Assembly (NCBI GenBank): GCA_030537675.1
Contig: JAUNVL010000001.1
Coordinates: 7,656-71,655, forward strand
From: Propionibacteriaceae bacterium
GTDB lineage: Bacteria > Actinomycetota > Actinomycetes > Propionibacteriales > Propionibacteriaceae
DNA: 64,000 bases
Direction: 5' to 3'
This document shows, piece after piece, positions 1-64,000 of this stretch. Each line of letters opens with the position of its first letter. Within the stretch, counting starts at the first letter, position 1. Both the position numbers and the translations under genes were made by a program. Below the pieces are notes generated by a model. The model saw nothing but the letters and a program-made list of their open reading frames with translations, was not told the DNA's origin and did no database searches.

Positions 1-156
1 TGTCCATGTGCAGTGTTGGGGTGCTCGAGGTTGCGCACCGATCGTCGTACCGGACCATCGTAGCTGCGCAAGCAGGCCTCGCCATGTGTGAACAAAAGAG
101 TTGACCGCTCCTTGGCGCTGGGGCAGACTGGCGGCGGACGAAGGAGGTCCGACACG

Positions 157-1131
157 GTGGCTGACACATGGACGCCTGATGTCCTCACGATCGGTCGTTG
201 CAGCGTCGACCTCTACCCGCTCGAGGTGGGCGTGAAGCTGGAGGACGTCGCCACCTTCGGCAAGTTCCTGGGCGGCTCGGCCACCAACGTCGCAGTGGCT
301 GCCGCGAGGCACGGCCATGGAGTGAGCGTGCTGACCGGTGTGGGGGACGACCCATTCGGACGGTTTGTGATCAAGGAACTCGGACGCCTCGGTGTGGATG
401 CGTCGCACGTCGTGACCAACCCTGCTTTCAACACTCCCATCGTGTTCTGTGAGATCTTTCCCCCCGACGACTTTCCCCTCTACTTCTATCGGCAGCCGAC
501 CACACCGGACCTCGAACTGACCGCGGAGAACCTGCCGCCCCGGTTGGCGGACTACAAGATCCTGTGGTTGACCTCGAGTGGACTCTCGGCGGAGCCGTCA
601 CGCACTGCCCACCACGCTGCTGTCGCCGCACGGACGGGGGGCCTCACTGTGCTCGACCTGGACTACCGCCCCCGCTTCTGGCCCGACGAGGCCACCGCCA
701 CCCGTGAGGTGGGCGCGATGCTGGGCCGGGTCGACGTCGCCATAGGAAACCTTGAGGAGTGCCGGGTGGCGGTGGGCGAGAGCGATCCCGAGCGTGCTGC
801 GGACGCACTGCTGGACCGCGGCGTCGACGTCGCCATCGTCAAGCAGGGCATGGCGGGGACGTATGCCAAGTCGCGGGAGGAACGCACGTTCGTGCCGTCC
901 ACGCAGGTGAAGGTGCTCAACGGGTTGGGCGCGGGTGATGCCTTCGGGGGTGCCGTGTGCCACGGGCTGTTGAGCAACTGGGACCTGCACCGCACCGTCG
1001 CCTTCGCTTCGGCCGCGGGGGCGATCGTGGCCTCACGCCTGGAGTGCTCCACCGCCATGCCGACCGGCGAGGAGGTGGAGGCGCTGCTCGCGTCCGCACC
1101 ACCCTCTCCGCCCTTCCTGGCTCCGCGATGA
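157..1131 (+). CDS. iolC: 5-dehydro-2-deoxygluconokinase (PfkB-family sugar kinase, IolC-like)
   Basis: ORF 88..1131. PfkB/ribokinase-like N-terminus (TIGRCSVDLYP) and C-terminal GAGDAFGGA motif. It sits directly upstream of and coupled to iolB/iolD. I moved the start to GTG 157 because GGAGG at 144-148 lies 8 nt upstream; GTG 88 remains possible. Confidence 0.8.
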   Translation: MADTWTPDVLTIGRCSVDLYPLEVGVKLEDVATFGKFLGGSATNVAVAAARHGHGVSVLTGVGDDPFGRFVIKELGRLGVDASHVVTNPAFNTPIVFCEIFPPDDFPLYFYRQPTTPDLELTAENLPPRLADYKILWLTSSGLSAEPSRTAHHAAVAARTGGLTVLDLDYRPRFWPDEATATREVGAMLGRVDVAIGNLEECRVAVGESDPERAADALLDRGVDVAIVKQGMAGTYAKSREERTFVPSTQVKVLNGLGAGDAFGGAVCHGLLSNWDLHRTVAFASAAGAIVASRLECSTAMPTGEEVEALLASAPPSPPFLAPR

Positions 1132-2099
1132 GCCATGCTGAGAGCCATCCGTCGCGCCCGCCCGTGGAAGCGGACTTTCCCGCGGCGACCCAACCCTTGG
1201 GAGGTGTTGTGACCACGCATGACAAGTACGTGATCCGGGCCGGCTCCAGCAGCCATGGCCACTTCGAGACTGACGTCGACGCCGAGCGCGCGAACTGGCA
1301 GTGGTGCTCCATCCGCGTCCTGGGGTTGCCTGCCGGAGCGTCGCAGGAGATCACGACCGGCGGGGAGGAACTCCTCGTCCTCCCACTGGCAGGATCCTGC
1401 ACCGTCGAGGTGGCGGACCAGACGTACGAGCTCGCAGGGCGCACAGAGGTGTGGAGCAGCGTCACCGACTACCTGTACCTGCCGCGCGGTGTCACGGCGA
1501 TCGTGCGCAGTGAGGCCGGTGGACGGTTTGCCCTGCCCGGCTCGAAGGCGACCGCAGACCTGCCCGTGCGCCACTGCCCGGCGTCGGAGGTCATCACGGG
1601 CCTGCGCGGTACCGGCAATTGCTCGCGCCAGGTGAACAATTATGCGCTCGGCAATGACCTCCAGACCTCGCACCTCCTGGTCTGCGAGGTGCTGACCCCC
1701 GGCGGCAACTGGTCCTCCTACCCGCCCCACAAGCACGATGAGCACAACGAGAATGAGCGCGTGCTGGAGGAGATCTACTACTACGAGGTGCGCCCCGCCG
1801 CCAACGGCACCACGGGCATGGCCCTGCAGCGCATCTATCCCTCGCCGGGCAATGACATCGACGTGTGCACGGAAGTGGGCTCACGGGATGTCGTGATCAT
1901 GCCGCATGGTTACCACGGCCCCTCCATCGCTGCCCCCGGGTACGACCTCTACTACCTGAACGTCATGGCTGGTCCGGCCGAGGACGCCACCTGGCTCATG
2001 ACTGACGACCCCCATTACGCGTGGATCCGCGAGACCTGGGAGGACACCGACGTGGACGCGCGCCTGCCCATGACTCCGCTCAACACGAAGGAACAGTGA
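1128..2099 (+). CDS. iolB: 5-deoxy-glucuronate isomerase (cupin fold)
   Basis: In-frame part of ORF 957..2099. ATG 1128 overlaps the iolC stop (ATGA at 1128-1131). Typical IolB segments are present (NWSSYPPHKHD, EEIYYY, GYHGP). It is flanked by iolC and iolD. Confidence 0.85.
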   Translation: MSHAESHPSRPPVEADFPAATQPLGGVVTTHDKYVIRAGSSSHGHFETDVDAERANWQWCSIRVLGLPAGASQEITTGGEELLVLPLAGSCTVEVADQTYELAGRTEVWSSVTDYLYLPRGVTAIVRSEAGGRFALPGSKATADLPVRHCPASEVITGLRGTGNCSRQVNNYALGNDLQTSHLLVCEVLTPGGNWSSYPPHKHDEHNENERVLEEIYYYEVRPAANGTTGMALQRIYPSPGNDIDVCTEVGSRDVVIMPHGYHGPSIAAPGYDLYYLNVMAGPAEDATWLMTDDPHYAWIRETWEDTDVDARLPMTPLNTKEQ

Positions 2100-2100
2100 C

Positions 2101-3993
2101 ATGACCGCGACCATCCGCCTCACCGTCGGGCAGGCCGTCATCCGCTTTCTCGTCAACCAGTTCACCGAAGCGGACGGCCAGGAGCAGCGCCTCATCGCCG
2201 GTGCATTCGGGATCCTCGGTCACGGCAACGTCGCGGGCATCGGCCAGGCACTGCTGCAGAACGAACTCGATCCCGAGCCCGACGGCGGTGAAATGCCCTA
2301 CATCATGCCCCGCAACGAGCAGGGCATGGTCAACGCTGCCGCCGCGTTCGCGAAGGCGACGGAGCGACGCCAGACGTGGATGTGCACGTCGTCGATCGGA
2401 CCGGGCGCGCTCAACATGGTGACCGGTGCCGCCGTCGCCACCACCAACCGGTTGCCCGTGTTGTTGTTCCCCTCCGACCAGTTCGCCACGCGCCACGCCG
2501 ACCCGGTGCTGCAGCAGGTGGAGGACCCCACATCCCCGCTGACAGCCGCCACCGACTGCTTCCGTCCCGTCTCTCGGTACTTCGACCGCATCGAACGCCC
2601 CGAACAGCTCGTGCCCTCGTTGATGGCCGCGATGCGGGTCCTCACTGATCCTGCGGACACCGGCGCCGTCACCGTCGCGCTGCCGCAGGACGTGCAGGCC
2701 GAGGCGTACGACTTCCCGCTCGAGTTCTTCGCCCGCAGGGTATGGCGGATCCGTCGCCCGGCTCCGGAGACGATCGCCATCGAGCGCGCCGCCCACATCA
2801 TCCGCGGTGCCGAACGTCCGTTGGTGATTTCCGGCGGGGGGACGGTCTACTCCCACGCCAGCCAGGAACTCCGGGACTTCGCCACTGCCACCGGCATCCC
2901 TGTCGCCGATACACAGGCGGGCAAGGGTGCCATCAACTTCGACCACGAATGCGCCGTCGGCGGTGTCGGTTCCACGGGCAGCTCGTCGGCCAACAGGCTG
3001 GCGGAAAAGGCCGACGTCGTCATCGGCATCGGCACCCGGTACTCGGACTTCACCACCGCTTCCCACACCCAGTTCAAGAACCCGGACGTGAGGTTCGTCA
3101 ACATCAACGTGGCCGCGTTCGACGCCGCCAAACACGCCGCCGAGATGGTGGTGGCGGATGCCCGCGAGGCACTCACGGCACTGACCGCTTCACTGCAGGG
3201 GCACCGCGTCGAGGAGTCCTACAGCGCCGAGATCGCGGAGTTGCGCAAGGAGTGGGCGGGGATCACCGACGAGTGTTATCACCGCGGGCATGGGCCGCTG
3301 CCCGCGCAGACGGAGGTGTTCGGCGCCCTCAACGAACTCATGGGCGACGACGACGTCGTCATCAACGCGGCTGGCTCCATGCCCGGCGATCTGCAGTGCC
3401 TGTGGCAGGCCCGCACACCCTCGCAGTACCACGTGGAGTACGCCTTCTCCACGATGGGATACGAGATCCCTGCGGCCATGGGAGTCAAGCTGGCGCGCCC
3501 GGACTCGGAGGTGGTGGCCATTGTCGGCGACGGCACGTACCAGATGCTGCCCATGGAGCTGGCGACCATCGTGCAGGAGCGACTCAAGGTCATTCTCGTA
3601 CTGCTGCAGAACCATGGGTTCGCCTCGATCGGGGGACTTTCGGAGTCCCACGGTTCACAGCGCTTCGGCACGCGCTATCGCCGGGGCGCGGGTGAGGCGC
3701 ACACCGCCGACGCCGAACTGTTGCCCGTGGACATTGCCGCCAACGCCGAGTCCTGGGGCCTGAAGGTGTTGCGGGTGAGAAGCATCGCTGAGTTCCGTGA
3801 CGCCTATGCGCAGGCCGTTGCCATGGACCGGGCCGTGATGATCCATATCGAGACCGACCTCATGGGCCCCAATCCTCCCGGCTCGAGCTGGTGGGACGTC
3901 CCGGTATCGGAAGTCTCCCGGATCGAGTCCACGAAGACAGCCCGCGAGTGGTACGAGTCCATGAAGGGTGCCCAGCGCCACTATCTGCGGTGA
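2101..3993 (+). CDS. iolD: 3D-(3,5/4)-trihydroxycyclohexane-1,2-dione acylhydrolase, thiamine-diphosphate dependent
   Basis: 630-aa ORF starting 2 nt after the iolB stop. ThDP-enzyme architecture with the GDGTYQM...N ThDP-binding motif. The length and N-terminus are typical of IolD. Confidence 0.9.
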   Translation: MTATIRLTVGQAVIRFLVNQFTEADGQEQRLIAGAFGILGHGNVAGIGQALLQNELDPEPDGGEMPYIMPRNEQGMVNAAAAFAKATERRQTWMCTSSIGPGALNMVTGAAVATTNRLPVLLFPSDQFATRHADPVLQQVEDPTSPLTAATDCFRPVSRYFDRIERPEQLVPSLMAAMRVLTDPADTGAVTVALPQDVQAEAYDFPLEFFARRVWRIRRPAPETIAIERAAHIIRGAERPLVISGGGTVYSHASQELRDFATATGIPVADTQAGKGAINFDHECAVGGVGSTGSSSANRLAEKADVVIGIGTRYSDFTTASHTQFKNPDVRFVNINVAAFDAAKHAAEMVVADAREALTALTASLQGHRVEESYSAEIAELRKEWAGITDECYHRGHGPLPAQTEVFGALNELMGDDDVVINAAGSMPGDLQCLWQARTPSQYHVEYAFSTMGYEIPAAMGVKLARPDSEVVAIVGDGTYQMLPMELATIVQERLKVILVLLQNHGFASIGGLSESHGSQRFGTRYRRGAGEAHTADAELLPVDIAANAESWGLKVLRVRSIAEFRDAYAQAVAMDRAVMIHIETDLMGPNPPGSSWWDVPVSEVSRIESTKTAREWYESMKGAQRHYLR

Positions 3994-4027
3994 CCCCTGC
4001 ATCGACGGCCTGATTTGTCACAAGGAC

Positions 4028-4056
4028 CACGGCCCCCAGGTGGACCGGGGGCCGTG
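4028..4056. terminator. GC-rich hairpin between convergent iolD and the subtilase gene
   Basis: CACGGCCCCC (4028-4037) pairs perfectly with GGGGGCCGTG (4047-4056) across a 9-nt loop. It lies in the 113-bp convergent gap. There is no clear T-tract, as is common for actinobacterial I-shaped terminators. Confidence 0.5.
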
Positions 4057-4106
4057 ATCGTGCGTTGGCGGACGGGTTCAGGATGAGCAATCGCGACGGC
4101 TCCGGA

Positions 4107-7100
4107 TCAGAACCGGCGCTTGTCGATCACCGCCACGCTGGCGAATTCCTTGCGGACGAACCGCGTCTTGCAGCTTGGGCTGAAACCGACCGCGGTCACA
4201 GCGACCGAGTAGCTACCGGGAATCTTCGTCTCCCGGTAGTCCCCCTTCAGCGTCCCCGCACGCTTGGGATGCAACACGACTCGCGGGTCAATCACTGCGA
4301 CGTGACCCGGATTCATGATCGTCGTGCCGCCCATCCTGCCGCCGGACGCCACATCCTTGAGGAACCCCTGACGCTCCCAGCGCAGGGTGTCGAACCTGTC
4401 CTGGCGTGTGGATCTGAGCGTTGTCTCCCCGAGCGTGAGCGCATCGACCCTCCGGGCAAGGATGTCTTTGCCCGTCTTCACCATCAGCTGATCTCTCAGC
4501 AGCACGAGGCGGGCCAGGAGTTCGTGGTCCTTGCTGGGCTTCCCATCGGAGTGGAAGCTGCGCGGCAACTTCATGTCCATGAGCTTGTCGCGGTACCTGT
4601 CGATGTAGGCGGCGGGTGGCGCGAACGGTGAAGTGATGGAAGTCCGGGCCTTGATGCCGTCGACCCCTCCACGCAGGTCACCGACGGTGGCCCGGACGCC
4701 GAGTGAATCGCCCACTCGCAACAGCGTAGGCACGTCGATCCGGAGCCTGAGTGGTGAACGGACGAATCCGCCGACTGTGTAGGGCGTGTGCTGGTCGCGG
4801 TTGGTGGCCACCTCCACGGTCCACAGACCGGGCTGCGGATCGTCGATCGCGAAACTCACGTACCCGTCGCCGGCGTGCCGGAGGAACTCGGTGGCTGAGC
4901 GAGGAAGCCAGCGGCCGCTTGGCGAGCGCAGCCGCACGGCGATCTCGCGCGGGCTCTTCGGCTCGTTTGACACGTACTGCAACGACCTGTCGTGCCAGGC
5001 GACGGTGAACAGCGCCGATTCGGCACATCCATCCACCCAGCCGGACACCTGTGACACCGACGCGACGGATGACTCGTTGACGATGACGCCGTCGCCGGTG
5101 ACCTGCCCTCGGATGTAGTTGTAAATCTCGAAGAGGTCGTCGATGGATGGCATGAAGTAGTACCGGCCGGCGGTGTTGTCCGCGAGCTGTGCCAGCAATG
5201 CCTGATCCGAGGCCGGGCCCATGGCACAGCTGTAGATCGGAAGATCGGCAGGCAGGGCAGCCGCCGCATCGGTCGCCCACGGCTTGGCGGGGTTGCTCTG
5301 GTCGCAGCCCTTGTTGTCGTAGCCGTCGGACAGCAGCACCATCGCGCGGCGAGTGCCTGCACCGGCGAGCACACTGCCTGCCTTCTCGATGCCCGCCCCC
5401 ATGAAGGTGCATCCCCCGAACCCGATGCTGTCGACCGCTGCGGTGGCGGCGTCCCTCGTGCTCTGGTCCACGATCACCCGGGGAGCGCCCGTGCCCGGAT
5501 ACTCCTCGTCGCCCGAATCGCCGAAGCTCACCACCCCGATGGAATCGTCCACCCCCATGAGGTCTGTGAACTGCCGCGAGGTCTGGCGGGTGGTTTCCAC
5601 GTAGCCGTACGCCTGCATGGAGCCCGAGCGGTCCAGCACCGTGACAACGCTGACGGGGTCGCTCGCCGGAACCTCGGCGTTGTCCACGACGAGGGCGAAG
5701 TCCTGCCATCCTCCAGCGATGTCAGTGCGGGCCGACGCTGCAATGTTGGCGGCGACGACGGTGATCTCGTACACCCCGGTGGGATTCTGGATGATCGCCA
5801 CCTCGGTGTTGTTGAGATCGTCTGCCACTCCGCCCGTGGTGGAGAACGCCCCGGCGAAGTTGTTGCCGTGGAAGAGTTGGTTGGTCACGACGTGACGCAC
5901 CTCCAGGTCGAGGTCGTTCACGAGCGTGGGGTTGGCTCCGACGGTGGCTGGGGCATCGGTCCATGACAGGGCCACGCGCAACGGGAGCGCCGCGTCGGCG
6001 ACTGCCACACGGATGGTGTATTCCTGGCCCATCGCCGTGAACGCGTGGCGCTGGTCCACGATGATCTTCGGTCCGCGATCCGCTGCGGGCGCCTGCAGCA
6101 GCATGTTCTCGATGGAGACGCGACCCCAACCGACGTTGTTGTTCGGTCCCGCAGCGAGCGTTCCGCCTGCGCCATTCGTGCCGCCTGTCATGGGCTCCGT
6201 GCCGGAGACCAGCAACGCCTTGATGAGCGCAGGGCTCGGGGTCCTGCCATCGCGCGTCCGCCGCCGCCAGTCGATCAGCAGCGCTGCGGTGCCAGCCACA
6301 TGCGGTGATGCCATCGATGTCCCGCTCATCGGTGCGTGCACCGGGTGCAGCGTGCCACCCGTGTCGCGGTACGGCGCGGTTCTCCATCCCGCTGGGCTGT
6401 AGGTGGAGATGATGTCGGTGCCCGGGGCCACCACGGTCGGCAGCGTTCTGCCATCGGTGGCCGGGCCGCGTGACGAGGACGTCGCGATCCCGCGGATGTC
6501 GTCGTTGGCAGTCAGCTCTCCCGGGCGGGCGTTCAGCGAGTTGCCCACGAGGATCGCGTTCTTCGGATTCTTCGTGACGGTGCCGGCGCCTGAACCGCTG
6601 TTGCCTGCCGAGAACACGATGACCAGCGGCGTCTGGTCGGTCGATGTGGGGTCGGCGTCGCGAACGCCGAGATCAATGACGCGGTCGTTGGCGGAGTAGT
6701 TGGGACCATTCATGGCCCACGAGTTGTTCATGACGTCGGCACCCTGGAGAGCCGACTGCCGCACGAGAGCTTCGACGGTGCCAGCCGATGAGACGAGCCC
6801 CACGTCCGCGCCGGGTGCCACACCCTGTCCCAGCCGGAAACCCTGGGGATCAACATCGCCGGAGGTGCCGTTGCCTCCTGCGATGCCTGCAACGTGCGTG
6901 CCATGGCCGTCGGTGTCGGCGCCAGCGACGGCCGTTCCCGCAGAATTGACAGCGAACGCGAGGCGCCCGGCCAGATCAGCATGGATGGTCGCCGCATTGT
7001 TCGTGTCGATGCCGGTGTCGCACACCGCGATGGTGACGCCCGCCCCGTTGACGCCGAGAGCCGTGAGGTTCGCGGTGTATCCCGTGTTCGGCAGGGTGTT

Positions 7101-7892
7101 GGGCGCCGCCGTCCCGTTGAGATCCTCCATGAGGATCTGCGAACTGCGCTCGTCCTCGAGTATGAGCGTGTGCACCGCGTCGATCCAGCGCACGTCGTCC
7201 AGCGCCGCAATCTTGGGCAGTGCTTCGGTGGGCAACTCTGCGGTGATGCTGCGAAACACATCGGATGATTCGGGGGCGATTTCCAGGACACTCCCGCCGA
7301 GCGAGATCACCAGAGCTGCGACGCCGTCGATGTCGCCCTCCGCCAGAACGCCGATGTCGACCGCCTCAATGGGGCCAAGACCACGACCGGTTCCCACGTC
7401 CTTGTTCCCGCTCAACAGGTCCGGGTTGACCTTGTACGCAGGCATGAGTGGGCCGGTCCATTCGACGAACGGAAGCGCTGCTGCGGATGCGACGGTCTCC
7501 GCGTCGGCGCGCACAAAGTACGCATGCGGGCTGACGGCTTCAACGAGCCGGACACCGCGTTCGGCGAGTGTCGACAGCCACGATTCCTGCACTGGTCCGA
7601 CCAGTTGCAGCAAATGGTTGAGGCCAGCACCGGACTCGGTGGAGGTGAACCCGTCCGGAGTGGGAGGGAGCTTGCCCGTGGCAGTGTCGATCTCGTAGCT
7701 GAAGAGACGGAGTGTGTGGGGGTCGCGCACAGCTTTGACGCGCCATCCCTGTTTCCTCAGTCGCTCCACCTGCGTGGCTTCGGCGTCGACGATGAAGCCG
7801 CGATCAAGCGCACTCACGACGCCGATACCTTCAGCCTCGACCATTGGTCTGTCGAGCTCGGTTCGGTGGATGACAACGTAGCGTTCAGACAT
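4107..7892 (-). CDS. Large (1261 aa) multidomain subtilase: N-terminal propeptide-like region, peptidase S8 domain, beta-sandwich, von Willebrand factor A domain and an unassigned ~330-aa C-terminus; no signal peptide
   Basis: S8 triad motifs are VCDTGID (Asp292, codon 7019-7017), DGHGTHVAG (His330, 6905-6903) and GTSMASPHVAG (Ser526, 6317-6315). A vWA MIDAS motif LDRSGSM plus LLSDGYDN lies at residues ~750-930 (5103-5651). ATG 7892 has GAAGGG 7 nt upstream. The N-terminus MSERYVVIHRTELDRP has no hydrophobic or twin-arginine leader. Confidence 0.85.
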   Translation of the reverse strand: MSERYVVIHRTELDRPMVEAEGIGVVSALDRGFIVDAEATQVERLRKQGWRVKAVRDPHTLRLFSYEIDTATGKLPPTPDGFTSTESGAGLNHLLQLVGPVQESWLSTLAERGVRLVEAVSPHAYFVRADAETVASAAALPFVEWTGPLMPAYKVNPDLLSGNKDVGTGRGLGPIEAVDIGVLAEGDIDGVAALVISLGGSVLEIAPESSDVFRSITAELPTEALPKIAALDDVRWIDAVHTLILEDERSSQILMEDLNGTAAPNTLPNTGYTANLTALGVNGAGVTIAVCDTGIDTNNAATIHADLAGRLAFAVNSAGTAVAGADTDGHGTHVAGIAGGNGTSGDVDPQGFRLGQGVAPGADVGLVSSAGTVEALVRQSALQGADVMNNSWAMNGPNYSANDRVIDLGVRDADPTSTDQTPLVIVFSAGNSGSGAGTVTKNPKNAILVGNSLNARPGELTANDDIRGIATSSSRGPATDGRTLPTVVAPGTDIISTYSPAGWRTAPYRDTGGTLHPVHAPMSGTSMASPHVAGTAALLIDWRRRTRDGRTPSPALIKALLVSGTEPMTGGTNGAGGTLAAGPNNNVGWGRVSIENMLLQAPAADRGPKIIVDQRHAFTAMGQEYTIRVAVADAALPLRVALSWTDAPATVGANPTLVNDLDLEVRHVVTNQLFHGNNFAGAFSTTGGVADDLNNTEVAIIQNPTGVYEITVVAANIAASARTDIAGGWQDFALVVDNAEVPASDPVSVVTVLDRSGSMQAYGYVETTRQTSRQFTDLMGVDDSIGVVSFGDSGDEEYPGTGAPRVIVDQSTRDAATAAVDSIGFGGCTFMGAGIEKAGSVLAGAGTRRAMVLLSDGYDNKGCDQSNPAKPWATDAAAALPADLPIYSCAMGPASDQALLAQLADNTAGRYYFMPSIDDLFEIYNYIRGQVTGDGVIVNESSVASVSQVSGWVDGCAESALFTVAWHDRSLQYVSNEPKSPREIAVRLRSPSGRWLPRSATEFLRHAGDGYVSFAIDDPQPGLWTVEVATNRDQHTPYTVGGFVRSPLRLRIDVPTLLRVGDSLGVRATVGDLRGGVDGIKARTSITSPFAPPAAYIDRYRDKLMDMKLPRSFHSDGKPSKDHELLARLVLLRDQLMVKTGKDILARRVDALTLGETTLRSTRQDRFDTLRWERQGFLKDVASGGRMGGTTIMNPGHVAVIDPRVVLHPKRAGTLKGDYRETKIPGSYSVAVTAVGFSPSCKTRFVRKEFASVAVIDKRRF

Positions 7893-8049
7893 CTCGATGC
7901 CCTTCTACTCTGCGGTGGAAACGGTCGGCACCGGTGGTGCCCCGTACATGCAAAGAGGCTTCTTGGGGCTGCCTGATACATCGGTTGCCCAGGGCGGGGC
8001 TGCTGAGTTGTCCATTTCGCGACCGAAGAGGCGGACGGCGGTGTCATGC

Positions 8050-8070
8050 CAAGGACGGCGTACGTCCTTG
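8050..8070 (-). terminator. Hairpin downstream of the SEC-C gene
   Basis: CAAGGACG (8050-8057) pairs with CGTCCTTG (8063-8070) across a 5-nt loop. Confidence 0.4.
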
Positions 8071-8094
8071 ACCGCTACATGCGAGGAGAAAGCT

Positions 8095-8114
8095 GTGGCG
8101 AGAATTCTCGCCAC
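8095..8114 (-). terminator. Perfect 20-bp palindrome GTGGCGAGAATTCTCGCCAC 3 nt after the SEC-C gene stop
   Basis: The sequence is fully self-complementary, with centre AATT. The stop codon TAG (minus strand) is at 8118-8120. It could be a terminator stem or a protein-binding site. Confidence 0.45.
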
Positions 8115-8117
8115 CCA

Positions 8118-10178
8118 CTACGGCGTGGGCAGTGCTTCCTCGGCATCCGGCGACGGGCCGGCGGGGTGGTGCCGTGACAGGAATTCGACGAGTGGAATCG
8201 GATCAGGGAGGTCGTCGAGGAGGGCGATGAGGTCGTCACGGTCCTCGGGGGACACTCGTTCGAGACCGCCGAAGAGCTGCATCGTCCCTCCAGCGGGTAC
8301 GACTCTGGCGCAGTACAGCCCGCCCAGCTCCACCTGTGTGCCGATGGTTGCCGTGCGTACCTCGTGGATGTCGCCGGTCCGGACGTCTCGAAGCGTGATT
8401 GATTCGCCTGGCTGGGTGCTGACGACTTCGTGTACGGATCGCTCGATGTGCAGCCACTCCTGGGCCATCGAGGCTTCGTCGGAGGGCAGCAGCTGGCCGC
8501 GCAGAGCCAGGAACTCCTGGAATGCCCCACCTTCGAACAACATGACGTCGCGGGCGAGCTCGTCCAAGAACGCTCGCTCCAGTGCGTCGGGATCATCCAC
8601 GTACCCGGAACGGGCATGGGCGACGTCCTCGAGCAGAGCAGCAGAGGGACCAGCCAGCAGGTCGGTGATCGCCTTCTGGTAGAGCCACGCGGCCCTGTCC
8701 TCCAGCGACAACTGTTCACGGTTGAGGTGGCATTGCTTGTACTTGCGTCCCGAGCCGCACCAGCAGGGGGCATTCCTGGCAAGTGCCGGGTGGGACGTGG
8801 TCTGAAAAGCCTCCAACATCTGCACGAGGGGCGCATCGGGCAGTGCTCCGGCGCGCCGCAACAAGGACAGTCCGCGCTCTGCGTCGCCTCGATCGCTGGC
8901 GAGACGGGCCAGCGATATCAGCGTCAGCGGCCACGAGGGATCCAGAGCCTCGGCGGCGCGGAAAGACTGTTCAGCGGACTCGATGTCCCCGACATGCTCG
9001 TGGGCCCTGCCCCGCAGCCAGAGCATCGCCGGACGAGCAGCGCGCGGTGCGACCTTCTCGAAGGTGTGGGTGAACACGTCCAGGGCAGTGGACGAGAAGC
9101 CGTCGGCGGAGCTCGCTTCCCACAGGAATGTCTCCACGACGATGGGCTCCTCGAAGTAGTCCAGGGCGTCGCGAGGGTCCATGAAGAGGCTGTCGTCGTC
9201 GAGGTCCGTGTCGCCCGTCACCGCTCGTGCGCGCTGCAGCAGATGGGGCAGCGGGGCCCCGCCATCGTCCCAGTCGGCCTCGTCCGAGCCATCGAAGATC
9301 GTTTCCACTTCGTCGCGGATCCGCTCGAACAAGACCATTGCCGTCAATACGGCCGCGCCCTCCTCAAGGTCCAGGTCGTGGCGGTTCATCATCGCCCCCA
9401 CGCGGCTGCTGGCCCTCCAGAGGTCGAAGTCGAACCCTGCCGGCGCCACCCACTCACCCTCCAGCACGAGTCCGATGGCGGGGAGGAGTTCTGACAGGGG
9501 TGCGATTGGCTCCCGGAAGGCGTCATTGCTCTTGTCGCAGGCCATCCACACCGCAACTGCGATCCTTTCCGGACGCTCCGGTTCCTGGCCCAGCCGTGCG
9601 GCGATCGAGGCAGCAGCCGTCGACTTCTTCACGGCGTCCACGGCACAGAGGTCGAACCCGGCTTCGGTGATACGAATCCCGACGAGGTCTCCCGCCTCCA
9701 CACCGCGCCCGGCCAGATGCCCGACGGGCAACAGCCACGCCTCGCCCTGTGTGAGAGCAGATGTTCCCAGCCCACGCTCTTCCAACAACTCGACGCCGGA
9801 CCAGGGCGTCACCGCCACGATGGGAGATGCGTCTACGAGCGTTTGGTAGGTGGCGCTCTCTGTCAGCATGGCGACAGCCGCCAGGTCTGGGCCGACTTCG
9901 AGGACGTCGTGGGTGACCTCCAGCGCACTCACCCGGTGCGTGAACACTCGGCCATCCAGGAAACTGGGGAGCCAGACGAGGCGGTCGTCAGCCAACGTCA
10001 CCACCAGTTCCTCGCCCCCGTCGAGAACCTCGAAGAGGCGGTCCTGCGCATCCTCACCCTGGAACTCGGCGCGCTCTGAGGCCAGGGCTGCGATGAGCTC
10101 GGCCGGAGCCATTGGTCCGCCGGATGACAGGAGGGTGCGGATCGCAGTCACGAGCGGCTCAACGGAGGAGTCAGACAT
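8118..10178 (-). CDS. SEC-C motif (CWCGSGRKYKQCH zinc-ribbon) domain protein with TPR-like helical segment, 686 aa
   Basis: ORF 8118..10445. I moved the start to ATG 10178 (MSDSSVEPL...) because the upstream extension overlaps the neighbouring gene 10318..10911. The SEC-C motif is encoded at 8727-8765. The TPR-like stretch is AEQSFRAAEALDPSWPLTLISLARLASDRGDAERGL. Confidence 0.8.
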   Translation of the reverse strand: MSDSSVEPLVTAIRTLLSSGGPMAPAELIAALASERAEFQGEDAQDRLFEVLDGGEELVVTLADDRLVWLPSFLDGRVFTHRVSALEVTHDVLEVGPDLAAVAMLTESATYQTLVDASPIVAVTPWSGVELLEERGLGTSALTQGEAWLLPVGHLAGRGVEAGDLVGIRITEAGFDLCAVDAVKKSTAAASIAARLGQEPERPERIAVAVWMACDKSNDAFREPIAPLSELLPAIGLVLEGEWVAPAGFDFDLWRASSRVGAMMNRHDLDLEEGAAVLTAMVLFERIRDEVETIFDGSDEADWDDGGAPLPHLLQRARAVTGDTDLDDDSLFMDPRDALDYFEEPIVVETFLWEASSADGFSSTALDVFTHTFEKVAPRAARPAMLWLRGRAHEHVGDIESAEQSFRAAEALDPSWPLTLISLARLASDRGDAERGLSLLRRAGALPDAPLVQMLEAFQTTSHPALARNAPCWCGSGRKYKQCHLNREQLSLEDRAAWLYQKAITDLLAGPSAALLEDVAHARSGYVDDPDALERAFLDELARDVMLFEGGAFQEFLALRGQLLPSDEASMAQEWLHIERSVHEVVSTQPGESITLRDVRTGDIHEVRTATIGTQVELGGLYCARVVPAGGTMQLFGGLERVSPEDRDDLIALLDDLPDPIPLVEFLSRHHPAGPSPDAEEALPTP

Positions 10179-10236
10179 GTCCGCGACACTACCGGCGCAG
10201 CGGTGGGTCGGCGACGTGCGGGGAGGCAGTCCATGG

Positions 10237-10264
10237 CCGGGAACTCCGTCGCTGGAGTTCCCGG
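10237..10264 (-). terminator. Hairpin terminator after the His-rich secreted protein gene
   Basis: CCGGGAACTCC (10237-10247) pairs perfectly with GGAGTTCCCGG (10254-10264) across a 6-nt loop. It lies 54 nt downstream of the stop at 10318. Confidence 0.5.
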
Positions 10265-10317
10265 GATGAAAAGGAGGACCGGTGGATGTTGACCGCAAGT
10301 CCTCGTCGTACTGCTCC

Positions 10318-10911
10318 TCAGCGGCGTCCGTGGCCACCGCGGTGGATGGAGACGATGCCTTCGTCAATCGCCTTCTGTACGACATCTGCCTCGCTCTGGG
10401 TGAGGGTGCCGTCGGTGACAGCCTGATCAAGGGCCGCCTTCTCACGGGCGGATGACGCAGAGCTTCGTTCCCTCTGCAATCCCTCCATGGCTTGTGTCAC
10501 CTCGGTTTCCTCGATGCCCAGCTCCTCAGCCAGCGCCTTGGCGAATGCAGCCCGGTGTGACTCCCTGGCCGCATGCCTTTCGGCCGGACTGGTGTGCTGA
10601 GGGCGGGCGTCCAGCGCTCGCTGGCGGACCACCGACACCGCATCGGACACATCCGATTCGGGCAGTCCCAGCGCACTGGCCAGCGCAGAGACGTCGAGAC
10701 CGCTGCCCTCGTGGCCTCGGTGCCCCGGGTCGGCATGGTGCCCTCGGTCCTCGTGGTGGCCTCTGGCCGGGGTGGTGTCGCCCGGCAGTGTGGACGAGGT
10801 GGCGCTGGGGGTTGGTGAGGGTGTGGGGGTCTCGGCCTGGGCGAACTGGGTCATGCCCAGACCCACCGCCAAGCTTGCCGCGGCAGCCCCTGCGATGAGT
10901 TTCTTGCGCAT
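10318..10911 (-). CDS. Secreted hypothetical protein with a His-rich tract and three helix-hairpin repeats
   Basis: Sec-type signal peptide MRKKLIAGAAAASLAVGLGMTQFAQA. A PT-rich linker follows, then the His cluster GHHEDRGHHADPGHRGHEG. Three similar segments follow (LASALGLPESDVSDAV / LAEELGIEETEVTQAM / TDGTLTQSEADVVQKAI). Confidence 0.7.
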   Translation of the reverse strand: MRKKLIAGAAAASLAVGLGMTQFAQAETPTPSPTPSATSSTLPGDTTPARGHHEDRGHHADPGHRGHEGSGLDVSALASALGLPESDVSDAVSVVRQRALDARPQHTSPAERHAARESHRAAFAKALAEELGIEETEVTQAMEGLQRERSSASSAREKAALDQAVTDGTLTQSEADVVQKAIDEGIVSIHRGGHGRR

Positions 10912-11072
10912 CGTTCTTCCTTCCGTGTGGTCTCCGGAAACTCCGGTGTTGACTCAAGCCTCGGGTACGCGGCTGTCAGGAGCCTGTGATGAAGCTGGCG
11001 AACGGCTGAGGGGAGCCCGACGGGACAAAGGTGCGCGTGATGGGAGCTGTGCCCAGAGGATGGAGTTCAGGG

Positions 11073-12422
11073 TCAGCCGAGCGACACCTCTGGCAGGCGG
11101 ATCGCCCCGATCACCCCGATGATTCCCAGCACCGCGAGGAATCCCAGCGCCCAGTCGACGCCCAGAGTGGCAAGCGCTGCGCTGACTCCACCGGTGATCA
11201 ACAGGATGACACCCATGGCGGAGTTGGAGACGGCGACGTACTCGGTGCGCTGGTCGCCCCTGGCCATGTCAACCACGTAGGTCTTGCGTCCCATCCGCAC
11301 GCCGGTGTGCACGAGGGTCACCAGGAAGTACGCCCCGACGAACAGGATGGCCCCGGCGGTGGTGTTGCCGTCGAGGAAGGAGAGCCGACTCACGACGATC
11401 ACGAGTACGAGGATGACCGACGCCACGGCTGCTCCCGCCGCCATGAGCGTGCGGCTGGAACGATCAGCGAAGCGGCCGAAGAGCGGTCCACCCACCAGCG
11501 ACGACACCCCCGAGGCGATGATGAACCCTCCCAGACCACCGAGTGCACCAGCGCCGGAGGACACCGCCTGCGACACGATGAACGGGGGGCTCAGCGAGCT
11601 GACCAGCAGGAGGCTGCGCACGATCACGAACCGGCGAAATGGCTGGTCATCCCGCAGGAGGGACACGCTCCTGGCGAACCAGCCGGCGGAACCGTCCTCT
11701 CCATGGGCGTTGTCCTTGGCCGCCTCCTCCGCTGCCGGGGAAGCGTGAGGGACGGGTTCCTGGATGGTGGCGTACACCCATGCAGCCAGCACCCACAGCA
11801 CGGCTCCACCGGCCAGCAACCATGCGATCTGTCCGGCGGACAGGTCACTTCCACCGAAGAGTCGCAGCGAAAGTCCGAGGGTGATGGCCACGATGCCCGA
11901 CGCCGTGGTGGAGAGTCCATTGATCTGGCCGCGTTCCCCCTTGGGCACGGTTCGGCCCTGGACATCCTTCGAGGAGATCGACGTCAGGCTGCGGCCGACG
12001 GAGAACACCGCCAACGCCAGGAGTATCAGCACGCCTGCCACCAGGCCGCTGCCGATGGCAGCGACCAATGACATGCACGCCACGGAAACCGCCTGGACGA
12101 GCGCGCCGGTGACGAACACCCATTTGCGCTGCCGCACCCGCATCACGATGGGCGTCAGAGCCGCCTGGGGGAGCATGGAGCCGGATTCCCGAATGGGAAC
12201 GAGCAAGCCTGTCAGCGCAGCGGGAACGCCCAGTGCGTGGAAGAGCCACGGCAGGACGGTGGAGGCATTGACGCACTGGTCGCCCGAGGACTGCAGCGCC
12301 GTCGCTCCCACCAGACGCAGGGCGTTGCCGGGGACGTTGCGCTGGACTTCGTCGGGCAGTTCCTCCACAGCTTCGGGATCGCGTCTCATGAGCGCTTCGT
12401 AGACGCGCTGGCCGGTCTTCAT
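11073..12422 (-). CDS. MFS transporter (substrate unknown; not sugar-porter-like)
   Basis: 449 aa with about 12 predicted hydrophobic spans and a ~40-aa cytoplasmic N-terminal extension. ATG at 12422. Confidence 0.8.
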   Translation of the reverse strand: MKTGQRVYEALMRRDPEAVEELPDEVQRNVPGNALRLVGATALQSSGDQCVNASTVLPWLFHALGVPAALTGLLVPIRESGSMLPQAALTPIVMRVRQRKWVFVTGALVQAVSVACMSLVAAIGSGLVAGVLILLALAVFSVGRSLTSISSKDVQGRTVPKGERGQINGLSTTASGIVAITLGLSLRLFGGSDLSAGQIAWLLAGGAVLWVLAAWVYATIQEPVPHASPAAEEAAKDNAHGEDGSAGWFARSVSLLRDDQPFRRFVIVRSLLLVSSLSPPFIVSQAVSSGAGALGGLGGFIIASGVSSLVGGPLFGRFADRSSRTLMAAGAAVASVILVLVIVVSRLSFLDGNTTAGAILFVGAYFLVTLVHTGVRMGRKTYVVDMARGDQRTEYVAVSNSAMGVILLITGGVSAALATLGVDWALGFLAVLGIIGVIGAIRLPEVSLG

Positions 12423-12488
12423 GCCCTGACCCTAGCCGCGCTGACTCAGCATTCATGACGTGGACTGCGTGGGCAGGCGTCGCTTGGT

Positions 12489-13091
12489 TCAGGCCAGCGC
12501 GGAGGGCCGGTTCGTTGTGGAGCGTCTCCACTGGATGAGAGTCACGATGGCCAGGACGAGGCTGATGATCACGAAACCGACGCCGGCTCCAATTGCAGGG
12601 AGCACCACGAGTGCGCCAACGAGGCCACATGTGAAACCCAGGACGAGGCTCGCGGCCCCGGACATACGACGCTGCAACGCCGGGGCCAACGCCGTGGACG
12701 CAGCCGCGCCGCTCAGGACGAGATACGCCGCCGCTCCACCCCGGAGGAAGCCGACGGGGACGAGTTGGTCATCCGGGAGTGTGAAGCACCAGAGCAGGAA
12801 GGACAATGCCAGCGCGGCGCACATCGCGAGAGCGATCACGAGCGACCAGCGCGGACGCCACCGACCCCGCACGGCTGCCACCAGAGACGAGACGGTGAGA
12901 ACCATGAGCAGTGGAGGGACAAAGAGCCAGACCACAAACCCCTGGGCTGACCCGAAGACCAGGGCCTGCCACATCCCGAGGAGGGTAATCACAGCTGCGG
13001 CCAGGCTGGTCGCCAGAGGCATCCAGAATCGGGGACTCCCGTCGAGCGCCGTGGCTGTCATGAGCACAGTGTGTCCCAGGGCGTGGTCCAT
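12489..13091 (-). CDS. Small polytopic membrane protein, hypothetical
   Basis: ORF 12489..13136 with 5-6 hydrophobic helices. The longest start would overlap the divergent AKR gene start, so I prefer ATG 13091 (MDHALGH...). The start is uncertain. Confidence 0.5.
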   Translation of the reverse strand: MDHALGHTVLMTATALDGSPRFWMPLATSLAAAVITLLGMWQALVFGSAQGFVVWLFVPPLLMVLTVSSLVAAVRGRWRPRWSLVIALAMCAALALSFLLWCFTLPDDQLVPVGFLRGGAAAYLVLSGAAASTALAPALQRRMSGAASLVLGFTCGLVGALVVLPAIGAGVGFVIISLVLAIVTLIQWRRSTTNRPSALA

Positions 13092-13113
13092 CGCGGACGT
13101 AGTCTTGTGAGTC

Positions 13114-13998
13114 ATGACGAAGTCAACGCGTTCCATTGGTCAGTTCCGTGTCTCCCCGATAGGTCTCGGCGCCATGCCGTCCTCGATGAGCCGGGGAGAA
13201 CTGCCCTCCGAGGAACAGGCAATCGACACGATCCACGCCGCCCTCGAATCTGGCATCACCCTCATCGACACCGCAGACATCTACGCGCCGAGCTGGGACC
13301 AGATGGGTCACAACGAAAGACTCGTGGCCAAGGCGCTGAAGGCCTACGGTGGCCGACCCGACGACGTCGTCATCGCCACCAAGGGGGGCATCACGCGCAG
13401 CCCTGACGGGGAGGGCCGCAACGGCTCGCCAGAGTACTTGCGCTCCGCCGTGCAGAAGTCGCTCGACGCACTGCAGGTGGACGTCATCGACCTCTACTAC
13501 TGGCACCGCCCCGACCGTCACTGCCTCTACTCCGACGTCATCGAAACCTTCGCAGAGCTGCAGCGCGAGGGCCTCATCAAGGAGGTCGGGATCTCCAACG
13601 CGAACGTTGAGGAGATTCGGGTGGCCATCGATGTCCTCGGCGATGGCGGACTGGCGGCGGTGCAGAACGAGTTCTCCCCGAAGTTCCATCACACCAGCAA
13701 GCCCGAGATGGATTACTGCGGTGAACGGGGCATCGCGTTCCTGCCGTGGTCGCCGCTCGGCGGCACTGGCGGCAACGCCAAGAAGGTGGGGGAGAGCTAC
13801 CCCGCCATCGCGGAAGTGGCCGAAGCGCACGGCGTGAGCCCGCAGCAGGTCACGCTGGCCTGGGAACTGTCGCTCGGCGGCCACGTGATCCCGATCCCCG
13901 GGGCCTCGCGCCCGGAATCGATCCGCGATTCGGCTCTGGCAATGGAGCTGGAACTGTCGGCCGACGATCTGTCCAGCATCACCGACGCCATTCTGTAG
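13114..13998 (+). CDS. Aldo/keto reductase (IolS-like position next to iol genes)
   Basis: 294 aa. AKR hallmarks are IGLGAM at the N-terminus, DTADIY, YYWHRPD and GISN. It is adjacent to iolG. Confidence 0.85.
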   Translation: MTKSTRSIGQFRVSPIGLGAMPSSMSRGELPSEEQAIDTIHAALESGITLIDTADIYAPSWDQMGHNERLVAKALKAYGGRPDDVVIATKGGITRSPDGEGRNGSPEYLRSAVQKSLDALQVDVIDLYYWHRPDRHCLYSDVIETFAELQREGLIKEVGISNANVEEIRVAIDVLGDGGLAAVQNEFSPKFHHTSKPEMDYCGERGIAFLPWSPLGGTGGNAKKVGESYPAIAEVAEAHGVSPQQVTLAWELSLGGHVIPIPGASRPESIRDSALAMELELSADDLSSITDAIL

Positions 13999-14019
13999 GC
14001 CTTCTGGGGGTGAGTCCGG

Positions 14020-15003
14020 CTACAGCCGGACGATCCGTCCCTCGTGGGCGCTGATGGTCGCTGCATCGGCGAGCCTCAGCGCCTCATAGCCGTCACGCAG
14101 TGACGGCGACATCGGCGCACCATCGGCGATCGAGGTGAGGAAGGCGTCGAGTTCGCGGCGGTACGCGTCGATGTAGCGATCCAGGAAGAAGTCCATGATC
14201 CGTGGCTTGGCCTGTGTCTGGCTGCTGGTGGCGGCGCGCACGGCTGTCGCGGTCAGGTTGTCGGCGCTGAGGGAGCCCTGAGAACCGAACGCCTCCAGCC
14301 GCTGGTCGTAGCCGAACGCGCAGGTGCGCGAATTGATGATCGACGCCATCCTTCCGTCCACTGACGTGAGGGTGACCATGGCCTGGTCGAAGTCCCCTTG
14401 CGCCCGGATGGTCTCGTCGACGTTCGTGCCGACGGCCACCACCTCGGCGATGTCGCCGAGGAAGAACCGGACCATGTCGAAGTCGTGAATGGTCATGTCC
14501 TTGAAGATGCCGCCGGAGCCGGCGACGTATTCGGCTGAGGGGGCGAAGGGGTCGCGAGAGATCACGGTCAGTTGGTGCAGGTCGCCGATCTCGCCGTCGG
14601 CAACTCGACGATGGATCTCGCTGAAGGTGGGGTCGAAGCGTCGGTTGAAGCCCAGCATCACGTCGGTGTTGTCGCCGAGTTCGTTGAGGCAACGCTCGGC
14701 ATCGGCCAGTTCGAGCGCGACGGGTTTCTCACACAGCACCTTCTTGCCGGCGGAGACGGCCTCCAGTATGTGTTCCACGTGAAACCGGGTGGGGGAGCCG
14801 ATGATGACCGCATCCACGTCGGCGGAGGCGAAGACCTCGTGGGGTTCCAGGCACCAGGCCACGCCATGAGACCCGGCCAGGTCGCGGGCACTGGCTTCCA
14901 GTGGATCGCACACCAGGACCAGCCGCGCCTGCGGGTGCGCGAGAACAGTACTGGCGTGCACCCGCCCGATGCGCCCGGCTCCAATGATGGCGATACGGGT
15001 CAT
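14020..15003 (-). CDS. iolG: Gfo/Idh/MocA-family NAD-dependent oxidoreductase, probable myo-inositol 2-dehydrogenase
   Basis: ORF 14020..15078. ATG 15003 gives MTRIAIIGAGRIGRVH (Rossmann GxGxxG) and EKP is present. The gene is divergent from the iolE-like gene and lies in the iol neighbourhood. Substrate assignment is by context only. Confidence 0.75.
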   Translation of the reverse strand: MTRIAIIGAGRIGRVHASTVLAHPQARLVLVCDPLEASARDLAGSHGVAWCLEPHEVFASADVDAVIIGSPTRFHVEHILEAVSAGKKVLCEKPVALELADAERCLNELGDNTDVMLGFNRRFDPTFSEIHRRVADGEIGDLHQLTVISRDPFAPSAEYVAGSGGIFKDMTIHDFDMVRFFLGDIAEVVAVGTNVDETIRAQGDFDQAMVTLTSVDGRMASIINSRTCAFGYDQRLEAFGSQGSLSADNLTATAVRAATSSQTQAKPRIMDFFLDRYIDAYRRELDAFLTSIADGAPMSPSLRDGYEALRLADAATISAHEGRIVRL

Positions 15004-15205
15004 GTCGTGTCTCTCTGGCGATGATGGGTTGAGTTCTTCCCGAGGGGTCGTGTCCCGGTCATCATGACATATGTGCACACAAAAAAAGTGCGCTGGACAG
15101 GTCAGAGAGTCGAACCGATTGTCGTGAGGTCCCGCCCTTTGCTAGTACAAACGACGCAATGTTAGCCTTGCGATGAAGTCAGAGACGACGATCCTTGGAG
15201 CACAG

Positions 15206-16066
15206 ATGAAGATTGCCGGAGCGCCCATCAGCTGGGGAGTCTGCGAAGTCCCGGGCTGGGGACACCAGATGGCTCCTGAGCGCGTCCTCTCGGAGATGGC
15301 GGAGATCGGGCTGACCGCGACCGAGTTCGGCCCGCAGGGGTGGCTGCCCATCGACCCCCAGGAGCGCGCCGCGATGGTGGCCAAGTTCGGACTTCAACCC
15401 GTCGGAGCCTTCTTCCTCGCCGTCATGCACGATCCCGACGTCGACCCCTTGCCCCAGGTGGAGGCTGAACTCCGCGCGTTTGAGGCGGCGGGCGGTGAGT
15501 TCCTCGTGCTGGCGGCCGACTCGGGCCGCGACGGCTACGACGACCGTCCCGTCCTGGACGAAACCGGCTGGCGGACCCTGTTCACGAACATGTCCCGTAT
15601 CCGCGAAGTCTGTGCGGCCAAGGGGGTGACCGCCTGCCTCCACCCGCACTGGGGAACGATGGTGCAGAACGTCGACGAGGTCACAAGGGTGTTGGACAAC
15701 TCCACCGTGGGGCTGTGCCTGGACACTGGACACCTCGCATGCGGCGGCGCCGACGTGGTGGAACTGGTGAGCAGCTACGCCGACCGCGTGGACATCGTCC
15801 ACGCGAAGGACATCCGGAGATCCATCACGGAGAAGTTGCTCCCGGGCGAGCTCACGTGGAGTCAGGGAATCAAGGCAGGAATGTTCACCCCCATAGGCCG
15901 GGGCGACATCGACTTTGCGGCCATCGTGGCACTGCTGGATGACGCAGGATTCAATGGCTACTGGGTTCTTGAGCAGGACGTCATGCTCGACGTCGAGCCG
16001 CCCGCAGGCGGGGGACCCATCAACAACGCCAGGGCATCGCTCGAGGCACTCACCGCGCTGGCCTGA
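15206..16066 (+). CDS. iolE: Xylose-isomerase-like TIM-barrel protein, probable inosose dehydratase
   Basis: ORF 15173..16066. ATG 15206 has GGAG 5 nt upstream. The N-terminus MKIAGAPISWGV resembles the IolE N-terminal W-G motif. It lies between iolG and iolA. Confidence 0.65.
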   Translation: MKIAGAPISWGVCEVPGWGHQMAPERVLSEMAEIGLTATEFGPQGWLPIDPQERAAMVAKFGLQPVGAFFLAVMHDPDVDPLPQVEAELRAFEAAGGEFLVLAADSGRDGYDDRPVLDETGWRTLFTNMSRIREVCAAKGVTACLHPHWGTMVQNVDEVTRVLDNSTVGLCLDTGHLACGGADVVELVSSYADRVDIVHAKDIRRSITEKLLPGELTWSQGIKAGMFTPIGRGDIDFAAIVALLDDAGFNGYWVLEQDVMLDVEPPAGGGPINNARASLEALTALA

Positions 16067-16162
16067 CTCCCACCACACGACGCAAGGACCCATGGAACAT
16101 GCGCATCACATGATCTCCTGTGGACCTGAACAGCTCTTTTGCAGACACGATTGGACAACACC

Positions 16163-17668
16163 ATGAGCATGACGAAGACCATCAGCCACTGGATTGGCGG
16201 CGCGCCCCACGAGGGCAGCCCGACGCACAGAATCCCTGTGGAGAATCCGGCCACCGGGGAGGTGGAGGGCGAATTGTTGGCGGCCAGCGTGGCCGACGTC
16301 GATCATGCAGTGAAGGTGGCACGCGAGGCGCAGAAGGCTTGGCAGAAGACGTCGCTGGCGCAGCGGACGGCCGTCATGTTCAGGATGCGCGAACTCGTGC
16401 TGGCCAATTCCGATGAACTGGCCAGGGCGATCGTCGCCGAGCACGGCAAGGATTACAACGACGCGGTCGGCGAAATTCAGCGTGGCCGCGAGACCCTCGA
16501 TTTCGCCTGCGGGATCAACGCAGCTCTCACAGGGGATCACTCCGTCGACGTCTCCACCGGCGTCGACATCCATTCCATCCGCCAACCCGTGGGGGTGGTG
16601 GCCGGGGTGTGTCCGTTCAATTTCCCCGTCATGGTGCCCATGTGGATGCACCCCGTGGCCATCGCCACGGGCAACGCCTTCATCCTGAAGCCCGCCACCC
16701 CAACACCCACGGCATCGCTGGTGGTGGCGAGGCTCTACAAGGAGGCTGGGCTGCCCGACGGCGTGTTCAACGTGGTGGCGGGAGACGTGGAGGTGGTCAC
16801 GGCGCTCATCGAACACCCCGGGGTCGACGCCATCTCCTTCGTCGGATCCACGCCGGTGGCGCGCATCGTCCAGGAGAAGGGCATCGCCAGCGGCAAACGG
16901 GTGCAGGCGCTGGGCGGGGCGAACAACCACGCCATCGTCATGCCCGACTGTGACCTCGAGTTCGCCGCCCAGCACATCTCGGCGGCCGCGTTCGGCGCAG
17001 CCGGAGAGCGCTGCATGGCGCTGCCCGTGGTGGTCGCCGTCGGTGGCGTGGGACCCCGGCTCGCAGAGCTCGTCAAGGAACACGCCGTGAACATCAAGGT
17101 GGGCAACGGCATGGACGAGGGCGTGCAGATGGGTCCCGTCATCTCCCGGGCTGCCAAGGAGCGCATCGTCGGTCTCATCGACGACGCCGAGAAGCGAGGG
17201 GCGACCGTGGTGATGGATGGTCGCGGCCAGACGGTCGACGGCCATGCCGACGGGTTCTGGCTCGGGCCCACCATTCTTGACGACGTGTCGCTGGATGCGC
17301 CCGCCTACAAGCAGGAGATCTTTGGTCCCGCTCTGACGGTGGTGCACGCCGACAGCTACGCCGAGGCCATCGAGATCGTCAACGCCTCCGAGTTCGGCAA
17401 CGGCGCAGCAATCTTCACCAACGACGGCGGGGTGGCTCGCGCCTTCCAGTTGGACGTGGAAGCCGGCATGGTGGGCATCAACGTCCCCATCCCGACCCCG
17501 GTCGCCTACTACTCCTTCGGTGGCTGGAAGGGCTCCCTCATGGGAGACACCCACATCCACGGTCCCGAGGGCGTCAGGTTCTACACACGACTGAAGGCGG
17601 TCACGTCACGTTGGCCGTCTGAATCAGGCGCCTACGCTGCGACGATGTCGTTCCAGCGCGAGGAGTAA
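16163..17668 (+). CDS. iolA: CoA-acylating methylmalonate/malonate-semialdehyde dehydrogenase
   Basis: Aldehyde dehydrogenase fold with FNFPVMVPMW, the catalytic-Cys region GERCMAL and EIFGP. The length of ~500 aa is typical of MmsA/IolA. Start options are ATG 16163 or 16169; the track ORF begins at TTG 16139. Confidence 0.9.
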   Translation: MSMTKTISHWIGGAPHEGSPTHRIPVENPATGEVEGELLAASVADVDHAVKVAREAQKAWQKTSLAQRTAVMFRMRELVLANSDELARAIVAEHGKDYNDAVGEIQRGRETLDFACGINAALTGDHSVDVSTGVDIHSIRQPVGVVAGVCPFNFPVMVPMWMHPVAIATGNAFILKPATPTPTASLVVARLYKEAGLPDGVFNVVAGDVEVVTALIEHPGVDAISFVGSTPVARIVQEKGIASGKRVQALGGANNHAIVMPDCDLEFAAQHISAAAFGAAGERCMALPVVVAVGGVGPRLAELVKEHAVNIKVGNGMDEGVQMGPVISRAAKERIVGLIDDAEKRGATVVMDGRGQTVDGHADGFWLGPTILDDVSLDAPAYKQEIFGPALTVVHADSYAEAIEIVNASEFGNGAAIFTNDGGVARAFQLDVEAGMVGINVPIPTPVAYYSFGGWKGSLMGDTHIHGPEGVRFYTRLKAVTSRWPSESGAYAATMSFQREE

Positions 17669-17694
17669 CACTCTCTGACGAGAACACGCTGGGC

Positions 17695-17720
17695 GGCGAG
17701 CTCTGGATATGGAGCTCGCC
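17695..17720 (+). terminator. Hairpin after iolA
   Basis: GGCGAGCTC (17695-17703) pairs with GAGCTCGCC (17712-17720) across an 8-nt loop, followed by GTT. It lies 27 nt after the stop. Confidence 0.4.
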
Positions 17721-17889
17721 GTTGCGGTGTGCCGCGAGTGCGGGGATGACCTTTGGTGCGCTGCAGTTTGAGGATGGACTGCGCCTTGGCTACGCGATGG
17801 TTCTGGAGGCAGAGATCTGGGACTGGACCACCAAAGACCTTTGTTCGCTGGCGGTGCCCGGGCCGGTGAGATCCATGGGGTGAAGCCCG

Positions 17890-18963
17890 TCAACCCGTGA
17901 GTGCGACCAGGCCGATGACCCCGAGAAGGTAGAGAACGAGGACAGCAATGCTGTCGATGCCGAGGCGGGCGTGTTCCTTGGCGGGTCGAAAGATCAGGCC
18001 CGCCATGTAGACGACTGTGAGCAGGGCACCCAAGCCGGTGAGGTAGATGTCGGAGGCATGCGCGTTGGGCAGCACCGGCTTGCCGGACACGACCACGGCC
18101 AGTAGGAACAGCACGGGCAAGAAGGCATTGCCTCCGAAGATGTCGCCGAAGGCCAGCTTGTAGTCGCCCGCCCTGGTGGAGGTCAGCCCTGTGCTGAGCT
18201 CGGGCAGGGACGTCGCGGCCGCGAGGACGGTGGCGCCGAACAGCACCCCGGAGAGACCGATGTGGTCGGCGGCCGCGGTGCCACTCTCCTCCGCGAGGAC
18301 GCCAGCCACCAGGGTGGCCAGGGCGGCACCTGCGAAAATCAGCACAGCCTTGGTGGTACTCGTCCCTTGTTGTGTGGCCTTGGCTTCCACCGCGTGCTGT
18401 GAGTGGCCCCGCGGTTTGGGCTGGCTGTCCGGGGCTTCGCCGTTGCTCGCCCAGGGCAGCTTCCTGGTTGACCGTTGGGTGAGGACCAGACCGGCAACCC
18501 AGACGGCCGCGATGACGACGACGTCAGGTGTGAGCCGGAAGAACACCAGATCCTTGGGCAGTTGAGTGCCCATGACCACGACGCCGAGGACGGCGAGAAC
18601 CACTGCTCCCTCGATGACGAGGGTCAGGCTGGCTGCCTGGTAGGTGAGCGGTCGCCGTTCACGGACACCGAACGCGTCCAGTGCCACCAGAACCACCGTC
18701 TGTATCGCGATGCCCCCGAGGATGTTGCTCACTGCCACGTCAAGATGGCCGCTGGCCGCGGCGCTGTAGGTGATGGCGATCTCCGGCAGGTTGGTCGCCA
18801 CTGCCAGGAGGATGAGACCGCCGAGTGCCTGACCGAGATGAAGCCGGCTGGACAGGACGTCGGTGTACTTCGACAGCCAGATACCAGCGACCCAGATGGT
18901 GGCAGCACTGGCAAGGAAGATGATCAGCTCGGCCCAGAATGGCAAACTCGGCAAGAGGTCCAT
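17890..18963 (-). CDS. Ca2+/cation antiporter (CaCA family, sodium:calcium exchanger-like)
   Basis: 357 aa. Two homologous halves each carry an alpha-repeat (GLILLAVATNLPE... and ATVLAAATSLPEL). Confidence 0.8.
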   Translation of the reverse strand: MDLLPSLPFWAELIIFLASAATIWVAGIWLSKYTDVLSSRLHLGQALGGLILLAVATNLPEIAITYSAAASGHLDVAVSNILGGIAIQTVVLVALDAFGVRERRPLTYQAASLTLVIEGAVVLAVLGVVVMGTQLPKDLVFFRLTPDVVVIAAVWVAGLVLTQRSTRKLPWASNGEAPDSQPKPRGHSQHAVEAKATQQGTSTTKAVLIFAGAALATLVAGVLAEESGTAAADHIGLSGVLFGATVLAAATSLPELSTGLTSTRAGDYKLAFGDIFGGNAFLPVLFLLAVVVSGKPVLPNAHASDIYLTGLGALLTVVYMAGLIFRPAKEHARLGIDSIAVLVLYLLGVIGLVALTG

Positions 18964-19179
18964 CCGGCGATTTTACGCCCCGATATATGTGTTTCTGATA
19001 CCGATGTCGTGGCATTCTGTACGCATGTTGTTGTTGGCGCTGCGGGGCGGCTGCCTGTCGGTTTTCCATGGGGGCTGGGGGAGCATCCGATCCTCTTGGG
19101 CACGGGAGGCATCGGCGGTTCGTCTCTGCCCAATGAACGCGGGAATGGCAGCCCGCAGAGCGTCGGATAGTGTTTCGCC

Positions 19180-20256
19180 ATGGCGCTTCTTGATCTGCAA
19201 CGATCCTCCACCCCCACCTCGGACGAGGAGCGCGAGGCCGCGCTCGCCGACCCCGGGTTCGGGCGGTTCTACACCGACCACATGGCCATCGTGAACTACT
19301 CCGAAGGCCGTGGTTGGGAGAATCCGAGGATCGTCCCCACCGCCCACTTCTCCCTCCACCCGGCGGCCGCGGTGCTGCACTACGGGCAGGAAATCTTCGA
19401 AGGGCTCAAGGCGTATCGGCACGACGACGACTCCGTCTGGCTGTTTCGTCCCGAACGCAATGCCCGACGCTTCGTCGGCTCTGCCGAGCGGTTGCAGATG
19501 GCGCCCCTGCCGGAGGAGATGTTCCTGGCATCGGTGATGGAACTGGTCGACCTGGAGCGCGCGTGGGTCCCGGAGAACAGCAATGAGCAGAGCCTCTACA
19601 TCCGGCCCTTCCAGATTGCCGACGAACCCTACCTCGGTGTTCGTGAGGCCAAGAAGTACCTCTACTCCGTTCTGGCCACCCCGGCAGGTGCGTACTACCC
19701 GGACCCCGTGAAGTTGTGGATCACACCGAACTACACGCGCGCCGCGGTGGGTGGCACCGGCACGGCCAAGTGCGGCGGCAACTATGCGGCTAGTCTGGCG
19801 GCGGCTGTCGAGGCGCAGGAGCATGGCTGCGGTCAGGTGCTCTACACAGACGGCGCCGAGCACAAGTGGCTCGAGGAGTGCGGCACCATGAACTTCATGA
19901 TGATCACCGCCGACGACGAACTGCTGACCCCCGCACTCGGCACCATCCTGGAGGGCGTCACCCGCGACTCCATCCTCACCATCGCGCCCGAACACGGCCT
20001 CACGCCTGTGCAGCGGGCAATCTCCGTCGACGAACTTCGGGCAGGGCTGGACAGCGGCCACATCACGGAAGCGTTCGCCTGCGGTACCGCTGCGGTCATC
20101 ACGCCGATCGTCGGGTTCAATTCGCCCGATCGGGGTGAGGAGGTCGTCGGCGACGGCACACCCGGCGCCCGCACCCAGCAACTGCGCCAGCACCTGCTGG
20201 ACATCCAGTACGGCCGCGTGGCCGACCGGCACGGCTGGATGCGCCGCGTCGGCTGA
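19180..20256 (+). CDS. ilvE: Branched-chain amino acid aminotransferase (class IV PLP enzyme)
   Basis: 358 aa. Typical actinobacterial IlvE segments are present: FGRFYTDHM, LHYGQEIFEGLKAYR and GTGTAKCGGNYAAS. Confidence 0.9.
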   Translation: MALLDLQRSSTPTSDEEREAALADPGFGRFYTDHMAIVNYSEGRGWENPRIVPTAHFSLHPAAAVLHYGQEIFEGLKAYRHDDDSVWLFRPERNARRFVGSAERLQMAPLPEEMFLASVMELVDLERAWVPENSNEQSLYIRPFQIADEPYLGVREAKKYLYSVLATPAGAYYPDPVKLWITPNYTRAAVGGTGTAKCGGNYAASLAAAVEAQEHGCGQVLYTDGAEHKWLEECGTMNFMMITADDELLTPALGTILEGVTRDSILTIAPEHGLTPVQRAISVDELRAGLDSGHITEAFACGTAAVITPIVGFNSPDRGEEVVGDGTPGARTQQLRQHLLDIQYGRVADRHGWMRRVG

Positions 20257-20304
20257 AGCGGCCACGCCCTCGTTACTCGACTGCTACCACTCAGGTGCGA
20301 TGTA

Positions 20305-20811
20305 TCACTTGCCGGCCAGGAGGTCTTTCATCTCCTCGGGACCCCACGTGATCATCTGGGCGTTCGGCGCAGCAGTGAAGAGCACGGCGTTGCCGTTGCC
20401 GACGAACACCTTGCCGCCAGGAACTTCGGCGTACACCTCGTAGCCTGCCTCTTCGGCGCTCTTGTTGACCATGTCCGTCACTGCAGTGGGGTCGGGGTCA
20501 GCCATCATGATCGAGGCCGGCAGCGCCTCGGTCACCAGGGCGTCCTCGGGCACGCGAATGCCGGAGGGGATCAGGATCTCCATCTTGTTGGCAGTGATGG
20601 TGTCGCTGGTCACGCCGGTGTCGTCGAACGTCTGTTCGTCCCCCGGGCTGGCTGACTCGCCCATCGGTGCGGATGGATCGGACGGCTGCACGCTGGCGTT
20701 GGGCGGCGTCTCACTCAGGCTCGGACCGCTATCGCCTCCGCAGGCAGACAACGTGATGACCAGAGCAGCGGCCGCGATCCAGGGGGTGACATGATTCAAG
20801 GCTTTCGACAT
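20305..20811 (-). CDS. Lipoprotein, hypothetical
   Basis: ORF 20305..20943. ATG 20811 gives MSKALNHVTPWIAAAALVITLSAC-GG, a lipobox with Cys. The longer ORF would overlap the NUDIX gene. Confidence 0.65.
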   Translation of the reverse strand: MSKALNHVTPWIAAAALVITLSACGGDSGPSLSETPPNASVQPSDPSAPMGESASPGDEQTFDDTGVTSDTITANKMEILIPSGIRVPEDALVTEALPASIMMADPDPTAVTDMVNKSAEEAGYEVYAEVPGGKVFVGNGNAVLFTAAPNAQMITWGPEEMKDLLAGK

Positions 20812-20856
20812 GGCACCCATCGTATGCGAGGGAGACGAGGCTACGGTGGGCCAGTG

Positions 20857-21336
20857 ATGCGAGCGATCATCGGGACCCTTGGCTACGTTCGGCGCGGCGA
20901 CGAAGTGCTCCTGGTTCATCGACAACGCGACGGTGACGACCACCAGGGCAAGTACAACGGGCTGGGCGGAAAGTTGGAGGTTGGCGAGGACGCCGTCGCC
21001 TGCATGAAGAGAGAACTCGTGGAGGAGGCTGGAATCACGGCCACCTCACTGAGCCTGCGTGGCACCATCGCCTGGCCCGGGTTCGGCTCGGACGGATCCG
21101 ATTGGTTCGGGCTGGTTTTCATCATCGATGACTTCGACGGTGATCCGCCCGCCACCAATGACGACGGGCCGCTGCAGTGGGTTCCCATTTCCGAGCTGGG
21201 CGGACTGCCGATGTGGGAGGGCGATCGCTACTTCCTGCCCTGGGTCTTCGACGACGACCCCCGCCAGTTCCATGCCGTGCTGCCCTATCGCGACGGCGCA
21301 CTCGTCGTGGATGGCGTGGCAGCCACACGTCTGTAG
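20857..21336 (+). CDS. NUDIX hydrolase (MutT-like)
   Basis: NUDIX box GGKLEVGEDAVACMKRELVEEAGI. ATG 20857 is chosen within ORF 20791..21336. Confidence 0.8.
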   Translation: MRAIIGTLGYVRRGDEVLLVHRQRDGDDHQGKYNGLGGKLEVGEDAVACMKRELVEEAGITATSLSLRGTIAWPGFGSDGSDWFGLVFIIDDFDGDPPATNDDGPLQWVPISELGGLPMWEGDRYFLPWVFDDDPRQFHAVLPYRDGALVVDGVAATRL

Positions 21337-21451
21337 TCCAGCGCTCAGGGAAGAATCCGGGTGTGGCAGGGGTCGGTGTGCCTTGCCCATGGACTCCTCG
21401 GGCACCACACTGGAGGAAACAAGACACTCAACGAAACGAAGGAGAGACTCC

Positions 21452-22150
21452 ATGACGGAACACAACATCAACGAGAGCATGATCAACGAGAACCCGGAGG
21501 ACAAGCTGGCGTCGGACGAGGCAGCAGCAGAAGCGCACGAGCCGGCCGAGGACGTCGAGGTTGCTCCCGGCGAGGAGAAGTTGACGCCCGAGAAGTTGGG
21601 CGAGGCCGCCATCAAGTTTGCCACGGAGACGGCATTCGCCGCCGCCGGATTCGCTGGACATGTGGGGGAGAAGGCAAAGGCCTTCTTCGACGAGCAGAAG
21701 AAGCAGTACGCCGCAGCCCATCCGGAAGACGATGAGCCCAAGAGCAACGCGTTCCTGGACCAGCTGTCGGAGCAGTTGAGCCGCTTCGCCGACGACATGT
21801 CGCGCGGCTACCGTGAAATGGCCGAGAAGGGACGCGAAGTGGTTTCTCGCAACACCCCGAAGAACTGGACCAAGGACTCCGAGGGTGCCGTCAACGACGG
21901 TGAGACGCCCGTGGATTCCGAGGCGCCCACGTTCTCGAGCGATCTTTCCGGTGACGTCTCCGAGGCTTCTTCCGGTGACGCTGCGCCACACTTCAAGGAT
22001 GCGGAGGCGTCCGGCTTCATCAACGACGGCGATTCCCCGGTGGCCGACGACGCCACCGCGTTTTCCAGCGATCTGTCCGAGGACGTGTCGGAGAAGGCCC
22101 CCGAGTCCGACGACGTGCTGGACCGCAACGAGCAGGACGGTATCCTCTGA
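21452..22150 (+). CDS. Highly acidic hypothetical protein with an amphipathic helical N-half and a duplicated D/S/E-rich C-terminal module
   Basis: In-frame part of ORF 21059..22150. ATG 21452 is preceded by GGAGAG. The tandem modules are NDGETPVDSEAPTFSSDLSGDVSE (from ~21890) and NDGDSPVADDATAFSSDLSEDVSE (from ~22019). Confidence 0.65.
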   Translation: MTEHNINESMINENPEDKLASDEAAAEAHEPAEDVEVAPGEEKLTPEKLGEAAIKFATETAFAAAGFAGHVGEKAKAFFDEQKKQYAAAHPEDDEPKSNAFLDQLSEQLSRFADDMSRGYREMAEKGREVVSRNTPKNWTKDSEGAVNDGETPVDSEAPTFSSDLSGDVSEASSGDAAPHFKDAEASGFINDGDSPVADDATAFSSDLSEDVSEKAPESDDVLDRNEQDGIL

Positions 22151-22167
22151 GCAGGATTGCCCTCACC

Positions 22168-22204
22168 CGACGAGCGCCGAGCCCCCACGGGCCGGCGCTC
22201 GTCG
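22168..22204. terminator. Bidirectional hairpin between convergent genes
   Basis: CGACGAGCGCCG (22168-22179) pairs perfectly with CGGCGCTCGTCG (22193-22204) across a 13-nt loop. Confidence 0.55.
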
Positions 22205-22208
22205 CATG

Positions 22209-23822
22209 TCAGCGTCCGCTGATGTCGCGACGGCGGTAGCCCACCAGCCCCAACCCCAGTAGCACCAACCCGAGCAATGTCTCAGCGGTGATCGCCGTCC
22301 AGACCAGGTCCTCGGTGGGAAGCTTTGGCAGGTGTCCCCAGGGATGGAGCCGGAGAAGCCAGTCGGGAAAATTGAGCAGCGCGCCGACCCAGGACGCGAA
22401 GATGGACCACCCGATGATCGCCCAGATCAGGGGGAGCGCTCGTGGCGCCCATCCGAGGACGAGCATCATCAGCCCGAGAAGCACCACTGTGCCGGGTAAC
22501 AGCGCTCCTGCAGCCGCCAGCCCATCGACGAATGCGGACCAACTGCCGTCGGAACTGGCGGTCATGTGGAGCAGTCCACCGGTCAGGAGGGTCAGCAGGA
22601 CGGCCGTGCCTGCTGCGATGACAAGATGGCTCCCCGCCAGGGCCGAGCGGCGCGTGCTGGTGGCCAGCATGACTTCCGCACGCCCGGCTGTCTCCTCGCT
22701 GTTCAGACGGCCAAGCATCGTGATGGACATGAGGGCCAGGAATGTGGTCAACAGCCCCAGCATCGCGATGGTGTAGGCGTCGACGAGAGTCTGGGCGCCC
22801 CCACCCATGCGGGTCATGATCTCTGCGAACGCTGTGTTGCCCTTGATCAGCTCCGCCATCTGGATGCCCAGCGGTCCGATGCCGACCGCCGCGATGACCA
22901 TCCCGACGCCCCAGCCGATCACGGCGCCACGATGCAGGCGCCACGCCAGGCCCCAGGCGCCCGACAGGTACGGGGCCGCCTCCACCCGCCCCGGTGAACT
23001 GGCCCGGATGCCCGAGGCGTGGTCGCGCCGGGACTCCAGCAGGAGTGCCAGTGAGAGGAGCACGGCGGTGAGGGCAAGCGGCAGCAAGAGCACCCAGAAC
23101 CGCTCATCTGCGTACGGCCGAACCAGCGCAGGCCATGACAGGGGGTTGGCCCACTGCAAGAAGTCCAATAGGCGGTTGGTCTCGTCCGGCTTCTGTGAAC
23201 CATCGACGATGGCGCGCAGCAGGTAGAGGCCGCCCAGCGTGATGCCGATCGTCCAGTAGCGGGCGGTGCGGGCGCTGGTGAACAACTGGGCCATGACGGC
23301 CCCCACTCCGGTGAAGACGGCTCCCCCCAGGGCGATGGCGAGGCCTGAGGCCAGCGCCCCGGCAAAGGGTGTGGTCATCGCTGACATGGTGGCCACCACC
23401 AGGATGCCCAGCACAAAATTCCACAACAGCGTCAGCGCCACGCCCGCCGCCAGTGGTACGTGACGGCCGACGGCGCCGGCCCTGATCAGCTCAATGCGGC
23501 CCTCTTCCTCCTCTGCCCGCGTGGCCCGGATGATGCCGAGTCCACTCATCATCGCGGCAGCAACGGCGGTGAAGGCGCCCACGCGCCAGAAGGTGAACCC
23601 ACCGGGCAGCGTCAGGTCGAAGGGCGGGCCGAGGATCGCCCGCATCGTCGGATCGAGAGCCAGGCCCTGGAGCATGACTGCACCGTCCGGGCCATCAGGG
23701 ATGATCGTGGAGTACTGGCTGATGGTGGCGGGCATCAGAATCGCGAGCACCGCCACCCAGATGAGGAAGAACACCCAGTTGCGGCGGAAGAGGAAAGAGA
23801 ACACCGTCGTGAAACCGGTCAT
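22209..23822 (-). CDS. ABC-2 type exporter permease (12-TM fused permease)
   Basis: ORF 22209..24125. The real start ATG 23822 overlaps the ATPase stop (ATGA at 23819-23822). It is a polytopic hydrophobic protein. Confidence 0.8.
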
Positions 23823-24712
23823 GTCAGCACCGGCACCTCGTAGTGGCGGACGAACAGTTCCTCCAGCGTGGGGGGCGTCGAGGTCAGGGTCACGATCCCC
23901 GCCGCGCTGAGAGCCGCGATGAGGTCGTCCATCTGGCCGGCGTCCACCTGCATGCTCACTCGATGGCCGTCCACGATGGGGTCGTGAACACCGGGGATGG
24001 AGTCCAGGTCGATGTGAACATGACGCAGGGTGGCGCTCACCTGCATTCGCTGGAGGTGGCGAAGTTCGTCGAGGGAGCCGGACTCGACGATTTTGCCCGA
24101 ACGAATGATGGAGACGTGATCGCACAAGGCCTCCACCTCAGAAAGAATGTGGGAGCTGAGGAGCACACTGCGGCCCTTGTGTTGCTCCGCGCGGATCACG
24201 TCGGCGAACACACGCTCCATCAGCGGGTCCAGACCGGATGTGGGCTCGTCCAGGAGCAACAGTTCGACGTCGCTCGCCAGGGCCGCGATCAGCGCCACCT
24301 TCTGACGGTTTCCCTTGGAGTAGCTGCGCCCCTTCTTGCGGGGATCAAGGTCGAAACGTTCGATGAGGTTCGAGCGTTTGGCCTTGTCCAGGCCTCCCCT
24401 GGCGCGTCCCAGCAAATCGATGGCCTCGCCCCCTGACAAGTTGGGCCACAGGTTGACGTCACCGGGCACGTAGGCCAGCCGACGATGCAGCGCGGGCGCA
24501 TCGCCCCAGGGGTCGCCACCGAGCAGTTGAGCCTGCCCGGAATCAGCGCGCAGCAGCCCGAGGAGGACACGGATTGTGGTGGATTTCCCGGAGCCGTTGG
24601 GTCCGAGGAAGCCGTGGATCTGTCCGGTGGGGACCGTCAGTTCCAGCTCGTCGAGCGCTACCGTGCGCCCGAATGACTTGGTCAAGCCCGAGATCTCGAT
24701 GGCGTTGGTCAT
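23819..24712 (-). CDS. ABC transporter ATP-binding protein
   Basis: Walker [11 protein letters not shown]-loop, signature-like YSKGNRQKV and Walker [13 protein letters not shown]. The start overlaps the TetR gene stop (24709-24712). Confidence 0.9.
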
Positions 24713-25389
24713 GATGCGTCCTCGGTTGATGCGGTGTCCGGAGTGCTTGCCGGAGAGGAGTGGTGTGCGCCCAGGGCGTCGGTTATCGAGCGCAGGAAGC
24801 GGTCGTCAGTGAACATGCCGTGCGTGAAGAGCTCGACGCTGGCGAGCGCGTACCGGGTGTACACGGCGGGGTCGAGCAGGCTTGTGCCGCCAAGGCGACG
24901 GGCCACCTGCGCGCCGAGGATGCTGGCGCCGCAGGACAGAGCGGTGAGCGTTGTCACCCACGCGATGCGGTCCTCCGGTTCGCGCATCGTGCCCGCTGTC
25001 ACGCCTTCGGTGAGGAATTCGTTGGTCATGTCGCACACTCGGTCGAAGAGGCGATCAGCGCCCTCGCCACCCTCGGTGAGACCGGCGACGATGTAGTCCA
25101 TGTAGGGACTCTGCTCAGCCAGCTGGGACGACATCTGGCCCATGGACTCCACGTCGCCCTGAACAGCGGCCGCCTTTTCCCGGCCAAGGCGCTCCAGCAG
25201 CCACTCGTCGCATGCCGTCCGGAGGCCGTTCTTGCTGCCGAAATGATGGAGGACAAGTCCGACGGAGACACCGGCTGAGTCCGCGATCATCCGCACTGTT
25301 GTCGATCGGACACCGTGCTTGCTGAACAGGTCGAACGCGGACGTCCGGATGCGGGCTGCCGTGCTGAGGTCCTGTGCCATTGAACTCAT
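24709..25389 (-). CDS. TetR/AcrR-family transcriptional regulator
   Basis: N-terminal HTH region [41 protein letters not shown]. The track ORF starts at TTG 25395. ATG 25389 or ATG 25380 are more likely starts. The gene is first in the operon with the ABC exporter. Confidence 0.85.
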
Positions 25390-25415
25390 GTTCAATATAT
25401 TGAACTAGTGTTCAA
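25380..25415. promoter_or_regulatory. Twin 16-bp palindromic operators (TTGAAC-N4-GTTCAA, two copies), presumed TetR binding sites
   Basis: TTGAACTCATGTTCAA at 25380-25395 and TTGAACTAGTGTTCAA at 25400-25415. Their centres are 20 bp apart. They abut or overlap the 5-prime end of the TetR gene. Confidence 0.6.
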
Positions 25416-25499
25416 TGGATGTCAAGGGTGGTGCGCGGAACAGCATTGACACCGTGGCAGCGTTGCTGGTCCCGTGGGTTCGGCGGCGGTGCTGTCAGC

Positions 25500-26591
25500 T
25501 CACTTTTCGAGATCAGCGACGCCGGAGAACCGGATGAACACGGTGATCCAGCCGAAGATCAGAGCGAAGACGATGATCTCGAAGGCGGTGATGCCGAAGA
25601 ATCTGACGCCGGTGAGCGCGAGGCTCACGAGGAGCGCAGCCAGGAACGCCCATGAGGCGAGAAAATAGGCGCGGGGCATCCCGCGCAGCACTTTTGGGCC
25701 CGATACGAGGAGACCCAGGTACACCACGGCCAGCCCCATGGCGAAGAGGTTGTGCACGAGCAGGCTGATGTCGACGGGCACGAGACCCACGCCTGCCAGG
25801 AAGACTCCCATGGCCACGAAGAGGGTGGAGACGATCCTTGGGCAGGCAGCGTACGTGAGGCAGCCCCGCGCCACCAGGGCCCGGAGGTCATGCGTCACAT
25901 AGGCGGCGAAGGTGGTGACCAGCATGCCGCCGACCACCAGCGTGCCGTTGAAGGTGTACCCCGACAGGTCGCGGAACGTCCCGAGGTGGCTGAAGTGGAT
26001 CTCCCACCACAGTGGGTCCGAGGCGGTGAGAGTCGCGGTGAACGTGCCGATGGTCACAAACCACAGCAGCAGGGTGGACATGGCGCGGGTGGTGATCTTC
26101 GAGACCGACAGGTACACGAAGTACGTCGTGATGCCGACTGTCACTGCCATCAGCACGACGGACCAGAAAACGCCGAGCGGTGCACCGATGAAGGATCTGT
26201 CAATGATGAGGTACACAGCCAGCGTCGCCAGCGCAGCCAGCACCGCGTGGACCAGCACCACGGCGATGGTGTTGACAGTGAATGTCCACGTGGACAACGA
26301 CCGTCGCCATTCCTGGCCGGTCAACCCCCGCATCCTGCGGTAGGCGACAGCCGCCGTCGCAGCGGCCGCGACACCTGAGGCGATACTGGCCGCCATGCCG
26401 AACGAGTTGGTCCCCGCGAGCGCGATGGAGGGGAGGGCAAGACCGATGATCAGGCCGAACACCGCGCCCAGAGCCCCGGCAGTCAGGGCCCAGTACAGGG
26501 CAGTGGACTCGACCTGGATCGACTTCGCTGGTCCCTCAGGCTCGCCATCCCCGGCGGCGAGGTCATGTCCAAGCGGGGTGTAGCGCTCCAT
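25500..26591 (-). CDS. Polytopic integral membrane protein, hypothetical
   Basis: ORF 25500..26651 with about 10 hydrophobic helices. ATG 26591 (MERYTPLG) is a plausible start. I recognised no family motif. Confidence 0.6.
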   Translation of the reverse strand: MERYTPLGHDLAAGDGEPEGPAKSIQVESTALYWALTAGALGAVFGLIIGLALPSIALAGTNSFGMAASIASGVAAAATAAVAYRRMRGLTGQEWRRSLSTWTFTVNTIAVVLVHAVLAALATLAVYLIIDRSFIGAPLGVFWSVVLMAVTVGITTYFVYLSVSKITTRAMSTLLLWFVTIGTFTATLTASDPLWWEIHFSHLGTFRDLSGYTFNGTLVVGGMLVTTFAAYVTHDLRALVARGCLTYAACPRIVSTLFVAMGVFLAGVGLVPVDISLLVHNLFAMGLAVVYLGLLVSGPKVLRGMPRAYFLASWAFLAALLVSLALTGVRFFGITAFEIIVFALIFGWITVFIRFSGVADLEK

Positions 26592-26838
26592 CCGGGACTC
26601 CGATGAGGAAGCGGATGGTTCTCGTCGACCGTCCCTTGGTGGATGCCCCATCTCGTCCCCTTTTTCCTCATGAGCCCCACGACGACGCCCGCATCCACCA
26701 GCGTAGGCCGCTTGATTGCTCCCGGGGAGATCGGTGGCCCGGGAGATGGGGGAGCGGTCAGATGCGAGTCACGGCCGCGGGAGAGCCGGGCGGACATGGC
26801 AGCAAAATGTCACACGTGTCGGGTGCCCGCTGCGCTGA

Positions 26839-29205
26839 TCATTCCGGTGATGTCGGTGTGATGGGGCCTGCTGCTGGGAGAGCCTGGTCCTGCAACACCA
26901 CGATGGACCAGGTGTCCAGGTGCGCCCCGTTCTCCACGATCTCGCCCTCGCCCTCGGGCCAGAAGTTGTGATGACTCTCGGCCCAGGAATGGGTGTCGAT
27001 GAGGCGCCGCCAGACCCGGCCCCGCTCGGCGATCGGCACCCGGAAATCGACGGGTGAGCCGGACATGTTGATCATCATCCAGAAGTTGTCACCCTCGCTG
27101 TTGATGAAGATGGACAGGGCCCGATCCCCCTCAGCGGGGTGCGCCGTCAAATTGGGCGAATGGTAAAGATACGAAACGTCCTTGTTGTCCGCCACCAGAT
27201 CGCCGTACTGCTTCTGCTGCAGCGAGTCGTGGTTCTGCCGCAGATTCGCAATGAATGTGGCAAACCGGAACAGCCCGTTCACGCCATCGGCGGTGTTGAA
27301 TGTGCCGAAGTTGTCGTGGTAAAAAGCGTCCACCTCGTCCGCGACTGGCACGGCCTGCGGGGAATTTGTGGGAATCATCTCGTAGTTGTTGCGCATGGCA
27401 ACACTGGGAAGGGCCCACGGGTTGTTGTTGCCATTCTGCGTGCGGCCGAACTCATCGCCGGCCACCACCATGGGTACGCCCCTGGAGAGGAACAGGATTG
27501 TCCAGAAGTTGCGGGCGCGCTGCCTCCGCAGGACCTGGTCACCGCCGGAGTCCCATGATGAGTTGTCGTCGCTTCCCCCATCGGATGGTCCGAAGGGGGA
27601 CGGCAGGTTGTTGTTCTTCTCCTGGTAGCTGACCAGGTCGGCGATGTTGAAGCCGTCGTGTGCGTCCACGAAGTTGATGGTGTTCTGCGGCCCACCCGTG
27701 TCACCGAAGTGGCGGTGGTCTCCGTTCATCATGTCCAGGAAACTGCTGGTGTTGCCGTCTCCCTTGAGGAACTTGCGAACGGTGTCCCTGTAGCGGCCGT
27801 TCCATTCGGCCCAACCGGCCGGGAAGTTGCCCACCTCGTAGCCCCACATGTCCCAGGCCTCTGCAATGACCTCGATCTGTTCGCGATCGGCGAAGTCTGC
27901 GATCTGCACCAGGAGGGGGTGATCGGAGAAGAATCGCTTCTGGGCGTCCCAGTCGTCGGGAGCGGCCTCCGCAGGAAGACGTCCCAGCACGGTGGCGAGG
28001 TCGAACCGGAAACCATCCACCCCCATGACCCTCGTCCAGTAGATGAGCGAGTCCATCACGAGCGCGCGGGCAGCAAGCGAGGAGTAGTTGAGCTGGTTGG
28101 AGGTGCCGGTGGCCCCGTCGACCATCCTGTGGTCGCTCGTCATCACGTAGTACTCCGCGGTGCCGAAGCCGCCGAGCGTGGTGAAACCGGTGGTGCCGAC
28201 GTCGTTGTTCCAGTTGCCGCCCTCGGCCGTGTGGTTGTAGACCACGTCGAGGTAGACCTCCATGCCCACTTCGTGGAAGGCGTTGATCATCTCCTTGAAC
28301 TCGCGCGTCGGCCCACCCAGGCTCTTGTCGTGGGCGTACTGGCGGTTGGGGGAGAAGAAGGACAGCGTCATGTAGCCCCAGGCGTTGGTGAATCCTTCCA
28401 CCCCGCTCTCGGAGGCGTTGGTCTCATGGACGGGTAACAATTCCAGGGCAGTGAACCCCAGCGCCTTCAGGTACGAGGCCATCATGCCGGCGCCCTTGTA
28501 GGTGCCCACGTACTCCTGTGGGATGTCGACGACGTCCTCGAAGCCGGGCTCGTTCGCCAGGAGCTGCCCCAGCCGGGTCACCGACGGGTGCCCGCACAGT
28601 TGCTGCACCTGCGCCTCATAGATCGACGACCTCTCGCTGGGGATCCGCGGCTTGGGGAGCAGCGCCGTGGTGTCGGAGATGATCACGCCCTTGGGCGCAT
28701 AGGGGGCGGTGTCCACCTGTCGGCGCGGCACGCCGTCGTAGTCGTCGCCGCCACTGCCGAAGACGCCGTTGTCGACGCCGAGGTCGCGGATCGCGTCGGA
28801 GTACATCGTGTGGGAGATCTCGAAGGCGTACGGGTCGAAGAGCACCTTGTTCGGATTGAACCGGTTGCCCTTCTTGTCCCGATCAGAGACGTAACCAGCC
28901 CCGGAGCCGGGCTTCCAGGCGACCCTGTAGGGCCAGTTCCTGCCCCAGACGCGGTAGCCGTACATGGTCCCCACGAGAACACCGGCGATCTTTGCCCGCC
29001 ACACCCCGTCGGGGCCCTTGGCGGGGAGGTACGTGCGGCCTGCCTCAGCGCCGACGGCCTCGTCGAAGAACTCGAGTTGAACCCGCGTGGCGGCCGGAGC
29101 GTGGATGGCGAACGTGACGCCGTCGGAGCGGACGTGGGCGCCGAGCGGCCACTCCGCCTTCGACCACGAGTCCTTCTCCGACGGCTCCATCAAGCTGAAA
29201 GTCAT
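26839..29205 (-). CDS. glgX: Glycogen debranching enzyme (GH13, GlgX-type isoamylase)
   Basis: GH13 conserved regions DVVYNHT, GVDGFRFDLA, EAWD and NFVDAHD. I moved the start to ATG 29205 (MTFSLMEPSEK). The upstream 99 codons of ORF 26839..29502 look non-coding and overlap mshB. Confidence 0.9.
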   Translation of the reverse strand: MTFSLMEPSEKDSWSKAEWPLGAHVRSDGVTFAIHAPAATRVQLEFFDEAVGAEAGRTYLPAKGPDGVWRAKIAGVLVGTMYGYRVWGRNWPYRVAWKPGSGAGYVSDRDKKGNRFNPNKVLFDPYAFEISHTMYSDAIRDLGVDNGVFGSGGDDYDGVPRRQVDTAPYAPKGVIISDTTALLPKPRIPSERSSIYEAQVQQLCGHPSVTRLGQLLANEPGFEDVVDIPQEYVGTYKGAGMMASYLKALGFTALELLPVHETNASESGVEGFTNAWGYMTLSFFSPNRQYAHDKSLGGPTREFKEMINAFHEVGMEVYLDVVYNHTAEGGNWNNDVGTTGFTTLGGFGTAEYYVMTSDHRMVDGATGTSNQLNYSSLAARALVMDSLIYWTRVMGVDGFRFDLATVLGRLPAEAAPDDWDAQKRFFSDHPLLVQIADFADREQIEVIAEAWDMWGYEVGNFPAGWAEWNGRYRDTVRKFLKGDGNTSSFLDMMNGDHRHFGDTGGPQNTINFVDAHDGFNIADLVSYQEKNNNLPSPFGPSDGGSDDNSSWDSGGDQVLRRQRARNFWTILFLSRGVPMVVAGDEFGRTQNGNNNPWALPSVAMRNNYEMIPTNSPQAVPVADEVDAFYHDNFGTFNTADGVNGLFRFATFIANLRQNHDSLQQKQYGDLVADNKDVSYLYHSPNLTAHPAEGDRALSIFINSEGDNFWMMINMSGSPVDFRVPIAERGRVWRRLIDTHSWAESHHNFWPEGEGEIVENGAHLDTWSIVVLQDQALPAAGPITPTSPE

Positions 29206-29285
29206 GTTGAAATACTGACAGGTTTGGCCAAAAAAGCAGCAACGGCGGATTCCGCCCGCTGGGATCGGGTGGTTATGGTGGCCCT

Positions 29286-30185
29286 GTGAACGCCCAACAA
29301 CGCCTCGTGATGGTCCATGCCCACCCCGACGATGAGTCCAGCCAGTCCTCGGCCACCCTGTCGCGTTATGTGGCGGAAGGGGCGGGCGTGACGCTCGTGA
29401 CGTGCACGCTGGGCGAGCGGGGCGAGATCCTGGTGCCTGACTGGGAACATTTCTCCCCGACCGAACTCGGCGAGCACCGGCTGCAGGAACTGGCCACTGC
29501 ACTCGGGATCATGGGCGTGACCGATCACGTGTGGCTGGGCGGTCCCGGCACATACCAGGACACGGGCATGACCACCGATGAACGCGGTCGCGTCCTCCCC
29601 GCGCCCGACGCCCCCGACAGCTCCTTCTGGAAGGCCGACCTCCTGGCGGCCACCAATCACCTCGTGGAGGTGATCCGCTCCCGCCGCCCCCAGGTACTCA
29701 GCAGCTACGACCCGAACGGCAACTACGGCCACCCCGACCACATTCAGGCGCACCGCATCACCATGTATGCGGCGCAGCTGGCGGCCATCCACTCGCACCG
29801 GCCCGACCTGGGGGAACCCTGGCAGGTGTCGCGGATCCTGTGGAACACCATCAACCCGGCCATGTGGGAGGAAGCCGGCAGGCTGGCCAAGGAACGGGGC
29901 ATCGACCTGTTCGGCGAATCCGACGACGAGGCGGGTCCGCGTCGGCCGGGGATTTCAGAGGTGGCCGCCGTCATCCCCTACGGCGACTACCTGCAGCAGT
30001 GCACCGACGCGCTGTTGGCGCACCGCAGCCAGGTGAACCCTGACCAGGACTTCTGGCAGTTCTTCTCCATCATGCGAGGGTTGCCCTCGGCGGGCGAGGC
30101 CTACATCCTCGCGGCCGGACAACCCTTCCCCCACACTGATGCGCTCCCCGACGATCTGTTCGCGGGACTCGACCTCTCGGTCTGA
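29286..30185 (+). CDS. mshB: LmbE-like N-acetylglucosaminyl-inositol deacetylase of mycothiol metabolism (MshB/Mca family, probably MshB)
   Basis: VHAHPDDES zinc motif, TLGERGE, HPDH and AHRSQ, in 299 aa. MshB and Mca cannot be distinguished by eye. Confidence 0.7.
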   Translation: MNAQQRLVMVHAHPDDESSQSSATLSRYVAEGAGVTLVTCTLGERGEILVPDWEHFSPTELGEHRLQELATALGIMGVTDHVWLGGPGTYQDTGMTTDERGRVLPAPDAPDSSFWKADLLAATNHLVEVIRSRRPQVLSSYDPNGNYGHPDHIQAHRITMYAAQLAAIHSHRPDLGEPWQVSRILWNTINPAMWEEAGRLAKERGIDLFGESDDEAGPRRPGISEVAAVIPYGDYLQQCTDALLAHRSQVNPDQDFWQFFSIMRGLPSAGEAYILAAGQPFPHTDALPDDLFAGLDLSV

Positions 30186-30224
30186 GCTACGCGGACGCCC
30201 AGGAGGCATCGCTCCCGGGCGCGA

Positions 30225-31226
30225 TCAGCGGCGCAGGCTTCCCAGCAGCGCGCTGACGGCTATCAGGCCGACGGCGCCCGCTGCGTAGAGCGCCGTCCTC
30301 ACCCACGTGTTCGACGGCTGGCCCTTGGACGCCTCACGGACGGCGTCATCAAATCCCATCAACCCACCGGGAGGCAGGGGGATGTAGTCGTCGATGTCGT
30401 GTTCACGCACCACGGTGTCATGCAGCAGGCTGCCGATCAGAGGCCTCGCCATGTCCGTGTCGATGTCTGTGACCAGGCCGATCCAGTGGGCCGCCAGTCC
30501 AGGGGTGGTGACGGGGGCGGTGAACATGGGCCCCGGGCGGAACCCCAGCGCGATTGCGTAGCGGTCCATCATGCCGGCATACGTCAGGACGTCCGGGCCG
30601 CCGATGTCGAAGGTGCGGCTGACATCAGCAGGAAGGTCTGCAGCCGCGACAAGGTAGTACAGCACGTCGCGAGCGGCGATCGGCTGGATGCGGTTGTTGA
30701 TCCATTTGGGTGCAACCCCTCCGGGGAGACGCTCGGCGAGTTGCTTCAGCATGGTGAAGGAGATCGAGCCGTCACCCAGCACCACCGCGGCCTGCAGGAC
30801 CGCGGTGGGGACGCCCGACGCCAGCAACGTGTTGCCCACTTCCACGCGGCTGGCGAGGTGCTCGGACAGGTCCTCGTCGGGGTGGAGTCCGCTGAGGTAC
30901 ACCAGTCGCTGCACGCCCTCCTTGGCTGCGGCGTCGGCGAAGATCTTGGCCATGTGGGCGTCACGTTCGGCGAAGTCGGAGCCGGAGCCCATGGAATGCA
31001 GGAGGTACCAGGCGACGTCGGCGCCCTCCATGGCGCGGGCGACGTCGTCGGCCTCCGTGGCGTCACCCTCGATGGCGACGACCTTGTTGTGCCACGCGTG
31101 GCTGGCCAGTTTCTCGGGGCTGCGCGTCAGCGTGCGGACTTTCCAGCCGTCCTTGAGCAGTTGCTCCACGACGAGGCCACCCACGTAGCCCGTGGCTCCG
31201 GTGACAAGTGCTGTGCGGATGGTCAT
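30225..31226 (-). CDS. NAD(P)H-binding atypical SDR (NmrA/complex-I NDUFA9-like) with C-terminal hydrophobic tail
   Basis: In-frame part of ORF 30225..32012. ATG 31226 gives MTIRTALVTGATGYVGG (Rossmann fold). The start overlaps the CPBP gene stop (ATGA at 31223-31226). The C-terminal TM-like segment is TALYAAGAVGLIAVSALLGSL. Confidence 0.8.
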   Translation of the reverse strand: MTIRTALVTGATGYVGGLVVEQLLKDGWKVRTLTRSPEKLASHAWHNKVVAIEGDATEADDVARAMEGADVAWYLLHSMGSGSDFAERDAHMAKIFADAAAKEGVQRLVYLSGLHPDEDLSEHLASRVEVGNTLLASGVPTAVLQAAVVLGDGSISFTMLKQLAERLPGGVAPKWINNRIQPIAARDVLYYLVAAADLPADVSRTFDIGGPDVLTYAGMMDRYAIALGFRPGPMFTAPVTTPGLAAHWIGLVTDIDTDMARPLIGSLLHDTVVREHDIDDYIPLPPGGLMGFDDAVREASKGQPSNTWVRTALYAAGAVGLIAVSALLGSLRR

Positions 31227-31903
31227 ATTGCTCTCCAGAGGTCGAGTGCGGGTTGAAGTAGGAACAGCATGCCCATGGACCATGTCAGGTGGGCGACGAT
31301 CGGCGCCAGAAGCGCACCGGTCGTTTGTCGCAGCCAGCCGGCCAGCAGCCCCATGGACATGGCCGCCAGCGCCAGGAGCGGGATGCCCGAGGCGGCAGTG
31401 ACGATGGTGTAAATGATGGTGGTGCCGATGAGGTGGCGCATGGGGCCCCCACCGATGGATTCGTGCAAGGCACCACGGAAGAACATCTCCTCCGTGACAC
31501 CGTTGATCACGGTGATGGCAGCGACGACGGGGAGTGCACCGAAGCGCGCATGCGCGAGGAGTTCCTCCACGGGCGCTGCGAGGAAGTCGATGCGAGCCAC
31601 CACTGCGGCCCCCAACAGGAAGACCACCAGCAGCGCCAGGCCACCGGCGAGCCCCCACCCCACGTCGCGGAGCATCTTGCCCTCGCCGATGCTTCCGAAC
31701 GTGCGGCTTCGTGCCGTGAGGAGGGAGCCGATCACCCAGACAATCGCAAGCGTGAAGGTGAAGATGTAGAAGCTGGTGTCGCCGGGTTCCACCGAGACGC
31801 CGAGTGCGAGCAGTACCGCACCGGTCACGCCCGTGGCCGCGGCGATGCCACGGTTTCGTCTGGCGCCGGCCTTGGTGACGGCGCCCTCTGTGGAGACGCT
31901 CAT
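31223..31903 (-). CDS. CPBP-family (CAAX-protease-like) intramembrane glutamic metalloprotease
   Basis: 226 aa and polytopic. It carries the EEMFFRGAL (EExxxR) motif and downstream conserved His residues. The start overlaps the TspO-like gene stop (31900-31903). Confidence 0.8.
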   Translation of the reverse strand: MSVSTEGAVTKAGARRNRGIAAATGVTGAVLLALGVSVEPGDTSFYIFTFTLAIVWVIGSLLTARSRTFGSIGEGKMLRDVGWGLAGGLALLVVFLLGAAVVARIDFLAAPVEELLAHARFGALPVVAAITVINGVTEEMFFRGALHESIGGGPMRHLIGTTIIYTIVTAASGIPLLALAAMSMGLLAGWLRQTTGALLAPIVAHLTWSMGMLFLLQPALDLWRAI

Positions 31904-32691
31904 ACGGTGCTGGCAGTACTTCGCTTTTGCTGCCAGGAGACGAACCAGAAGACCAGCAGCACGGCGGCTGCGGTGAAGGCGGTGATGGCCACCATGAGGG
32001 ACTCCGGTTCACTGGTGCTGCGTCCGATGCCGATCCATGTGATGCCCCAGGCCAGCGCGGCAGTCACGGTGAATCGCGGACCGAATCTCAATGTGAAAAG
32101 GACTCCGAGCCCGACGGCCACCACGAGAACAACGACGGCCGCCACCTGGTTGCCCACAGTGCCGAGGTCCCATCCGGCGTCAACGCCTGCGGCCGTGATG
32201 TTGGCGCAGGTGGCAGCCGTCACCCAACCGAGGTAGAGACCGAAGGTGCCATCGGTGATGATCTTCTCCGGGGCGCTCCGGGCAGGATGGCGTTGCAGGG
32301 CGGAGATGAGCAGTCCCAGGACCACTGCGAGGGCCACGATGACCACGACGCTCACCCAGATCCACCCCACCTGCGTGACCAGGAGCCACGTGGCGTTGAG
32401 GATCATGGAGGCTGCTGCGAGCCAGCCGATTGCGCGGTGCCGGTCAGAGGTCTTGTTGCGGGGCAGCCATTGCCAGATCGTGTAGGACAGTAGGCCGAGA
32501 TAGATGACGGACCAGATGGAGAATGCGGGTCCGTCGGGCGCCAGCAGCGTCGCATCCGCCGCCAGGACACCACCTGAGGACTCCTCCACACGGGTGCCGA
32601 GGACACCGATGCCGAAGAGGGTGCCCACCACGCAGAAGATCTCGCTCGCGGTCACCGTGATCTGGCGTGCGAGGTCGTTGGGCTGCTTCAT
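31900..32691 (-). CDS. Tryptophan-rich membrane protein, TspO/MBR-like
   Basis: ORF 31900..32868. ATG 32691 gives MKQPNDLARQ. It is Trp-rich and polytopic (FSIWSVIYLGLLSYTIWQW, ILNATWLLV). Family assignment is from motif memory only. Confidence 0.55.
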   Translation of the reverse strand: MKQPNDLARQITVTASEIFCVVGTLFGIGVLGTRVEESSGGVLAADATLLAPDGPAFSIWSVIYLGLLSYTIWQWLPRNKTSDRHRAIGWLAAASMILNATWLLVTQVGWIWVSVVVIVALAVVLGLLISALQRHPARSAPEKIITDGTFGLYLGWVTAATCANITAAGVDAGWDLGTVGNQVAAVVVLVVAVGLGVLFTLRFGPRFTVTAALAWGITWIGIGRSTSEPESLMVAITAFTAAAVLLVFWFVSWQQKRSTASTV

Positions 32692-32878
32692 CGTCCACCT
32701 TCTTTCCGTACCGGAAAGACTACTGCGCCTTCGGACACGGTCGGACGAATGCGTCTGCGGGGCCGGCTGCGCATCCAAAACCACCCCGACGGGTGAGACC
32801 TTCTGAACCGCTTCGTCCCTATCGTTTTTGGTGGGCCATGGCGGTCCACAACGCATTTCACAAGGCATGGAGGAGACG

Positions 32879-33964
32879 ATGGCGAACCCCGATCAGTCAC
32901 CGAGCAGCGGTGGCACTGACGGTTCCACGGCACCGTTCGACGAAGTCGACACCACTGCGGACGCAGGCCTGGACATTTTCGACGACCAGACGCGCGTCGG
33001 CTCCGACCGCGACGGAGGTCTGGATGACTTCGGCGACGGTTTCGTCTCCGACGCGTCGGATGACGCCTGGGCACCAGCGGTGCTTTCCGATGACACGCTC
33101 AGCCCCACCCCGCAGCCCGCCTTCGTTGCCGATGATCGCAACGATGACCTGGCGGAAGCGCTCGCTGTCGACGACAGGGGATGGGATTCCCCCCACGACG
33201 GTGGGGCACAGGATGCGGCTGATGGTGTGAAGCAGGCAGCGGCAGCGGCAGGTGACCGGGTCAACAAGGTTGCCGACAGCGCGCAGGACGCAGCAGCTGA
33301 GGTCAAGGACACGGCTGTGGCGGCGGGCTCAGACCTCGCGGATTCCGTGACGGAACAAGCTGGCGAAGTGGCTCACGAAGTGGGTCACCAGAGCCGACGT
33401 CTCATGGACGAGGGCATGTCCGAGTTGCAGTCGCAGGCGGGTGCCGGACAGCAGCGACTGGCGGAGCTTTCCCGATCCTTCGGAGGCGAACTCCAGGCGA
33501 TGCGCAGCAACACGGACCAGTCCGGACCTCTGACCGATCTGGTTGGCAGCGCCGAGCAAATGTTCGATGACGCCGCCAACTGGCTGGAGCGCAGTGAACC
33601 GGCCGATGTGCTGGATTCCGTGCGACGCTACGCATCACGCAACCCGTGGACCTTCCTGGCCATCTCGGCCGGTGTGGGCTTCGTCGGGGCGCGGATCGTG
33701 CGAGGCCTGAAGAAGCCGGACGACAATCGGCAGCCCAGGGCGGCCATGGATGTCCCCGCCGGATACCACGGCGGCAACACCGCAGCCATCTCGCCGATCG
33801 AGGACCCCTCCTACGCAGGGGGAGCGCGGTACGGAGCTGAGGAGCGCGTGCAGCCGAGCGCGACACCGGCCACGTCCTTCGCGCCAGTGGGTGATGCCGG
33901 GTTCGGAGGCACCGAAGGACTACCTCCGATGTCGGACGCTCCCGGCGGCACGCGAGGTCTGTGA
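32879..33964 (+). CDS. Hypothetical tail-anchored protein: acidic disordered N-terminus, apolipoprotein/LEA-like helices and a C-terminal TM (DUF883/YqjD-like tail)
   Basis: ATG 32879 is preceded by GGAGGAG, within ORF 32828..33964. The C-terminal motif is RYASRNPWTFLAISAGVGFVGARIV. Confidence 0.65.
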   Translation: MANPDQSPSSGGTDGSTAPFDEVDTTADAGLDIFDDQTRVGSDRDGGLDDFGDGFVSDASDDAWAPAVLSDDTLSPTPQPAFVADDRNDDLAEALAVDDRGWDSPHDGGAQDAADGVKQAAAAAGDRVNKVADSAQDAAAEVKDTAVAAGSDLADSVTEQAGEVAHEVGHQSRRLMDEGMSELQSQAGAGQQRLAELSRSFGGELQAMRSNTDQSGPLTDLVGSAEQMFDDAANWLERSEPADVLDSVRRYASRNPWTFLAISAGVGFVGARIVRGLKKPDDNRQPRAAMDVPAGYHGGNTAAISPIEDPSYAGGARYGAEERVQPSATPATSFAPVGDAGFGGTEGLPPMSDAPGGTRGL

Positions 33965-34452
33965 TGACGTCGCACCAACCCCCGGAACAAGTGGGCTCCC
34001 ACGTCGTGGGCCAGAGTGAGTCAGACGAGAGCTACCAGCGATTCAGGCGTGAGGACCGCTCGCTCGGAGAGATCGTCTCCGAAGTGATGGACAATGCCTC
34101 CACCCTGGTGAAGCAAGAAGTTGAACTCGCCAAGGCAGAAGCGAAGGTCGCCGCTGGCAGGGCAGGCAAGGGTATAGGGATGTTCGTCGGCGCCGCCGTC
34201 GGTGCCCTCATGGCGCTGGTTGCCCTGACGCTGTGCCTGTGGTGGGCAATAGGCGTGCTGATCGGAACCGAAACCTCGCCGGCACTGGGCTGGAGCGGCC
34301 TCATCGTCACCATCATCTGGCTCGCCGTGGCAGGCATTCTGGCTGCCGTCGGCAAGAGCGAGCTGGACAAGATCAAGGGTCTCCCGAAGACCCAGGACAC
34401 CATCACAAAGATCCCGAACGCGGCAACCGGTCACGAGGAGAAGAATCGATGA
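33961..34452 (+). CDS. Small two-TM membrane protein of the actinobacterial Holin-X (phage holin family) type
   Basis: 163 aa. The start overlaps the upstream stop (GTGA at 33961-33964). Pattern: LVKQEVELAKAEAK, then two hydrophobic helices, then a K-rich tail. Confidence 0.65.
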   Translation: MMTSHQPPEQVGSHVVGQSESDESYQRFRREDRSLGEIVSEVMDNASTLVKQEVELAKAEAKVAAGRAGKGIGMFVGAAVGALMALVALTLCLWWAIGVLIGTETSPALGWSGLIVTIIWLAVAGILAAVGKSELDKIKGLPKTQDTITKIPNAATGHEEKNR

Positions 34453-35168
34453 GCAATCCCGAGGAGATCCGTCGCGATATCGAGCGCACTCGCGCCGAAC
34501 TCAGCGACAACGTCAACGCGTTGGGGGACAGCACCAGCCCCAGCAATATCGCCCGCGAGCAGGTGGACAAGGTGAAGGAAGGCGCGTCGAACCTGAAGGA
34601 GCGCGTCTTCGGATCACCCGAGGACCCTTACGACGACGGCATGATGGGCGACGCACAGTCCGCGATGGACAACGCCTCCGAGCATGCCTTGGGGGCCGTG
34701 TCGGACGCCCGCGACGCCGTGGCCAACACCCCACAGAAGGTGAAGTCCGGCACGCGCGGCAACCCGTTGGCGGCGGGCCTCATCGCACTGGGGATCGGCG
34801 CACTCGTGGGAGGACTCATCCCGTCGACTCGCAAGGAACACGAAGTGGCGCAGCAGCTGAAGGATGCGTCGCAGCCGCTGGTGGACGAGGTCAAGCAGAT
34901 GGCGATGGATGCCAAGGACAACCTGCAGCCGCTGGCACAGGAGGCGGCGCAGGCCGTCGGCGGTGTCGCCAAGGATGCGGGCGAACAGGTGAAGCAGGAC
35001 ACCATCGCTGCCAAGGACACGGTGACGGAGACGGCCAGATCCTCGGTCGACAACGTCAGGGGTGACGCCCAGGACGCCGTCGACGAGACGAAGCAGGACG
35101 CGAAGCAGGCGAAGGATGACGTTGCCCAGGGCGGCCTCGGCGCTGCCGGCTCGTCGCTGCAACCCTGA
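34449..35168 (+). CDS. DUF3618-like protein (helical, single TM)
   Basis: In-frame part of ORF 34233..35168. ATG 34449 overlaps the upstream stop (ATGA). The N-terminus is MSNPEEIRRDIERTRAELSDNVNAL. The central TM is NPLAAGLIALGIGALVGGLIP. The C-terminus has repetitive helical KD/AQ-rich sequence. Confidence 0.7.
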   Translation: MSNPEEIRRDIERTRAELSDNVNALGDSTSPSNIAREQVDKVKEGASNLKERVFGSPEDPYDDGMMGDAQSAMDNASEHALGAVSDARDAVANTPQKVKSGTRGNPLAAGLIALGIGALVGGLIPSTRKEHEVAQQLKDASQPLVDEVKQMAMDAKDNLQPLAQEAAQAVGGVAKDAGEQVKQDTIAAKDTVTETARSSVDNVRGDAQDAVDETKQDAKQAKDDVAQGGLGAAGSSLQP

Positions 35169-35169
35169 T

Positions 35170-35217
35170 CCGCTGATATCAGCGGCCCCGTTCACGACTC
35201 ACGTCGTGGGCGGGGCC
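35170..35217 (+). terminator. Two consecutive hairpins ending in a T-tract after the stress cluster
   Basis: Perfect palindrome CCGCTGATATCAGCGG at 35170-35185. It is followed by GGCCCCG (35184-35190) pairing with CGGGGCC (35211-35217), then GTTTTC. Confidence 0.6.
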
Positions 35218-35263
35218 GTTTTCGGCGTGGGACCCGCCATGCCGACGTCGCTCCGCCGAGGCC

Positions 35264-36022
35264 TCATTGGTATGCCTTGGGATGGACGGGGACGTCGTGC
35301 GCGTCCAGCCACGCGATGATGGCCGCGCGCTCCTGAAGCACGCGATCGCTGACGTCGTCGTTGCTGAGGATGAAATAGCGGTCCTGAAAGGTGCTGCCGT
35401 CCTTCCTCACGGAGTGCGGATTGGCCCCCAGCTCCAACAGCCGCAGTACCAGCGCCCCGGATTGGGTGCTGGCGCAGGTGTCGATGGGGCGCCCCCGATT
35501 CGGGTCCGTCCAGTCCACGTCGGCCCCGGCGTCCACCAGCAGGGTGAACACCGGCTCGTCATTCTGGAGACAGGCGATTTTCAGGGCGGTGGTGCCGGTG
35601 GCTGCGCGCACCACGTCCGGGTCGCTCCCCGCCTGCAACAGCAGTTCGACCATGGCAGGCTGCGTCCAGGCGGCGGAGTGGAGTGGAGGCTCACCGCCCT
35701 TGCCCGGCAGGTCTGGCGTGGCCCCCATCTCCAGAAGGCCCGCCATGCCATCGAGGCTGCGAGCAGTTGCCGACCATTGGAGCATGGTGATCCCATCAAT
35801 CCCGATGGCATTCGGGTTCGCGCCGTCCCGGATGAGCCGGGAAATCTCTGCCTTCTCACCTGCGGCTACAGCCTTCGCCAGGGTCAGGTCCTGCGAGCTG
35901 GTCCACCACTGGCTGGGATCGGGCCCTGAGAAGATCGTGGAGCAGCCGGACAGAGCCAGCGACAACCCGATGAGCACGACCACCAAACGGAGCATGCCCG
36001 CAGTCAAGCACGTGGAACGCAC
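35264..36022 (-). CDS. Ankyrin-repeat lipoprotein
   Basis: Lipobox LSLALSGC-S. At least four ANK-like repeats are present (G.T.L..A......V..LL..GA.P motifs, for example GGEPPLHSAAWTQPAMVELLLQAGSDPD). Confidence 0.75.
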   Translation of the reverse strand: MRSTCLTAGMLRLVVVLIGLSLALSGCSTIFSGPDPSQWWTSSQDLTLAKAVAAGEKAEISRLIRDGANPNAIGIDGITMLQWSATARSLDGMAGLLEMGATPDLPGKGGEPPLHSAAWTQPAMVELLLQAGSDPDVVRAATGTTALKIACLQNDEPVFTLLVDAGADVDWTDPNRGRPIDTCASTQSGALVLRLLELGANPHSVRKDGSTFQDRYFILSNDDVSDRVLQERAAIIAWLDAHDVPVHPKAYQ

Positions 36023-36150
36023 TGGGCGGAAGGCCTGAACGCCGTCATGGATGTCCGCCGTTTGGCCTGGTTGCAGATGCGGTTGCGGTTTCCCTGCCGC
36101 ATGAAGGGCCGCATCAGCAGCTTGGCAGGCTTTCAGCGCCCGACGCGGAA

Positions 36151-37512
36151 TCAGAAGGGCGGGTTGGTGAAGCGGCTGTAGTGGCCCTGGAAGAGGGCGT
36201 CAATCTTGCCGGTCTCGCCGTTGCGGTGCTTGGCGATGTGGAAGGCGGCCTGGCCACGTTCCTCGTCGGTGGGGCTCTGTGTGTACATCTCGGGGCGGTG
36301 GATCATCAGGACGATGTCGGCATCCTGTTCCAGCGAACCGGATTCTCGCAGGTCGGAAAGCTGCGGGATGCCGTCCTTGCGCTGCTCCGTGTTGCGGCTG
36401 AGCTGGCTGAGCGCGATCACGGGGATCTCGAGTTCCTTGGCCAACAGCTTGATCTGACGGGAGAATTCGGAGACCTCGAGCTGGCGGGACTCCACCTTCT
36501 TGCCGGAGCTCATCAGCTGGATGTAGTCGATGGCGATGACCTGCAGGTCATGGCGCTGCTTCAGGCGGCGCGCCTTGGCCCGGATCTCCATCATGGTGAG
36601 GTTGGGGGAGTCATCGATGAACAGCGGCTTCTTCTCCATCATCACGGACTTGTCCGTGATGCGCTGCCAGTCGGATTCGTCCATCCTGCCGCCGCGGATC
36701 TTGTTCAGCGGGATGGAGGCCTCAGCGCTCAGAAGTTTCATGACGATCTCCGTACGGCTCATCTCCAGAGAGAAGAAGGCGGCGCACAGGTCGTGCTGGA
36801 GGGCAGCGGAGCGGCAGATGTCGAGCGCAAAGGTGGATTTTCCCACGCCCGGACGGGCGGCGACGATGATCATCTGTCCGGCATGCAGTCCGTTGGTGAT
36901 CCGGTCGAGTTCGGCGAACCCGGTGGGCACTCCTGAGATGGCATCGCCGGAGTTGCTGATGGCCTCCATCTCGTCCCACGTCGGCTGGAGGAGTTCGGCC
37001 AGTGACTTGTAGTCCTCCGAGGATTTGTTCTCCGTGACCTCGTACAGGGTCTGCTGGGCCTCGTCGACGATTTTGTCCACTTCACCCTGGCCCATGTACC
37101 CCAGCTGCGCGATGCGGATGGAGGCATTGACGAGCCGGCGGAGGACCGCCTTCTCCCGCACCAACTCGGCGTAGTAGATGGCGTTGGCAGCGATGGAGAC
37201 GCTGGCGAGCAAATCGTGCAGGTAGACCGGGCCGCCGACCTTGCCCAGTTCTCCCACCTTGCCCAGTTCCCCGGCGACGGTGATGGGGTCCGCGGGCTCA
37301 CCGCGTCCGTAGAGGGTGACGATGGCGTCGTAGATTGTTTCGTGGTTGGGGCGGTAGAAGTCGTGACCGCGCAGCGTCTCGACGACGTCGGAGATGGCGT
37401 CCTTGCTCATCATCATCGCGCCGAGCACGCTCTGTTCGGCTGCAAGGTCCTGTGGGGGAGTGCGATCGAGTTCACTGATGCTCGCCTCGGACAGGTATGC
37501 CTCCGCAGCCAC
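36151..37512 (-). CDS. dnaB: Replicative DNA helicase DnaB (no intein)
   Basis: Motifs PQDLAAEQSVLGAMM, Walker A AARPGVGKST, Walker B IAIDYIQLM and SQLSR. The start is set to GTG 37512, with GAGGGGGA 6 nt upstream. The track ORF extends to 37623. Confidence 0.9.
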   Translation of the reverse strand: MAAEAYLSEASISELDRTPPQDLAAEQSVLGAMMMSKDAISDVVETLRGHDFYRPNHETIYDAIVTLYGRGEPADPITVAGELGKVGELGKVGGPVYLHDLLASVSIAANAIYYAELVREKAVLRRLVNASIRIAQLGYMGQGEVDKIVDEAQQTLYEVTENKSSEDYKSLAELLQPTWDEMEAISNSGDAISGVPTGFAELDRITNGLHAGQMIIVAARPGVGKSTFALDICRSAALQHDLCAAFFSLEMSRTEIVMKLLSAEASIPLNKIRGGRMDESDWQRITDKSVMMEKKPLFIDDSPNLTMMEIRAKARRLKQRHDLQVIAIDYIQLMSSGKKVESRQLEVSEFSRQIKLLAKELEIPVIALSQLSRNTEQRKDGIPQLSDLRESGSLEQDADIVLMIHRPEMYTQSPTDEERGQAAFHIAKHRNGETGKIDALFQGHYSRFTNPPF

Positions 37513-37628
37513 GAGTTCCCCCTCTCGACGACCACCCGTCGGCGTGTGGTCGAGGGCAAGGCTATCCCAGGGGACCCCACATTTTGTCGGCGCGGCAGGG
37601 GCCCCTCCGGTGCTGCTGTGCACAACAT

Positions 37629-38012
37629 TGTGGACGCTCTGTGGAGAGATTCTCCATGCCGCCTCAGAGCCTGTGGAATACCCACTGGGGCACGCTGGAG
37701 GCAGGTGGGAAAAGTCATCAAACTCCCTGAGCGAGGCCTGTGGACGCAGTTGTCAACAGCAGTGCCCGGGCGTGTCAGACCCTGAAAAGTGGGCGATCGC
37801 CACTTGGGTGTGGGCGTGCTGATCTTGCTGCTGCCGCATGGCAAACACGTTTTGACTAGGCGTTATACGTCAATGTTGCGTTCAATTGGTCCCCGAGAAA
37901 GGTTTTCTGCTGCAGGGGTGTAAGGGGGCGTGAGGCGGTCACCGGGCGGCGGTGGTTGCCGGGAAGTCGTCCACTGCTTTGTCCACAGATCAGCCACCAA
38001 ATCTGTGGGTAA
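37629..38012. promoter_or_regulatory. Cluster of DnaA-box-like motifs (TGTGGA/TCCACA core) in the dnaB-csoR intergenic region
   Basis: There is one exact TTGTCCACA at 37979-37987. Six 7-of-9 matches lie at 37629-37637, 37640-37648, 37672-37680, 37739-37747, 37967-37975 and 38004-38012. A relatively AT-rich stretch lies at ~37845-37900. Confidence 0.45.
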
Positions 38013-38036
38013 CTACTGTTGGCGTCTTGGTTTTGC

Positions 38037-38051
38037 TACCCCCAGGGGGTA
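38037..38051. promoter_or_regulatory. CsoR-type operator, perfect palindrome TACCCCCAGGGGGTA
   Basis: It lies 28 nt upstream of the csoR ATG. It is the same style of GC-tract pseudo-palindrome (TACCC...GGGTA) reported for CsoR operators. Confidence 0.7.
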
Positions 38052-38078
38052 TGGTGGAGTGAACGGGAGGGAGACGTC

Positions 38079-38405
38079 ATGAGCGAGATTCTTGTGACTG
38101 ATGGGGCTGCATCATCCACCGCGGCCCATCACGGGTACACGCCCGAGAAACAGGCGTACCTGCGGCGTCTTCGGCTGATCGAGGGCCAGGCCCGTGGGGT
38201 GGCCCGCATGGTGGAGAACGACGAGTACTGCATCGACGTCCTCACCCAGATCTCCGCTGTCACCAGTGCGCTGAAGGCAGTGTCCATGGGGCTCCTCGAA
38301 GACCATCTCGAGCACTGCGTCGTCAACGCGGCGCGCGAGGGCGGCCAGGTGGCGGAGGAGAAGATGCACGAAGCCATGCAGGCCATCAGGCGGCTTGCCA
38401 AATGA
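38079..38405 (+). CDS. csoR: Copper-sensing transcriptional repressor CsoR (DUF156 family)
   Basis: Motifs RLRLIEGQARGVARMVENDEYCIDVLTQISAV and HLEHCV supply the Cys-His-Cys Cu(I) ligands. ATG 38079 is preceded by GGGAGGGAG. Confidence 0.9.
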   Translation: MSEILVTDGAASSTAAHHGYTPEKQAYLRRLRLIEGQARGVARMVENDEYCIDVLTQISAVTSALKAVSMGLLEDHLEHCVVNAAREGGQVAEEKMHEAMQAIRRLAK

Positions 38406-38439
38406 CATCCATCAACACATCAATGAAAGAGGAAGAACA

Positions 38440-38649
38440 ATGATCTCGAATTACACCGTGACCGGTATGACCTGCGGCCGCTGCTCCGCCCACGTCACAG
38501 AGGAAGTCTCCGAATTGGACGGCGTGACCGGCGTCAACGTCAACCACGAGACCGGCGCCATGGTGGTGGAGTCCGAGGACCGGCTCCCCTTCGACGCCAT
38601 CATCGAAGCTGTCTCCGAAGCCGGCGACTACACCGTCGTCGAAGTCTGA
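38440..38649 (+). CDS. copZ: Heavy-metal-associated (HMA) copper chaperone CopZ
   Basis: MTCGRCS (MxCxxC) motif in 69 aa. ATG 38440 is preceded by AAAGAGGAAG. Confidence 0.85.
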   Translation: MISNYTVTGMTCGRCSAHVTEEVSELDGVTGVNVNHETGAMVVESEDRLPFDAIIEAVSEAGDYTVVEV

Positions 38650-38672
38650 GTCCTCGACCCAGTCATTGACAC

Positions 38673-40976
38673 ATGGCCGTGTCCACACACGGCAAGCACT
38701 TCAGCGAAATCAGGGACATTGCCATGACCACCACGAAACCCGACACCCACAAGACCCTCGACTCGGGCATCTCGCTCGACATCGACGGCATGACCTGCGC
38801 ATCCTGCGCCAACAGGATCCAGAAGAAGCTGAACAAGGTGGAGGGCGTCGTCGCGGAAGTGAACTACGCCACGGAGAAGGCGACGGTGCAGGCGCCACGC
38901 GGGATGAGCGCCGATGACCTGATCGCCGTGGTGCAGAAGGCTGGCTACGGGGCACGACGCACCGCACCCGAGACGCCCAGGGTCGACCGGGCCGACGTCA
39001 TCAAGCCGCGGATGCTGCTCGCGTTTGCACTCGCCACCCCCGTGGTGGCGGTGTCCATGGTCCCTGCCTGGCAGTTCGCCGGATGGCAGTGGGCCGCGCT
39101 CGTCCTGACCGCCGTCATTGTCTTCTGGTGTGGTCGTTCGTTCCACGCAGCCACGTGGGCCAACCTGCGCCACGGCACCACCACCATGGACACGCTCGTG
39201 ACCATGGGCACGTTCGCTGCCTTCGGCTGGTCCGTGGTGGCGATGGTCTTCGGCCACGCCGGGCAGATCGGCATGACCCACGAGTTCAGCTTCGCCCTCG
39301 GACGCTCGGACCCCATGGGGAACGTGTACTTCGAGGCTGCCGCTGCCATCATCGCCTTCCTGCTGCTGGGCCGCTGGATCGAGGCCCGCTCCAAGAAGGA
39401 GGCAGGCGCCGCCGTCCGTGCGCTCATGGAAGTGGGCGCCAAGGAGGCCGTGGTGCTTCGCGACGGGGTGGAGGAGCGGATCCCCGCCGGGGAACTGTCC
39501 CTGAACGACCTCATCGTCGTGCGTCCGGGTGAGAAGGTGGCAGCCGACGGTGAAGTCGTCGAGGGGCACTCCGCCGTCGATGCGTCCGTCATCACGGGCG
39601 AGTCGCTCCCGGTCGAGGTGTCACCCGGCAGCGCCCTGGTGGGTGGCTCCGTGAACACGACGGGGCGTCTCGTGGTGCGCGCCACTGCCGTCGGGTCCGC
39701 CACCCAAGTGGCCCAGATTGCGCGACTCGTGGAGGAGGCGCAGACCGGCAAAGCCAATGCCCAGCGCATCGCAGACCGCGTCACCACGTTCTTCGTGCCC
39801 GCCGTCATCGGGATCGCCATCCTCACGTTCCTGCTGCACTGGGGTTTCGGCTCCGGCATCACGTTCGCGCTCACCGCAGGCATCGCCGTGCTGATCATCG
39901 CCTGCCCCTGCGCGCTCGGCCTCGCGACGCCCTCGGCGTTGCTGGTGGGCACCGGGCGCGGCGCACAGATGGGCACCATCATCCGTGGTCCCCAGTCGCT
40001 GGAGAAGGCACGTGGGATCACCACCATCGTCCTGGACAAGACAGGCACCCTGACCACGGGCAACATGTCCGTCCTGAGCGTCGAGCCCGCCGACGGGTTC
40101 GATGAGCGGGAGTTGCTGGCGGTGGCCGCGGCTGTCGAGTCCGGGTCCGAGCACCCCATCGCGCACGCCGTCGTCACGCATGCCGTTGAAAAGGGGCACA
40201 GGTCCGCCGCCAGTGCGTCGGGTTTCACCGGTGTCCCCGGCAAGGGCGTGACCGCACAGGTGGTTCTCGACGGCGGCGAACCGCATGAGGTGGGCGTGGG
40301 GTCGCGCGTGCTGATGGACGACATGGGTGTTGGCGTCGAATCCACTGCTGGTGTGGCCTCCGACGTGATCGGCAGCGAGGTCTTCGTGGCACGCGATGGC
40401 CGGTTCCTCGGCCGTGTGGTGGTGGGGGACCAACTGAAGCCGACGGCGAAGCGCGCCATCGCGCGGTTGAAGGAACTGGGCCTCAAGCCCGTTCTCCTGA
40501 CTGGCGACAACCTGGCTGCTGCCAAGAGGGTGGCTGCCGAGGTGGGAATCTCCGAGGTCCGTGCAGGCGTGCTGCCCCAGGGCAAGGCTGAGGCCATCGA
40601 GGAACTCCGAGCCGGAAACCACAGCGTCGCCATGGTTGGCGACGGTGTCAACGACGCCGCGGCGCTCGCCACGGCGGACCTGGGCATCGCGATGGGCGCC
40701 GGTACGGACGCGGCCATCGCCGCCAGCGACATCACGCTGATGCGGGATGACCTGTTGTCCGTCGTCGACGCTGTCCGCCTGTCCCGGGCCACCGACAGCA
40801 CCATCAAGTCCAACCTGGTGTGGGCCTTTGGGTACAACGTGCTCGCCATCCCGATTGCTGCGCTGGGCATGCTGACGCCGATGATCGCCGGCGCGGCGAT
40901 GGCGTTCTCCAGCGTCTTCGTGATGCTCAACAGCCTTCGGTTGAAGGGGTTCCGCGAAGAGAAGCGCGACGTCTGA
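38673..40976 (+). CDS. copA: Copper-translocating P1B-type ATPase
   Basis: N-terminal HMA motif GMTCASCA, the CPC membrane motif (IACPCALGLATP), the DKTGTLT phosphorylation site and GDGVNDAAAL. An alternative start is ATG 38724. Confidence 0.9.
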   Translation: MAVSTHGKHFSEIRDIAMTTTKPDTHKTLDSGISLDIDGMTCASCANRIQKKLNKVEGVVAEVNYATEKATVQAPRGMSADDLIAVVQKAGYGARRTAPETPRVDRADVIKPRMLLAFALATPVVAVSMVPAWQFAGWQWAALVLTAVIVFWCGRSFHAATWANLRHGTTTMDTLVTMGTFAAFGWSVVAMVFGHAGQIGMTHEFSFALGRSDPMGNVYFEAAAAIIAFLLLGRWIEARSKKEAGAAVRALMEVGAKEAVVLRDGVEERIPAGELSLNDLIVVRPGEKVAADGEVVEGHSAVDASVITGESLPVEVSPGSALVGGSVNTTGRLVVRATAVGSATQVAQIARLVEEAQTGKANAQRIADRVTTFFVPAVIGIAILTFLLHWGFGSGITFALTAGIAVLIIACPCALGLATPSALLVGTGRGAQMGTIIRGPQSLEKARGITTIVLDKTGTLTTGNMSVLSVEPADGFDERELLAVAAAVESGSEHPIAHAVVTHAVEKGHRSAASASGFTGVPGKGVTAQVVLDGGEPHEVGVGSRVLMDDMGVGVESTAGVASDVIGSEVFVARDGRFLGRVVVGDQLKPTAKRAIARLKELGLKPVLLTGDNLAAAKRVAAEVGISEVRAGVLPQGKAEAIEELRAGNHSVAMVGDGVNDAAALATADLGIAMGAGTDAAIAASDITLMRDDLLSVVDAVRLSRATDSTIKSNLVWAFGYNVLAIPIAALGMLTPMIAGAAMAFSSVFVMLNSLRLKGFREEKRDV

Positions 40977-41024
40977 GAGAATCTCAGGAAAAATTGGGGA
41001 TTTCCTCAGAAAAGAGTTAATGTG

Positions 41025-41054
41025 GAGGCTCCGGCGGTTCTTTCCCGGAGCCTC
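41025..41054 (+). terminator. Hairpin after copA, upstream of rpfB
   Basis: GAGGCTCCGG (41025-41034) pairs perfectly with CCGGAGCCTC (41045-41054) across a 10-nt loop. Confidence 0.45.
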
Positions 41055-41078
41055 TACTCTCTTGGAGATCTCATCCCA

Positions 41079-42287
41079 ATGCGCAAGAACCTCTGGATTC
41101 CCGCAACAGCCGGAGGCGTCGCTCTTGCGCTCGTCTCCACCGTGGGCATTGCCTCGGCGCTGCACAAGAACGACATCGAACTCGTCGTCGACGGCGCAGC
41201 GTCCTCCATTGCTGTGCGGGAGAACACCGTCAGCGAGGTGCTCGAACTCGAGGGCATCACCGTCGGCGAACACGATGTTGTCCTCCCCGAGGCCGACACG
41301 CGCATCACGCAGGACATGGAGATCACCGTCGCGTACGGTCGGCCGCTGACGGTCACCGTGGACGGGAAGCAGCGACAGGTCTGGACCACCGCAACCAGCG
41401 TGGGCGAAGCCCTGGGGTTCCTGAATCTCGACCAGGCGGATTCCAAGCTCTCGGCGTCCCGCTCCACGTCGATCGGCCGCACCGGGCTGGTCATGGAAGT
41501 GGCCACTGCCAAGGACGTGACGATCACCGTAGCGGGCGCCCCGACACAGCTCACCATCGCCGGGACCGTCTCCGACGCGCTTGCCGAAGCCGGCGTCACA
41601 CCCGACGCGGACGACATCGTCACGCCCGAGCCCGCCACCGTCCTCACCGATGGCCTGCAGGTCACCTTCGTGGACGTGGAGGTGAGCTCGAGCAGCAAGA
41701 GCGTGGCCGTGCCGTTCTCCTCGGCGCAGATCACTTCCGACACGATGGAGAAGGGCACCAAGAAGGTCACCACCAAGGGCGTCCCGGGCGTCAAGAGGGA
41801 GACCTGGACCGACGTCCACCACGATGGGGCCCTCATCAGCTCAACGCTGGCTGAATCCGTGATGTCGAAGCAGCCCGTGCACCAGGTCACCACCGTCGGC
41901 ACGCTGGTCAAGAAGGTGGAGCCAGCACCAGCAGCCCCCAAGGCGAAGGCCTCATCAACACCGTCGAAGTCGGCAGAGCCGAAGTCCTCGAAGTCTGAGG
42001 TCCCCAACGCTGAGGCCCCAAAGTCTGAGTCCTCCTCCGGCAAGGGCATCAACCTGGCCCGGGCTGACATGTGGGACCGTATCGCTCGCTGCGAATCCAC
42101 GAACAACTGGAGCATCAACACCGGCAACGGCTACTACGGTGGTCTGCAGTTCAATCTCCAGACCTGGCGCTCCGTGAACGGGCAGGACTTCGCCGCCTAC
42201 CCCCACCAGGCCAGCCGCGCCGAGCAGATCACCGTCGCCAACCGTCTCTACGCCATCCGCGGCACGCAGCCCTGGAGCTGCGCCTGA
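41079..42287 (+). CDS. rpfB: Resuscitation-promoting factor RpfB-like (signal/TM, DUF348 repeats, G5 domain, Rpf lytic transglycosylase domain)
   Basis: The C-terminal Rpf domain is WDRIARCESTNNWSINTGNGYYGGLQFNLQTW...QPWSCA. G5-like GVPGVKRETW is present, with three DUF348-like repeats upstream. ATG 41079 gives MRKNLWIPATAGGVALALV. Confidence 0.85.
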   Translation: MRKNLWIPATAGGVALALVSTVGIASALHKNDIELVVDGAASSIAVRENTVSEVLELEGITVGEHDVVLPEADTRITQDMEITVAYGRPLTVTVDGKQRQVWTTATSVGEALGFLNLDQADSKLSASRSTSIGRTGLVMEVATAKDVTITVAGAPTQLTIAGTVSDALAEAGVTPDADDIVTPEPATVLTDGLQVTFVDVEVSSSSKSVAVPFSSAQITSDTMEKGTKKVTTKGVPGVKRETWTDVHHDGALISSTLAESVMSKQPVHQVTTVGTLVKKVEPAPAAPKAKASSTPSKSAEPKSSKSEVPNAEAPKSESSSGKGINLARADMWDRIARCESTNNWSINTGNGYYGGLQFNLQTWRSVNGQDFAAYPHQASRAEQITVANRLYAIRGTQPWSCA

Positions 42288-42305
42288 CCGCAGGCCCCCC
42301 ACGAC

Positions 42306-42339
42306 GTCGCCCTCAGCATCCGCCAATGCTGGGGGCGAC
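42306..42339 (+). terminator. Rho-independent-like terminator after rpfB
   Basis: GTCGCCCTCAGCAT (42306-42319) pairs with ATGCTGGGGGCGAC (42326-42339) with one mismatch, followed by CTTGTATTT. Confidence 0.6.
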
Positions 42340-42347
42340 CTTGTATT

Positions 42348-43364
42348 TCAGGGCACCTGGTGCAGTGCGTTCTCCATGGTCTCCACGATGGCGATGGACT
42401 CCTCCAGGGGCAGCAACGGTGATTCGCGCTTCCCGTCGGACACCAGTTGGGCGAAGTGGGCCGACTCGTACGCCAGCGCTTTGTGGCCGAGGATCTCCGG
42501 CTCCGGTGAATGGAGGGGGTGCTCACCGAAGGGAACGAACGTCACCCGCTGGGGAGCGTAGAAGTCGCCGGGGATCTGGATCCGGCCCTTCGAGCCGGAA
42601 ATCGTGGCGGTGGTGGGGGTCTTCGCGGCAAGCGTGGTGTTGAGCACGGCGTGGGCGTTCCCATGCTCGGCGAAGCCATCGAGGATCATGCTCACCTGCC
42701 GGTCCACACCGGTTGCCGCGCGTGTGCCGACGGCGCTCACCCGGCTGGGAGTGCCCAGCACGAACGAGGCGAACGACACCGGGTACACACCGAGGTCGAG
42801 CATGGCCCCACCGGCCAGTTCGGGGTTGAACAGACGGAACTGGGGGTCGGGATCGAAATACTGGCCATGGTCTGCCGTCATGACCTCGATGTCGCCCAGG
42901 GCTCCGTCGGCAAGGAGTCGCCGCACCACGTCGACGTGTGGCAGGAAGCGCGTCCACATGGCCTCCATGCAGGTGACGTTGGCCGCTCTGACCGCCTGCA
43001 CCACCTGGCGCGCCTGGGCAGCCGTCTGCGTGAAGGCCTTCTCGACGAGAACGTGTTTTCCGGCGTTGATGGCCAGCAACGCGTGCTCTGCGTGATGGCT
43101 GTGCGGGGATGCCACGTAGATGGCATCCACAGTCTCATCAGCCACGAGTGACTCGTAGCTGTCGTGACGGCGCTCGATGTCGAACTCGTCCGCGAACGCG
43201 TCGGCACGCATCAGGGAGCGTGAGCCGACGGCCACGATCTGCTGACGGGTGTGCGCGCGGACCGCGCCTGCGAACGTGTGGGCGATCCCGCCCGGAGCGA
43301 GGATCCCCCACCGCAGCGTCGGTGCTTCGTGGGGGTCGGGAATGCGGGAGATCGGCAGACTCAT
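42348..43364 (-). CDS. Gfo/Idh/MocA-family oxidoreductase
   Basis: Rossmann N-terminus LRWGILAPGGIAHTF and EKAF motif, in 338 aa. Confidence 0.85.
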   Translation of the reverse strand: MSLPISRIPDPHEAPTLRWGILAPGGIAHTFAGAVRAHTRQQIVAVGSRSLMRADAFADEFDIERRHDSYESLVADETVDAIYVASPHSHHAEHALLAINAGKHVLVEKAFTQTAAQARQVVQAVRAANVTCMEAMWTRFLPHVDVVRRLLADGALGDIEVMTADHGQYFDPDPQFRLFNPELAGGAMLDLGVYPVSFASFVLGTPSRVSAVGTRAATGVDRQVSMILDGFAEHGNAHAVLNTTLAAKTPTTATISGSKGRIQIPGDFYAPQRVTFVPFGEHPLHSPEPEILGHKALAYESAHFAQLVSDGKRESPLLPLEESIAIVETMENALHQVP

Positions 43365-43404
43365 GCCGCAACCCTAGTGCCGCGCTCGCCCGCTGCGGTG
43401 GTGA

Positions 43405-44715
43405 TCAGGGCTTGAGGCGCGCCTCGCTCGCCACCTTCTCGTACAGGCCGAGCATCTCGACGGCCTGTGACTCGATGGTCCACTGTCCCGCAAGCCGTTT
43501 GGACGTCTCCGCAGCATGGGCCCGCCACACCGGATCGTCCAGCTTGTTGATGATCCGCATCAGCCCTGCGGCCAGTGACGCGGCAGTTGGGCGTGCCAGT
43601 TCGGCGTTCACCCCCGGCTCCAGTACGAGTTGTAGCCCCGGATCAACGGACACGATCGGGAGTCCAGCCAGTGCGGCCTCGTGCAGCACCAGCGCCTGCG
43701 TGTCGGTCTGGCTGGGGAAGGCGAAGACGTCTGCCATGCCGTAGAAGGCCCCCAGTGCCTCGCGCTTCTGCTCGCCGGGCAGGATGATGTTGCCTCGCGC
43801 GGCTCCGTGGGCGAGCACCCTCTTGATGCGCGGGTAGCGCTGCCAGTCGCCCACCACCATGAGTCTGGCATCGGGGCGCTGGGCGGCCACGAGGGCGAAG
43901 GCGTCGACGAGCAGGGGAATGCCCTTTTCCGGTGCGATGCGGCCGGCGTACAGGATGAGCGGACCCGGTTCCCGCGGCACAGGTGGCGGTCCGGGAGGCA
44001 GCGGGTCGACGCCGTTGGGCACAACGACGACGTTGGCGGTGGGTGCGATTTCACGGCAGCGTACGGCGGTCTTGGGGGACGGGGTGGTCACCAGCTGCGC
44101 TGTTTCCAGCATCTTCTGGCACACCCCGAGAAGGGACGCCGTGGAACGGCCGCGGTCCTCGTAACGGATGACCGCTTCCTTGAGGTCGTGGCTGTCCACC
44201 AGTTCGCCCTTGGTGATGCGCGCGAACGCGTGCAACACCCCGGTGAGCAGTGGGAGCACGGCTGAGTAGTGGTCTGCATACGCGTCGAAATCGGTGTGCC
44301 AGGTGAGCATCAGCGGGATCTTCAGCCGCCTCGCCGCCCATACTCCGAGGGCGCCGACGGTCCCGAAGCCGTGGACGTGGATGACGTCGGGCCGGATGTC
44401 GGCGATCCTGTCGATGGTCCTGTCGAAATGACGTCCGTTGGCCACCCGGGTGGGCATGTTGGGCACCTTGACTGAGGGCAGGCGGATCTCACGGCGACCC
44501 TCTCGGCCCAGCTGGGGATTGGGGCCTTTCGCCTTCGGGGCCACCACCACCACGTTGTGCCCGGCGTCCAACAGATTGCCCTCGAGTTGCTGCACTGCGA
44601 ACATCAGCCCGTTGCTGCCGGGGCCGTAGTTGTCCGTGAACTGCGCAACCGTCAATGGCCGCGTGGCGGCGCTCAGGTGTGGTTGCTCTGTCACGGTGGC
44701 CACTCTATCGGCCAC
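43405..44715 (-). CDS. Glycosyltransferase family 4 (GT-B fold)
   Basis: Motifs GPGSNG and FPSQTDTQALVLHEAALAGLPIV (an EX7E-type motif). The start is uncertain: GTG 44715, 44721 or 44703 are candidates. The track ORF start at 44778 would overlap the upstream lipoprotein gene. Confidence 0.8.
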   Translation of the reverse strand: MADRVATVTEQPHLSAATRPLTVAQFTDNYGPGSNGLMFAVQQLEGNLLDAGHNVVVVAPKAKGPNPQLGREGRREIRLPSVKVPNMPTRVANGRHFDRTIDRIADIRPDVIHVHGFGTVGALGVWAARRLKIPLMLTWHTDFDAYADHYSAVLPLLTGVLHAFARITKGELVDSHDLKEAVIRYEDRGRSTASLLGVCQKMLETAQLVTTPSPKTAVRCREIAPTANVVVVPNGVDPLPPGPPPVPREPGPLILYAGRIAPEKGIPLLVDAFALVAAQRPDARLMVVGDWQRYPRIKRVLAHGAARGNIILPGEQKREALGAFYGMADVFAFPSQTDTQALVLHEAALAGLPIVSVDPGLQLVLEPGVNAELARPTAASLAAGLMRIINKLDDPVWRAHAAETSKRLAGQWTIESQAVEMLGLYEKVASEARLKP

Positions 44716-44738
44716 TTTCACCCCTTTGGCTGAACCCC

Positions 44739-45377
44739 CTAGGGTGCCGGCTGCAGTGAGCCCGGAGTGAGCGTGCACTGCGAGGGTGCGGCTGGGATGC
44801 GGAGTTCGAGATCCATCAGCCAGCCCTTGGCAGCAGTGAACCGGGGACCGCCTCCCGGCATGTCGGAGACCACCACTGGCTCGCCCCCCGGGTTGGTCAC
44901 CAGTTCGGACGCGGCGGGGAAGCCATGACGCGCCAGAGCAACGTTGAAGACAGACAGGAAAAGGTCCATGTCCACCGCGGCCACGTCGAGGCCCTCCTTG
45001 CTGCTGTCGCGCAGTGCGACGATGCAGATTCCGTCGCCATCATGGTCCACAAAAGTTCTCTCGACGTAGACGACGCTCTCCAACCCCCACCACTGCGTCG
45101 GGCTCCCCAACGCCTCTTCGGCGGCGATTCGTGCGTCGGCAAACAGATCGGCGTACTGCTGAGCCATCTGTTCGGGGTCCCGAGAGACCGTGGCCGGCGA
45201 TGGCGACCACGTGGGAAAGTTGCCGGAGATGGTGGGTGTACCGGAGGCGGTCGGAACAGAAGGGGTGGTGTCCTGCGACTCGATGGTTGTCGCCGGGCCC
45301 TCGGCGGGGCCACCTGGGGAGCAGCCCACGAGCAGCAGGAGCGCCAGGGCGCCGACCGCCGCCAGTCGGTGCGTCAC
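44739..45377 (-). CDS. Lipoprotein, hypothetical; its C-terminal domain is paralogous to the upstream 125-aa protein
   Basis: Lipobox LLLLVGC-S. The GTG start at 45377 overlaps the upstream stop (GTGA at 45374-45377). It shares the motif block S-x-x-N-x-x-L-x-x-HGF-(x)-P...GE..V.V.D with ORF 45374..45751. Confidence 0.7.
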   Translation of the reverse strand: MTHRLAAVGALALLLLVGCSPGGPAEGPATTIESQDTTPSVPTASGTPTISGNFPTWSPSPATVSRDPEQMAQQYADLFADARIAAEEALGSPTQWWGLESVVYVERTFVDHDGDGICIVALRDSSKEGLDVAAVDMDLFLSVFNVALARHGFPAASELVTNPGGEPVVVSDMPGGGPRFTAAKGWLMDLELRIPAAPSQCTLTPGSLQPAP

Positions 45378-45751
45378 GCTGGTACCGCAGCCACGTGGGC
45401 CTCGGCCGCTCCGGACAACGAGATCGTGAGCTGCGCCTGGTGGCCGTCAGCCACCGTGACGTGCCACTCGCCCCATTCCTCCTCGATGAAGGAGTCGATG
45501 GGATGGAAACCATGGTGTTCGAGGACTTCGTTGACGGCGCTCCTCAACCCGGCACTGTCGACGGTCTCCAGGGCAACGCCGCTCCCGAAAATTGGACCCA
45601 CGCGGACCAGGCGCGGGTCATCCGTGCGAGCGGCGTCCGCCCTGTCACGCCACAACAGGGGGCCGATCTGGGTCTCGAGTGCTCGCTGCAGTGAGTCGAG
45701 CAATGACCCGTAGCGCATCGAAAGCTGGCGCACTCCGTCGTCGCCGTTCAT
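45374..45751 (-). CDS. Small cytoplasmic hypothetical protein (125 aa), candidate immunity/partner protein of the calpain-like protein
   Basis: In-frame part of ORF 45374..45904. ATG 45751 is preceded by AAGGAGGGG and lies 20 nt after the protease gene stop. There is no signal peptide. Confidence 0.6.
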   Translation of the reverse strand: MNGDDGVRQLSMRYGSLLDSLQRALETQIGPLLWRDRADAARTDDPRLVRVGPIFGSGVALETVDSAGLRSAVNEVLEHHGFHPIDSFIEEEWGEWHVTVADGHQAQLTISLSGAAEAHVAAVPA

Positions 45752-45770
45752 TCTCGCCCCTCCTTGTAGA

Positions 45771-46973
45771 TCACTGGGCCGGCCACTGCATGACACCGTT
45801 GGTCCACCGGGTGTACTCGTCCTCGGTGAGTTCCACGATGTGTGGATGGGAGGCCGGGCCATGGGGATTCTGCAACCTGATCTTTCCATCATCGGTGAAG
45901 CCAATCACCGAGTAGGCATGGTTACCGAAGATTTTCTTCTCCGCGAGGAAGTCCTTCGGGAGGGGGTCAGGTTGGGGGTCCGGGGCATTGGTGGTGGCCA
46001 CCATCACAGCTCCGGGCGGTTGGGTGGACAGCGTGCTGCGAATGCTGTCGAAGCTGGTGTTGGAGGACTGCGTCTCCGTGTAGTTCTTCCCCAACACGAT
46101 CTTGCCGGTCAGGGGGAAGTTGCTCGATTCGATCTCCGGGTGGAGTTGGCGCATGGCCTGGACGTAGATCGACAGGTAGTTGGGTTCCTTGGTCCACGCA
46201 TTCCTGGGGTCAGGGTCCTGCAGGTGGCGTGGGTCAACGGTCGTGCGTTGTGCTGCTCCCGTCTCTGGGTCGTACATCGTCACCTCGTAGGTCTGGCTGA
46301 CTGGATCCCACACCACGTGCTGGCGGATGAACTCGGGGTTGGAGCGGCCGAGGCTCATGAGCGGCGACAGGAATGCGCAGAGGGGAACCGAACCCTGTGC
46401 GCTGTCGTCCACCTGGTCCAGGATGCCGTCGTCCGAGAAGTCGAGAGGGCCGAGGTCGAATGTCTGGATGTCCAGTCCCAGGGCGACAGCCAGGGCTGAA
46501 GCCGCACTCATGTCCACCACGGTGGCGACGTGCAACAACTGACGCACGTTGGCGCTGATGGCACGCGCCAGCGCCAGGCGTCGAAGCAGCACTTTCGGGT
46601 CCAGCAACGCGGTCTCGGGGATGGGGAGGGCGCGGCCGGAATCCAGCACCCTGATGCGGTTCGCATCCGCGATGGCCAGCATCTGCAGTAGTTGGCCTCG
46701 CAGTTGTTCCATCCGCGCGGCCGCATTCGTCAGGACGTCAGCGAGCTTCGGCAGAACCTTGGCCAGGCGCTCCACCTCCTGTGCCTGTTCCTCGCATCGA
46801 GCGCCGATCATGTCCCCGATCGTGTCCCGCCAAGCATCCTTGATGGACACTCCGGTGCGGCGGAGTGATTCCGCCTGATCGCTGCCCTGCGAGGCTGCGT
46901 ACCGGAAGGCAGCCGCGCGGGATTCCCACGGCCCTGCGTCAAAGGTCGACAGCTTCTCGACGTCGATGCTCAC
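45771..46973 (-). CDS. Two-domain protein: helical N-terminal domain (~185 aa, no signal peptide) fused to a calpain-like (peptidase C2, papain-fold) cysteine protease domain
   Basis: Calpain-type motifs are QGSVPLCAFLSPLMSL (Cys199, codon 46379-46377), GNHAYSVIGF (His352, 45920-45918) and IRLQNPHG (Asn369, 45869-45867). The GTG start at 46973 overlaps the upstream stop (GTGA). Confidence 0.8.
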   Translation of the reverse strand: MSIDVEKLSTFDAGPWESRAAAFRYAASQGSDQAESLRRTGVSIKDAWRDTIGDMIGARCEEQAQEVERLAKVLPKLADVLTNAAARMEQLRGQLLQMLAIADANRIRVLDSGRALPIPETALLDPKVLLRRLALARAISANVRQLLHVATVVDMSAASALAVALGLDIQTFDLGPLDFSDDGILDQVDDSAQGSVPLCAFLSPLMSLGRSNPEFIRQHVVWDPVSQTYEVTMYDPETGAAQRTTVDPRHLQDPDPRNAWTKEPNYLSIYVQAMRQLHPEIESSNFPLTGKIVLGKNYTETQSSNTSFDSIRSTLSTQPPGAVMVATTNAPDPQPDPLPKDFLAEKKIFGNHAYSVIGFTDDGKIRLQNPHGPASHPHIVELTEDEYTRWTNGVMQWPAQ

Positions 46974-47272
46974 ACGCCTTCTCCACCTGTGAAGTTGAAT
47001 CCTTCAATGGCGTCGGTGTTCCTCGCCTCCACCTTCTGGATGGAGGTGGCGGAAGCGTGCATGGACTCGGCGAGCGCGGCGACGTTGCCGCCGAGCGTTG
47101 CGAACTGGGCGAGGAGGTGGGCATCAAGTTGTCCGAGGACGGCGTCCACCTCGAAGTCCCCCGACGCTGCACCGACACTGAAATCAGACCCGAGCCGCCG
47201 CACTGCGTCAGCCACCGAGCCGACCCCTTCGGCCAGCATGTGGACCTCGCTGGGTGTCACATCAAGTCCCAT
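46970..47272 (-). CDS. 100-aa all-helical, Trp/Tyr/Cys-free protein resembling EspC/DUF2580 or WXG100-superfamily type VII secretion substrates
   Basis: ATG 47272 is preceded by AGGAGGTG. The sequence MGLDVTPSEVHMLAEGVGSVADAV...ALAESMHASATSIQKVEARNTDAI has the size and style of EspC-like proteins. It is translationally coupled to the calpain-like gene. Family assignment is tentative. Confidence 0.6.
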   Translation of the reverse strand: MGLDVTPSEVHMLAEGVGSVADAVRRLGSDFSVGAASGDFEVDAVLGQLDAHLLAQFATLGGNVAALAESMHASATSIQKVEARNTDAIEGFNFTGGEGV

Positions 47273-47442
47273 GGGTCACCTCCTGGTGTTGCGCCCCATC
47301 GTAGGCGTCGCCCGGTTCGCTGGACGCTGCCCCCTCATCGCCCCTGGCGGATGCGCAGAGCAGCTGTGCATTTCATCCCCCGGGTCGACAGCCCGTGACT
47401 GCTTCGGCCATCGTGACAACCAGAATTCCATAGGAGGAAACC

Positions 47443-50400
47443 GTGCAGCAGCGACGCAGCGCATCCTGGGGTTGGTTCACAGCCGGCCTCGCCACCATCC
47501 TGGCAGTGGGGGCGAGTCTCGTCCCCGTCTCCACCGCGAGCGCCGCATCCGTGGTGTTCGAGGCGGAGGCCGAAACCAACATCCGCACCGGGCAGGCTCG
47601 GGTCCTCGACCGTCCCGAGGCCTCCGGCGGCAAGGCCATCGGCTATGTCGGGGGAGGGAACGGGACGATCGGCATCAAGGTCGACGTCATCGATCCCGCC
47701 CGTACCTCACTCACACTGAAGTGGATCTCCGGTGAGAACCGGGACATCCGCTACACCTGCAACGGCGGCGCGGAAACGCTCCTCGACCTTCCGGTGGGGC
47801 CGAACTGGAGCACTCCGCAGAGCACACCCCTGACCTGCGCCGGCCTGACGGCGGGTGAGAACACCATCACGTTGTGGAACACCACTCCGGCACCAGACAT
47901 TGACGCTCTCGTGGTCTCCACCTCACAGCAGGTGATCTTCGAGGCCGAGGATCCGTCCAACGACCTCACCGGCCAGGCCCGGGTCCAGGAGCGCGCAGGC
48001 GCATCGGGCGGCAAGACGGTCGGCTACATCGGTGGCGGCAACGGCACGCTGGGCGTGCGCGTCAGCATCGAGGCAGCAGGCCAGAAAGAGTTTGAACTCC
48101 AATACATCTCGGGGGAGAAGCGGGACATCCGCTACCAGTGCCCCGGTGCCTCGGAATCCACGCTGCTGAACCTCCCGGCAGGTCCCAACTGGAGCACCCC
48201 CGTGACACACGAGTTCAGCTGCTACATCCCGCAGGGACTGCACGTCATCACCCTGTACAACACCGGTCCCGCCCCTGATGTGGACCTGCTCCGCATGGTC
48301 GGTGGCATCGACGACGGTGGCGGCCCCGTCACCACCCCCACACCGACGCAGGGTTACCCCACCGAGGATCCGTGGGCCGATGACCCCGCCAATGCGAAGC
48401 CCGCTTCCGCCCAACAGGACCCCGACTGGATGCTGATCGACGACTACTCGTCCGAGTTCAGCGGTACCGACGTGGAGGGCAAATTCAGCCGATTCCCCGA
48501 CCAGTGGGGTTGGCGTGCCGAATGGCGCTGGGACGACGAGGCCGCGGTGGTGCAGGACGGCAATCTGGAGCTGAAGCAGAGCTATGACCCCACCAACAAC
48601 TACAACGTGGTGCCCAAAGGCTGGCAGACGGCGCTCGTTGACCTGAACCTGCAGAATGCCAACACCGACACCGTCACCACTTATGCCGCCCATACGGGCA
48701 ATACGGGTCTGCGGCACACGTACTTCAATCAGTACGGCACACGGACCCAGCAGACCTTCACCGGCCTGGCAGCCGGCACGCACCAATTCTCCGCCTACGC
48801 GAAGTCCGAGGGCACCGAGGGCACGGTGGCGCTCGTCGCGAAGAACTGCACGGCCGCAGGCTCGGAACAACGCGAAGAGATTCCACGCAGCAATGGCGGC
48901 TGGAAGCAGTACAGCCTGGTGGTCGACGTCGTCGCCGGCAGCACGTGCGTCGTCGCACTGGAGTCGACGGGCAAGACCTTCTCCGACGTCGCCATGTTCG
49001 ACGATGCGGTGTTCACAGCCCCCGGAGTCACCACGAACCGCCTGGCCAACCCAGGGTTCGAGACGCTGGACACCACCCACAACAAGTCGGGCGGCGTCCA
49101 CATGACGGAGCCGGTGAAGTACGGCTACTTCGAGGTGCGGGCCAAGTCCGGCACGCCGTTCCCGGGTACATGTCTCGCCTTCTGGCTGGACGGCCGGGAA
49201 GGCGACTACTCCACGGAGCTGGACATCGTCGAACTCGGCGAGAAGCCCGGCAACCCCAACGCGGTCGACTTCGCCGCACACCGCTGGCCGTCCAAGGCAC
49301 TGGGCCCCAACCACCAGTCCAACGGCGGCGACGTCTACCAGGCGCCCTGGGACCCGTCAGCCGACTTCCACACCTACGGCTTCGAATGGGAGCCCGGTGT
49401 GCAGCGCTGGTTCGTCGACGGCGTACTCCGCGCCGAACGCAAGGACCCCGTCTTCGACGCGGCCGAGCAGTACATGATCCTCTCGCTGGGACTGCGTGCC
49501 CCCTACGTCAACAACCCGGCGGCCTACCCGAACGCCTACGACAATGCGAAGCCGTCGCAGTTCGACTACGTGCGCGTCTGGAAGCCCCGTGCATTCGAGG
49601 TCCCCAGCACCGTGGTGGGTGACTACCAGGCGTCCTTCGTCTACTCCGACGGCTGGACCGCTTCCGGCGGCAACCGCACCAGCGGCACCGCAGGTGCCAC
49701 CTGGAAGTTGCGCTTCGACGGTGACGGCGTCGACGTCGTTGCCCCGGCGGGTGCCGGGCAGGGACGCGTTGCCTACTCCATCGACGGCGGCCAGCCGATC
49801 GTCGTGGATCATGGCGCTGCCACCTCCTCGACCGTGTGGTCGAGCCCGGTGGTTCCTCGCGGCAAGCACGTGGTCACAGCAAGGGTGGTCTCCGGCGCGG
49901 TGGGTGTCTCGTCGGTGATTGTCCGCAACACGCTCGATGACTCCACGCCGTCACCGTCACCGTCGCAGTCGCCGGCACCGACGGTGACCGTGACCACGAC
50001 GGCCACTGCCGAGCCGAGCATCACCTACGCCCCCACCGTCACCGCTACCAGCAGCGCCACCGCGACGGCCACGTCCAGTACGACGGCCACCGCCACCAGC
50101 AGCGCCACCGCTACGGTCACCTCCACGGTCACCACCACCGCCAGCGCCACTGCCACGGCGACGGCCAATGTCACGGTCACCACGACGGTTACGGGATCCA
50201 CAACCCCCACCGTGACGACTGCGCCGGTTCCGCAGCCCGTCGACATCTACACGGCCCCCGGGATCCACGAGGTCAATGGTCGACGATGGTTCACGACGTG
50301 CGAAGCGTATTCGGCCACGTTCCGATGCACGACGCAGATCTGGTCCACCCAGATCAGCGAGGTCAACGGGACTTTCGTGTCCACCACCGGCTGGCACTTC

Positions 50401-50649
50401 AACAACCTGACCTATGTGGCGTCGCCACGCAGCCTGTGGGCGGGCAACCCCCTGGCCGTCACCGGATCGTGGACGGCCACCGATGGCCGTCGCTGGCGCA
50501 CCGAGTGCGACACGGCCGTCACCGGCGGCAACGGGTGTCGCAGCTGGGTCACCTCCCGCATCATCGAGAGCACTCGCCAGGCCGATGGCACCTACCGCCA
50601 CGCCTGGGTCACCAAGGAGGTGTTCAACAACATGGTCCGGTTCAGCTGA
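47443..50649 (+). CDS. Secreted multidomain GH16 glycoside hydrolase (two N-terminal CBM-like modules, split GH16 catalytic domain, further beta-sandwich module, Thr/Ala/Ser linker, Cys-containing C-terminal repeat domain)
   Basis: GTG 47443 is preceded by AGGAGG. Signal peptide ...LVPVSTASA-A. The GH16 catalytic motif ELDIVE is at 49216-49233, with flanking YGYFEVRAK, AFWL and FHTYGFEW. Confidence 0.85.
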   Translation: MQQRRSASWGWFTAGLATILAVGASLVPVSTASAASVVFEAEAETNIRTGQARVLDRPEASGGKAIGYVGGGNGTIGIKVDVIDPARTSLTLKWISGENRDIRYTCNGGAETLLDLPVGPNWSTPQSTPLTCAGLTAGENTITLWNTTPAPDIDALVVSTSQQVIFEAEDPSNDLTGQARVQERAGASGGKTVGYIGGGNGTLGVRVSIEAAGQKEFELQYISGEKRDIRYQCPGASESTLLNLPAGPNWSTPVTHEFSCYIPQGLHVITLYNTGPAPDVDLLRMVGGIDDGGGPVTTPTPTQGYPTEDPWADDPANAKPASAQQDPDWMLIDDYSSEFSGTDVEGKFSRFPDQWGWRAEWRWDDEAAVVQDGNLELKQSYDPTNNYNVVPKGWQTALVDLNLQNANTDTVTTYAAHTGNTGLRHTYFNQYGTRTQQTFTGLAAGTHQFSAYAKSEGTEGTVALVAKNCTAAGSEQREEIPRSNGGWKQYSLVVDVVAGSTCVVALESTGKTFSDVAMFDDAVFTAPGVTTNRLANPGFETLDTTHNKSGGVHMTEPVKYGYFEVRAKSGTPFPGTCLAFWLDGREGDYSTELDIVELGEKPGNPNAVDFAAHRWPSKALGPNHQSNGGDVYQAPWDPSADFHTYGFEWEPGVQRWFVDGVLRAERKDPVFDAAEQYMILSLGLRAPYVNNPAAYPNAYDNAKPSQFDYVRVWKPRAFEVPSTVVGDYQASFVYSDGWTASGGNRTSGTAGATWKLRFDGDGVDVVAPAGAGQGRVAYSIDGGQPIVVDHGAATSSTVWSSPVVPRGKHVVTARVVSGAVGVSSVIVRNTLDDSTPSPSPSQSPAPTVTVTTTATAEPSITYAPTVTATSSATATATSSTTATATSSATATVTSTVTTTASATATATANVTVTTTVTGSTTPTVTTAPVPQPVDIYTAPGIHEVNGRRWFTTCEAYSATFRCTTQIWSTQISEVNGTFVSTTGWHFNNLTYVASPRSLWAGNPLAVTGSWTATDGRRWRTECDTAVTGGNGCRSWVTSRIIESTRQADGTYRHAWVTKEVFNNMVRFS
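47551..48300 (+). repeat. Tandem duplication encoding two ~123-aa CBM6/35-like modules inside the GH16 gene
   Basis: Module 1 begins VVFEAEAETNIRTGQARVLDRPEASGGKAIGYVGGGNGTIGIKV...ENRDIRYTC...PVGPNWSTP. Module 2 begins VIFEAEDPSNDLTGQARVQERAGASGGKTVGYIGGGNGTLGVRV...EKRDIRYQC...PAGPNWSTP. Confidence 0.75.
49945..50235 (+). repeat. Low-complexity ACC/GCC-rich repeat DNA encoding a Thr/Ala/Ser/Pro linker
   Basis: Encodes PSPSPSQSPAPTVTVTTTATA...TATSSATATATSSTTATATSSATATVTSTVTTTASATATATANVTVTTTVTGSTTPTVTTAPVP. The motif GCCACCGC(C/T)ACCAGCAGCGCCACCGC recurs. Confidence 0.7.
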
Positions 50650-50865
50650 GGTTGAACCGGGCTCTGTCCCGACTCGACGCGCCGCGCTCACTGCCCGCGA
50701 AGGACGTTCTCGTCCTGGCGGGACGTGGTCGCGGCGTTTCGCGTCGACGGATGGGCGGGGAAGACAGGGGTGGTGGCCACCGGACGCGCCGGACTCACTG
50801 CTGCCCGTTGACGTGGGCGTCGCGGCGGGTACTTGGCGCAGCGGGTCCGGTCAGACCGGAGGTGC

Positions 50866-52461
50866 TCAGGACAGGCGGACCACGCGGTCGCACGCAGCGA
50901 TGAGCTCGGGATCGTGCGTGATGACCAGCGCCGCCCGCCCTTCGGCGGCGCGCCATACGTCGTGCATCAGGGCGCGCGCGGTGGCGGTGTCCAGGTGCTC
51001 CGTCGGCTCGTCGAGGATCAGCAGTTCCCGTTCGTCGGCCAGGACGCGTGCCAGCGCGAGACGTCGACGCTCGCCACCGGACAGCGTGGTGCCGGCCTCG
51101 CCGATCCGACGCTCCGGTGGCAGGTCCAACCCGGCCTCCACGAGTGCGGCCACCACCTGCTCGTCGGTGGCGTCCTTGTTGCCGATGCGCACGTTCTCGG
51201 CCACCGTCGTGGTGAAGATGTGGGCGTCCTGCGCGAGGTAGCCGACGCGGTTGGCGCGCCGCATGCTTCCCGCCAGCGGTGGGATCAGGCCCATGGCAGT
51301 GGCGGCAACGGTCGTCTTGCCGATGCCGGATGGGCCAACGAGCGCGACCCTCTCACCGGGATGGACGTGAAAATCCAGGTCACTCTGGACCACGACGCCG
51401 CCCGGCCAGCCGACGGCGACGCCGTCGAATTCGAGCCCGGGGGCGGGGTTATCGGAGGAGGTCACGTCGCCGGAGCCCACGGGCTCGGCGTCGAGGACGT
51501 CGATGATCCGCTCCAGCGCCGCGCGGGAACGGGTCCACGTCTGGGCAGCGGAGGTGAAGGCAGCAAAGACCTCGTGCAGGGCCAGGGGAGTCAGGACGAT
51601 GACGGCCAGGAGGCGGGGGTGCAGTTCCCCGGCAACCACGGCCGGACCGCCGATGGCCAGCGCGGCCACCACCGCGACGCCGGCAGCCACCACCTGACCT
51701 GCGGTGGCGATGCCGCGCACCCAGGCCGCGCGCGACTCCTGCCGCCGCAGGGCATCGTCGACGGCCAGCAGATCAGCCAGAACTGCATCCTGCGCCCCGT
51801 AGGCCACGAGGTCGCCGGTGGTGCGCGACAGTTCGCGCACGCCGTCGGCGAGTTTGCCGCGGGTGGGGACCGCATCGAGGTCTGCGGCACGGGAGGCGCG
51901 CTGCGCCAGCAACGGCACCATCACACCGGCGATGATCGCGGTGACGAGCAGAATCAGGGAGGAGGCCAGGTTGAACCGGGCAAGCATGAGCGTCGTGCCG
52001 ACGATCACCAGGGACGCCGCGAGGGCAGGGATCACCACGCGGACCACCAGATCCTGGACCGCTGCCACGTCCGCCACCACGCGGGTCAGCAGGTCACCGC
52101 GCCGCCGACCGATCAGCGTCGTGGCCGAGAGTTTGTCGTAGACGCGGATCCGCAGGCTCGACTGCATGCGCAGCGCCACGTCGTGGCCCACCAGACGCTC
52201 CACGTACCGGAAGACACCGCGCGAGATGCCGAAGAACCGGACGCCGACTGCGGCCGCCTGCAGGAAGAGCACGGGCGGCATCTCCGCTGCCCGGCTGATG
52301 AGCCAGGCGGAGAGACCAAGAAGCGCCACTGAGGCGCCGGATGCCATGGATGCCAGGAGCACGGCGAGGCTGAAGCGCCTCTTCCCCTGGGGGACGGTGG
52401 CCAGGAGTTCACCCACCAGGCGCACCGTGGCGTTCCCGGCGCGGGAGCTGCGACGACTCAT
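50866..52461 (-). CDS. cydC: Thiol reductant ABC exporter subunit CydC
   Basis: Fused TMD-NBD architecture with Walker A GPSGIGKTT, LSGGERRR and LILDEPTEHLD. It is the last gene of cydABDC, and its start overlaps the cydD stop (52458-52461). Confidence 0.85.
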   Translation of the reverse strand: MSRRSSRAGNATVRLVGELLATVPQGKRRFSLAVLLASMASGASVALLGLSAWLISRAAEMPPVLFLQAAAVGVRFFGISRGVFRYVERLVGHDVALRMQSSLRIRVYDKLSATTLIGRRRGDLLTRVVADVAAVQDLVVRVVIPALAASLVIVGTTLMLARFNLASSLILLVTAIIAGVMVPLLAQRASRAADLDAVPTRGKLADGVRELSRTTGDLVAYGAQDAVLADLLAVDDALRRQESRAAWVRGIATAGQVVAAGVAVVAALAIGGPAVVAGELHPRLLAVIVLTPLALHEVFAAFTSAAQTWTRSRAALERIIDVLDAEPVGSGDVTSSDNPAPGLEFDGVAVGWPGGVVVQSDLDFHVHPGERVALVGPSGIGKTTVAATAMGLIPPLAGSMRRANRVGYLAQDAHIFTTTVAENVRIGNKDATDEQVVAALVEAGLDLPPERRIGEAGTTLSGGERRRLALARVLADERELLILDEPTEHLDTATARALMHDVWRAAEGRAALVITHDPELIAACDRVVRLS

Positions 52462-54077
52462 GCGAGCACCCCCAACTCGACGACACGGTCGGCCGCAGCC
52501 ATCACGGCGGGCCGGTGGGTCACGATGACGGCGCCCACACCGGAAGCACGCACGGCATCAACGGCGGCCGCCTCGGTGCTGGAGTCGAGACCCGCAGTGG
52601 GCTCGTCCAGCACGAGGAGTCGTGCGCCACCGAGGCGGATCCGGAGCAGGGCGCGGGCCAGTGCCACGCGGCGGCGTTCCCCTGCAGACAGCCCTTCGCC
52701 GTCATCCCCCACACTTTTGGTGCCGTCGAAGTCGGCGCCCGCATCGTGCAGCGCGGCCTCGACGTCAGCCGGGGTGGCATCGGGGTGCCCGAGCAGGACG
52801 TTGAGGGCGACGGTGCCGTTCAACATGCCGGGCTCCTGACCCACCCACGCCAACTCGTTGCGCCACGCGCGCTCATCGAGATCCTTGAGGTCCTGCCCAT
52901 CCACAGTGACGCGGCCGCCGTCGGGGTGCAGGAATCCCATGAGCATTGCGAGAGCGGTCGACTTGCCGCCCCCGGAGGTGCCGCGGATCGCCAGCACCTC
53001 GCCGGGTTCGATGGCGAGGTCGAAGTGCTCCAGCGCGGGGGAGTCGCTGCCCGGATAGGTGTAGGCGACGTCCTCGAAGCGGATGCGCAGATCGGCTGGC
53101 ACGGGGGCGGTCCCGGTGGACACGGATCCCGAATCGATGAGGCGGAAGGCCGCGTCGGCCGCGGCCACGCCGTCGGCGGAGTCGTGGAAGTGGACGCCCA
53201 CCTGGCGCACCGGGAGGAACGCCTCGGGTGCCAGGACGAGGACGAACAGCGCCGCCTCGAAGCCGATGTCACCGTAGACCAGCCGGAAACCGACGGTCAC
53301 CGCCACCACTGCAACGGACAGGCTGGCCAGCAATTCCAGGGCCAGGGCGGAGAGGAACGACACGTACAGCACGCGCATGGTGGCGCCCCGGTACTGCTCC
53401 TCACCCAACTCGACGCCGCGACGCTGGGCCCGGGCTCGGGCGAACGCCTGCAGGGTGGGGAGTCCCTCGATGAGGTCTGCAAAGTGGTTGGCGAGCCGGT
53501 CGGCCACCGCGTAGCTCTTCGCCGTCGCGGCTTCCGTGGTCCAGCCGATCAGCGCCATGAACAAGGGGATCAGTGGCAGCGTGAAGGCCACGATGATGGC
53601 CGACTGCCAGTCGGTCAACAGGATCGCACCGCCCACGAGGAAGGGGACGGTGGCGGCCAGACCCAGCTGCGGCAGGTATTTGGAGAAGTAGCCGTCCAGA
53701 TCATCGAGCCCGGACGTCACCACCTTGACCATGGAGGCCGAGGAGGTGGCGGAGTCGCGCGGACGGGAGAGCCGCGCCGTGAGGATGTCTCGACGCAGCG
53801 TCGACTTCACGCTCGCAGCGGAGCGGTGGGCGATGGTCTCGTTCAGCCAGGACAGCAACGCTCTCGACGCGAACACGGCGGCGAGGCCACCCAGGAGCAC
53901 GCCCCAGTTACCCGGGAGCGAGCGCTCGGTGAAGACGTGGCTGATGCCGCGGGCGATGAGACCGGACTGCGCAATCAGCAGGACCGAGGTGACCAGCCCA
54001 ACGACGACGGAGGCGACCAGGTAAGTCCTGGTCGCCCCCGCACGTTTCAACAATCGTGGATCAATGGGACCTGCCAT
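52458..54077 (-). CDS. cydD: Thiol reductant ABC exporter subunit CydD
   Basis: Fused TMD-NBD architecture with Walker A GTSGGGKST, LSAGERRR and LVLDEPTAGLD. It lies immediately downstream of cydB. Confidence 0.85.
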   Translation of the reverse strand: MAGPIDPRLLKRAGATRTYLVASVVVGLVTSVLLIAQSGLIARGISHVFTERSLPGNWGVLLGGLAAVFASRALLSWLNETIAHRSAASVKSTLRRDILTARLSRPRDSATSSASMVKVVTSGLDDLDGYFSKYLPQLGLAATVPFLVGGAILLTDWQSAIIVAFTLPLIPLFMALIGWTTEAATAKSYAVADRLANHFADLIEGLPTLQAFARARAQRRGVELGEEQYRGATMRVLYVSFLSALALELLASLSVAVVAVTVGFRLVYGDIGFEAALFVLVLAPEAFLPVRQVGVHFHDSADGVAAADAAFRLIDSGSVSTGTAPVPADLRIRFEDVAYTYPGSDSPALEHFDLAIEPGEVLAIRGTSGGGKSTALAMLMGFLHPDGGRVTVDGQDLKDLDERAWRNELAWVGQEPGMLNGTVALNVLLGHPDATPADVEAALHDAGADFDGTKSVGDDGEGLSAGERRRVALARALLRIRLGGARLLVLDEPTAGLDSSTEAAAVDAVRASGVGAVIVTHRPAVMAAADRVVELGVLA

Positions 54078-54083
54078 AAGGGG

Positions 54084-55151
54084 TCAGGCCACCGCCTCGA
54101 CATCGTCGGGAATGTTCTTGGTACCGATCCGGCGGCGGAACACCCAGTAGGACCAGCTCTGGTAGGCGATCACGATGGGCACGAAGATGATCGCGGCCCA
54201 CGTCATGATCGTCAGCGTGGTGGGCGACGACGCTGCGGTGATGATGTTCAGGTGCTCGGTCACCGCGACGCCAGCGTCCTGCGCGAAGCCGAGGTTGCCA
54301 TACATCCTGAGGAAGATCCCACTGAACAGGGCGAGGATGGCGACGCCCCCGAGGATGAAGCCCCAGCCCTCGCGGTCACGGCCGGTCATGGTCACGGAAG
54401 CGGCCAGTGCGACGATTGCCAGAATCCCCGCCACCCACGCGGCGATGGTGAAATCGCCGAAGTTGGACGTGGCCGGCCAGAAGATGTTCTGGAGAACGAC
54501 GAACCCGGTGACGAGTGCGACGCTCACCCATCCGAAGGTACGGACCAGCTTGCGGGCATTGTCATGAATCAGGCCGTGGGTCTTCAGGGTGATGAAGGTG
54601 GCGCCGTGGGTGAGGAACAGGGCCAGCAGCATCACACCGCCCAGCAGGGCGAATGGGCCGAACAGTCCGAAGAAGGTGCCGTTGAACAGCAGGCCGTCAT
54701 TCGGCAGGCCGATGACGAAGTTGGCGAAGCCGACTCCCAGCACCAGCGTGGGAAGGAAGGAGCCGATGATGATGAACCAGTCCATCATCGCGCGCCACTT
54801 GGCCTCGGGACGCTTGGCGCGGTACTCAAAGGCGACACCACGAAGGATGAGGCCCACGAGCATCAGCAGCAGCGGCAGATAGAGGGCCGAGAACAGCGAG
54901 GCGTACCATCCCGGGAACGCGGCGAACATGGCCCCGCCCGCAGTCAGGAGCCACACTTCGTTGCCGTCCCAGACGGGACCGATGGTGTTGATCAGTACGC
55001 GGCGCTTCTTGTCGTTGTTCCCACCGAGGATGGGCAGCAGCATGCCGACGCCGAAGTCGAAGCCTTCAAGGAAGAAGAACCCCAACCACAGGACGACGAT
55101 CAGCATGTACCAGACGATGGCGAGTGTTGGCACGGTTTCGAGCAGCATCAT
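54084..55151 (-). CDS. cydB: Cytochrome bd ubiquinol/menaquinol oxidase subunit II
   Basis: 355 aa and polytopic, with typical CydB segments WLGFFFLEGFDFGVGML and GPVWDGNEVWL. Confidence 0.9.
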   Translation of the reverse strand: MMLLETVPTLAIVWYMLIVVLWLGFFFLEGFDFGVGMLLPILGGNNDKKRRVLINTIGPVWDGNEVWLLTAGGAMFAAFPGWYASLFSALYLPLLLMLVGLILRGVAFEYRAKRPEAKWRAMMDWFIIIGSFLPTLVLGVGFANFVIGLPNDGLLFNGTFFGLFGPFALLGGVMLLALFLTHGATFITLKTHGLIHDNARKLVRTFGWVSVALVTGFVVLQNIFWPATSNFGDFTIAAWVAGILAIVALAASVTMTGRDREGWGFILGGVAILALFSGIFLRMYGNLGFAQDAGVAVTEHLNIITAASSPTTLTIMTWAAIIFVPIVIAYQSWSYWVFRRRIGTKNIPDDVEAVA

Positions 55152-55170
55152 GAAAAGTTCCTTCTCACTC

Positions 55171-56676
55171 TCAGTACGCGAAGGACAGGGGAGCGTCCGC
55201 GTCCGTGTCGTCGTCGATGGAGACCTCGTGGACGTCGGGGAGCCCCTTCTTCACGTAGTAGAGGAAGAGGCCAACCTCGATCACCGCCAGCACGCCGTAG
55301 AGCAGCGTGTAGACGATCATGGAAATCAGCACGGACATGGCGCTGACGCTGGCCGAGACTCCGGCAGCCGTCGGCATCACGCCTGCGACGAGCCAGGGTT
55401 GGCGGCCCATCTCGGTGAAGATCCAGCCGAAGGAGATGGCGAACAGCGGAAGCAGTGGCAGGGCAAACATGGCGGGCGTCCAGATCAGGTCCCAGACCTT
55501 GCCCTCGGGCGGCAACTTCTCCTTGCGGAGCAGCCACAGCAACGCCGCCCCCAGCAGGGTGCCAGCCATGCCGAGGCCGATCATCAGCCGGAAGGTCCAG
55601 AAGGACATGAAGACGTTGGGTGCCGGGTCCACGCCGGGGTAGTTCGTGGCCAGTTGTTCGGCGAACTCCTGCTGGATACGGGTCTGCGAGCCGTCGTTCT
55701 GCAGGAAGCCCTCCTCGGCGAACTGCTCGCGAAGGTTGTCGACGCCCTGAACGGTTTCCTCACCCGAGATCAAGGTGAGGAGCCCCGGCACCTTGATGGA
55801 GAAGATCTCCTTGGTTGCGTGCAGGTCACCGATGACCAGGAGCCGCATGGCTGCGTTGGTCTCGGTCTTGAACAAGCCCTCGGCCGCAGCCATCTTCATG
55901 GGCTGGACCTGCGTCATGATCCTGCCCTGCAGGTCGCCGGAGACGATGGTCAACACGGAGGCGACGATGAGCACCCAGGCGCCCATCTTCACGGCGAAGC
56001 GGTGGGCAGCCACAGCCTCGGGGTCGCGGAGATCGCCCTCGCGGCGCAGCTTCATGAGCCACCAGCCGGACACGCCCGCCATGAGTCCGCCAGCCGTCAT
56101 GAACGCGGCGGTGATGACGTGGGGGAACGTGACGAGGAAGACGGGGTTCAGGAGAACGTCAATGAATCCCTGTATGCCGTCCAGTTCGGCGCGTCCGTTG
56201 CGGAACGTGGTGCCCACGGGGTTCTGCATCCACGAGTTCGCGGCCAGGATGAACACTGACGACAGGAGGGTGCCGAACGCCACCATCCAGATGGTCAGCA
56301 GGTGAATCTTCTTGGGCAGCCTGTGCCAACCGAAGATCCACAGTCCGAGGAACGTGGATTCAAGGAAGAAGGCCAGCAGGGCCTCGAGCGCCAGCGGGGC
56401 GCCGAAGACGTCCCCCACGAAGCGCGAGTACTCGGACCAGTTCATGCCGAACTGGAACTCCTGCACGATGCCTGTGACAACGCCCAGGGCGAAGTTGATC
56501 AGGAGCAGCTTGCCGAAGAACTTGGTGAGCTGCAGGTACTTCGCGTGACCGGTTTTGTACCAGATGGTCTGAAGTACGGCCACCATCATCGCCAGGGCGA
56601 TGGTGATGGGCACGAAGAGAAAGTGGTAGACGGTGGTGATACCGAACTGCCACCGACCGAGGGTTACGGAGTCCAT
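55171..56676 (-). CDS. cydA: Cytochrome bd ubiquinol/menaquinol oxidase subunit I
   Basis: N-terminus LGRWQFGITTVYHFLFVPITI. The Q-loop region and GWIFTEMGRQPW motif are present. 501 aa. Confidence 0.9.
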   Translation of the reverse strand: MDSVTLGRWQFGITTVYHFLFVPITIALAMMVAVLQTIWYKTGHAKYLQLTKFFGKLLLINFALGVVTGIVQEFQFGMNWSEYSRFVGDVFGAPLALEALLAFFLESTFLGLWIFGWHRLPKKIHLLTIWMVAFGTLLSSVFILAANSWMQNPVGTTFRNGRAELDGIQGFIDVLLNPVFLVTFPHVITAAFMTAGGLMAGVSGWWLMKLRREGDLRDPEAVAAHRFAVKMGAWVLIVASVLTIVSGDLQGRIMTQVQPMKMAAAEGLFKTETNAAMRLLVIGDLHATKEIFSIKVPGLLTLISGEETVQGVDNLREQFAEEGFLQNDGSQTRIQQEFAEQLATNYPGVDPAPNVFMSFWTFRLMIGLGMAGTLLGAALLWLLRKEKLPPEGKVWDLIWTPAMFALPLLPLFAISFGWIFTEMGRQPWLVAGVMPTAAGVSASVSAMSVLISMIVYTLLYGVLAVIEVGLFLYYVKKGLPDVHEVSIDDDTDADAPLSFAY

Positions 56677-56766
56677 GGAGAGATTCTACTACCGGGCGTC
56701 GTTGATTCCAACTTGGAAACACCCTGTCGCAGCCCGTGCGGGAACGCACGTCATATGATGTCGCAC

Positions 56767-57123
56767 ATGGCAACCCGTGGACCTCTGGAGCAGACAGTGA
56801 TGGAACTGCTGTGGGCGACGCCGGATGCCCGCAGCGTGGCTGATGTGCTCGAGGAACTCAACAAGGAGCGGGACCTTGCCTACACCACGGTCATGACCGT
56901 CCTTGATCGACTCGCCAAGAAGGGCATGGTGACGCGCGAGCGGGTGGAGCGTGCCTGGCGCTATCTGCCCGCGGAGTCGCAGGACGTCGTCGTGGCCCGC
57001 GACCTCGTGGAAACGCTCGAGGGCGTGCCTGAGACCGTTCGGCGTCACGCCCTCCGACGGTTCTGTGACTCACTGCCAGAGGCCGAGCGACTGGCTCTTC
57101 TGAAGGCTGATTCCGCCACCTGA
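56767..57123 (+). CDS. BlaI/MecI/CopY-family winged-helix transcriptional repressor (orphan, no BlaR1-type sensor adjacent)
   Basis: In-frame 3-prime part of ORF 56302..57123. Motif block GPLEQTVMELLW...AYTTVMTVLDRLAKKGMVTRERVERAWRY. Start candidates are ATG 56755, 56758 and 56767. Confidence 0.8.
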   Translation: MATRGPLEQTVMELLWATPDARSVADVLEELNKERDLAYTTVMTVLDRLAKKGMVTRERVERAWRYLPAESQDVVVARDLVETLEGVPETVRRHALRRFCDSLPEAERLALLKADSAT

Positions 57124-57231
57124 GCGGACCTCGGCCATGGGATTCCGCGGTTTCTGATCCTCAACTCACCCCGGTAGGCGCTGTGACGGCCCGGAGAACC
57201 AGGTTGACAACGAAAAATCGCGTCGCGGGTG

Positions 57232-58320
57232 TCAGCCGGTGTAGTCGGGTCGCTCGGCGAGCAGTTCTTTCTTCTGTGTGATTGCCGCGTCGAGTTCAGC
57301 GGCCCAGGCTTCCCGGCTGTCGGTTGCCGTGCGCTGGGCCGTCTGGTCGTCAACGCCCGGAAAGGCCGCCACCTCCTGACGCACCTCAAAACTCTCGTTC
57401 ATGGCGGATTCCACGTTGTCCCGCGTCTCGGCCAACGACTGTGCCAGCGTCTGCGTCGACATCGACTCGGCCAGCTTCCGCCGCTCATCCGCGACGTCCC
57501 AGTCGGCCTTCGGGAACGTCAGCTGCATCTCACTGAGAGTCCGGGTGAGGATTTCGGTGATGGCGAGGCGTGAATACCACTTGTGGTCGGCCGGCAGCAC
57601 GTACCACGGGGCATGCTCCGTGCTCGTCCTCTCGAAGACCGCCTGGTACGCAGTCTGGAATTCCGGCCACTTGCTGCGGGTCTGCAGGTCACCGGTGGTG
57701 TACTTCCAGTGCTTGTCGGACCTGTCCAGCCTCTCCATGAGGCGCAGTCCCTGCTCGGCGTGCGAGACCATGAGGGCGAACTTGAGGACGATCGTCCCGC
57801 TGGCCACCAGGTCCGCCTCGAACTTGTTGATCTCCTCGTAGCGCTTCTGCCACTCCTCCTCGGGTACGAGTTCATTGACGCGCACCACCAGGACGTCCTC
57901 GTAGTGGGAGCGGTCGAACACGCCGATCCGGCCGGCCGGGGGTAGTGCCTTGCGGATCCGCCACAGGTAGTGGTGTTTCCGCTCCTCCGCGCTGGGTACG
58001 CCGAACGAATGCAGCGCGACCCCCTGTGGATCGACGTAACCCATCACGTGGCGGACGATGCCGCCCTTGCCGGCAGTGTCGAGGCCCTGGATCACGCACA
58101 GCACCGCACGTTTCCCACCCGTGCGCCCCTCGGCGAACAGCCGCTCCTGCAACTCCGGCAGCAACTCCGCCCGCGTGGCCATCAGGGACTTGGCGTCCTT
58201 CTTGCTGCCCTCCCAGCCCGGGGTGCCGTTGCGGTCCAGGGCGGCCAGCCTGAAACCCTCGCCGGCACGCAGTGCCTCACGGGGATCAACGGTCCACAGC
58301 TTCTTCGGATTCTTGCTCAC
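57232..58320 (-). CDS. ppk2: Polyphosphate kinase 2 family (polyphosphate:nucleotide phosphotransferase) with ~80-aa C-terminal extension
   Basis: Motifs VIQGLDTAGKGG (Walker A-like), YLWRIRKALPPAGRIGVFDRSHYEDV and WYVLPADHKW. GTG 58320 is preceded by GGAGAGGA. The track ORF extends to 58503. Confidence 0.85.
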   Translation of the reverse strand: MSKNPKKLWTVDPREALRAGEGFRLAALDRNGTPGWEGSKKDAKSLMATRAELLPELQERLFAEGRTGGKRAVLCVIQGLDTAGKGGIVRHVMGYVDPQGVALHSFGVPSAEERKHHYLWRIRKALPPAGRIGVFDRSHYEDVLVVRVNELVPEEEWQKRYEEINKFEADLVASGTIVLKFALMVSHAEQGLRLMERLDRSDKHWKYTTGDLQTRSKWPEFQTAYQAVFERTSTEHAPWYVLPADHKWYSRLAITEILTRTLSEMQLTFPKADWDVADERRKLAESMSTQTLAQSLAETRDNVESAMNESFEVRQEVAAFPGVDDQTAQRTATDSREAWAAELDAAITQKKELLAERPDYTG

Positions 58321-58592
58321 GAGTGGGTCCTCTCCAAGGGTTGACCCATTCTTCCAGCCGGGCAGTCCTCTCCATCGGCATTCTGCTGGATGACCACGCC
58401 GGGTGCCTGAACGAGGGCGCTCTCCCACAGGCGGGACACGGGCATGAAATGGCCACGTGAGACGAAGATGATATTTCGGCGCGTCGTGGTCCCGAGTCCG
58501 CATCGAAGGGCTACCCTATGGCCGACAGTCTTCCCCCTGTCGTCAGTTCAGGCCTGCACTCTCGTCGACGAGATGCCCGCCCCAGATCGTCA

Positions 58593-60323
58593 ATGACGAA
58601 GATCGGAGCTCCCGTGAGTTCACCCCTGCTCGCCCTCATCGGCATCGCCATGATGGTCATGGGCTACCTGTTCTACTCGAAATTTCTAGTCAAACACATT
58701 TTCAAGCTGGACAACAGCATCCCGACGCCCGCGCACACGCGCCAGGACGGCGTGGACTACGTCCCCACCAACATGTACGTCCTGTGGGGTCACCACTTCA
58801 CATCCGTGGCAGGCGCCGCACCCATCGTCGGGCCTGCGGTGGCTGTCATCTGGGGCTGGCTGCCCGCGTTCCTGTGGGTGACGATCGGCACGGTCTTTTT
58901 CGCGGGCATGCATGACATGGGCGCCTTGTGGGCATCCGTCCGCAACAAGGGCAACTCCATCGGCACCCTTTCGGGGCGCTACATCGGCAACCGCGGGCGC
59001 AACCTGTTCCTCGTCGTGATCTTCCTGCTGCTGCTCATGGTCAACGCCGCGTTCGCCGTCGTCATCTCCAAGCTGCTCGTCGGCACACCCACCGCAGTCA
59101 TCCCCACGTGGGGTGCAATCCTGGTGGCGCTCATCGTGGGTCAGGCGATCTACCGGTGGAAGCTCCCGCTGGTGTGGGTGTCGATCGTCGGTGTGGTGGC
59201 GCTGTACTCGCTGATCATTCTCGGCGACAACTTCCCCGTGGTGCTGCCCGAGACCGTGATGGGGCTCTCCGCTGCGTCGTTCTGGGTGCTCGTGCTCTTC
59301 CTCTACGCCGGTGTCGCGTCGGTGCTGCCGGTGTGGATGCTGCTCCAGCCCCGCGACTACATCAACGGCCTCCAGCTCTTCGTGGGCCTGGCCATTCTCT
59401 ACATCTCCGTCCTCATCGCCTCGCCCACCATCGTGGCCCCCGCCATCAACACGGCGGTGCCGGAGGGGACTCCCAGCCTGGTGCCGCTGCTGTTCGTCAC
59501 GATCGCCTGTGGCGCCATCTCCGGATTCCATGGAGTGGTGGCATCGGGGACCAGCGCCAAGCAGTTGGACAAGGAATCCGACGCACGTTTCGTCGGCTAC
59601 TTCGGTTCCGTTGGCGAAGGCCTGTTGGCGCTGGGAGCGATCATCGCTGCCACTGCCGGGTTCAAGACACTGGCCGACTGGGAAGCCGTCTACTCCGCGT
59701 TCAACCAAGGTGGCGTCGCAGCCTTCGTGCAGGGTGGCGGTTCCATCCTCAACGCTGGTCTGGGCCTCCCGGTGTCACTGAGCGCCACCATCCTGGCGAC
59801 GATGGCGGTGCTGTTCGCAGCCACCACCATGGACACCGGCATCCGTCTCCAGCGGTTCGTTGTCCAGGAAGCCGCCGAGATCATGGGGGTCAAGGTGGGC
59901 AAGTTCGTGGCCACCATCGTCGTGCTCGTGGTGGGCATGGGGCTCGCCTTCGGCGCGGGTGCCGACGGTGCGGGCGGCATGGTCATCTGGCCGTTGTTCG
60001 GCACCACCAACCAGTTGCTGGCAGGCCTGACGCTGTCCATCATCGCGGTGATCCTGCTGCGCAAGCGCCGCAACGTCCTGCCGATCCTCATCCCGCTGGT
60101 GTTCGTGATGGTGATGTCCGTCTACGCGGCGGTCGTCCAGCTGGGGACCTTCTACTCCACCCAGAACTGGCTGCTCCTCGGCCTGGACGCCATCATCCTG
60201 GTGGCTGCGCTCTGGGTGATCGTGGAATCGGTGATCGCCATGAACAAGGCGCGCACCGGTCCTGAGGAACTCGACGATGAGGACCGTGTCACTGCTCGCG
60301 AGGACGAACCCGCCCCGCGATGA
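58593..60323 (+). CDS. cstA: Carbon starvation protein A family peptide/pyruvate transporter
   Basis: Motifs LWGHHFTSVAGAAPIVGPAVAV, ISGFHGVVASGTSAKQL and PLFGTTNQLLA. ATG 58593 is chosen within ORF 58518..60323. Confidence 0.9.
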   Translation: MTKIGAPVSSPLLALIGIAMMVMGYLFYSKFLVKHIFKLDNSIPTPAHTRQDGVDYVPTNMYVLWGHHFTSVAGAAPIVGPAVAVIWGWLPAFLWVTIGTVFFAGMHDMGALWASVRNKGNSIGTLSGRYIGNRGRNLFLVVIFLLLLMVNAAFAVVISKLLVGTPTAVIPTWGAILVALIVGQAIYRWKLPLVWVSIVGVVALYSLIILGDNFPVVLPETVMGLSAASFWVLVLFLYAGVASVLPVWMLLQPRDYINGLQLFVGLAILYISVLIASPTIVAPAINTAVPEGTPSLVPLLFVTIACGAISGFHGVVASGTSAKQLDKESDARFVGYFGSVGEGLLALGAIIAATAGFKTLADWEAVYSAFNQGGVAAFVQGGGSILNAGLGLPVSLSATILATMAVLFAATTMDTGIRLQRFVVQEAAEIMGVKVGKFVATIVVLVVGMGLAFGAGADGAGGMVIWPLFGTTNQLLAGLTLSIIAVILLRKRRNVLPILIPLVFVMVMSVYAAVVQLGTFYSTQNWLLLGLDAIILVAALWVIVESVIAMNKARTGPEELDDEDRVTAREDEPAPR

Positions 60324-60589
60324 CTGATCGTCCAGAAACCGCGTGGGCCCGCTTCTCGGCGGGCCTGCGCGATTTCTACGCCGCGCCCTATCGCCGGGCG
60401 TTCGCCCGCGCGCAGCGCGACGAGGACGACCTGTTCATGATGATCGTGCTGGCCGAGTCGTTGGGCGTGCCCAACCCTGTCAGCTACTACACGGTGGAGC
60501 TGCTTCCTGTGATGTACGACCGGTTCCACGAATGGCACACGAGGATGGGCATGGAACACTCACCGCTGGACTACCTGTCATGCTGCTAG
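60320..60589 (+). CDS. Small (89 aa) protein ending in Cys-Cys-stop, coupled to cstA and to an ArsA-like ATPase
   Basis: ATG 60320 overlaps the cstA stop (ATGA). The C-terminus is ...PLDYLSCC followed by TAG at 60587-60589. I recall an NCBI family label for small actinobacterial CC-stop proteins (cory-CC-star) but cannot verify membership here. Confidence 0.7.
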
Positions 60590-61584
60590 AGCTCGCCGCG
60601 TCGAGGCAGGTGTTGTTCGTGGGCGGCAAGGGCGGGGTGGGCAAGACATCTGTTGCCTCCGCCCTGGCGTTGCACCAGGCGCGTGCCGGGCGCCGCGTGC
60701 TGGTGGTCTCCACCGACCCGGCACACAACCTCGGTCATCTGTGGAACAGACGCGTCGGGGACAAGGTGGTGTCGCTGGCCCCCGGGGTCTCGGGGATGGA
60801 AATCGATCCGGCACGCACCACCGACGAGCACCTGGCCGCCGTCGGACACACGATGCGGCGCCTGATGCCGGAGCACCTCTCAGGCGAGGTCAGCAAACAC
60901 CTGGAGTTGGCCCGTGATGCTCCGGGCACCCACGAGGCGGCCATCCTCGAGCGGATCGCCGATGTGTTGGAGACTGCTCTGCAGGACCATGACCTGGTGG
61001 TGTTCGACACCGCACCCTCGGGACACACGGCACGGCTGATGTCACTGCCGGAGACGATGTCCGCCTGGACCGAGGGCCTGCTCCGCCGCCAGGATCGCTC
61101 GGAGCGCTTCGGGGCTGCTCTCCGCGGGTTGGACGATGGGCCCGAACACGGGATCGTCGGTGGTTCGGGGCGCCGTGGCGACTCAAGGGCCGAGCGTGAC
61201 CATGAGATCCGCCGCGTTTTGTTGCGTCGCCGCGCCCGGTTCGAGCGACTCCGCGATGTGATCTCCGATGAGGAGCGGACGGCCTTCGTGATCGTGCTCG
61301 CCGCCGAGAGGCTGCCGGTGCTGGAGACGATCGAACTGCACGGGCAACTGTCCCGGGCAGGCGTGCGGGTGGGCGGGCTCGTGGTGAACAAGCGCTCGCC
61401 CGAGGACTCGGGGGACTTCCTGGCCGAGCGGCGCAGGCAGGAGGACGTCCACCTCGCGACGATCCACAAGGCTCTGCCCAACGTGCCACTCATCGAACTG
61501 CCGCTGCTCTCCGGCGACATCGTTGGAGAAGACGCTCTGGAGAAGTTCGGGGCTCGCATCGAGCGTGCGGACGCCACGGCCTGA
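60580..61584 (+). CDS. ArsA/Get3-family P-loop ATPase (single-domain)
   Basis: In-frame part of ORF 60343..61584. ATG 60580 gives [24 protein letters not shown] (deviant Walker A). [10 protein letters not shown] and the DTAPSGHT signature are present. Confidence 0.85.
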
Positions 61585-61590
61585 CGTCGG

Positions 61591-61621
61591 GGCGGGCAGG
61601 CGTTGACGGAAGAAGCCCGCC
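61591..61621. terminator. Hairpin between convergent ArsA-like and MFS genes
   Basis: GGCGGGC (61591-61597) pairs with GCCCGCC (61615-61621). The 17-nt loop makes this a weak call. Confidence 0.35.
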
Positions 61622-61658
61622 AGTCATTGCTTTTCAGTGGGGACCGCGAGGAGCCAAC

Positions 61659-62897
61659 TCAGGCCGCAGGGGCCTTCGCGAGTCTTCCTGAGCGGAAGGC
61701 CCGTGGCAGGAGGACGACGGCGGGGAGCAGGATGACGGCCGCGGTGATGTTGACCGCCTCGAAGCCTCCGAACGCCAGGATGGGGCCGGCCAGTGCGGCC
61801 GCTGCAGCGCCCGCATAGTTCATTCCCGCGTCCGTGGCACCCTGCAGGGGGACGCGCACGTGGGAGGGAGCCAGAGCGGTCACCAGTGCGGAGCCTGCGA
61901 TCACCGCGGCGGACCAGCCCAGGCCGAGCAGGACCAGGGCCACCATGGTGAGGCTCGTGGCACCGGATGCAGCCACGAACCCCGTGGCCACCGCCGAGCC
62001 CTGCAGCACGATGCCCAGCATCGCCACCGGCACCGGGCCGAAACGGTCGACGGCCCACCCGAACACCGGGCTCAGGGCGTACATGCCCAGCACGTGAAGG
62101 CTGATGACGATCCCCACCAACTGCAGAGTGTCGCCCTGGTTCCCCATGTGCACGGGGGTCATCACCATGACCATGACCATGACCGCATGGGCCACTGCGA
62201 TGAGGACCACGGCGAAGAGTGCCGCGGGTTGACCGGCGGCCCAGCGCAGGGCCGCGACCGCACCCACGGGCGGTAGCGCGTCGGCCGCGTCGACCTCTGC
62301 CTGCGATGGGGTGGGTTGGGTCGTGGGACGGAAGAAGAGCGCGAGGACGGTGGCAGCCGTGGCGAAGGAGACGACGGAGAAGAGAAACGGACCCGTGAAT
62401 GCTGGCAGGCTCAATCCTGCCCCGAATCGGTCGCCGGGCGCCGCGAGGTTCGGTCCGGCGACGGCACCGACCGTCGTGGCCCACAACACGATGGACATGG
62501 CTCTGGCGCGCGACGCGGGTGAGACGTTCTCCGCACCCGCGTACCGGGTCTGCAGGTTGACGGCCTGCGCAACGCCGAACAGGCCCATGCCCACCAGCAT
62601 CACGATGATTTGCCCTGAGAGTGCTGCGGCGACGATGAGCAGGGCCCCGACGGTGGCCAGGGCGTAGCCGCGGCTGAGCGACACCCGTCGGCCGCGACGG
62701 GCGGCAACGTTCGCCAGGGGGACTGCCGCCACCGCTGCGCCCAAGGTGCTGCATGCCTGCGCGAAGCCAGCCATGGACGTGCCGCCCAGATCCTGTGCGA
62801 GCAGCCCGCCCACGGCGAATCCAGAAGCAACACCCACCCCGCCCAGGAGATTACTGACGATCAGCACACCAATGCTGCGTCCATACCGGCGGGCCAT
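61659..62897 (-). CDS. MFS transporter (12 TM, drug/metabolite type)
   Basis: ORF 61659..62984. ATG 62897 is preceded by GAGAGGAA and gives MARRYGRSIGVLIVSNLLGG. The protein is polytopic. Confidence 0.85.
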   Translation of the reverse strand: MARRYGRSIGVLIVSNLLGGVGVASGFAVGGLLAQDLGGTSMAGFAQACSTLGAAVAAVPLANVAARRGRRVSLSRGYALATVGALLIVAAALSGQIIVMLVGMGLFGVAQAVNLQTRYAGAENVSPASRARAMSIVLWATTVGAVAGPNLAAPGDRFGAGLSLPAFTGPFLFSVVSFATAATVLALFFRPTTQPTPSQAEVDAADALPPVGAVAALRWAAGQPAALFAVVLIAVAHAVMVMVMVMTPVHMGNQGDTLQLVGIVISLHVLGMYALSPVFGWAVDRFGPVPVAMLGIVLQGSAVATGFVAASGATSLTMVALVLLGLGWSAAVIAGSALVTALAPSHVRVPLQGATDAGMNYAGAAAAALAGPILAFGGFEAVNITAAVILLPAVVLLPRAFRSGRLAKAPAA

Positions 62898-63012
62898 GTC
62901 GTTCCTCTCAGTTGGGCAGCAGGGAGCTTGCGAGAGACATGCTCCCACGACACAGTCGCGAGAGCACGGTGACCCGGGCGGCAAGATCAGGAAGGGTATG
63001 TGTATGCGGGCG

Positions 63013-64000
63013 TCAGTCGTCGCTGGTCTGCCATGGGCGCGTCTCGCCGATCAGGGCGCGACGGTTGCGGCCCGAGGCCACCCAGCGGGCCAGCCCACCG
63101 TGCTCGGCCAGCAACTCCAGGCGGCTCTGTGTGCGTTCCAGCACGGCGTTCGGTACGGCCAGCACCATGTGGTCGCCCGCCTTCAGCCGCAACTGCCCAT
63201 CGGCCACCAGGATCTCCTTGCCCCGGATGAGCATGGACAGCACCGCGCCCCGAGGAAGTCGGAGGTCGGCGAGGTACATCCCGACGAGCTTCGTGTTCTC
63301 CGGCACCTCGAACTGCAGCATGGCGGCGTTGAGGCCCTCCATGGGGGACGAGTCGAAGCGCACCGTCGTCGGGGACAGATCCTCTGTGACCCCCGCCCTC
63401 CTGGCCGCCCAGGGCAGCGTGGGCCCCTGGATCAGGGTGAACGTCACCACCAACAGGAAAATGATGTGGAACATCTGGTTGGCGCCGGGCAGATTCCGGG
63501 TCAGGGGGATCGTGGCCAACATGATGGGCACAGCCCCGCGGAGCCCTGCCCACGAGGTGAACACCTGCTCGCGCCACGGCATCTTGAACGGGGTCATGCA
63601 GAGAAACACCGACAGTGGCCTGGCAACGAACGTCAGCCCGGAGCCGATCACCAACGCCGGAACGATGGCCGCGGGCAGCAGCGACGGCGACGCCAGCAGC
63701 CCCAGCATGACGAAGAGACCTATCTGGGCCAGCCAGCCGAGCGCCTCGGTGAAACCCTCCGTGGCCTTGTGGTGCGGGAGCACCTGGTTCCCCAACCACA
63801 ACCCGGCGGCGTACGCAGCCAGCAGCCCTGAGGCGCCTGCGATCCCACCCAGCGCGAACGCCACCATGGCGATGGCCAGGGTCGCCAAGGGGTAGAGACC
63901 CGCCGAGGGCAGCGACACCCGCTGCAGAATGCCCTGCCCGATGCGGGCGATGACCAGACCGATGAGCGTGCCCCCCACCAGTTGGTACATGCCCGTTCCG
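63013..64000 (-). CDS. K+/H+ antiporter (CPA1, NhaP2/CvrA-like) with C-terminal TrkA-C/RCK_C domain; 5-prime end beyond the window
   Basis: The C-terminal membrane helices (SWAGLRGAVPIMLATIP) are followed by a soluble domain (VPENTKLVGMYLADLRLPRGAVLSMLIRGKEILVADGQLRLKAGDHMVL). The reading frame is open to the window edge. Confidence 0.75.
   Translation of the reverse strand, partial: GTGMYQLVGGTLIGLVIARIGQGILQRVSLPSAGLYPLATLAIAMVAFALGGIAGASGLLAAYAAGLWLGNQVLPHHKATEGFTEALGWLAQIGLFVMLGLLASPSLLPAAIVPALVIGSGLTFVARPLSVFLCMTPFKMPWREQVFTSWAGLRGAVPIMLATIPLTRNLPGANQMFHIIFLLVVTFTLIQGPTLPWAARRAGVTEDLSPTTVRFDSSPMEGLNAAMLQFEVPENTKLVGMYLADLRLPRGAVLSMLIRGKEILVADGQLRLKAGDHMVLAVPNAVLERTQSRLELLAEHGGLARWVASGRNRRALIGETRPWQTSDD

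Follow-up and report, generated by a model that had tools for sequence, protein, structure and literature searches.

A four-gene cassette of Propionibacteriaceae encoding an EspC/WXG100-like helical protein, a protein with a calpain-type domain, and two paralogous candidate immunity proteins

The four genes described here, A to D, lie on the minus strand of a 64,000-nucleotide stretch of DNA from a Propionibacteriaceae bacterium (the window, meaning the whole stretch that was analyzed). The original prediction of four minus-strand genes with tight junctions was confirmed in the sequence, in the coordinates as well as in both GTGA overlaps. Gene A (46970 to 47272, ATG start) encodes an all-helical, EspC/WXG100-like partner protein of 100 residues, and the upstream ribosome-binding site claimed for it was found as AGGAGGTG at 47277 to 47284 (minus strand), 4 nt 5' of the ATG. 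The TGA of gene A (46972 to 46970) overlaps the GTG start of gene B (46973 to 46971). Gene B (45771 to 46973) encodes a protein of 400 residues, in which a WXG100/PPE-like N-terminal domain recognized by AF2 and Foldseek (residues 1 to 165; 46479 to 46973, minus strand) is followed by a calpain-type (C2) protease domain recognized by motifs, profiles, and Foldseek (residues 181 to 400; 45774 to 46433, minus strand). The catalytic codons, those of C199 (46377 to 46379), H352 (45918 to 45920), and N369 (45867 to 45869), were checked in the sequence. Gene C (45374 to 45751, ATG start) encodes 125 residues and had been predicted to begin 20 nt after the stop of gene B with a ribosome-binding site of its own; the site stands, as AAGGAGGGG at 45757 to 45765 (minus strand), and the spacer that contains it measures 19 nt. 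A longer variant of C in the mechanical ORF list, starting at an upstream TTG at position 45904 inside gene B, was dropped, because the ribosome-binding site and the alignment of homologues favor the 125-residue form with its ATG at 45751. Gene D (44739 to 45377), whose GTG start overlaps the TGA of gene C, encodes a lipoprotein of 212 residues with a C-like domain at residues ~71 to 194 (44796 to 45167, minus strand). The third-position GC of the four genes (0.73 to 0.81) is near that of the other coding ORFs of the window.

The calpain-type head predicted for protein B was borne out by motifs, profiles, and structural comparison. In a profile-to-PDB alignment, C199 (QGSVPLC), H352 (NHAYSV), and N369 (QNPHG) fall on the triad motifs of the calpains, and the B family profile matches calpains 9, 1, 2, and 8 in the PDB with E values of 2e-4 to 7e-4. 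The best Foldseek match of the head is the calpain-1 core (1tl9_A; E = 2.6e-5, probability of 1.00, 271 columns), with a TM score (target) of 0.48, and the next match is cathepsin L (E = 0.029). The triad is at least 90% conserved among the 25 family members; the motif flanks of the window protein are atypical, with QGSVPLC versus QGxYGDC and NPHG versus NPWG. The catalytic Cys is no longer present in P0011 and P0013, two of the relatives, and some family members may therefore be inactive. The window protein itself gives no match to Pfam Peptidase_C2 (PF00648; threshold, 23.8 bits) at an E value of ≤1, and matches are found in 13 of the 25 family members (best, 1.4e-9) and in 82 of the 85 relatives that HMMER found at greater distance (best, 5e-34). 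By transitivity, protein B would thus belong to MEROPS C2/PF00648. Relatives in Cellulomonas, Microbacterium, and other Micrococcales bear the NCBI name "C2 family cysteine protease." Among the 85 distant relatives the calpain head was found behind several different leader types: a W-x-G in the N-region of 40 proteins (at positions 40 to 49 in 28 of those), Pfam T7SS_signal in two, and a hydrophobic leader in only seven.

The close relatives behave differently from what the original prediction had proposed, namely that the helical N-domain would be kept while the head was swapped. The calpain domain is present in all 24 full-length relatives, and the matches to the N-domain only were fragments, the frameshifted P0107, or P0028, a probable chimera. 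Since the head is never exchanged among close relatives, this is no polymorphic locus of the classical type. Variable heads on a kept trafficking domain, one mark of the polymorphic toxins of Zhang et al. (2012), are not seen among these relatives; downstream candidate immunity genes, another mark, are seen for C in 12 of 12 modules and for D in 10 of 12, their neutralizing role being putative. The first 300,000 of the 357,715 characters of that catalogue make no mention of calpain.

The AF2 model of protein B (pLDDT of 92.2, pTM of 0.83) shows a helical N-domain of 165 residues distinct from the protease domain and consisting of a helix (residues 14 to 47), a turn at W48, a second helix (51 to 104), a beta-hairpin (107 to 117), and a third helix (126 to 164). 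The helical N-region had been predicted to lack a Sec or Tat leader, which holds, and Foldseek places it with proteins of the WXG100/PPE type (probability of 1.0, TM of 0.80 to 0.87). The matches include EsxA, GBS1074, SAG1039, and Geobacillus EsxA (probability of 0.99 to 1.00, TM of 0.77 to 0.87), on which the hairpin of B superposes over about 90 columns with an rmsd of 1.6 to 2.2 Å, as well as PPE4 and PPE15 from PE-PPE-EspG complexes, over about 175 columns. The turn of the hairpin holds no strict WxG: W48 is conserved, and the Gly stands at +5 rather than +2 (W-R-D-T-I-G53, or W48-x4-G53). At the sequence level the window protein is under the Pfam cutoffs for WXG100_2 (PF25547; 21.3 bits versus 27) and WXG100 (PF06013; 16.1 versus 27.3). 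WXG100_2 is matched by 8 of the 25 relatives of B (best, 6e-8) and Pfam PPE by one of the 25 (E = 0.002), and the B family profile gives 0.01 to 0.9 against EsxA/EsxB. The top PDB sequence matches for the helical hairpins of this locus are designed coiled coils.

Protein A is free of Trp, Tyr, and Cys, as had been claimed. Its assignment as an EspC/WXG100-like partner has moderate support. The A family profile matches S. aureus EsxA (1.2e-4), GBS1074 (5.6e-4), and ESAT-6 (2.3e-3), over the full length in the cases of EsxA and ESAT-6; designed coiled coils score equally well or better against the same profile. Pfam T7SS_ESX_EspC (PF10824) is matched by 3 of 10 family members (best, 3.1e-5) and WXG100 (PF06013) by 2 of 10 (best, 0.0015), and the window protein has no Pfam match at an E value of ≤1. 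The YxxxD/E export motif is not conserved after helix 2 in the A family, which has V-E-x-x-N at that position; only the partner at the distant locus L009 carries N-Y-Q-Q-A-D there. As a family, A thus appears to bear a weak resemblance to EsxA/ESAT-6 and EspC. Profile-profile comparison found no similarity between A and the N-domain of B.

The families of C and D are paralogous by hhalign (probability of 98.8%, E = 1.4e-16, 115 columns). This paralogy is new here and was missed by the earlier reading. Protein D begins with a signal peptide and the lipobox LVGC19, followed by a Pro/Thr/Ser-rich linker. Given the paralogy, the cassette encodes one domain twice, once for each side of the membrane. 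Neither C118 nor C201 varies among 7 D sequences. Protein C is modeled as an alpha/beta protein (AF2 pLDDT of 93.4), for which Foldseek gives M. tuberculosis LppA (2v7s; E = 9e-3, probability of 1.00, TMq of 0.58) and DUF4853 (4mjg; probability of 0.92, TMq of 0.46). The predicted fold of C is LppA/DUF4853-like, as, by paralogy, is that expected for the domain of D. Both of these proteins are actinobacterial and are the best fold matches for C, and LppA is a lipoprotein like D; no sequence-level similarity to C accompanies TM values of only 0.46 to 0.58. Searches of C found no Pfam or NCBIfam match, those of D no Pfam match, and the C+D profile matched neither LppA nor any other PDB chain at an E value of <0.9. 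The family searches found no known inhibitor or immunity homologue for C or D, the sole hint of immunity being a match of one D homologue to WapI immunity (E = 0.092). D-like lipoproteins also occur at two distant WXG-calpain loci: the one at L006 is matched by the C profile (E = 4.3e-4), and the one at L007 is matched marginally by the D profile (E = 0.039, Z = 1e6). We regard C as a candidate cytoplasmic inhibitor or immunity protein cognate to B, and D as its candidate extracytoplasmic paralogue and protector.

The A-B-C(-D) unit was found in 12 nonredundant modules from other genomes and metagenomes (Tessaracoccus and other Propionibacteriaceae). An A-like gene is present in all 12, directly upstream of the B-like gene, an arrangement that also occurs at the distant loci L007 and L009, and its stop overlaps the B start in every module where coordinates were read. 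All of the modules also contain a C-like gene, and 10 of the 12 contain a D-like gene. The four-gene arrangement is far beyond chance. The genomic surroundings of the unit differ from genome to genome. C-like and D-like genes are kept at low identity at L012 (30%) and also at L006 and L007. In one genome (L015), which has two whole modules, the gene order is changed and the C-like and D-like genes are still with A and B; at L004, the D genes are duplicated. Between the window and L001, identity is 73% for B, 62% for C, and 58% for D. One cassette host is named Tessaracoccus sp. OH4464_COT-324, in which we take COT to be a canine oral taxon designation. Downstream of the cassette in the window is a GT4 gene with a secondary Pfam match to "GT4-conflict" (E = 8e-9); this gene is not kept beside the cassette in the other loci.

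A search of the 64-kb window found none of EccC, EccB, EccD, MycP, and EsxAB, in agreement with the original statement that it holds no T7SS core gene, and T7SS core genes are likewise absent from the flanks of the related loci, which extend up to 10 kb and are much shorter on several contigs. Substrates of T7SS are often encoded apart from the machine, as are the mycobacterial PE/PPE proteins and Esx paralogues, and linkage to core genes is not obligatory for known substrates. Export by a T7SS was put forward for WXG100-calpain fusions by Rawlings (2015, Biol Direct 10:66). A recent preprint (bioRxiv 10.64898/2026.09.08.750141) describes a common N-terminal helical bundle of 110 to 180 residues in Esx substrates; where a substrate gene lies outside the esx clusters, a small gene for a WXG100-like hairpin adjoins it. 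According to the same preprint, the Esr pathway is prevalent in Propionibacteriales, with 40% of its instances adjoining esx genes, which indirectly indicates Esx systems in this order.

On balance, and with moderate confidence, we read the cassette as an Esx substrate pair with two cognate binding proteins and an antagonistic protease. The pairing of A with B, export through an Esx system, the inhibitory roles of C and D, and the target of the protease are our inferences. The hairpin of A would pair with the N-domain of B to form a helical bundle recognized by an Esx machine encoded elsewhere in the genome, and export would carry the calpain-type head (C199/H352/N369) out of the cell. Cytoplasmic C would bind and silence the protease ahead of export. 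D, presenting the same domain lipid anchored outside the membrane and probably disulfide stabilized, would shield the producer and its kin from the protease at the surface. B would most likely act as an antagonistic effector against envelope or surface proteins of neighboring cells.

The pair could instead be secreted by an Esx machine and, rather than being an interbacterial toxin, serve the producer at its own surface, in the processing of surface proteins, nutrient scavenging, or attack on attached epibionts, with C as an export chaperone or pro-inhibitor and D as a surface regulator, anchor, or substrate. We consider this rather unlikely, if worth serious weight. The head is never swapped in close relatives and the four genes coevolve as a unit, as would be expected of a dedicated enzyme system more than of an arms-race toxin; the duplicated D genes of L004, the two whole modules of L015, and the canine oral reading of one host name point the same way, and no immunity role is known for LppA-fold lipoproteins. 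In oral Actinomycetales, moreover, Esx operates against Saccharibacteria on the surface of the producer (bioRxiv 10.64898/2026.09.08.750141). On the other hand, cytoplasmic and surface copies of a binding domain behind an exported hydrolase follow the classical logic of self-protection, the patchy presence of the cassette in differing contexts is typical of accessory conflict genes, and the comparison of the window with L001 shows lower identity for C and D than for B.

A function unrelated to type VII secretion seems improbable. Protein B would then serve inside the cell as a regulatory or stress protease, with an N-domain that is a mere coiled-coil scaffold; A and C would have regulatory roles in the cytoplasm, and D would be a neighboring lipoprotein with an old common domain. 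No T7SS gene is linked in the window or the flanks, the Pfam matches of window proteins A and B are subthreshold or absent, neither a strict WxG nor YxxxD/E is present, and helical hairpins draw spurious matches, as the designed coiled coils at the top of the PDB sequence list attest. However, the structural match to WXG100 proteins spans whole chains with an rmsd of 1.6 to 2.0 Å and places the conserved Trp at the turn, many proteins with a related head have classical WxG leaders or Pfam T7SS_signal, and unlinked T7SS substrates are frequent. D, an exported C paralogue with a conserved cysteine pair, is kept beside distant WXG-calpain genes, which connects the system with the extracytoplasmic side. 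That same lipoprotein paralogue and the WXG-type leader would be out of place in an intracellular antiphage or toxin-antitoxin-like abortive module, with C as the antitoxin of a caged protease effector, B. We judge such a module highly improbable: the unit is indeed small, tightly coupled, and patchy in distribution, and its GT4 neighbor has the "GT4-conflict" match (E = 8e-9), but no PADLOC model matches A, B, C, D, or the GT4 protein, and the GT4 gene is not conserved beside the cassette.

Among characterized systems, the antagonistic reading finds its counterpart in the LXG/T7SSb loci of Firmicutes, such as TelA-LapA3-LapA4 of Streptococcus intermedius and EsaD-EsaE-EsaG of S. aureus. In both, one or more small helical partners are followed by a toxin with a helical N-domain and an enzymatic head and then by an immunity gene (in the cassette, a candidate). 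The cassette differs in its host phylum, Actinomycetota, which has T7SSa-type machinery; in giving no Pfam LXG match; in having one partner rather than two and a fixed rather than polymorphic head; and in its pair of candidate immunity proteins, paralogues that would occupy different compartments. The short helical partner gene directly upstream and the superposition of the B N-domain on PPE4/PPE15 recall the mycobacterial PE-PPE and EsxA-EsxB pairs. Unlike PE-PPE, the cassette has no linked EspG, no conserved YxxxD/E, and no Pfam PE/PPE membership, and the C-terminal domain of B is a folded protease.

The preprint of Wang et al. (2026) describes an actinobacterial Esx pair, AesA-AesB of Schaalia odontolytica, with a helical N-domain of 110 to 180 residues, in which effector and adjoining helical partner are mutually dependent; "AesB-like" candidates outside the esx cluster adjoin WXG100-like hairpin genes. 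We liken this pair to A-B by architecture. [quoted passage not shown] In Cpe1-Cpi1, an interbacterial cysteine-protease effector is encoded alongside its small cognate immunity protein (PLoS Biol 2025, PMC12136450); this system, unlike the cassette, is Gram negative, belongs to another papain-like family, and acts on the cytoplasmic targets GyrB and ParE.

The original prediction knew of no characterized actinobacterial effector of this kind with a calpain-like head. The architecture itself is on record, since Rawlings (2015, Biol Direct 10:66) had already described fusions of WXG100 and calpain domains, three in Herpetosiphon aurantiacus and one in Segniliparus rugosus, and suggested their export by T7SS. 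The cassette is a divergent example of this kind, which is catalogued but uncharacterized. The fusions of Rawlings are recognized by Pfam, whereas B of the window and the clade nearest to it score under both thresholds, and the passages of that paper on the fusions mention neither a partner gene nor genes downstream nor a cassette that is conserved. Common to those fusions and to B are an N-terminal domain of the WXG100 type and a C2 domain without the eukaryotic accessory domains.

The cassette lies on the minus strand between positions 44739 and 47272, and its four open reading frames (ORFs), with the tight junctions proposed when the sequence was first read, are present as described. Gene A (46970 to 47272), encoding a 100-aa helical protein, has AGGAGGTG four bases upstream of its ATG, and its TGA overlaps the GTG start of gene B (45771 to 46973, 400 aa) as GTGA. 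A 19-nt spacer containing AAGGAGGGG separates B from gene C (45374 to 45751, 125 aa), whose own TGA overlaps the GTG start of gene D (44739 to 45377, 212 aa), a lipoprotein gene with the lipobox L-V-G-C19. The third-position GC content of the cassette (0.73 to 0.81) is near the value for the other coding ORFs of the window, and a promoter and terminator scan over the cassette gave nothing informative. The original prediction had taken these genes to be a type VII-style secreted effector plus immunity module with a calpain-like head. Our results confirm the observation and support the interpretation in part.

Protein B alone gave subthreshold Pfam matches to WXG100_2 (E value of 2.9e-4) and WXG100, and no calpain match was found in the same scan. 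A word-indexed protein search yielded a single relative with 73% identity; such searches with B or with a 25-sequence profile returned 2 and 4 matches, respectively, with helical low-complexity words saturating the candidate list. When 1.84 billion cluster representatives were searched exhaustively with HMMER, 117 relatives were recovered, about 25 of which are full-length proteins of ~400 aa that share the two-part architecture of B, a WXG100/PPE-like N-domain (residues 1 to 165) followed by a calpain-type protease domain (residues 181 to 400). Their alignment displays the calpain signature QGxYGDC ... HAYxV ... NPWGP, with C199, H352, and N369 each at least 90% conserved. Pfam Peptidase_C2 was matched by 13 of 25 full-length members (best E value, 1.4e-9) and WXG100_2 by 8 of 25 (best E value, 6e-8). 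When the family profile was compared with the Protein Data Bank (PDB), it matched the catalytic cores of calpain-9, -1, -2, and -8 (E values of about 2e-4 to 7e-4), as well as EsxA and EsxB (0.01 to 0.9). The AlphaFold2 model built from the family alignment (pLDDT, 92.2; pTM, 0.83) consists of a helix (14 to 47), a turn at W48, a second helix (51 to 104), a short beta-hairpin, a third helix (126 to 164), a linker, and an alpha/beta protease domain. In Foldseek searches, the top PDB match of this model was the calpain-1 protease core (E value of 2.6e-5, probability of 1.0), its hairpin superposed on WXG100 proteins (rmsd of 1.6 to 2.0 Å, TM score of 0.80 to 0.87, probability of 1.0), and PPE4 and PPE15 from PE-PPE-EspG complexes aligned with it across about 175 columns. 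The initial by-eye assignment of a helical N-terminal region followed by a calpain-type catalytic domain was thus correct, as family profile matches, a confident model, and structural matches all agree. Two full-length members, P0011 and P0013, retain the architecture and carry Ser or Asp in place of the catalytic Cys; they may be pseudo-proteases.

The wider class has the same character. Bona fide Peptidase_C2 domains were found in 82 of 85 more distant B relatives (best E value, 5e-34), along with T7SS_signal in two and WXG100 in one. A W-x-G motif is present within the N-terminal region of 40 of the 85, in 28 cases at positions 40 to 49, its usual location in WXG100 proteins, and only 7 of the 85 have a hydrophobic leader. 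Relatives from Cellulomonas, Microbacterium, and other Micrococcales are labeled "C2 family cysteine protease" by NCBI. In Rawlings (2015, Biol Direct 10:66), WXG100-plus-calpain proteins of Herpetosiphon and Segniliparus are already listed, with export by a type VII secretion system (T7SS) suggested. Calpain is absent from the first 300,000 of 357,715 characters of the polymorphic-toxin catalogue of Zhang et al. (2012), and a characterized WXG-calpain protein was found neither in the Rawlings survey nor in the literature searched. Taken together, the Rawlings listing, the NCBI naming, and the lack of mention in the Zhang et al. text indicate that the architecture is catalogued but uncharacterized. 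In the original prediction, no characterized actinobacterial effector of this kind with a calpain-like head was known; the architecture itself was already on record. The cassette is a divergent example of known, experimentally uncharacterized WXG100-calpain T7SS-type effectors.

A gene of ~100 aa is found directly 5' of the B-like gene in every module (the A-B-C[-D] unit); wherever coordinates were read, the stop of the former overlapped the start of the latter. The same arrangement occurs in the distant loci L007 and L009, the A-type gene of the latter being previously uncalled. In a hidden Markov model (HMM) scan of all ORFs from 20 loci, A-like genes were present in all 12 nonredundant modules of the ~400-aa family. 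Protein A lacks Trp, Tyr, and Cys, as had been noted, and by itself has no Pfam match. A 10-sequence A-family profile matched Staphylococcus aureus EsxA (1.2e-4), GBS1074 (5.6e-4), and Mycobacterium tuberculosis ESAT-6 (2.3e-3) over full length, and 3 of 10 members matched Pfam EspC (best E value, 3.1e-5). Because designed coiled coils score similarly to EsxA and ESAT-6 against this profile, we consider the evidence for A as an EspC/WXG100-like partner to be moderate. The proposed assignment of A to this type is thus moderately supported by the family profile, although not by A alone, and no YxxxD/E export motif is conserved across the family. Profile comparison of A with the N-domain of B using hhalign revealed no similarity (probability of 2.3%), and we therefore do not claim homology between the two.

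The products of C and D provide the new elements of the cassette, a two-compartment pair and an LppA-like fold. BLASTP of C against D detected nothing; hhalign comparison of the two families gave a probability of 98.8% (E value of 1.4e-16, 115 columns), by which C and D are paralogues. With this match, D can be read as a C-like domain joined through a Pro/Thr/Ser-rich linker to a lipoprotein signal. Two extra Cys residues, C118 and C201, are invariant in D, which suggests a disulfide bond formed outside the cell. C was modeled with confidence (pLDDT, 93.4), and its closest folds in Foldseek were LppA, a lipoprotein of M. tuberculosis (2v7s; E value of 9e-3, probability of 1.0, TMq of 0.58) and then the DUF4853 protein 4mjg (probability of 0.92). 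No sequence-level tie of C/D to LppA or DUF4853 was found; the link to LppA is at the level of fold only, since a combined C and D profile found no LppA among PDB sequences. In M. tuberculosis, Rv2541 (~135 aa) and Rv2542 (~403 aa), a size pattern like that of A and B, presumably lie immediately ahead of lppA and its paralogue lppB. The literature searched yielded nothing useful on Tessaracoccus T7SS, PF25547, LppA/DUF4853, or Rv2542.

In the same HMM scan, C-like genes were present in 12 of 12 nonredundant modules and D-like genes in 10 of 12. One Propionibacteriaceae metagenome-assembled genome (MAG) carries a nearly identical tandem duplicate of the D-like gene (196 and 218 aa) downstream of the cassette (L004:11612-12848, identical to L017). 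A D-like lipoprotein is also found in L006, a far more distant WXG-calpain locus (E value of 4.3e-4 against the C profile, Z = 1e6), and a marginal one in L007 (0.039 against the D profile, Z = 1e6). In place of C, these two loci encode small beta-rich proteins of 124 and 94 aa with no Pfam match (L006:2872-3246 and L007:11256-11540), candidates for a second, unrelated family of cytoplasmic partners.

A 6-sequence subset of the B family located 4 loci in the genome collection and 4 in the metagenome collection. The cassette is carried by Tessaracoccus species, including Tessaracoccus sp. OH4464 (NZ_RQYZ01), T. massiliensis (NZ_LN623540), and T. terricola (BAAHBS01), and by MAGs of Propionibacteriaceae. 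In the window, the cassette is flanked by a divergent gene for a secreted GH16/CE2 protein and by a GT4 glycosyltransferase gene; the flanks differ in every other genome, so that the cassette behaves as a discrete accessory unit. One MAG contains two complete paralogous modules ~5 kb apart in opposite orientation near gyrA (L015:2108-4561, minus strand, and L015:9295-11218, plus strand), in one of which the C-like gene precedes A-B instead of following it. In Microbacterium sp. Clip185 (CP117996; L013:9125-11239), the WXG-calpain gene has no downstream partner, and three small genes, coupled to one another, lie ahead of it. Their products are 98 aa (helical), 89 aa (beta-rich), and 107 aa long, the last having two Cys residues and a membrane anchor at its N terminus. 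The 89- and 107-aa proteins as a cytoplasmic and membrane-anchored paralogue pair were unsupported by pairwise comparison (E value of 0.53).

As originally noted, T7SS core genes are lacking from the 64-kb window: no EccC, EccB, EccD, or MycP was found there, nor in the flanks of related loci (up to 10 kb, with several contigs far shorter). A 996-aa ORF of L003 considered as EccC is a helicase. The window also encodes an unusual pair, a 1,261-aa S8 subtilase plus VWA protein without an obvious leader (4107 to 7892, minus strand) and an adjoining protein of 775 aa that contains a SEC-C motif and matches TPR marginally (8118 to 10445, minus strand); the former was rejected as a mycosin-like T7SS protease, as its size and VWA domain are unlike MycP and no Ecc genes lie alongside. 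According to a 2026 preprint (bioRxiv 10.64898/2026.09.08.750141), actinobacterial Esx substrates have in common a helical N-domain of 110 to 180 aa, and Esx candidates outside the esx cluster adjoin small WXG100-like hairpin genes. The Esr signaling pathway is described there as especially prevalent in Actinomycetales and Propionibacteriales, with 40% of instances adjoining esx genes, an indirect indication that both orders have Esx systems.

We lean slightly toward a reading in which A and B form an Esx substrate pair that would export the calpain-type protease, C would silence it in the cytoplasm, and D would be a surface-anchored paralogue protecting the producer. This reading implies protease activity at the envelope or through it. 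The principal alternative, possible if rather unlikely, keeps Esx export but sees in the protease a surface enzyme that serves the producer itself and is regulated by C and D. Swapping of heads, predicted from the logic of polymorphic toxins, was not seen among the close B relatives in the HMMER set and its alignment. That B is instead a nonsecreted protease appears quite improbable to us, as D, an exported paralogue, and the occurrence of WXG leaders throughout the class both speak against it. A defense module would be hardly credible, and this idea was dropped because PADLOC gave no matches.

The preferred reading, an exported protease held in check by C and D, could be carried further, in that the two would represent a novel class of protein inhibitors acting on calpain-type proteases, with C silencing before export and lipid-anchored, disulfide-bonded D shielding the producer surface where the protease would attack neighbors or attached epibionts. 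This extension is doubtful. To our knowledge, Esx effectors with enzymatic heads and immunity proteins are well characterized only in Firmicutes, and a protease-headed Esx effector outside mycobacteria would, if true, broaden the actinobacterial effector picture. Cytoplasmic and lipoprotein paralogues would likewise show a producer guarding both sides of its membrane, and C and D as inhibitors would give the LppA/DUF4853 lipoprotein fold its first function. Through the fold tie to the LppA-type lipoproteins that pathogenic mycobacteria possess, an orphan lipoprotein family could become a testable inhibitor family. The cassette itself combines an enzyme, its export partner, and two candidate inhibitors in a minimal, conserved set of four genes, where all of them are open to joint testing. 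Should secretion or inhibition not be borne out, the cassette would merely be a lineage-specific protease operon.

Several neighbors of the cassette in the window were recorded. The GT4 gene (43405 to 44700, minus strand) starts ~30 nt past D, has a secondary Pfam match to "GT4-conflict" (E value of 8e-9), and is not kept beside the cassette elsewhere. The divergent gene on the other side (47443 to 50649, plus strand) encodes a secreted protein of 1,068 aa in which GH16 and CE2_N domains are accompanied by a long repetitive Thr/Ala/Ser-rich linker near the C terminus. An RpfB-type resuscitation-promoting factor (three DUF348 domains, G5, and transglycosylase) is encoded ~2.5 kb downstream of the cassette (41022 to 42287, plus strand). 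Farther away, at 32828 to 34452 (plus strand), a gene of the actinobacterial holin-X family (PF07332; E value of 3e-26) is preceded by and coupled to a 378-aa ORF without a Pfam match, and no other phage genes were noticed nearby. Beside dnaB, a predicted 252-aa lipoprotein with an LSGC lipobox and ankyrin repeats is encoded at 35264 to 36022 (minus strand).

Follow-up and report, generated by a model that had tools for sequence, protein, structure and literature searches.

Homologues of calpain are rarely found in bacteria, hardly any of them have been characterised, and a 2015 survey described their selective role as unknown (PMC4631099). [quoted passage not shown] The WXG100-calpain architecture has been known since 2015, and the gene described here, referred to as gene B, is a further member of that known architecture. 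The bacterial homologues of MEROPS family C2 share with gene B the combination of a WXG100-type and a C2 domain, a rare and patchy distribution and the absence of Ca2+ sites (PMC4631099). Compared with the fusions reported in that survey, however, the gene B subfamily, drawn from Propionibacteriaceae and metagenomes, has diverged so far that the Pfam model misses it, and PMC4631099 describes neither the partner gene nor the pair of paralogous genes downstream of gene B.

The EatA toxin, whose export is ESX-4-dependent, has Tap partners and is paired with an immunity protein that is a lipoprotein; loci of this kind are spread through the Actinomycetota (PMC13444075). The EatA-TapA1/TapA2-EatI locus of Mycobacterium abscessus and the eat-like loci (PMC13444075) follow the same grammar as the locus of gene B, with one or more tap-like genes followed by a gene for a helical-bundle toxin and then by a gene for a lipoprotein immunity protein. 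They differ in that the payload of gene B is a calpain-type protease rather than a GH183 arabinanase, that one partner gene is present rather than two, and that gene B is accompanied by two mutually paralogous immunity-like genes, the product of one being cytosolic and that of the other lipid-anchored. The likeness to Eat rests on locus layout, and sequence similarity to the Eat proteins is not claimed. In Propionibacteriales, Esx substrates have been found beside genes for WXG-like hairpins (PMC13622651).

LXG toxins and Lap factors of the firmicute T7SSb (TelC-TipC; PMC5555719, PMC6193138, PMC10801868) combine a helical N-terminus, bound by small helical partners encoded upstream, with a C-terminal toxin domain, and LXG systems use an outward-facing, membrane-anchored immunity protein against a toxin acting outside the membrane, as is proposed here for the product of gene D. 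In contrast to the LXG toxins, protein B has no LXG domain match, comes from an actinobacterial lineage (T7SSa type) and bears another payload. The pairing of a cysteine protease payload with a cognate protein inhibitor is also found for Tox-PL1 and others with WXG N-termini (PMC3482391) and for Cpe1-Cpi1 of E. coli (PMC12136450), although these proteases belong to other papain-fold clades (C39-like in the case of Cpe1) and Cpe1 is delivered via T6SS or CDI. Calpain is mentioned nowhere in the first 300,000 characters of the 2012 toxin catalogue (PMC3482391).

Gene B is an ORF of 400 codons at 45771..46973 of the window, the 64,000-nucleotide stretch of DNA analysed here, and lies on the minus strand, an orientation that corrects the earlier note on this sequence. 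Its GC contents at the three codon positions, 0.65/0.45/0.81, are typical of genuine genes in a window of 65% GC, its GTG start shares the bases GTGA with the stop of the ORF upstream, and it is a genuine protein-coding gene. The upstream ORF is gene A (46970..47272, minus strand), which has an AGGAGG ribosome binding site and a stop overlapping the start of gene B; it encodes a small helical protein of 100 aa, proposed as a targeting partner of the Tap/Lap/EspC type. Gene C (45374..45751, minus strand) begins with an ATG at 45751 behind AAGGAGG, 20 nt past the gene B stop, and encodes a cytosolic protein of 125 aa that is proposed as an intracellular immunity protein or inhibitor. The GTG start of gene D (44739..45377, minus strand) overlaps the gene C stop, and its product, a lipoprotein of 212 aa, is proposed as an extracytoplasmic immunity protein or inhibitor. 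The genes of the cassette are translationally coupled. Scans of the cassette for promoters and terminators gave no useful information, and no tRNA or Rfam element was found in the window.

The order A-B-C-D is kept in 9 loci from Tessaracoccus, Propionibacteriaceae and metagenomes, among which the flanks differ and the identity of protein B falls to 29%. The gene order of the eat-like loci is reproduced in all nine, with coupled starts and with a lipobox in every D protein. Orthologues of gene A, 93-105 aa in length, lie directly upstream of gene B in 9/9 full cassette loci, and an orthologue of 110 aa occupies this position in a truncated locus (L005). The gene A product has no hydrophobic segment. 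One orthologue (from L002) gave a weak match to T7SS_ESX_EspC (PF10824; E 8e-4, 20.2 bits against a gathering score of 23.5) spanning positions 5-94 of the 100 in the profile, and a hydrophobic-xxx-[D/E] motif stands at the place of the T7SS YxxxD/E signal in 9/9 loci, with the Tyr itself in only 2. An A-like gene (E 2.9e-9) also precedes the gene for a protein composed of T7SS_signal and Peptidase_C2 domains in locus L011.

Orthologues of gene C (120-129 aa) are present in 9/9 loci; the gene C product has no signal peptide and no match in Pfam, NCBIfam or the PDB. An HMM built from D finds all nine C proteins (1e-9 to 9e-18), and C is a paralogue of the mature part of D. The lipobox of D, which reads LVGC in the window, precedes a Pro/Thr/Ser linker, and the mature protein contains exactly two conserved cysteines in 9/9 loci, both absent from C. 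A C/D profile yielded no match in the PDB, the homologue search with C/D returned only 9 unannotated proteins, and the four genes were without a Pfam family or source name in every place able to show one. D-like lipoproteins also adjoin distant C2 genes that have other N-terminal domains and another gene order (L012, 1e-13; L015, 2e-10; L017, 2e-6). None was found in L011 or L013, and in L014 a lipoprotein from another small-protein family is present instead. Judged by the sequences at L012, L015 and L017, the lipoprotein family tracks the protease domain and not the trafficking domain.

Gene B is interpreted as encoding a cysteine-protease toxin exported by a T7SS and served by a targeting partner and two immunity proteins, with a probability of roughly 60%; we infer secretion, toxicity and substrate. 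Protein A and the N-terminal bundle of B would pair to form a joint export signal, read by an ESX/type VII secretion system whose genes lie in another part of the genome, and protein C would keep the protease inactive in the cytoplasm of the producer. Once exported, the protease would cleave proteins of neighbouring cells, either at the membrane or beyond it. Sister cells would be protected by lipoprotein D, which is anchored in the membrane and is the paralogue of C that bears a disulphide. The cassette would then represent a self-contained toxin-immunity module found in varied chromosomal contexts in Propionibacteriaceae and their relatives. Secretion is suggested by the WXG100/EsxA and PPE fold of the N-terminus, by T7SS_signal in distant C2 homologues and by the lack of a Sec signal on B, and an immunity role by the C/D paralogy, the lipobox and Cys pair of D and the D-like lipoproteins in other C2 contexts. 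Several observations speak against the toxin reading: no T7SS core genes occur in the scanned ORFs of the window, the window protein falls below the Peptidase_C2 and WXG100_2 thresholds and has no strict WxG, the Tyr of the YxxxD/E motif is found in gene A of only 2/9 loci, the Trp of the calpain NPWG motif is replaced by His, and the protease half is better conserved than the helical half.

Alternatively, gene B may encode an exported or surface protease that serves the physiology or defence of the producer itself, in the processing of envelope proteins or in action against epibionts or phages, with C and D as regulators or inhibitors that time its activity. The calpain-type domain and the secretion-style N-terminus are common to this reading and the toxin reading, and the four-gene set, protease included, is kept as a unit with no swapped payloads, a pattern seen less often in polymorphic toxins. 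A search for other payloads with a profile built from 21 N-terminal domains of the B type returned one fragment only. AesB, an Esx substrate of the Actinomycetales/Propionibacteriales, limits a Saccharibacteria epibiont rather than killing competitors (PMC13622651), and in the window the neighbours of the cassette are housekeeping genes (cydABDC, PPK2 and DnaB). The distribution of the family is, however, patchy: motifs conserved among the four closest members, sought in 185,579 species genomes, led to only 3 confirmed loci, a scan of the species genomes with the single protein B found nothing, and nearly all other family members found were from metagenome assemblies. The flanking genes, moreover, vary among loci, and dedicated inhibitor-like proteins in two compartments conform to the grammar of toxin and immunity (PMC13444075). 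A role in the producer's own physiology is considered unlikely, though not so unlikely as to be set aside lightly.

Residues 1-172 of protein B (46458..46973, minus strand), the proposed T7SS targeting domain, are predicted to form a helical bundle of the WXG100/PPE-like type. The structure of B was modelled with AlphaFold (AF2); a two-sequence alignment gave a pLDDT of 49.5, and the model was redone with 45 sequences, yielding a pLDDT of 94.8. In this model the N-terminal helices span residues 14-47, 51-104 and 126-164. Foldseek matched the domain to the EsxA/WXG100 structures 3o9o, 3gvm, 3zbh and 2vrz (prob 1.00, target TM 0.78-0.87), with an rmsd of 1.6-2.2 Å over approximately 90 residues, and to PPE15 (5xfs_B) with prob 0.92; the helical N-terminal module that the earlier note had described as fused to the protease accordingly has the EsxA/WXG100 fold by Foldseek. 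At the level of sequence the window protein scored below threshold with both WXG100_2 (PF25547; E 2.9e-4, 21.3 bits against a gathering score of 27) and Pfam WXG100 (16.1 bits against 27.3), while WXG100_2 was matched in 8/45 relatives, the best at 6e-8. The hairpin turn carries W48-RDTI-G53 (W-x4-G) and not a strict W-x-G; W48 and G53 are invariant among the 8 closest members. Within the B family, sequence conservation is higher in the protease half than in the helical one. Protein B has no signal peptide and no conserved TM segment. Distant C2 homologues carry a T7SS_signal domain (4.5e-23), and a relationship between the N-terminal profile of B and the T7SS_signal domain of one of these (P0063) was rejected at an hhalign probability of 1.7%.

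No T7SS core genes (EccC, EccB, EccD, mycosin, EsxAB) were found among the approximately 40 window ORFs scanned, nor adjoining any related locus. An S8 subtilase at 4107-7892 was considered as a mycosin or T7SS-linked protein and rejected, being a 1261-aa S8+VWA protein without Ecc neighbours. ESX-4 clusters occur in Propionibacteriales (PMC4791881). The type VII secretion-style effector module and the four-gene cassette had both been missed by the earlier note, as had the existing record of WXG100-calpain fusions (PMC4631099). A window free of T7SS genes, a sub-threshold WXG100 match in Pfam, imperfect WxG and YxxxD/E motifs and the cytosolic nature of C would all suit a cytoplasmic calpain-like protease that is never secreted and whose helical N-terminus, with protein A, functions in oligomerisation or regulation only. 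Such a protease is nevertheless improbable here, since the N-terminal domain superposes on EsxA with a target TM of 0.8-0.87, relatives bear a curated T7SS_signal domain, and a lipoprotein paralogue of C with a Cys pair is encoded in 9/9 loci and beside distant C2 genes. The presence of lipoprotein D beside C2 genes makes sense only if the protease reaches the exterior of the membrane.

Residues 173-400 of protein B (45774..46457, minus strand) are assigned, on sequence and model, as a divergent papain-fold cysteine protease of the calpain (peptidase C2) branch in which Gln193 and the catalytic triad are intact and activity is predicted. A protease domain at the C-terminus had been proposed in the earlier note; its presence was upheld, with a length of approximately 228 aa in place of approximately 210 aa. 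The three calpain motifs, QGSVPLCAFLSPLMSL starting at residue 193, GNHAYSVIGF at residue 350 and IRLQNPHG at residue 365, place Cys199 (codon 46377-46379), His352 (45918-45920) and Asn369 (45867-45869), all on the minus strand, at the positions previously given. The Cys, His, Asn order is likewise that of calpain, as had been claimed, and the oxyanion-hole residue Gln193 (46395-46397, minus strand) lies six residues ahead of Cys199. The Gln-Cys-His-Asn arrangement and order are the same as in the core of the eukaryotic calpains (PC1-PC2; m-calpain 1KFU, 1MDW), and the motif contexts QGxxGDC, HAYSV and NPWG of calpain are present in the consensus of the B family.

Searches with the single protein gave no indication of this relationship. 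The window protein had no match to Peptidase_C2 (PF00648) in Pfam at E <= 1, as was also the case for P0002, which is 73% identical to it; no calpain signal was obtained against Pfam and NCBIfam together, and phmmer against the PDB yielded no calpain, only designed coiled coils. A word-indexed homologue search returned only the protein itself and one relative. The family was recovered only by an exhaustive HMMER search, which yielded 135 representatives with a profile of the gene B protease domain; the family alignment and profile comprise 45 members, the window protein included. PF00648 was matched by 32/45 aligned relatives (best E 2.8e-29), and P0005, P0006, P0008 and P0012, which are matched by the window-domain profile at E 3e-57 to 4e-33, exceed its gathering score (24.2-37.9 bits against 23.8). 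The 45-member profile in turn matched every solved calpain in the PDB (best E = 2.2e-20), with positions 188-393 aligned to residues 94-315 of m-calpain, the whole core. The profile check set out in the earlier note accordingly failed for the protein taken directly and succeeded by way of its relatives and the family profile. In a single BLASTP comparison of the C-terminal 231 aa with a core fragment of human m-calpain the His and Asn motifs were aligned (E = 0.002), whereas hhalign of a two-sequence C-terminal profile with one calpain fragment was weak (probability 24%). Alignment with hmmalign placed Q193/C199/H352/N369 on calpain Q99/C105/H262/N286. Conservation of the catalytic residues among homologues, on which the earlier note had staked its claim, was borne out at 45/45 members for Q193, 43/45 for C199, 44/45 for H352 and 44/45 for N369; P0016 and P0018 are the two members without the triad.

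The top PDB match of the B model in Foldseek was 1mdw_B, the protease core of calpain II (E 5.9e-4, prob 1.00, 264 columns), followed by cathepsin L and falcipain-3, and the structural resemblance to calpain that had been anticipated was thereby recovered. The superposition on 1mdw is modest (TM 0.36/0.44, rmsd 6.5 Å, identity approximately 14%). In the model a helix (199-211) begins with Cys199 and beta strands hold or precede His352 and Asn369, the arrangement of the papain fold, and a two-subdomain papain-type core is found by both the AF2 model and Foldseek. The calpain core is the best match of B both by sequence profile and by structure.

The identity of the fold leaves room for another chemistry, such as deamidation, transglutamination or acyl transfer, or for a pseudo-enzyme in this lineage. 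The flank of the nucleophile is changed from GDC-W in calpain to PLC-A in the window protein, NPWG has become NPHG (W288 to H371), a close relative gave a weak match to Gln_amidase, a papain-fold toxin family (E 0.017), and the triad is lost in P0016 and P0018. Gln, Cys, His and Asn are, however, intact in the window protein and in 43/45 members, and the nearest relatives in sequence and structure are all peptidases, namely calpains, then cathepsin L and falcipain, which renders a non-peptidase function quite improbable. A chance resemblance in a protein unrelated to C2, which would fit the missing Peptidase_C2 and phmmer PDB calpain matches and the 24% of hhalign, is hardly credible and is refuted by the significant chain of matches to calpains, the conserved catalytic residues and the calpain at the top of the structural search. 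Homology to calpain, as claimed in the earlier note, is accepted on the basis of this unbroken chain of significant matches through relatives, together with the conserved triad and the top structural match.

Protein B differs from calpain in that it has no C2L or EF-hand domains, lacks the Ca2+ ligands and is fused to a WXG100-like domain. The calpain ligands E175 and E292 are replaced by P264 and S375 in the window protein and D299 falls in a gap; D96 is the sole ligand position kept, as Asp (D190). The protease domain is probably calcium-independent. Ca2+ sites define the classical calpains and not the C2 family as a whole, and most bacterial calpain homologues lack them, with which the window protein agrees (PMC4631099).

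A bolder proposal, put forward tentatively and at less than even odds, is that C and D make up a family, so far without annotation, of proteins that inhibit calpain-type proteases. A duplication would have given this family one form in the cytosol and another that is a lipoprotein with a disulphide bond, and the two would neutralise a single toxin on both sides of the membrane. Under this proposal no interbacterial toxin system of the calpain family would have been known before this cassette to use an actinobacterial T7SS for export. The branch to which gene B belongs is not caught by the Peptidase_C2 model of Pfam, which constitutes a gap in annotation. A well-conserved subfamily of bacterial calpain homologues now has an explicit context, in which the protease is accompanied by a secretion partner and by two proteins resembling inhibitors, each in a different compartment. 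If the toxin reading is true, the actinobacterial type VII toxins, on which experimental work began only in 2026, would gain a calpain-type protease as a payload, and a new family of calpain inhibitor proteins would be added. If the reading of C and D as inhibitors is true, the cassette would offer a simple bacterial model of calpain inhibition without calcium.

Gene B (window 45771-46973, minus strand), which stands second in a tightly coupled group of four minus-strand genes, is a 400-amino acid ORF with a third-position GC content of 0.81, similar to that of other genes in the 65% GC window. The earlier note had recognised in it three motifs of the calpain (C2) catalytic core. These begin at residues 193, 350 and 365 and, in agreement with the note, give the proposed triad of Cys199, His352 and Asn369, at codons 46377-46379, 45918-45920 and 45867-45869, respectively. 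The strand, which had been left unstated, is the minus strand for all three, and the domain is somewhat longer than was proposed, spanning residues 173-400.

Searches with B alone gave no Peptidase_C2 match in Pfam at E ≤ 1 and nothing relevant in NCBIfam, phmmer against the PDB returned designed coiled coils only, and a word-indexed homologue search found B itself and one metagenomic relative of 73% identity. When the C-terminal domain was used in an exhaustive HMMER search, 135 cluster representatives were found, most of them about 400 amino acids long with the domain at the C-terminus, and 45 of these were used for the family alignment and profile. The Pfam comparison suggested earlier, negative for B by itself, was positive for 32 of the 45 aligned members (best E value 2.8e-29), and the Pfam gathering score was passed by relatives scoring 4e-33 to 3e-57 with the window-domain profile. 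The 45-sequence profile matched every solved calpain, with a best E value of 2.2e-20 over profile positions 188-393 and m-calpain residues 94-315. Calpain-8 still ranked first for a profile built from the eight closest sequences (E 1.7e-3), and BLASTP of the window domain against an m-calpain fragment gave an E value of 0.002 in the His/Asn region.

The family consensus reads QGxxGDCxxLA ... HAYxV ... NPWGP, and hmmalign equates Q193, C199, H352 and N369 of B with Q99, C105, H262 and N286 of calpain. Conservation of these residues among homologues, on which the claim of a catalytic core hinged, was near complete: Gln193 in 45/45 members, Cys199 in 43/45, and His352 and Asn369 each in 44/45. 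B and four other members have His in place of the NPWG Trp. Active sites were clearly degenerate in two of the 45, P0016 (Cys to Asp, His to Glu, Asn to His) and P0018 (Cys to Ser), relatives of about 375-383 amino acids that have lost catalytic residues and could possibly be pseudo-enzymes or decoys.

An AlphaFold model of B built with the 45-sequence alignment reached a pLDDT of 94.8 (49.5 with two sequences) and a pTM of 0.87. Its best match in the PDB, and the outcome of the superposition proposed in the earlier note, was the calpain II protease core with Ca2+ bound (1mdw; E 5.9e-4, probability 1.00), followed by cathepsin L and falcipain-3. The relatives, the family profile, the predicted structure and the conserved Q/C/H/N residues together support a calpain-type core, and computation predicts for B a calpain-family fold with an intact active site. 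Membership of the calpain family is considered highly probable, with B supported as a divergent member of the calpain branch. Calpain Ca2+ ligands are not kept (E175 is Pro, E292 is Ser and D299 falls in a gap), and B is presumably calcium-independent.

The helical N-terminal module described earlier was borne out by the model, in which residues 1-172 form three long helices and a beta hairpin. This region superposes on EsxA/WXG100 structures (probability 1.00, target TM 0.78-0.87) and also on PPE15 (probability 0.92), computational evidence for a predicted WXG100-like fold. The WXG100_2 match of B was below threshold, that of relatives was significant (6e-8), and the curated T7SS_signal domain (4.5e-23) occurs in more distant C2 homologues. 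Others among these carry ALTTAQ repeats or have the domain within a protein of 4502 amino acids. No signal peptide was found in B.

Gene A (46970-47272, minus strand; 100 amino acids) is preceded by an AGGAGG ribosome-binding site, and its stop is overlapped by the GTG start of B. Gene C (45374-45751, minus; 125 amino acids) has an AAGGAGG site, and its stop is overlapped by the start of D (44739-45377, minus; 212 amino acids), which bears an LVGC lipobox. Gene order and sizes are shared by nine loci, of which five are on metagenomic contigs, two in Tessaracoccus genomes and one in a Propionibacteriaceae MAG, the ninth being that of the window; across these loci identity of B falls to 29% and the flanking genes are unlike. 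Computation shows this to be a conserved, coupled cassette. CydA/B/D/C of the window and of T. massiliensis are 65-73% identical, and the cassette lies on opposite sides of the cyd-PPK2 block in the two genomes, which argues that it moves as a unit. The block itself, cydC-cydD-cydB-cydA-small regulator-PPK2, is syntenic between window 50866-58503 and positions 2-8650 of the Tessaracoccus massiliensis locus (54-73% amino acid identity), a relationship that puts the source organism close to Propionibacteriaceae. In a metagenomic locus (L002, 4512-8538) a DUF4129/MoxR-type AAA/DUF58 operon comes immediately after the cassette; in Actinomycetales, MoxR-vWA modules have been connected with Esx regulation (PMC13622651).

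Divergent from the cassette, a 1068-amino acid GH16 protein (47443-50649, plus strand) has two internal N-terminal repeats of about 130 amino acids, matches CE2_N weakly and contains a long linker rich in Thr, Ala and Ser. Elsewhere, a 1261-amino acid protein with subtilase S8 and VWA domains (4107-7892, minus) adjoins one of 775 amino acids that combines a SEC-C motif with TPR repeats (8118-10445, minus), and a 252-amino acid ankyrin-repeat protein (35264-36022, minus) lies directly beside the DnaB replicative helicase (36151-37623). Four ORFs of 363-638 amino acids with gene-like codon bias (22209-24125 and 25500-26651, minus; 32828-33964 and 21059-22150, plus) had no Pfam match at E ≤ 1e-4. 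The whole 64 kb (1-64000) yielded no tRNA genes and no Rfam families at gathering score.

A encodes a small helical protein, one orthologue of which has a weak EspC match, with a hydrophobic-xxx-[D/E] motif at the site of the T7SS export motif. The C and D pair (44739-45751) recurs in the loci L001-L010; neither product matched Pfam, NCBIfam or the PDB, and their homologues are few and all unannotated. Computation shows C and mature D to be paralogues: an HMM of D recovered 9/9 C proteins (1e-9 to 9e-18). D invariably carries a lipobox and a Pro/Thr linker, together with two conserved cysteines absent from C, which is cytosolic; the lipoprotein signals of D are likewise a computational result.

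As secretion chaperones, C and D would be expected to track the N-terminal domain of B; as inhibitors, the protease domain. D-like lipoproteins are encoded divergently beside distant C2 genes in three loci (L012, 1e-13; L015, 2e-10; L017, 2e-6), where the C2 proteins have short WXG-type N-termini of a different kind and there is no A gene. In another, L011, a T7SS_signal-C2 protein retains an A-like gene, and the downstream product differs and is membrane-anchored. Computation shows that D co-occurs with the protease domain. Together these patterns speak for the C/D family acting in inhibition or immunity and for A acting in targeting. Every locus encodes the outward-facing version, D, an argument for the protease getting to the outer side of the membrane. 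A second small-protein family also lies beside distant C2 genes (L012 2872-3246, L013 2923-3201, L017 3608-3871 and L014 259-687; blastp 1e-24 and 2.5e-10 between members), in cytosolic versions and one lipoprotein version, and could represent an alternative immunity family.

The catalogue of bacterial calpain homologues by Rawlings (2015, PMC4631099) includes WXG100 fusions in Herpetosiphon and Segniliparus, which a reviewer of that paper considered likely T7SS toxins. Several clades of papain-fold toxins that have WXG N-termini appear in the 2012 polymorphic-toxin catalogue (PMC3482391), and calpain is not mentioned in the text covered. As WXG100-calpain fusions have already been listed, the architecture is known and B is a new, divergent member. 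No description was found in the literature of the conserved four-gene cassette or of a single inhibitor-like fold duplicated to give a cytosolic and a lipoprotein form.

No T7SS core genes were present among the window ORFs scanned; ESX-4 clusters have been reported from Propionibacteriales (PMC4791881), as have Esx substrates accompanied by neighbouring hairpin genes (PMC13622651). In its locus grammar the cassette matches EatA/Tap/EatI, a system characterised by experiment, and the eat-like loci found across Actinomycetota (PMC13444075). The best explanation makes B a T7SS-type calpain-family protease toxin encoded together with one partner protein and a pair of immunity proteins, and we assign a probability of roughly 0.6 to this whole chain. 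A would pair with the N-terminal bundle of B to allow export through an ESX/T7SS whose genes lie elsewhere, and C would block the protease in the producer cytoplasm. Exported B would then cleave envelope-exposed proteins of neighbours, and sister cells would be protected by D.

What the first reader, a model, noticed from the sequence alone, without database searches (positions are those of the whole stretch)
58593..61584. cstA / Cys-Cys-terminated small protein / ArsA(Get3)-like ATPase as one translationally coupled operon
All three junctions are coupled.
- The cstA stop overlaps the small-ORF ATG (ATGA at 60320-60323).
- The ATPase ATG (60580-60582) overlaps the first of the two terminal Cys codons of the small ORF.

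From memory, E. coli CstA-family genes (cstA-ybdD, yjiY/btsT-yjiX) are also followed by a small DUF466 protein that ends in Cys-Cys. The 89-aa protein here looks otherwise unrelated in sequence and is additionally tied to an ArsA/Get3-type ATPase.

ArsA/Get3 ATPases act on cysteine-ligated metalloids or deliver proteins to membranes. A hypothesis is therefore that the ATPase handles the CC-tailed protein as an accessory or regulatory subunit of the CstA transporter. The function of such CC-stop proteins is, to my knowledge, unknown.
Basis: partly seen in the sequence, partly recalled or inferred. Interest (0 to 1): 0.65.

Follow-up and report, generated by a model that had tools for sequence, protein, structure and literature searches.

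The report
CstA transporter, CstX, Get3-like ATPase operon
This is a real three-gene operon (a CstA-family permease, an 89-residue protein ending in Cys-Cys, and a Get3/ArsA-type ATPase) of a kind first described by genome comparison in 2010 and found in both bacteria and archaea, but never tested in the laboratory.

Summary
cstA (58593-60323), an 89-codon gene ending Cys-Cys (60320-60589) and a 334-codon ArsA/Get3-type ATPase (60580-61584) overlap by 4 and 10 bases.

- **Small protein:** it is a clear member of NCBIfam NF041419 "cory-CC-star" (134 bits, cut-off 80). Its relatives carry Pfam PF25952 (DUF7990). It shows no detectable homology to DUF466 (YbdD/YjiX).
- **Prior description:** the trio is very probably the cstA-cstX-arsA-homologue operon reported by Castillo and Saier (2010). 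They proposed that the ATPase energises CstA through CstX.
- **Invariant core:** across about 256 loci the small protein plus ATPase pair is nearly always present. In 67 of 80 loci the ATPase start codon sits on the first Cys codon.
- **CstA linkage:** CstA is linked in Actinobacteria and Xanthomonadales (upstream) and in Halobacteria (mostly downstream). It is absent within 5-10 kb in Pseudohongiella-like, acidobacterial and Synergistetes lineages.
- **Cys-Cys end:** it is not universal and co-occurs with an HxWH motif.
- **No Get3 or ArsA hallmarks:** the ATPases have few or no cysteines, and the small protein has no membrane helix.

Verdict: a new member of a known but uncharacterised system. 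Moderate interest.

The parts
58593..60323 (+). cstA-family permease gene (576 codons from the ATG at 58593; an in-frame ATG at 58518 is also open)
   Evidence: Pfam CstA PF02554, E 2.6e-133. It is 31% identical to E. coli CstA and lacks a stretch of about 65 residues present in the E. coli protein. It scores far below the E. coli CstA equivalog cut-off (218 against 1188 bits). Homologues align from residue 1-8 of the 58593 start.
60320..60589 (+). cstX-like small gene, 89 codons (cory-CC-star / DUF7990), ending Ser-Cys-Cys-stop
   Evidence: NCBIfam NF041419, 134.4 bits against a cut-off of 80. Relatives carry PF25952 = DUF7990. 119 of 120 relatives end in CC. Substitution pattern shows purifying selection. 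The AF2 model is a helical hairpin (helices 5-48 and 53-75) with a free tail, pLDDT 70. No transmembrane helix: maximum 19-residue Kyte-Doolittle hydropathy average is 1.23.
60580..61584 (+). single-domain ArsA/Get3-family (intradimeric Walker A) ATPase gene, 334 codons
   Evidence: TIGR00345 GET3_arsA_TRC40, 216 bits against a cut-off of 135; Pfam ArsA_ATPase, E 2.3e-59. P-loop GGKGGVGKT and switch II DTAPSGH are visible in the translation. No cysteine in the protein. The AF2 model has pLDDT 82 and pTM 0.79, and the best fold matches are archaeal Get3/TRC40 3zq6 and 3ug6.
60320..60323 (+). ATGA overlap of the cstA stop codon and the small-gene start codon
   Evidence: Read directly from the sequence. 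The same NTGA overlap occurs in 16 of 39 cstA-linked loci.
60580..60589 (+). ATGCTGCTAG: the ATPase start codon overlapping the Ser, Cys, Cys and stop codons of the small gene
   Evidence: Read directly from the sequence. The same register, with an A/G/T-TG start, occurs in 67 of 80 loci. It fixes the ATPase N-terminus as Met-Leu-Leu.

Best explanation
The region is a cstA-cstX-arsA-homologue operon encoding a three-part transport system.

**Proposed mechanism**
- The small protein (CstX = DUF7990 = cory-CC-star) is a soluble helical hairpin made in step with a homodimeric Get3-fold ATPase. I take it to be that ATPase's dedicated partner subunit.
- I think it acts as the adaptor that docks the ATPase dimer onto the cytoplasmic face of the CstA-family permease. 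The ATP-driven open/closed cycle of the ATPase would then switch on, or add energy to, transport by CstA.
- This parallels ArsA acting on the secondary carrier ArsB, and it fills the accessory role that the unrelated YbdD has for E. coli CstA.
- In the bacterial clade, the C-terminal Cys-Cys together with the HxWH pair on helix 2 probably forms a metal-binding or thiol-redox site. That site would fix or regulate the tail. It is not the element that binds the ATPase.

**Status of each step**
- Shown: gene identities, coupling, conservation and co-occurrence.
- Inferred: physical contacts, direction of energy coupling, substrate, and the role of the Cys and His residues.
For: - **Partnership with the ATPase:** an ATPase gene lies immediately downstream of the small gene in 80 of 80, about 75 of 77, 80 of 80 and 19 of 19 loci of four divergent clades. 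A further example is L258.
- **Translational coupling:** the ATPase start codon sits on the Cys codon in 67 of 80 loci. This argues for matched production of the two proteins, as expected for subunits of one complex.
- **Link to CstA in two gene orders:** the order is cstA-small-ATPase in Actinobacteria and Xanthomonadales (39 of 80 loci). In Halobacteria 79 of 80 loci have cstA within 5 kb, and 64 of those have the order small-ATPase-cstA.
- **Strong constraint on the small protein:** it is 65-70% identical between Actinobacteria and Gammaproteobacteria, whereas the ATPase is 53-62% identical. This fits a protein with two interfaces.
- **Published support:** Castillo and Saier 2010 found co-evolving trees for CstA, CstX and the ArsA homologues and proposed CstX as the linker.
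- **Active ATPase:** catalytic motifs are intact in all clades and the fold is Get3/TRC40-like.
- **Precedents:** ArsD-ArsA-ArsB hand-offs and ArsA boosting the secondary carrier ArsB (PMC12415280). YbdD is required with CstA for pyruvate uptake (PMC5847655; bioRxiv 10.1101/072470).
- **His and Cys pairing:** HxWH and the CC end co-occur in 48 of 52 representatives with HxWH. Of representatives without HxWH, 7 of 22 end in CC.
Against: - No experiment exists for any member, and I found no paper on cory-CC-star, DUF7990 or bacterial CstX beyond the 2010 survey.
- The pair occurs without cstA within 5-10 kb in Pseudohongiella-like gammaproteobacteria, Acidobacteriota and Acidimicrobiia, and Synergistetes. 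CstA is therefore not an obligatory neighbour, and I could not check whether those genomes encode CstA elsewhere.
- ATP-assisted uptake through a proton symporter has no clear precedent. ArsAB is an exporter.
- No complex model could be made, because the structure tool handles single chains only.
- The small-protein model has only moderate confidence (pLDDT 70, pTM 0.34).
- That CstX is the same as DUF7990 is inferred from size, operon position and shared taxa, for example the 327-residue Haloquadratum walsbyi ATPase. I did not confirm it from a CstX sequence.
Confidence: 0.5

Rival explanations
1. Get3-style delivery. The ATPase dimer shields the hydrophobic hairpin of the small protein after translation. 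It then delivers the protein to the membrane and releases it onto CstA on ATP hydrolysis. The ATPase would be an assembly chaperone rather than a lasting part of the transporter.
For: - The best fold matches are Get3/TRC40 proteins that carry tail-anchored clients.
- The small protein has a hydrophobic core stretch, [29 protein letters not shown].
- The model is only moderately confident, as expected for a protein that folds on a partner.
- ATPases of this class generally hand a cargo to a partner (PMC12415280).
Against: - There is no transmembrane helix. Maximum hydropathy is 1.23, and the hydrophobic stretch is broken by an almost invariant G-x-P-x-P turn.
- The helical subdomain of the window's ATPase is rich in Arg and Glu rather than Met and hydrophobic residues (sequence, secondary structure).
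- Coupled translation at matched levels fits a stable complex better than a catalytic chaperone.
Confidence: 0.2
2. The small protein plus ATPase is a self-contained module whose job does not depend on CstA. For example, it could hand over a thiol-bound ligand such as a metal or metalloid, or act as a redox switch, using the His2Cys2 site in the way ArsD and ArsA work together. Under this view CstA linkage is lineage-specific co-regulation, or CstA is only one of several targets.
For: - The pair stands alone in several phyla.
- HxWH and CC co-occur.
- The ATPases have few or no cysteines of their own, so the obvious thiols are on the small protein.
- ArsD uses a vicinal Cys pair to pass arsenite to ArsA.
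- TonB-dependent receptor genes, and in one clade fur, lie nearby.
Against: - Archaeal and Synergistetes members lack both the His pair and the Cys pair but keep the ATPase partner, and the haloarchaeal ones also keep CstA.
- There is no Pfam ArsD hit and no ars genes in the operon.
- Castillo and Saier report that ars genes and cst genes never share an operon.
- The trio is linked in two independent gene orders.
Confidence: 0.15
3. The small ORF or the gene overlaps are chance features of a G+C-rich genome and have no function.
For: High G+C DNA produces many spurious ORFs, and 4-nt overlaps are common in operons.
Against: - The family is recognised by a curated HMM well above its cut-off.
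- 356 homologues were found.
- The substitution pattern is that of a coding gene.
- The overlap register is conserved across phyla.
Confidence: 0.01

Closest known systems
cstA-cstX-arsA-homologue operons (Castillo and Saier 2010, Int J Microbiol 2010:187373, PMC2963123)
   Same: - A CstA permease, a protein of about 90 residues and a single-domain ArsA homologue of about 330 residues in one operon, with no ars genes.
- Found in both bacteria and archaea.
- Their cluster 18 (gammaproteobacteria plus Brevibacterium linens) and cluster 17 (including the 327-residue Haloquadratum walsbyi protein) match the clades I surveyed.
   Different: - They call CstX a single-transmembrane protein. Hydropathy and the AF2 model here indicate a soluble helical hairpin.
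- They state that CstX never occurs without CstA. I find many pairs without cstA within 5-10 kb.
- In the passages I read they do not mention the Cys-Cys end or the start codon on the Cys codon.
- That CstX equals DUF7990 is my inference, not taken from a published sequence.
CstA-YbdD and BtsT-YjiX of E. coli (DUF466, PF04328)
   Same: - A small protein ending in Cys-Cys is encoded just downstream of a CstA-family permease.
- YbdD is needed for CstA-dependent pyruvate uptake.
   Different: - No detectable homology. There is no PF04328 hit at E <= 1 for the window protein or for any of 60 family members, and hhalign gives 0.4-1.7% probability.
- DUF466 systems have no ATPase.
- The DUF466 end is Arg/Lys-Cys-Cys. 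Here the residue before Cys-Cys varies.
ArsD-ArsA-ArsB arsenite pump
   Same: - An ArsA-family ATPase, a small partner with a vicinal Cys pair, and a secondary carrier in one operon.
- The ATPase raises the efficiency of the carrier.
   Different: - The ATPase here has one domain rather than two and lacks the three metalloid-binding cysteines.
- It scores 141 bits against the 650-bit cut-off of the ArsA equivalog.
- The small protein is not ArsD, and the membrane partner is CstA, not ArsB.
Get3/TRC40 tail-anchored protein targeting factor
   Same: - Best structural match, with query-normalised TM-score 0.71-0.76 to archaeal Get3/TRC40.
- A homodimer-type single-domain ATPase paired with a small helical protein.
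   Different: - No CxxC zinc motif.
- The partner has no C-terminal transmembrane helix.
- No Get1/2-like receptor is evident. The membrane protein in the operon is a transporter.
BagA-BagB (Rv3679-Rv3680) of Mycobacterium tuberculosis
   Same: An actinobacterial Get3-like ATPase of unclear client.
   Different: The match is only weak: 58-59 bits against cut-offs of 400-521 in NCBIfam, and lower-ranked PDB hits to 6bs3. BagAB is a heterodimer of two ATPase paralogues with no small partner or CstA.

Membership tests
cory-CC-star protein (NCBIfam NF041419) | HMM score at or above the curated cut-off of 80 bits | tested here: met
   134.4 bits, E 1e-39, covering profile positions 2-80 of 80.
cory-CC-star protein (NCBIfam NF041419) | C-terminus Cys-Cys-stop | tested here: met
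   The protein ends ...LSCC followed by TAG. 119 of 120 relatives end in CC.
DUF7990 (Pfam PF25952) | Match to the Pfam model | not testable with these tools
   The local Pfam copy returned no family for this protein and appears to lack this model. All listed relatives, from 65% to 91% identical, carry a precomputed PF25952 hit, and the model name is given.
DUF466 / YbdD-YjiX (Pfam PF04328) | Match to the Pfam model or profile-level homology | tested here: not met
   No hit at E <= 1 for the window protein or for any of 60 family members. hhalign probability is 0.43% and 1.7%.
DUF466 / YbdD-YjiX (Pfam PF04328) | Encoded next to a CstA-family permease and ending in Cys-Cys | tested here: met
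   Searches show this for the window, and searches show it for E. coli and other DUF466 members. This is a resemblance only and does not establish membership.
TRC40/GET3/ArsA transport-energizing ATPase (TIGR00345) | HMM above cut-off, deviant Walker A motif and DTAPxGH switch II | tested here: met
   216 bits against a cut-off of 135. GGKGGVGKT and DTAPSGH are present. Both are conserved in 77 of 77 relatives (P-loop) and 76 of 77 (DTAPSGH).
ArsA arsenical pump ATPase (TIGR04291) | Two tandem ATPase domains, three metalloid-binding cysteines, and the equivalog score | tested here: not met
   141 bits against a cut-off of 650. The protein has a single domain of 334 residues and no cysteine.
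Get3 (tail-anchored protein targeting) | CxxC zinc-binding dimer motif | tested here: not met
   No CxxC in 77 of 77 close relatives, and only 2 instances in about 165 ATPases of the other clades.
Get3 (tail-anchored protein targeting) | Client with a C-terminal transmembrane helix | tested here: not met
   The maximum 19-residue hydropathy of the small protein is 1.23, and 0.89-1.40 in other clades. The AF2 model shows a hairpin broken at GVPNP.
Get3 (tail-anchored protein targeting) | Get3-like fold with a helical client-binding subdomain | tested here: met
   Foldseek top hits are 3zq6 and 3ug6, then yeast Get3. E values are 5e-25 to 1e-20, with query-normalised TM-scores of 0.69-0.76. Whether the groove is hydrophobic was not measured.
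CstA family permease (Pfam PF02554) | Match to the Pfam model | tested here: met
   E 2.6e-133, 446 bits.
E. coli CstA pyruvate/proton symporter equivalog (NF011590) | Score at or above 1188 bits | tested here: not met
   218 bits and 31% identity. The substrate cannot be transferred from E. coli CstA.
cstA-cstX-arsA-homologue operon (Castillo and Saier 2010) | CstA, a CstX of about 90 residues and a single-domain ArsA homologue of about 330 residues in one operon, with no ars genes | tested here: met
   The three proteins have 576, 89 and 334 residues and their genes overlap. The flanking genes are PPK2 and an MFS transporter on the other strand. The features are listed. Sequence identity to a published CstX could not be checked.
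ArsD metallochaperone | ArsD family match | tested here: not met
   No Pfam family at E <= 1 for the small protein.

The most novel reading that the evidence does not exclude
The DUF7990 protein plus its Get3-fold ATPase may be an ancient two-protein, ATP-driven module shared by Bacteria and Archaea. It could plug into different membrane partners, with CstA only the most frequent one. In bacteria its action would be set by a His2Cys2 metal or redox site on the small protein. That would be a new way of putting a secondary transporter, or another target, under ATP and thiol control.
Probability: 0.25. Interest if true: 0.7.

Novelty: new member of a known kind. Interest (0 to 1): 0.4.

Why it matters
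- **Role of Cys-Cys accessory proteins:** CstA-family permeases are widespread pyruvate and peptide importers linked to starvation. Why they need small accessory proteins that end in Cys-Cys is unknown.
- **ATPase coupling:** this system joins such a permease to a Get3/ArsA-type ATPase through a dedicated small protein. It therefore offers a second case, besides ArsAB, for studying how this ATPase class acts on a secondary carrier.
- **Function of bacterial Get3 homologues:** it also offers a defined partner for asking what single-domain bacterial Get3 homologues do. That question is still open (PMC6593721).
- **Unified naming:** three names that are not connected in the papers I could search appear to be the same thing: CstX, cory-CC-star and DUF7990.
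- **Ready experiments:** clear tests follow directly, namely Cys and His mutants, ATPase mutants and uptake assays.

Tried and rejected
1. **Membership in DUF466:** rejected by hmmscan and two profile-profile comparisons.
2. **Fold match for the small protein:** no PDB hit at E <= 10.
3. **Tail-anchored client idea:** rejected, because there is no transmembrane helix.
4. **Metalloid-binding or zinc-bridged ATPase:** rejected, because the ATPases have few or no cysteines and almost never a CxxC.
5. **Riboswitch or terminator signals in the operon:** no Rfam match at E <= 0.1 and no terminator-like sites above shuffle expectation.
6. **Clustering flank ORFs of the acidobacterial loci to find a third conserved partner:** spurious high-GC ORFs merged everything into giant clusters. 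Pfam on selected flanks showed variable neighbours.
7. **Alignment-based locus search for the divergent clade:** Replaced by single-protein queries.
8. **Literature searches:** cory-CC-star, DUF7990/PF25952 and Haloferax+CstA+ArsA each found nothing. CstX found only the 2010 paper among prokaryote work.
9. **A simple link between the CC end and CstA adjacency:** rejected. Haloarchaea have CstA without CC, and Acidobacteriota have CC without adjacent CstA.
Full report
**1. Observation**

The window holds three same-strand genes.
- A CstA-family permease gene runs from 58593 (or from the upstream ATG at 58518) to 60323.
- An 89-codon gene at 60320-60589 ends Leu-Ser-Cys-Cys-TAG.
- A 334-codon ATPase gene lies at 60580-61584.

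The cstA stop and the small-gene start share ATGA at 60320-60323. The ATPase ATG at 60580 is formed by the last base of the Ser codon and the first two bases of the first Cys codon. There are two junctions, not three.

The operon is bounded by genes on the other strand: a PPK2 polyphosphate kinase gene (57232-58503) and an MFS transporter gene (61659-62984). There is no Rfam match in 57500-62200, and no terminator-like site above shuffle expectation in 58000-62000.

**2. Gene identities**

- **Permease:** Pfam CstA, E 2.6e-133. It is only 31% identical to E. coli CstA, lacks a stretch of about 65 residues, and scores far below the E. coli equivalog cut-off.
- **ATPase:** it passes TIGR00345 (GET3/ArsA/TRC40; 216 bits against 135) but fails the true ArsA equivalog (141 against 650). 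It has the deviant Walker A motif GGKGGVGKT and the DTAPSGH switch II motif, and contains no cysteine.
  - Its AF2 model (pLDDT 82, pTM 0.79) is closest to archaeal Get3/TRC40 (3zq6, 3ug6), then yeast Get3, then ArsA.
  - By sequence profile the closest solved relatives are algal ArsA1, E. coli ArsA and archaeal Get3.
- **Small protein:** it is a member of NCBIfam NF041419 "cory-CC-star" (134.4 bits against 80). Its relatives carry Pfam PF25952, named DUF7990.
  - It is under strong purifying selection.
  - It is modelled as a helical hairpin (helices 5-48 and 53-75) with a free C-terminal tail, at moderate confidence.
  - It has no fold match in the PDB and no transmembrane helix.

**3. Relation to DUF466**

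E. coli YbdD ends Arg-Cys-Cys and follows cstA. DUF466 members end in RCC or KCC.

There is no detectable homology to the cory-CC-star family.
- No PF04328 hit at E <= 1 for the window protein or for any of 60 family members.
- hhalign probabilities are 0.4% and 1.7%.

The shared Cys-Cys end next to CstA is therefore a resemblance between unrelated families.

**4. Conservation survey**

| Clade | Loci | ATPase immediately downstream | CstA linkage |
|---|---|---|---|
| Close family (65-96% identity): Actinobacteria, Luteimonas, Pseudohongiella-like | 80 | 80 of 80 | directly upstream in 39 loci (Actinobacteria, Luteimonas); none in the rest |
| Divergent "LPCC" clade: Acidobacteriota, Acidimicrobiia | 77 | about 75 of 77 | none within 5 kb in these phyla; the 5 lowest-scoring hits (from other clades) have it upstream |
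| Haloarchaea (tail ends QYHF, no cysteine) | 80 | 80 of 80 | 79 of 80 within 5 kb; 64 directly downstream of the ATPase |
| Synergistetes and one Heimdallarchaeota MAG | 19 | 19 of 19 | none, except a haloarchaeal outlier |

Further details:
- In the close family the ATPase reading frame starts on the first Cys codon with ATG, GTG or TTG in 67 of 80 loci.
- In Pseudohongiella-like gammaproteobacteria the pair follows SNF-ratA-rnfH, and no cstA lies within 10 kb.
- Flanks of the LPCC clade vary between loci.
- Tails in the Synergistetes clade end QYDFD, QYDFG, QYDFC or QYDFCC.
- One "GGFRCC" example sits between a DUF885 gene and a P-loop ATPase gene.

The invariant core is therefore the small protein plus the ATPase. 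CstA is linked in two independent gene orders, in Bacteria and in Archaea, but it is not always adjacent.

The whole superfamily is small: 181 representatives at 50% identity.

**5. The Cys-Cys end**

In representatives with a complete tail, HxWH on helix 2 and the CC end go together.
- 48 of 52 representatives with HxWH end in CC, and the four exceptions look like damaged tails.
- Of representatives without HxWH (mostly ExWE), 7 of 22 end in CC.

The ATPases of all clades have few or no cysteines and almost never a CxxC.

I infer that His70, His73, Cys88 and Cys89 form one site in the bacterial clade, either metal-binding or redox-active. I also infer that the part recognised by the ATPase is the conserved hairpin core (D-x-F-x-L-L ... 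G-x-P-N-P ... Y-Y-T-x-E-L-x-P ... W-x-R-R-M), because that core is shared by CC-less members.

**6. Prior knowledge**

- **Castillo and Saier 2010 (PMC2963123):** they reported 26 cases of cstA with a single-domain ArsA homologue of about 330 residues, 24 of them with a CstX of about 90 residues. They showed co-evolving trees and proposed that the ATPase energises CstA with CstX as the linker. Their clusters include the 327-residue Haloquadratum walsbyi protein and Brevibacterium linens together with gammaproteobacteria, which match my clades.
- **No follow-up:** I found no follow-up paper and no paper naming cory-CC-star or DUF7990.
- **Farkas et al. 2019:** they list single-domain bacterial Get3 homologues without CxxC as being of unknown function.
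- **Experimental basis for a small accessory protein of CstA:** YbdD is required with CstA for pyruvate uptake, and DUF466 genes show the same fitness pattern as cstA-like genes in mutant screens.

**7. Mechanism**

Best reading, confidence 0.5: the small protein is the adaptor subunit of the ATPase dimer and couples its ATP cycle to the CstA permease, as ArsA does with ArsB.

In favour:
- the universal, translationally coupled pairing;
- the two gene orders with CstA;
- the very high conservation of the small protein relative to the ATPase.

Rivals:
- Get3-like delivery of the small protein to CstA (0.2).
- A CstA-independent metal or redox hand-off module (0.15).
- Chance (0.01).

**8. Points that differ from the literature, or that I did not find in it**

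- CstX, cory-CC-star and DUF7990 are probably the same family.
- The pair occurs without adjacent cstA, contrary to the 2010 statement.
- The small protein is probably soluble rather than a single-pass membrane protein.
- The ATPase start codon sits on the Cys codon, and this is conserved.
- The CC end is specific to certain clades and is tied to HxWH.

**9. Verdict**

The feature is real and conserved, and this locus is a new member of a kind already described by genome comparison. The biology remains untested, so interest is moderate.

Noticed in passing
L259-L261 (for example L259:7779-14016); also L015 and L025: In Pseudohongiella-like gammaproteobacteria the small gene and ATPase sit in a tight same-strand run: SNF-family symporter, ratA, rnfH, DUF7990, ATPase. 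A conserved gene of about 103 codons with no Pfam hit and a TonB-dependent receptor gene follow. This whole block lies between smpB and bamE-fur-recN-grpE-dnaK.
   Followed up: partly
L166, L170, L210 (haloarchaeal ATPases): Haloarchaeal partner ATPases have DTSPTGGT in place of the DTAPTGHT switch II signature (His replaced by Gly). The P-loop is intact.
   Followed up: no
P0241, P0313, P0353, P0339, P0386: Some database representatives are chimeras: CstA plus small protein, ATPase N-terminus plus small-protein C-terminus, or small protein plus ATPase C-terminus. They are probably frameshifts or assembly errors across the overlapping junctions rather than true fusions.
   Followed up: no
L027, L040, L049, L090, L091, L141, L145: Several MAG records are titled Klebsiella or Bifidobacterium. 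Their loci are near-identical in arrangement to the Pseudohongiella-like or acidobacterial ones, so the taxonomic labels look wrong.
   Followed up: no
window 58593-60323 compared with L081:895-2997: The window's CstA lacks a stretch of about 65 residues that E. coli CstA carries between its two halves (E. coli residues about 385-445). It is also 125 residues shorter overall.
   Followed up: no
window 57232-58503 (-): The PPK2 polyphosphate kinase ORF is 423 codons long, but the Pfam domain covers only residues 101-326. The long N-terminal part of the ORF may not be translated, which would place the true start further downstream and widen the gap to cstA.
   Followed up: no
L258:1-516: In one "GGFRCC" clade example the small gene overlaps by 4 nt the end of a DUF885 (metallopeptidase-like) gene. 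It is followed 4 nt later by a P-loop ATPase gene whose N-terminus looks more like MinD or FlhG than ArsA.
   Followed up: partly
L078:4045-4050; P0034, P0097, P0295, P0332: A few family members end in three or more cysteines (CCC, CSCCC). Many close members use TGA as the stop codon directly after Cys-Cys. I did not check whether any of these TGA codons encodes selenocysteine.
   Followed up: no
window 55171-57123: Upstream of the operon lie cydA (cytochrome bd subunit I, minus strand) and a BlaI/MecI-type repressor gene (56755-57123, plus strand).
   Followed up: no
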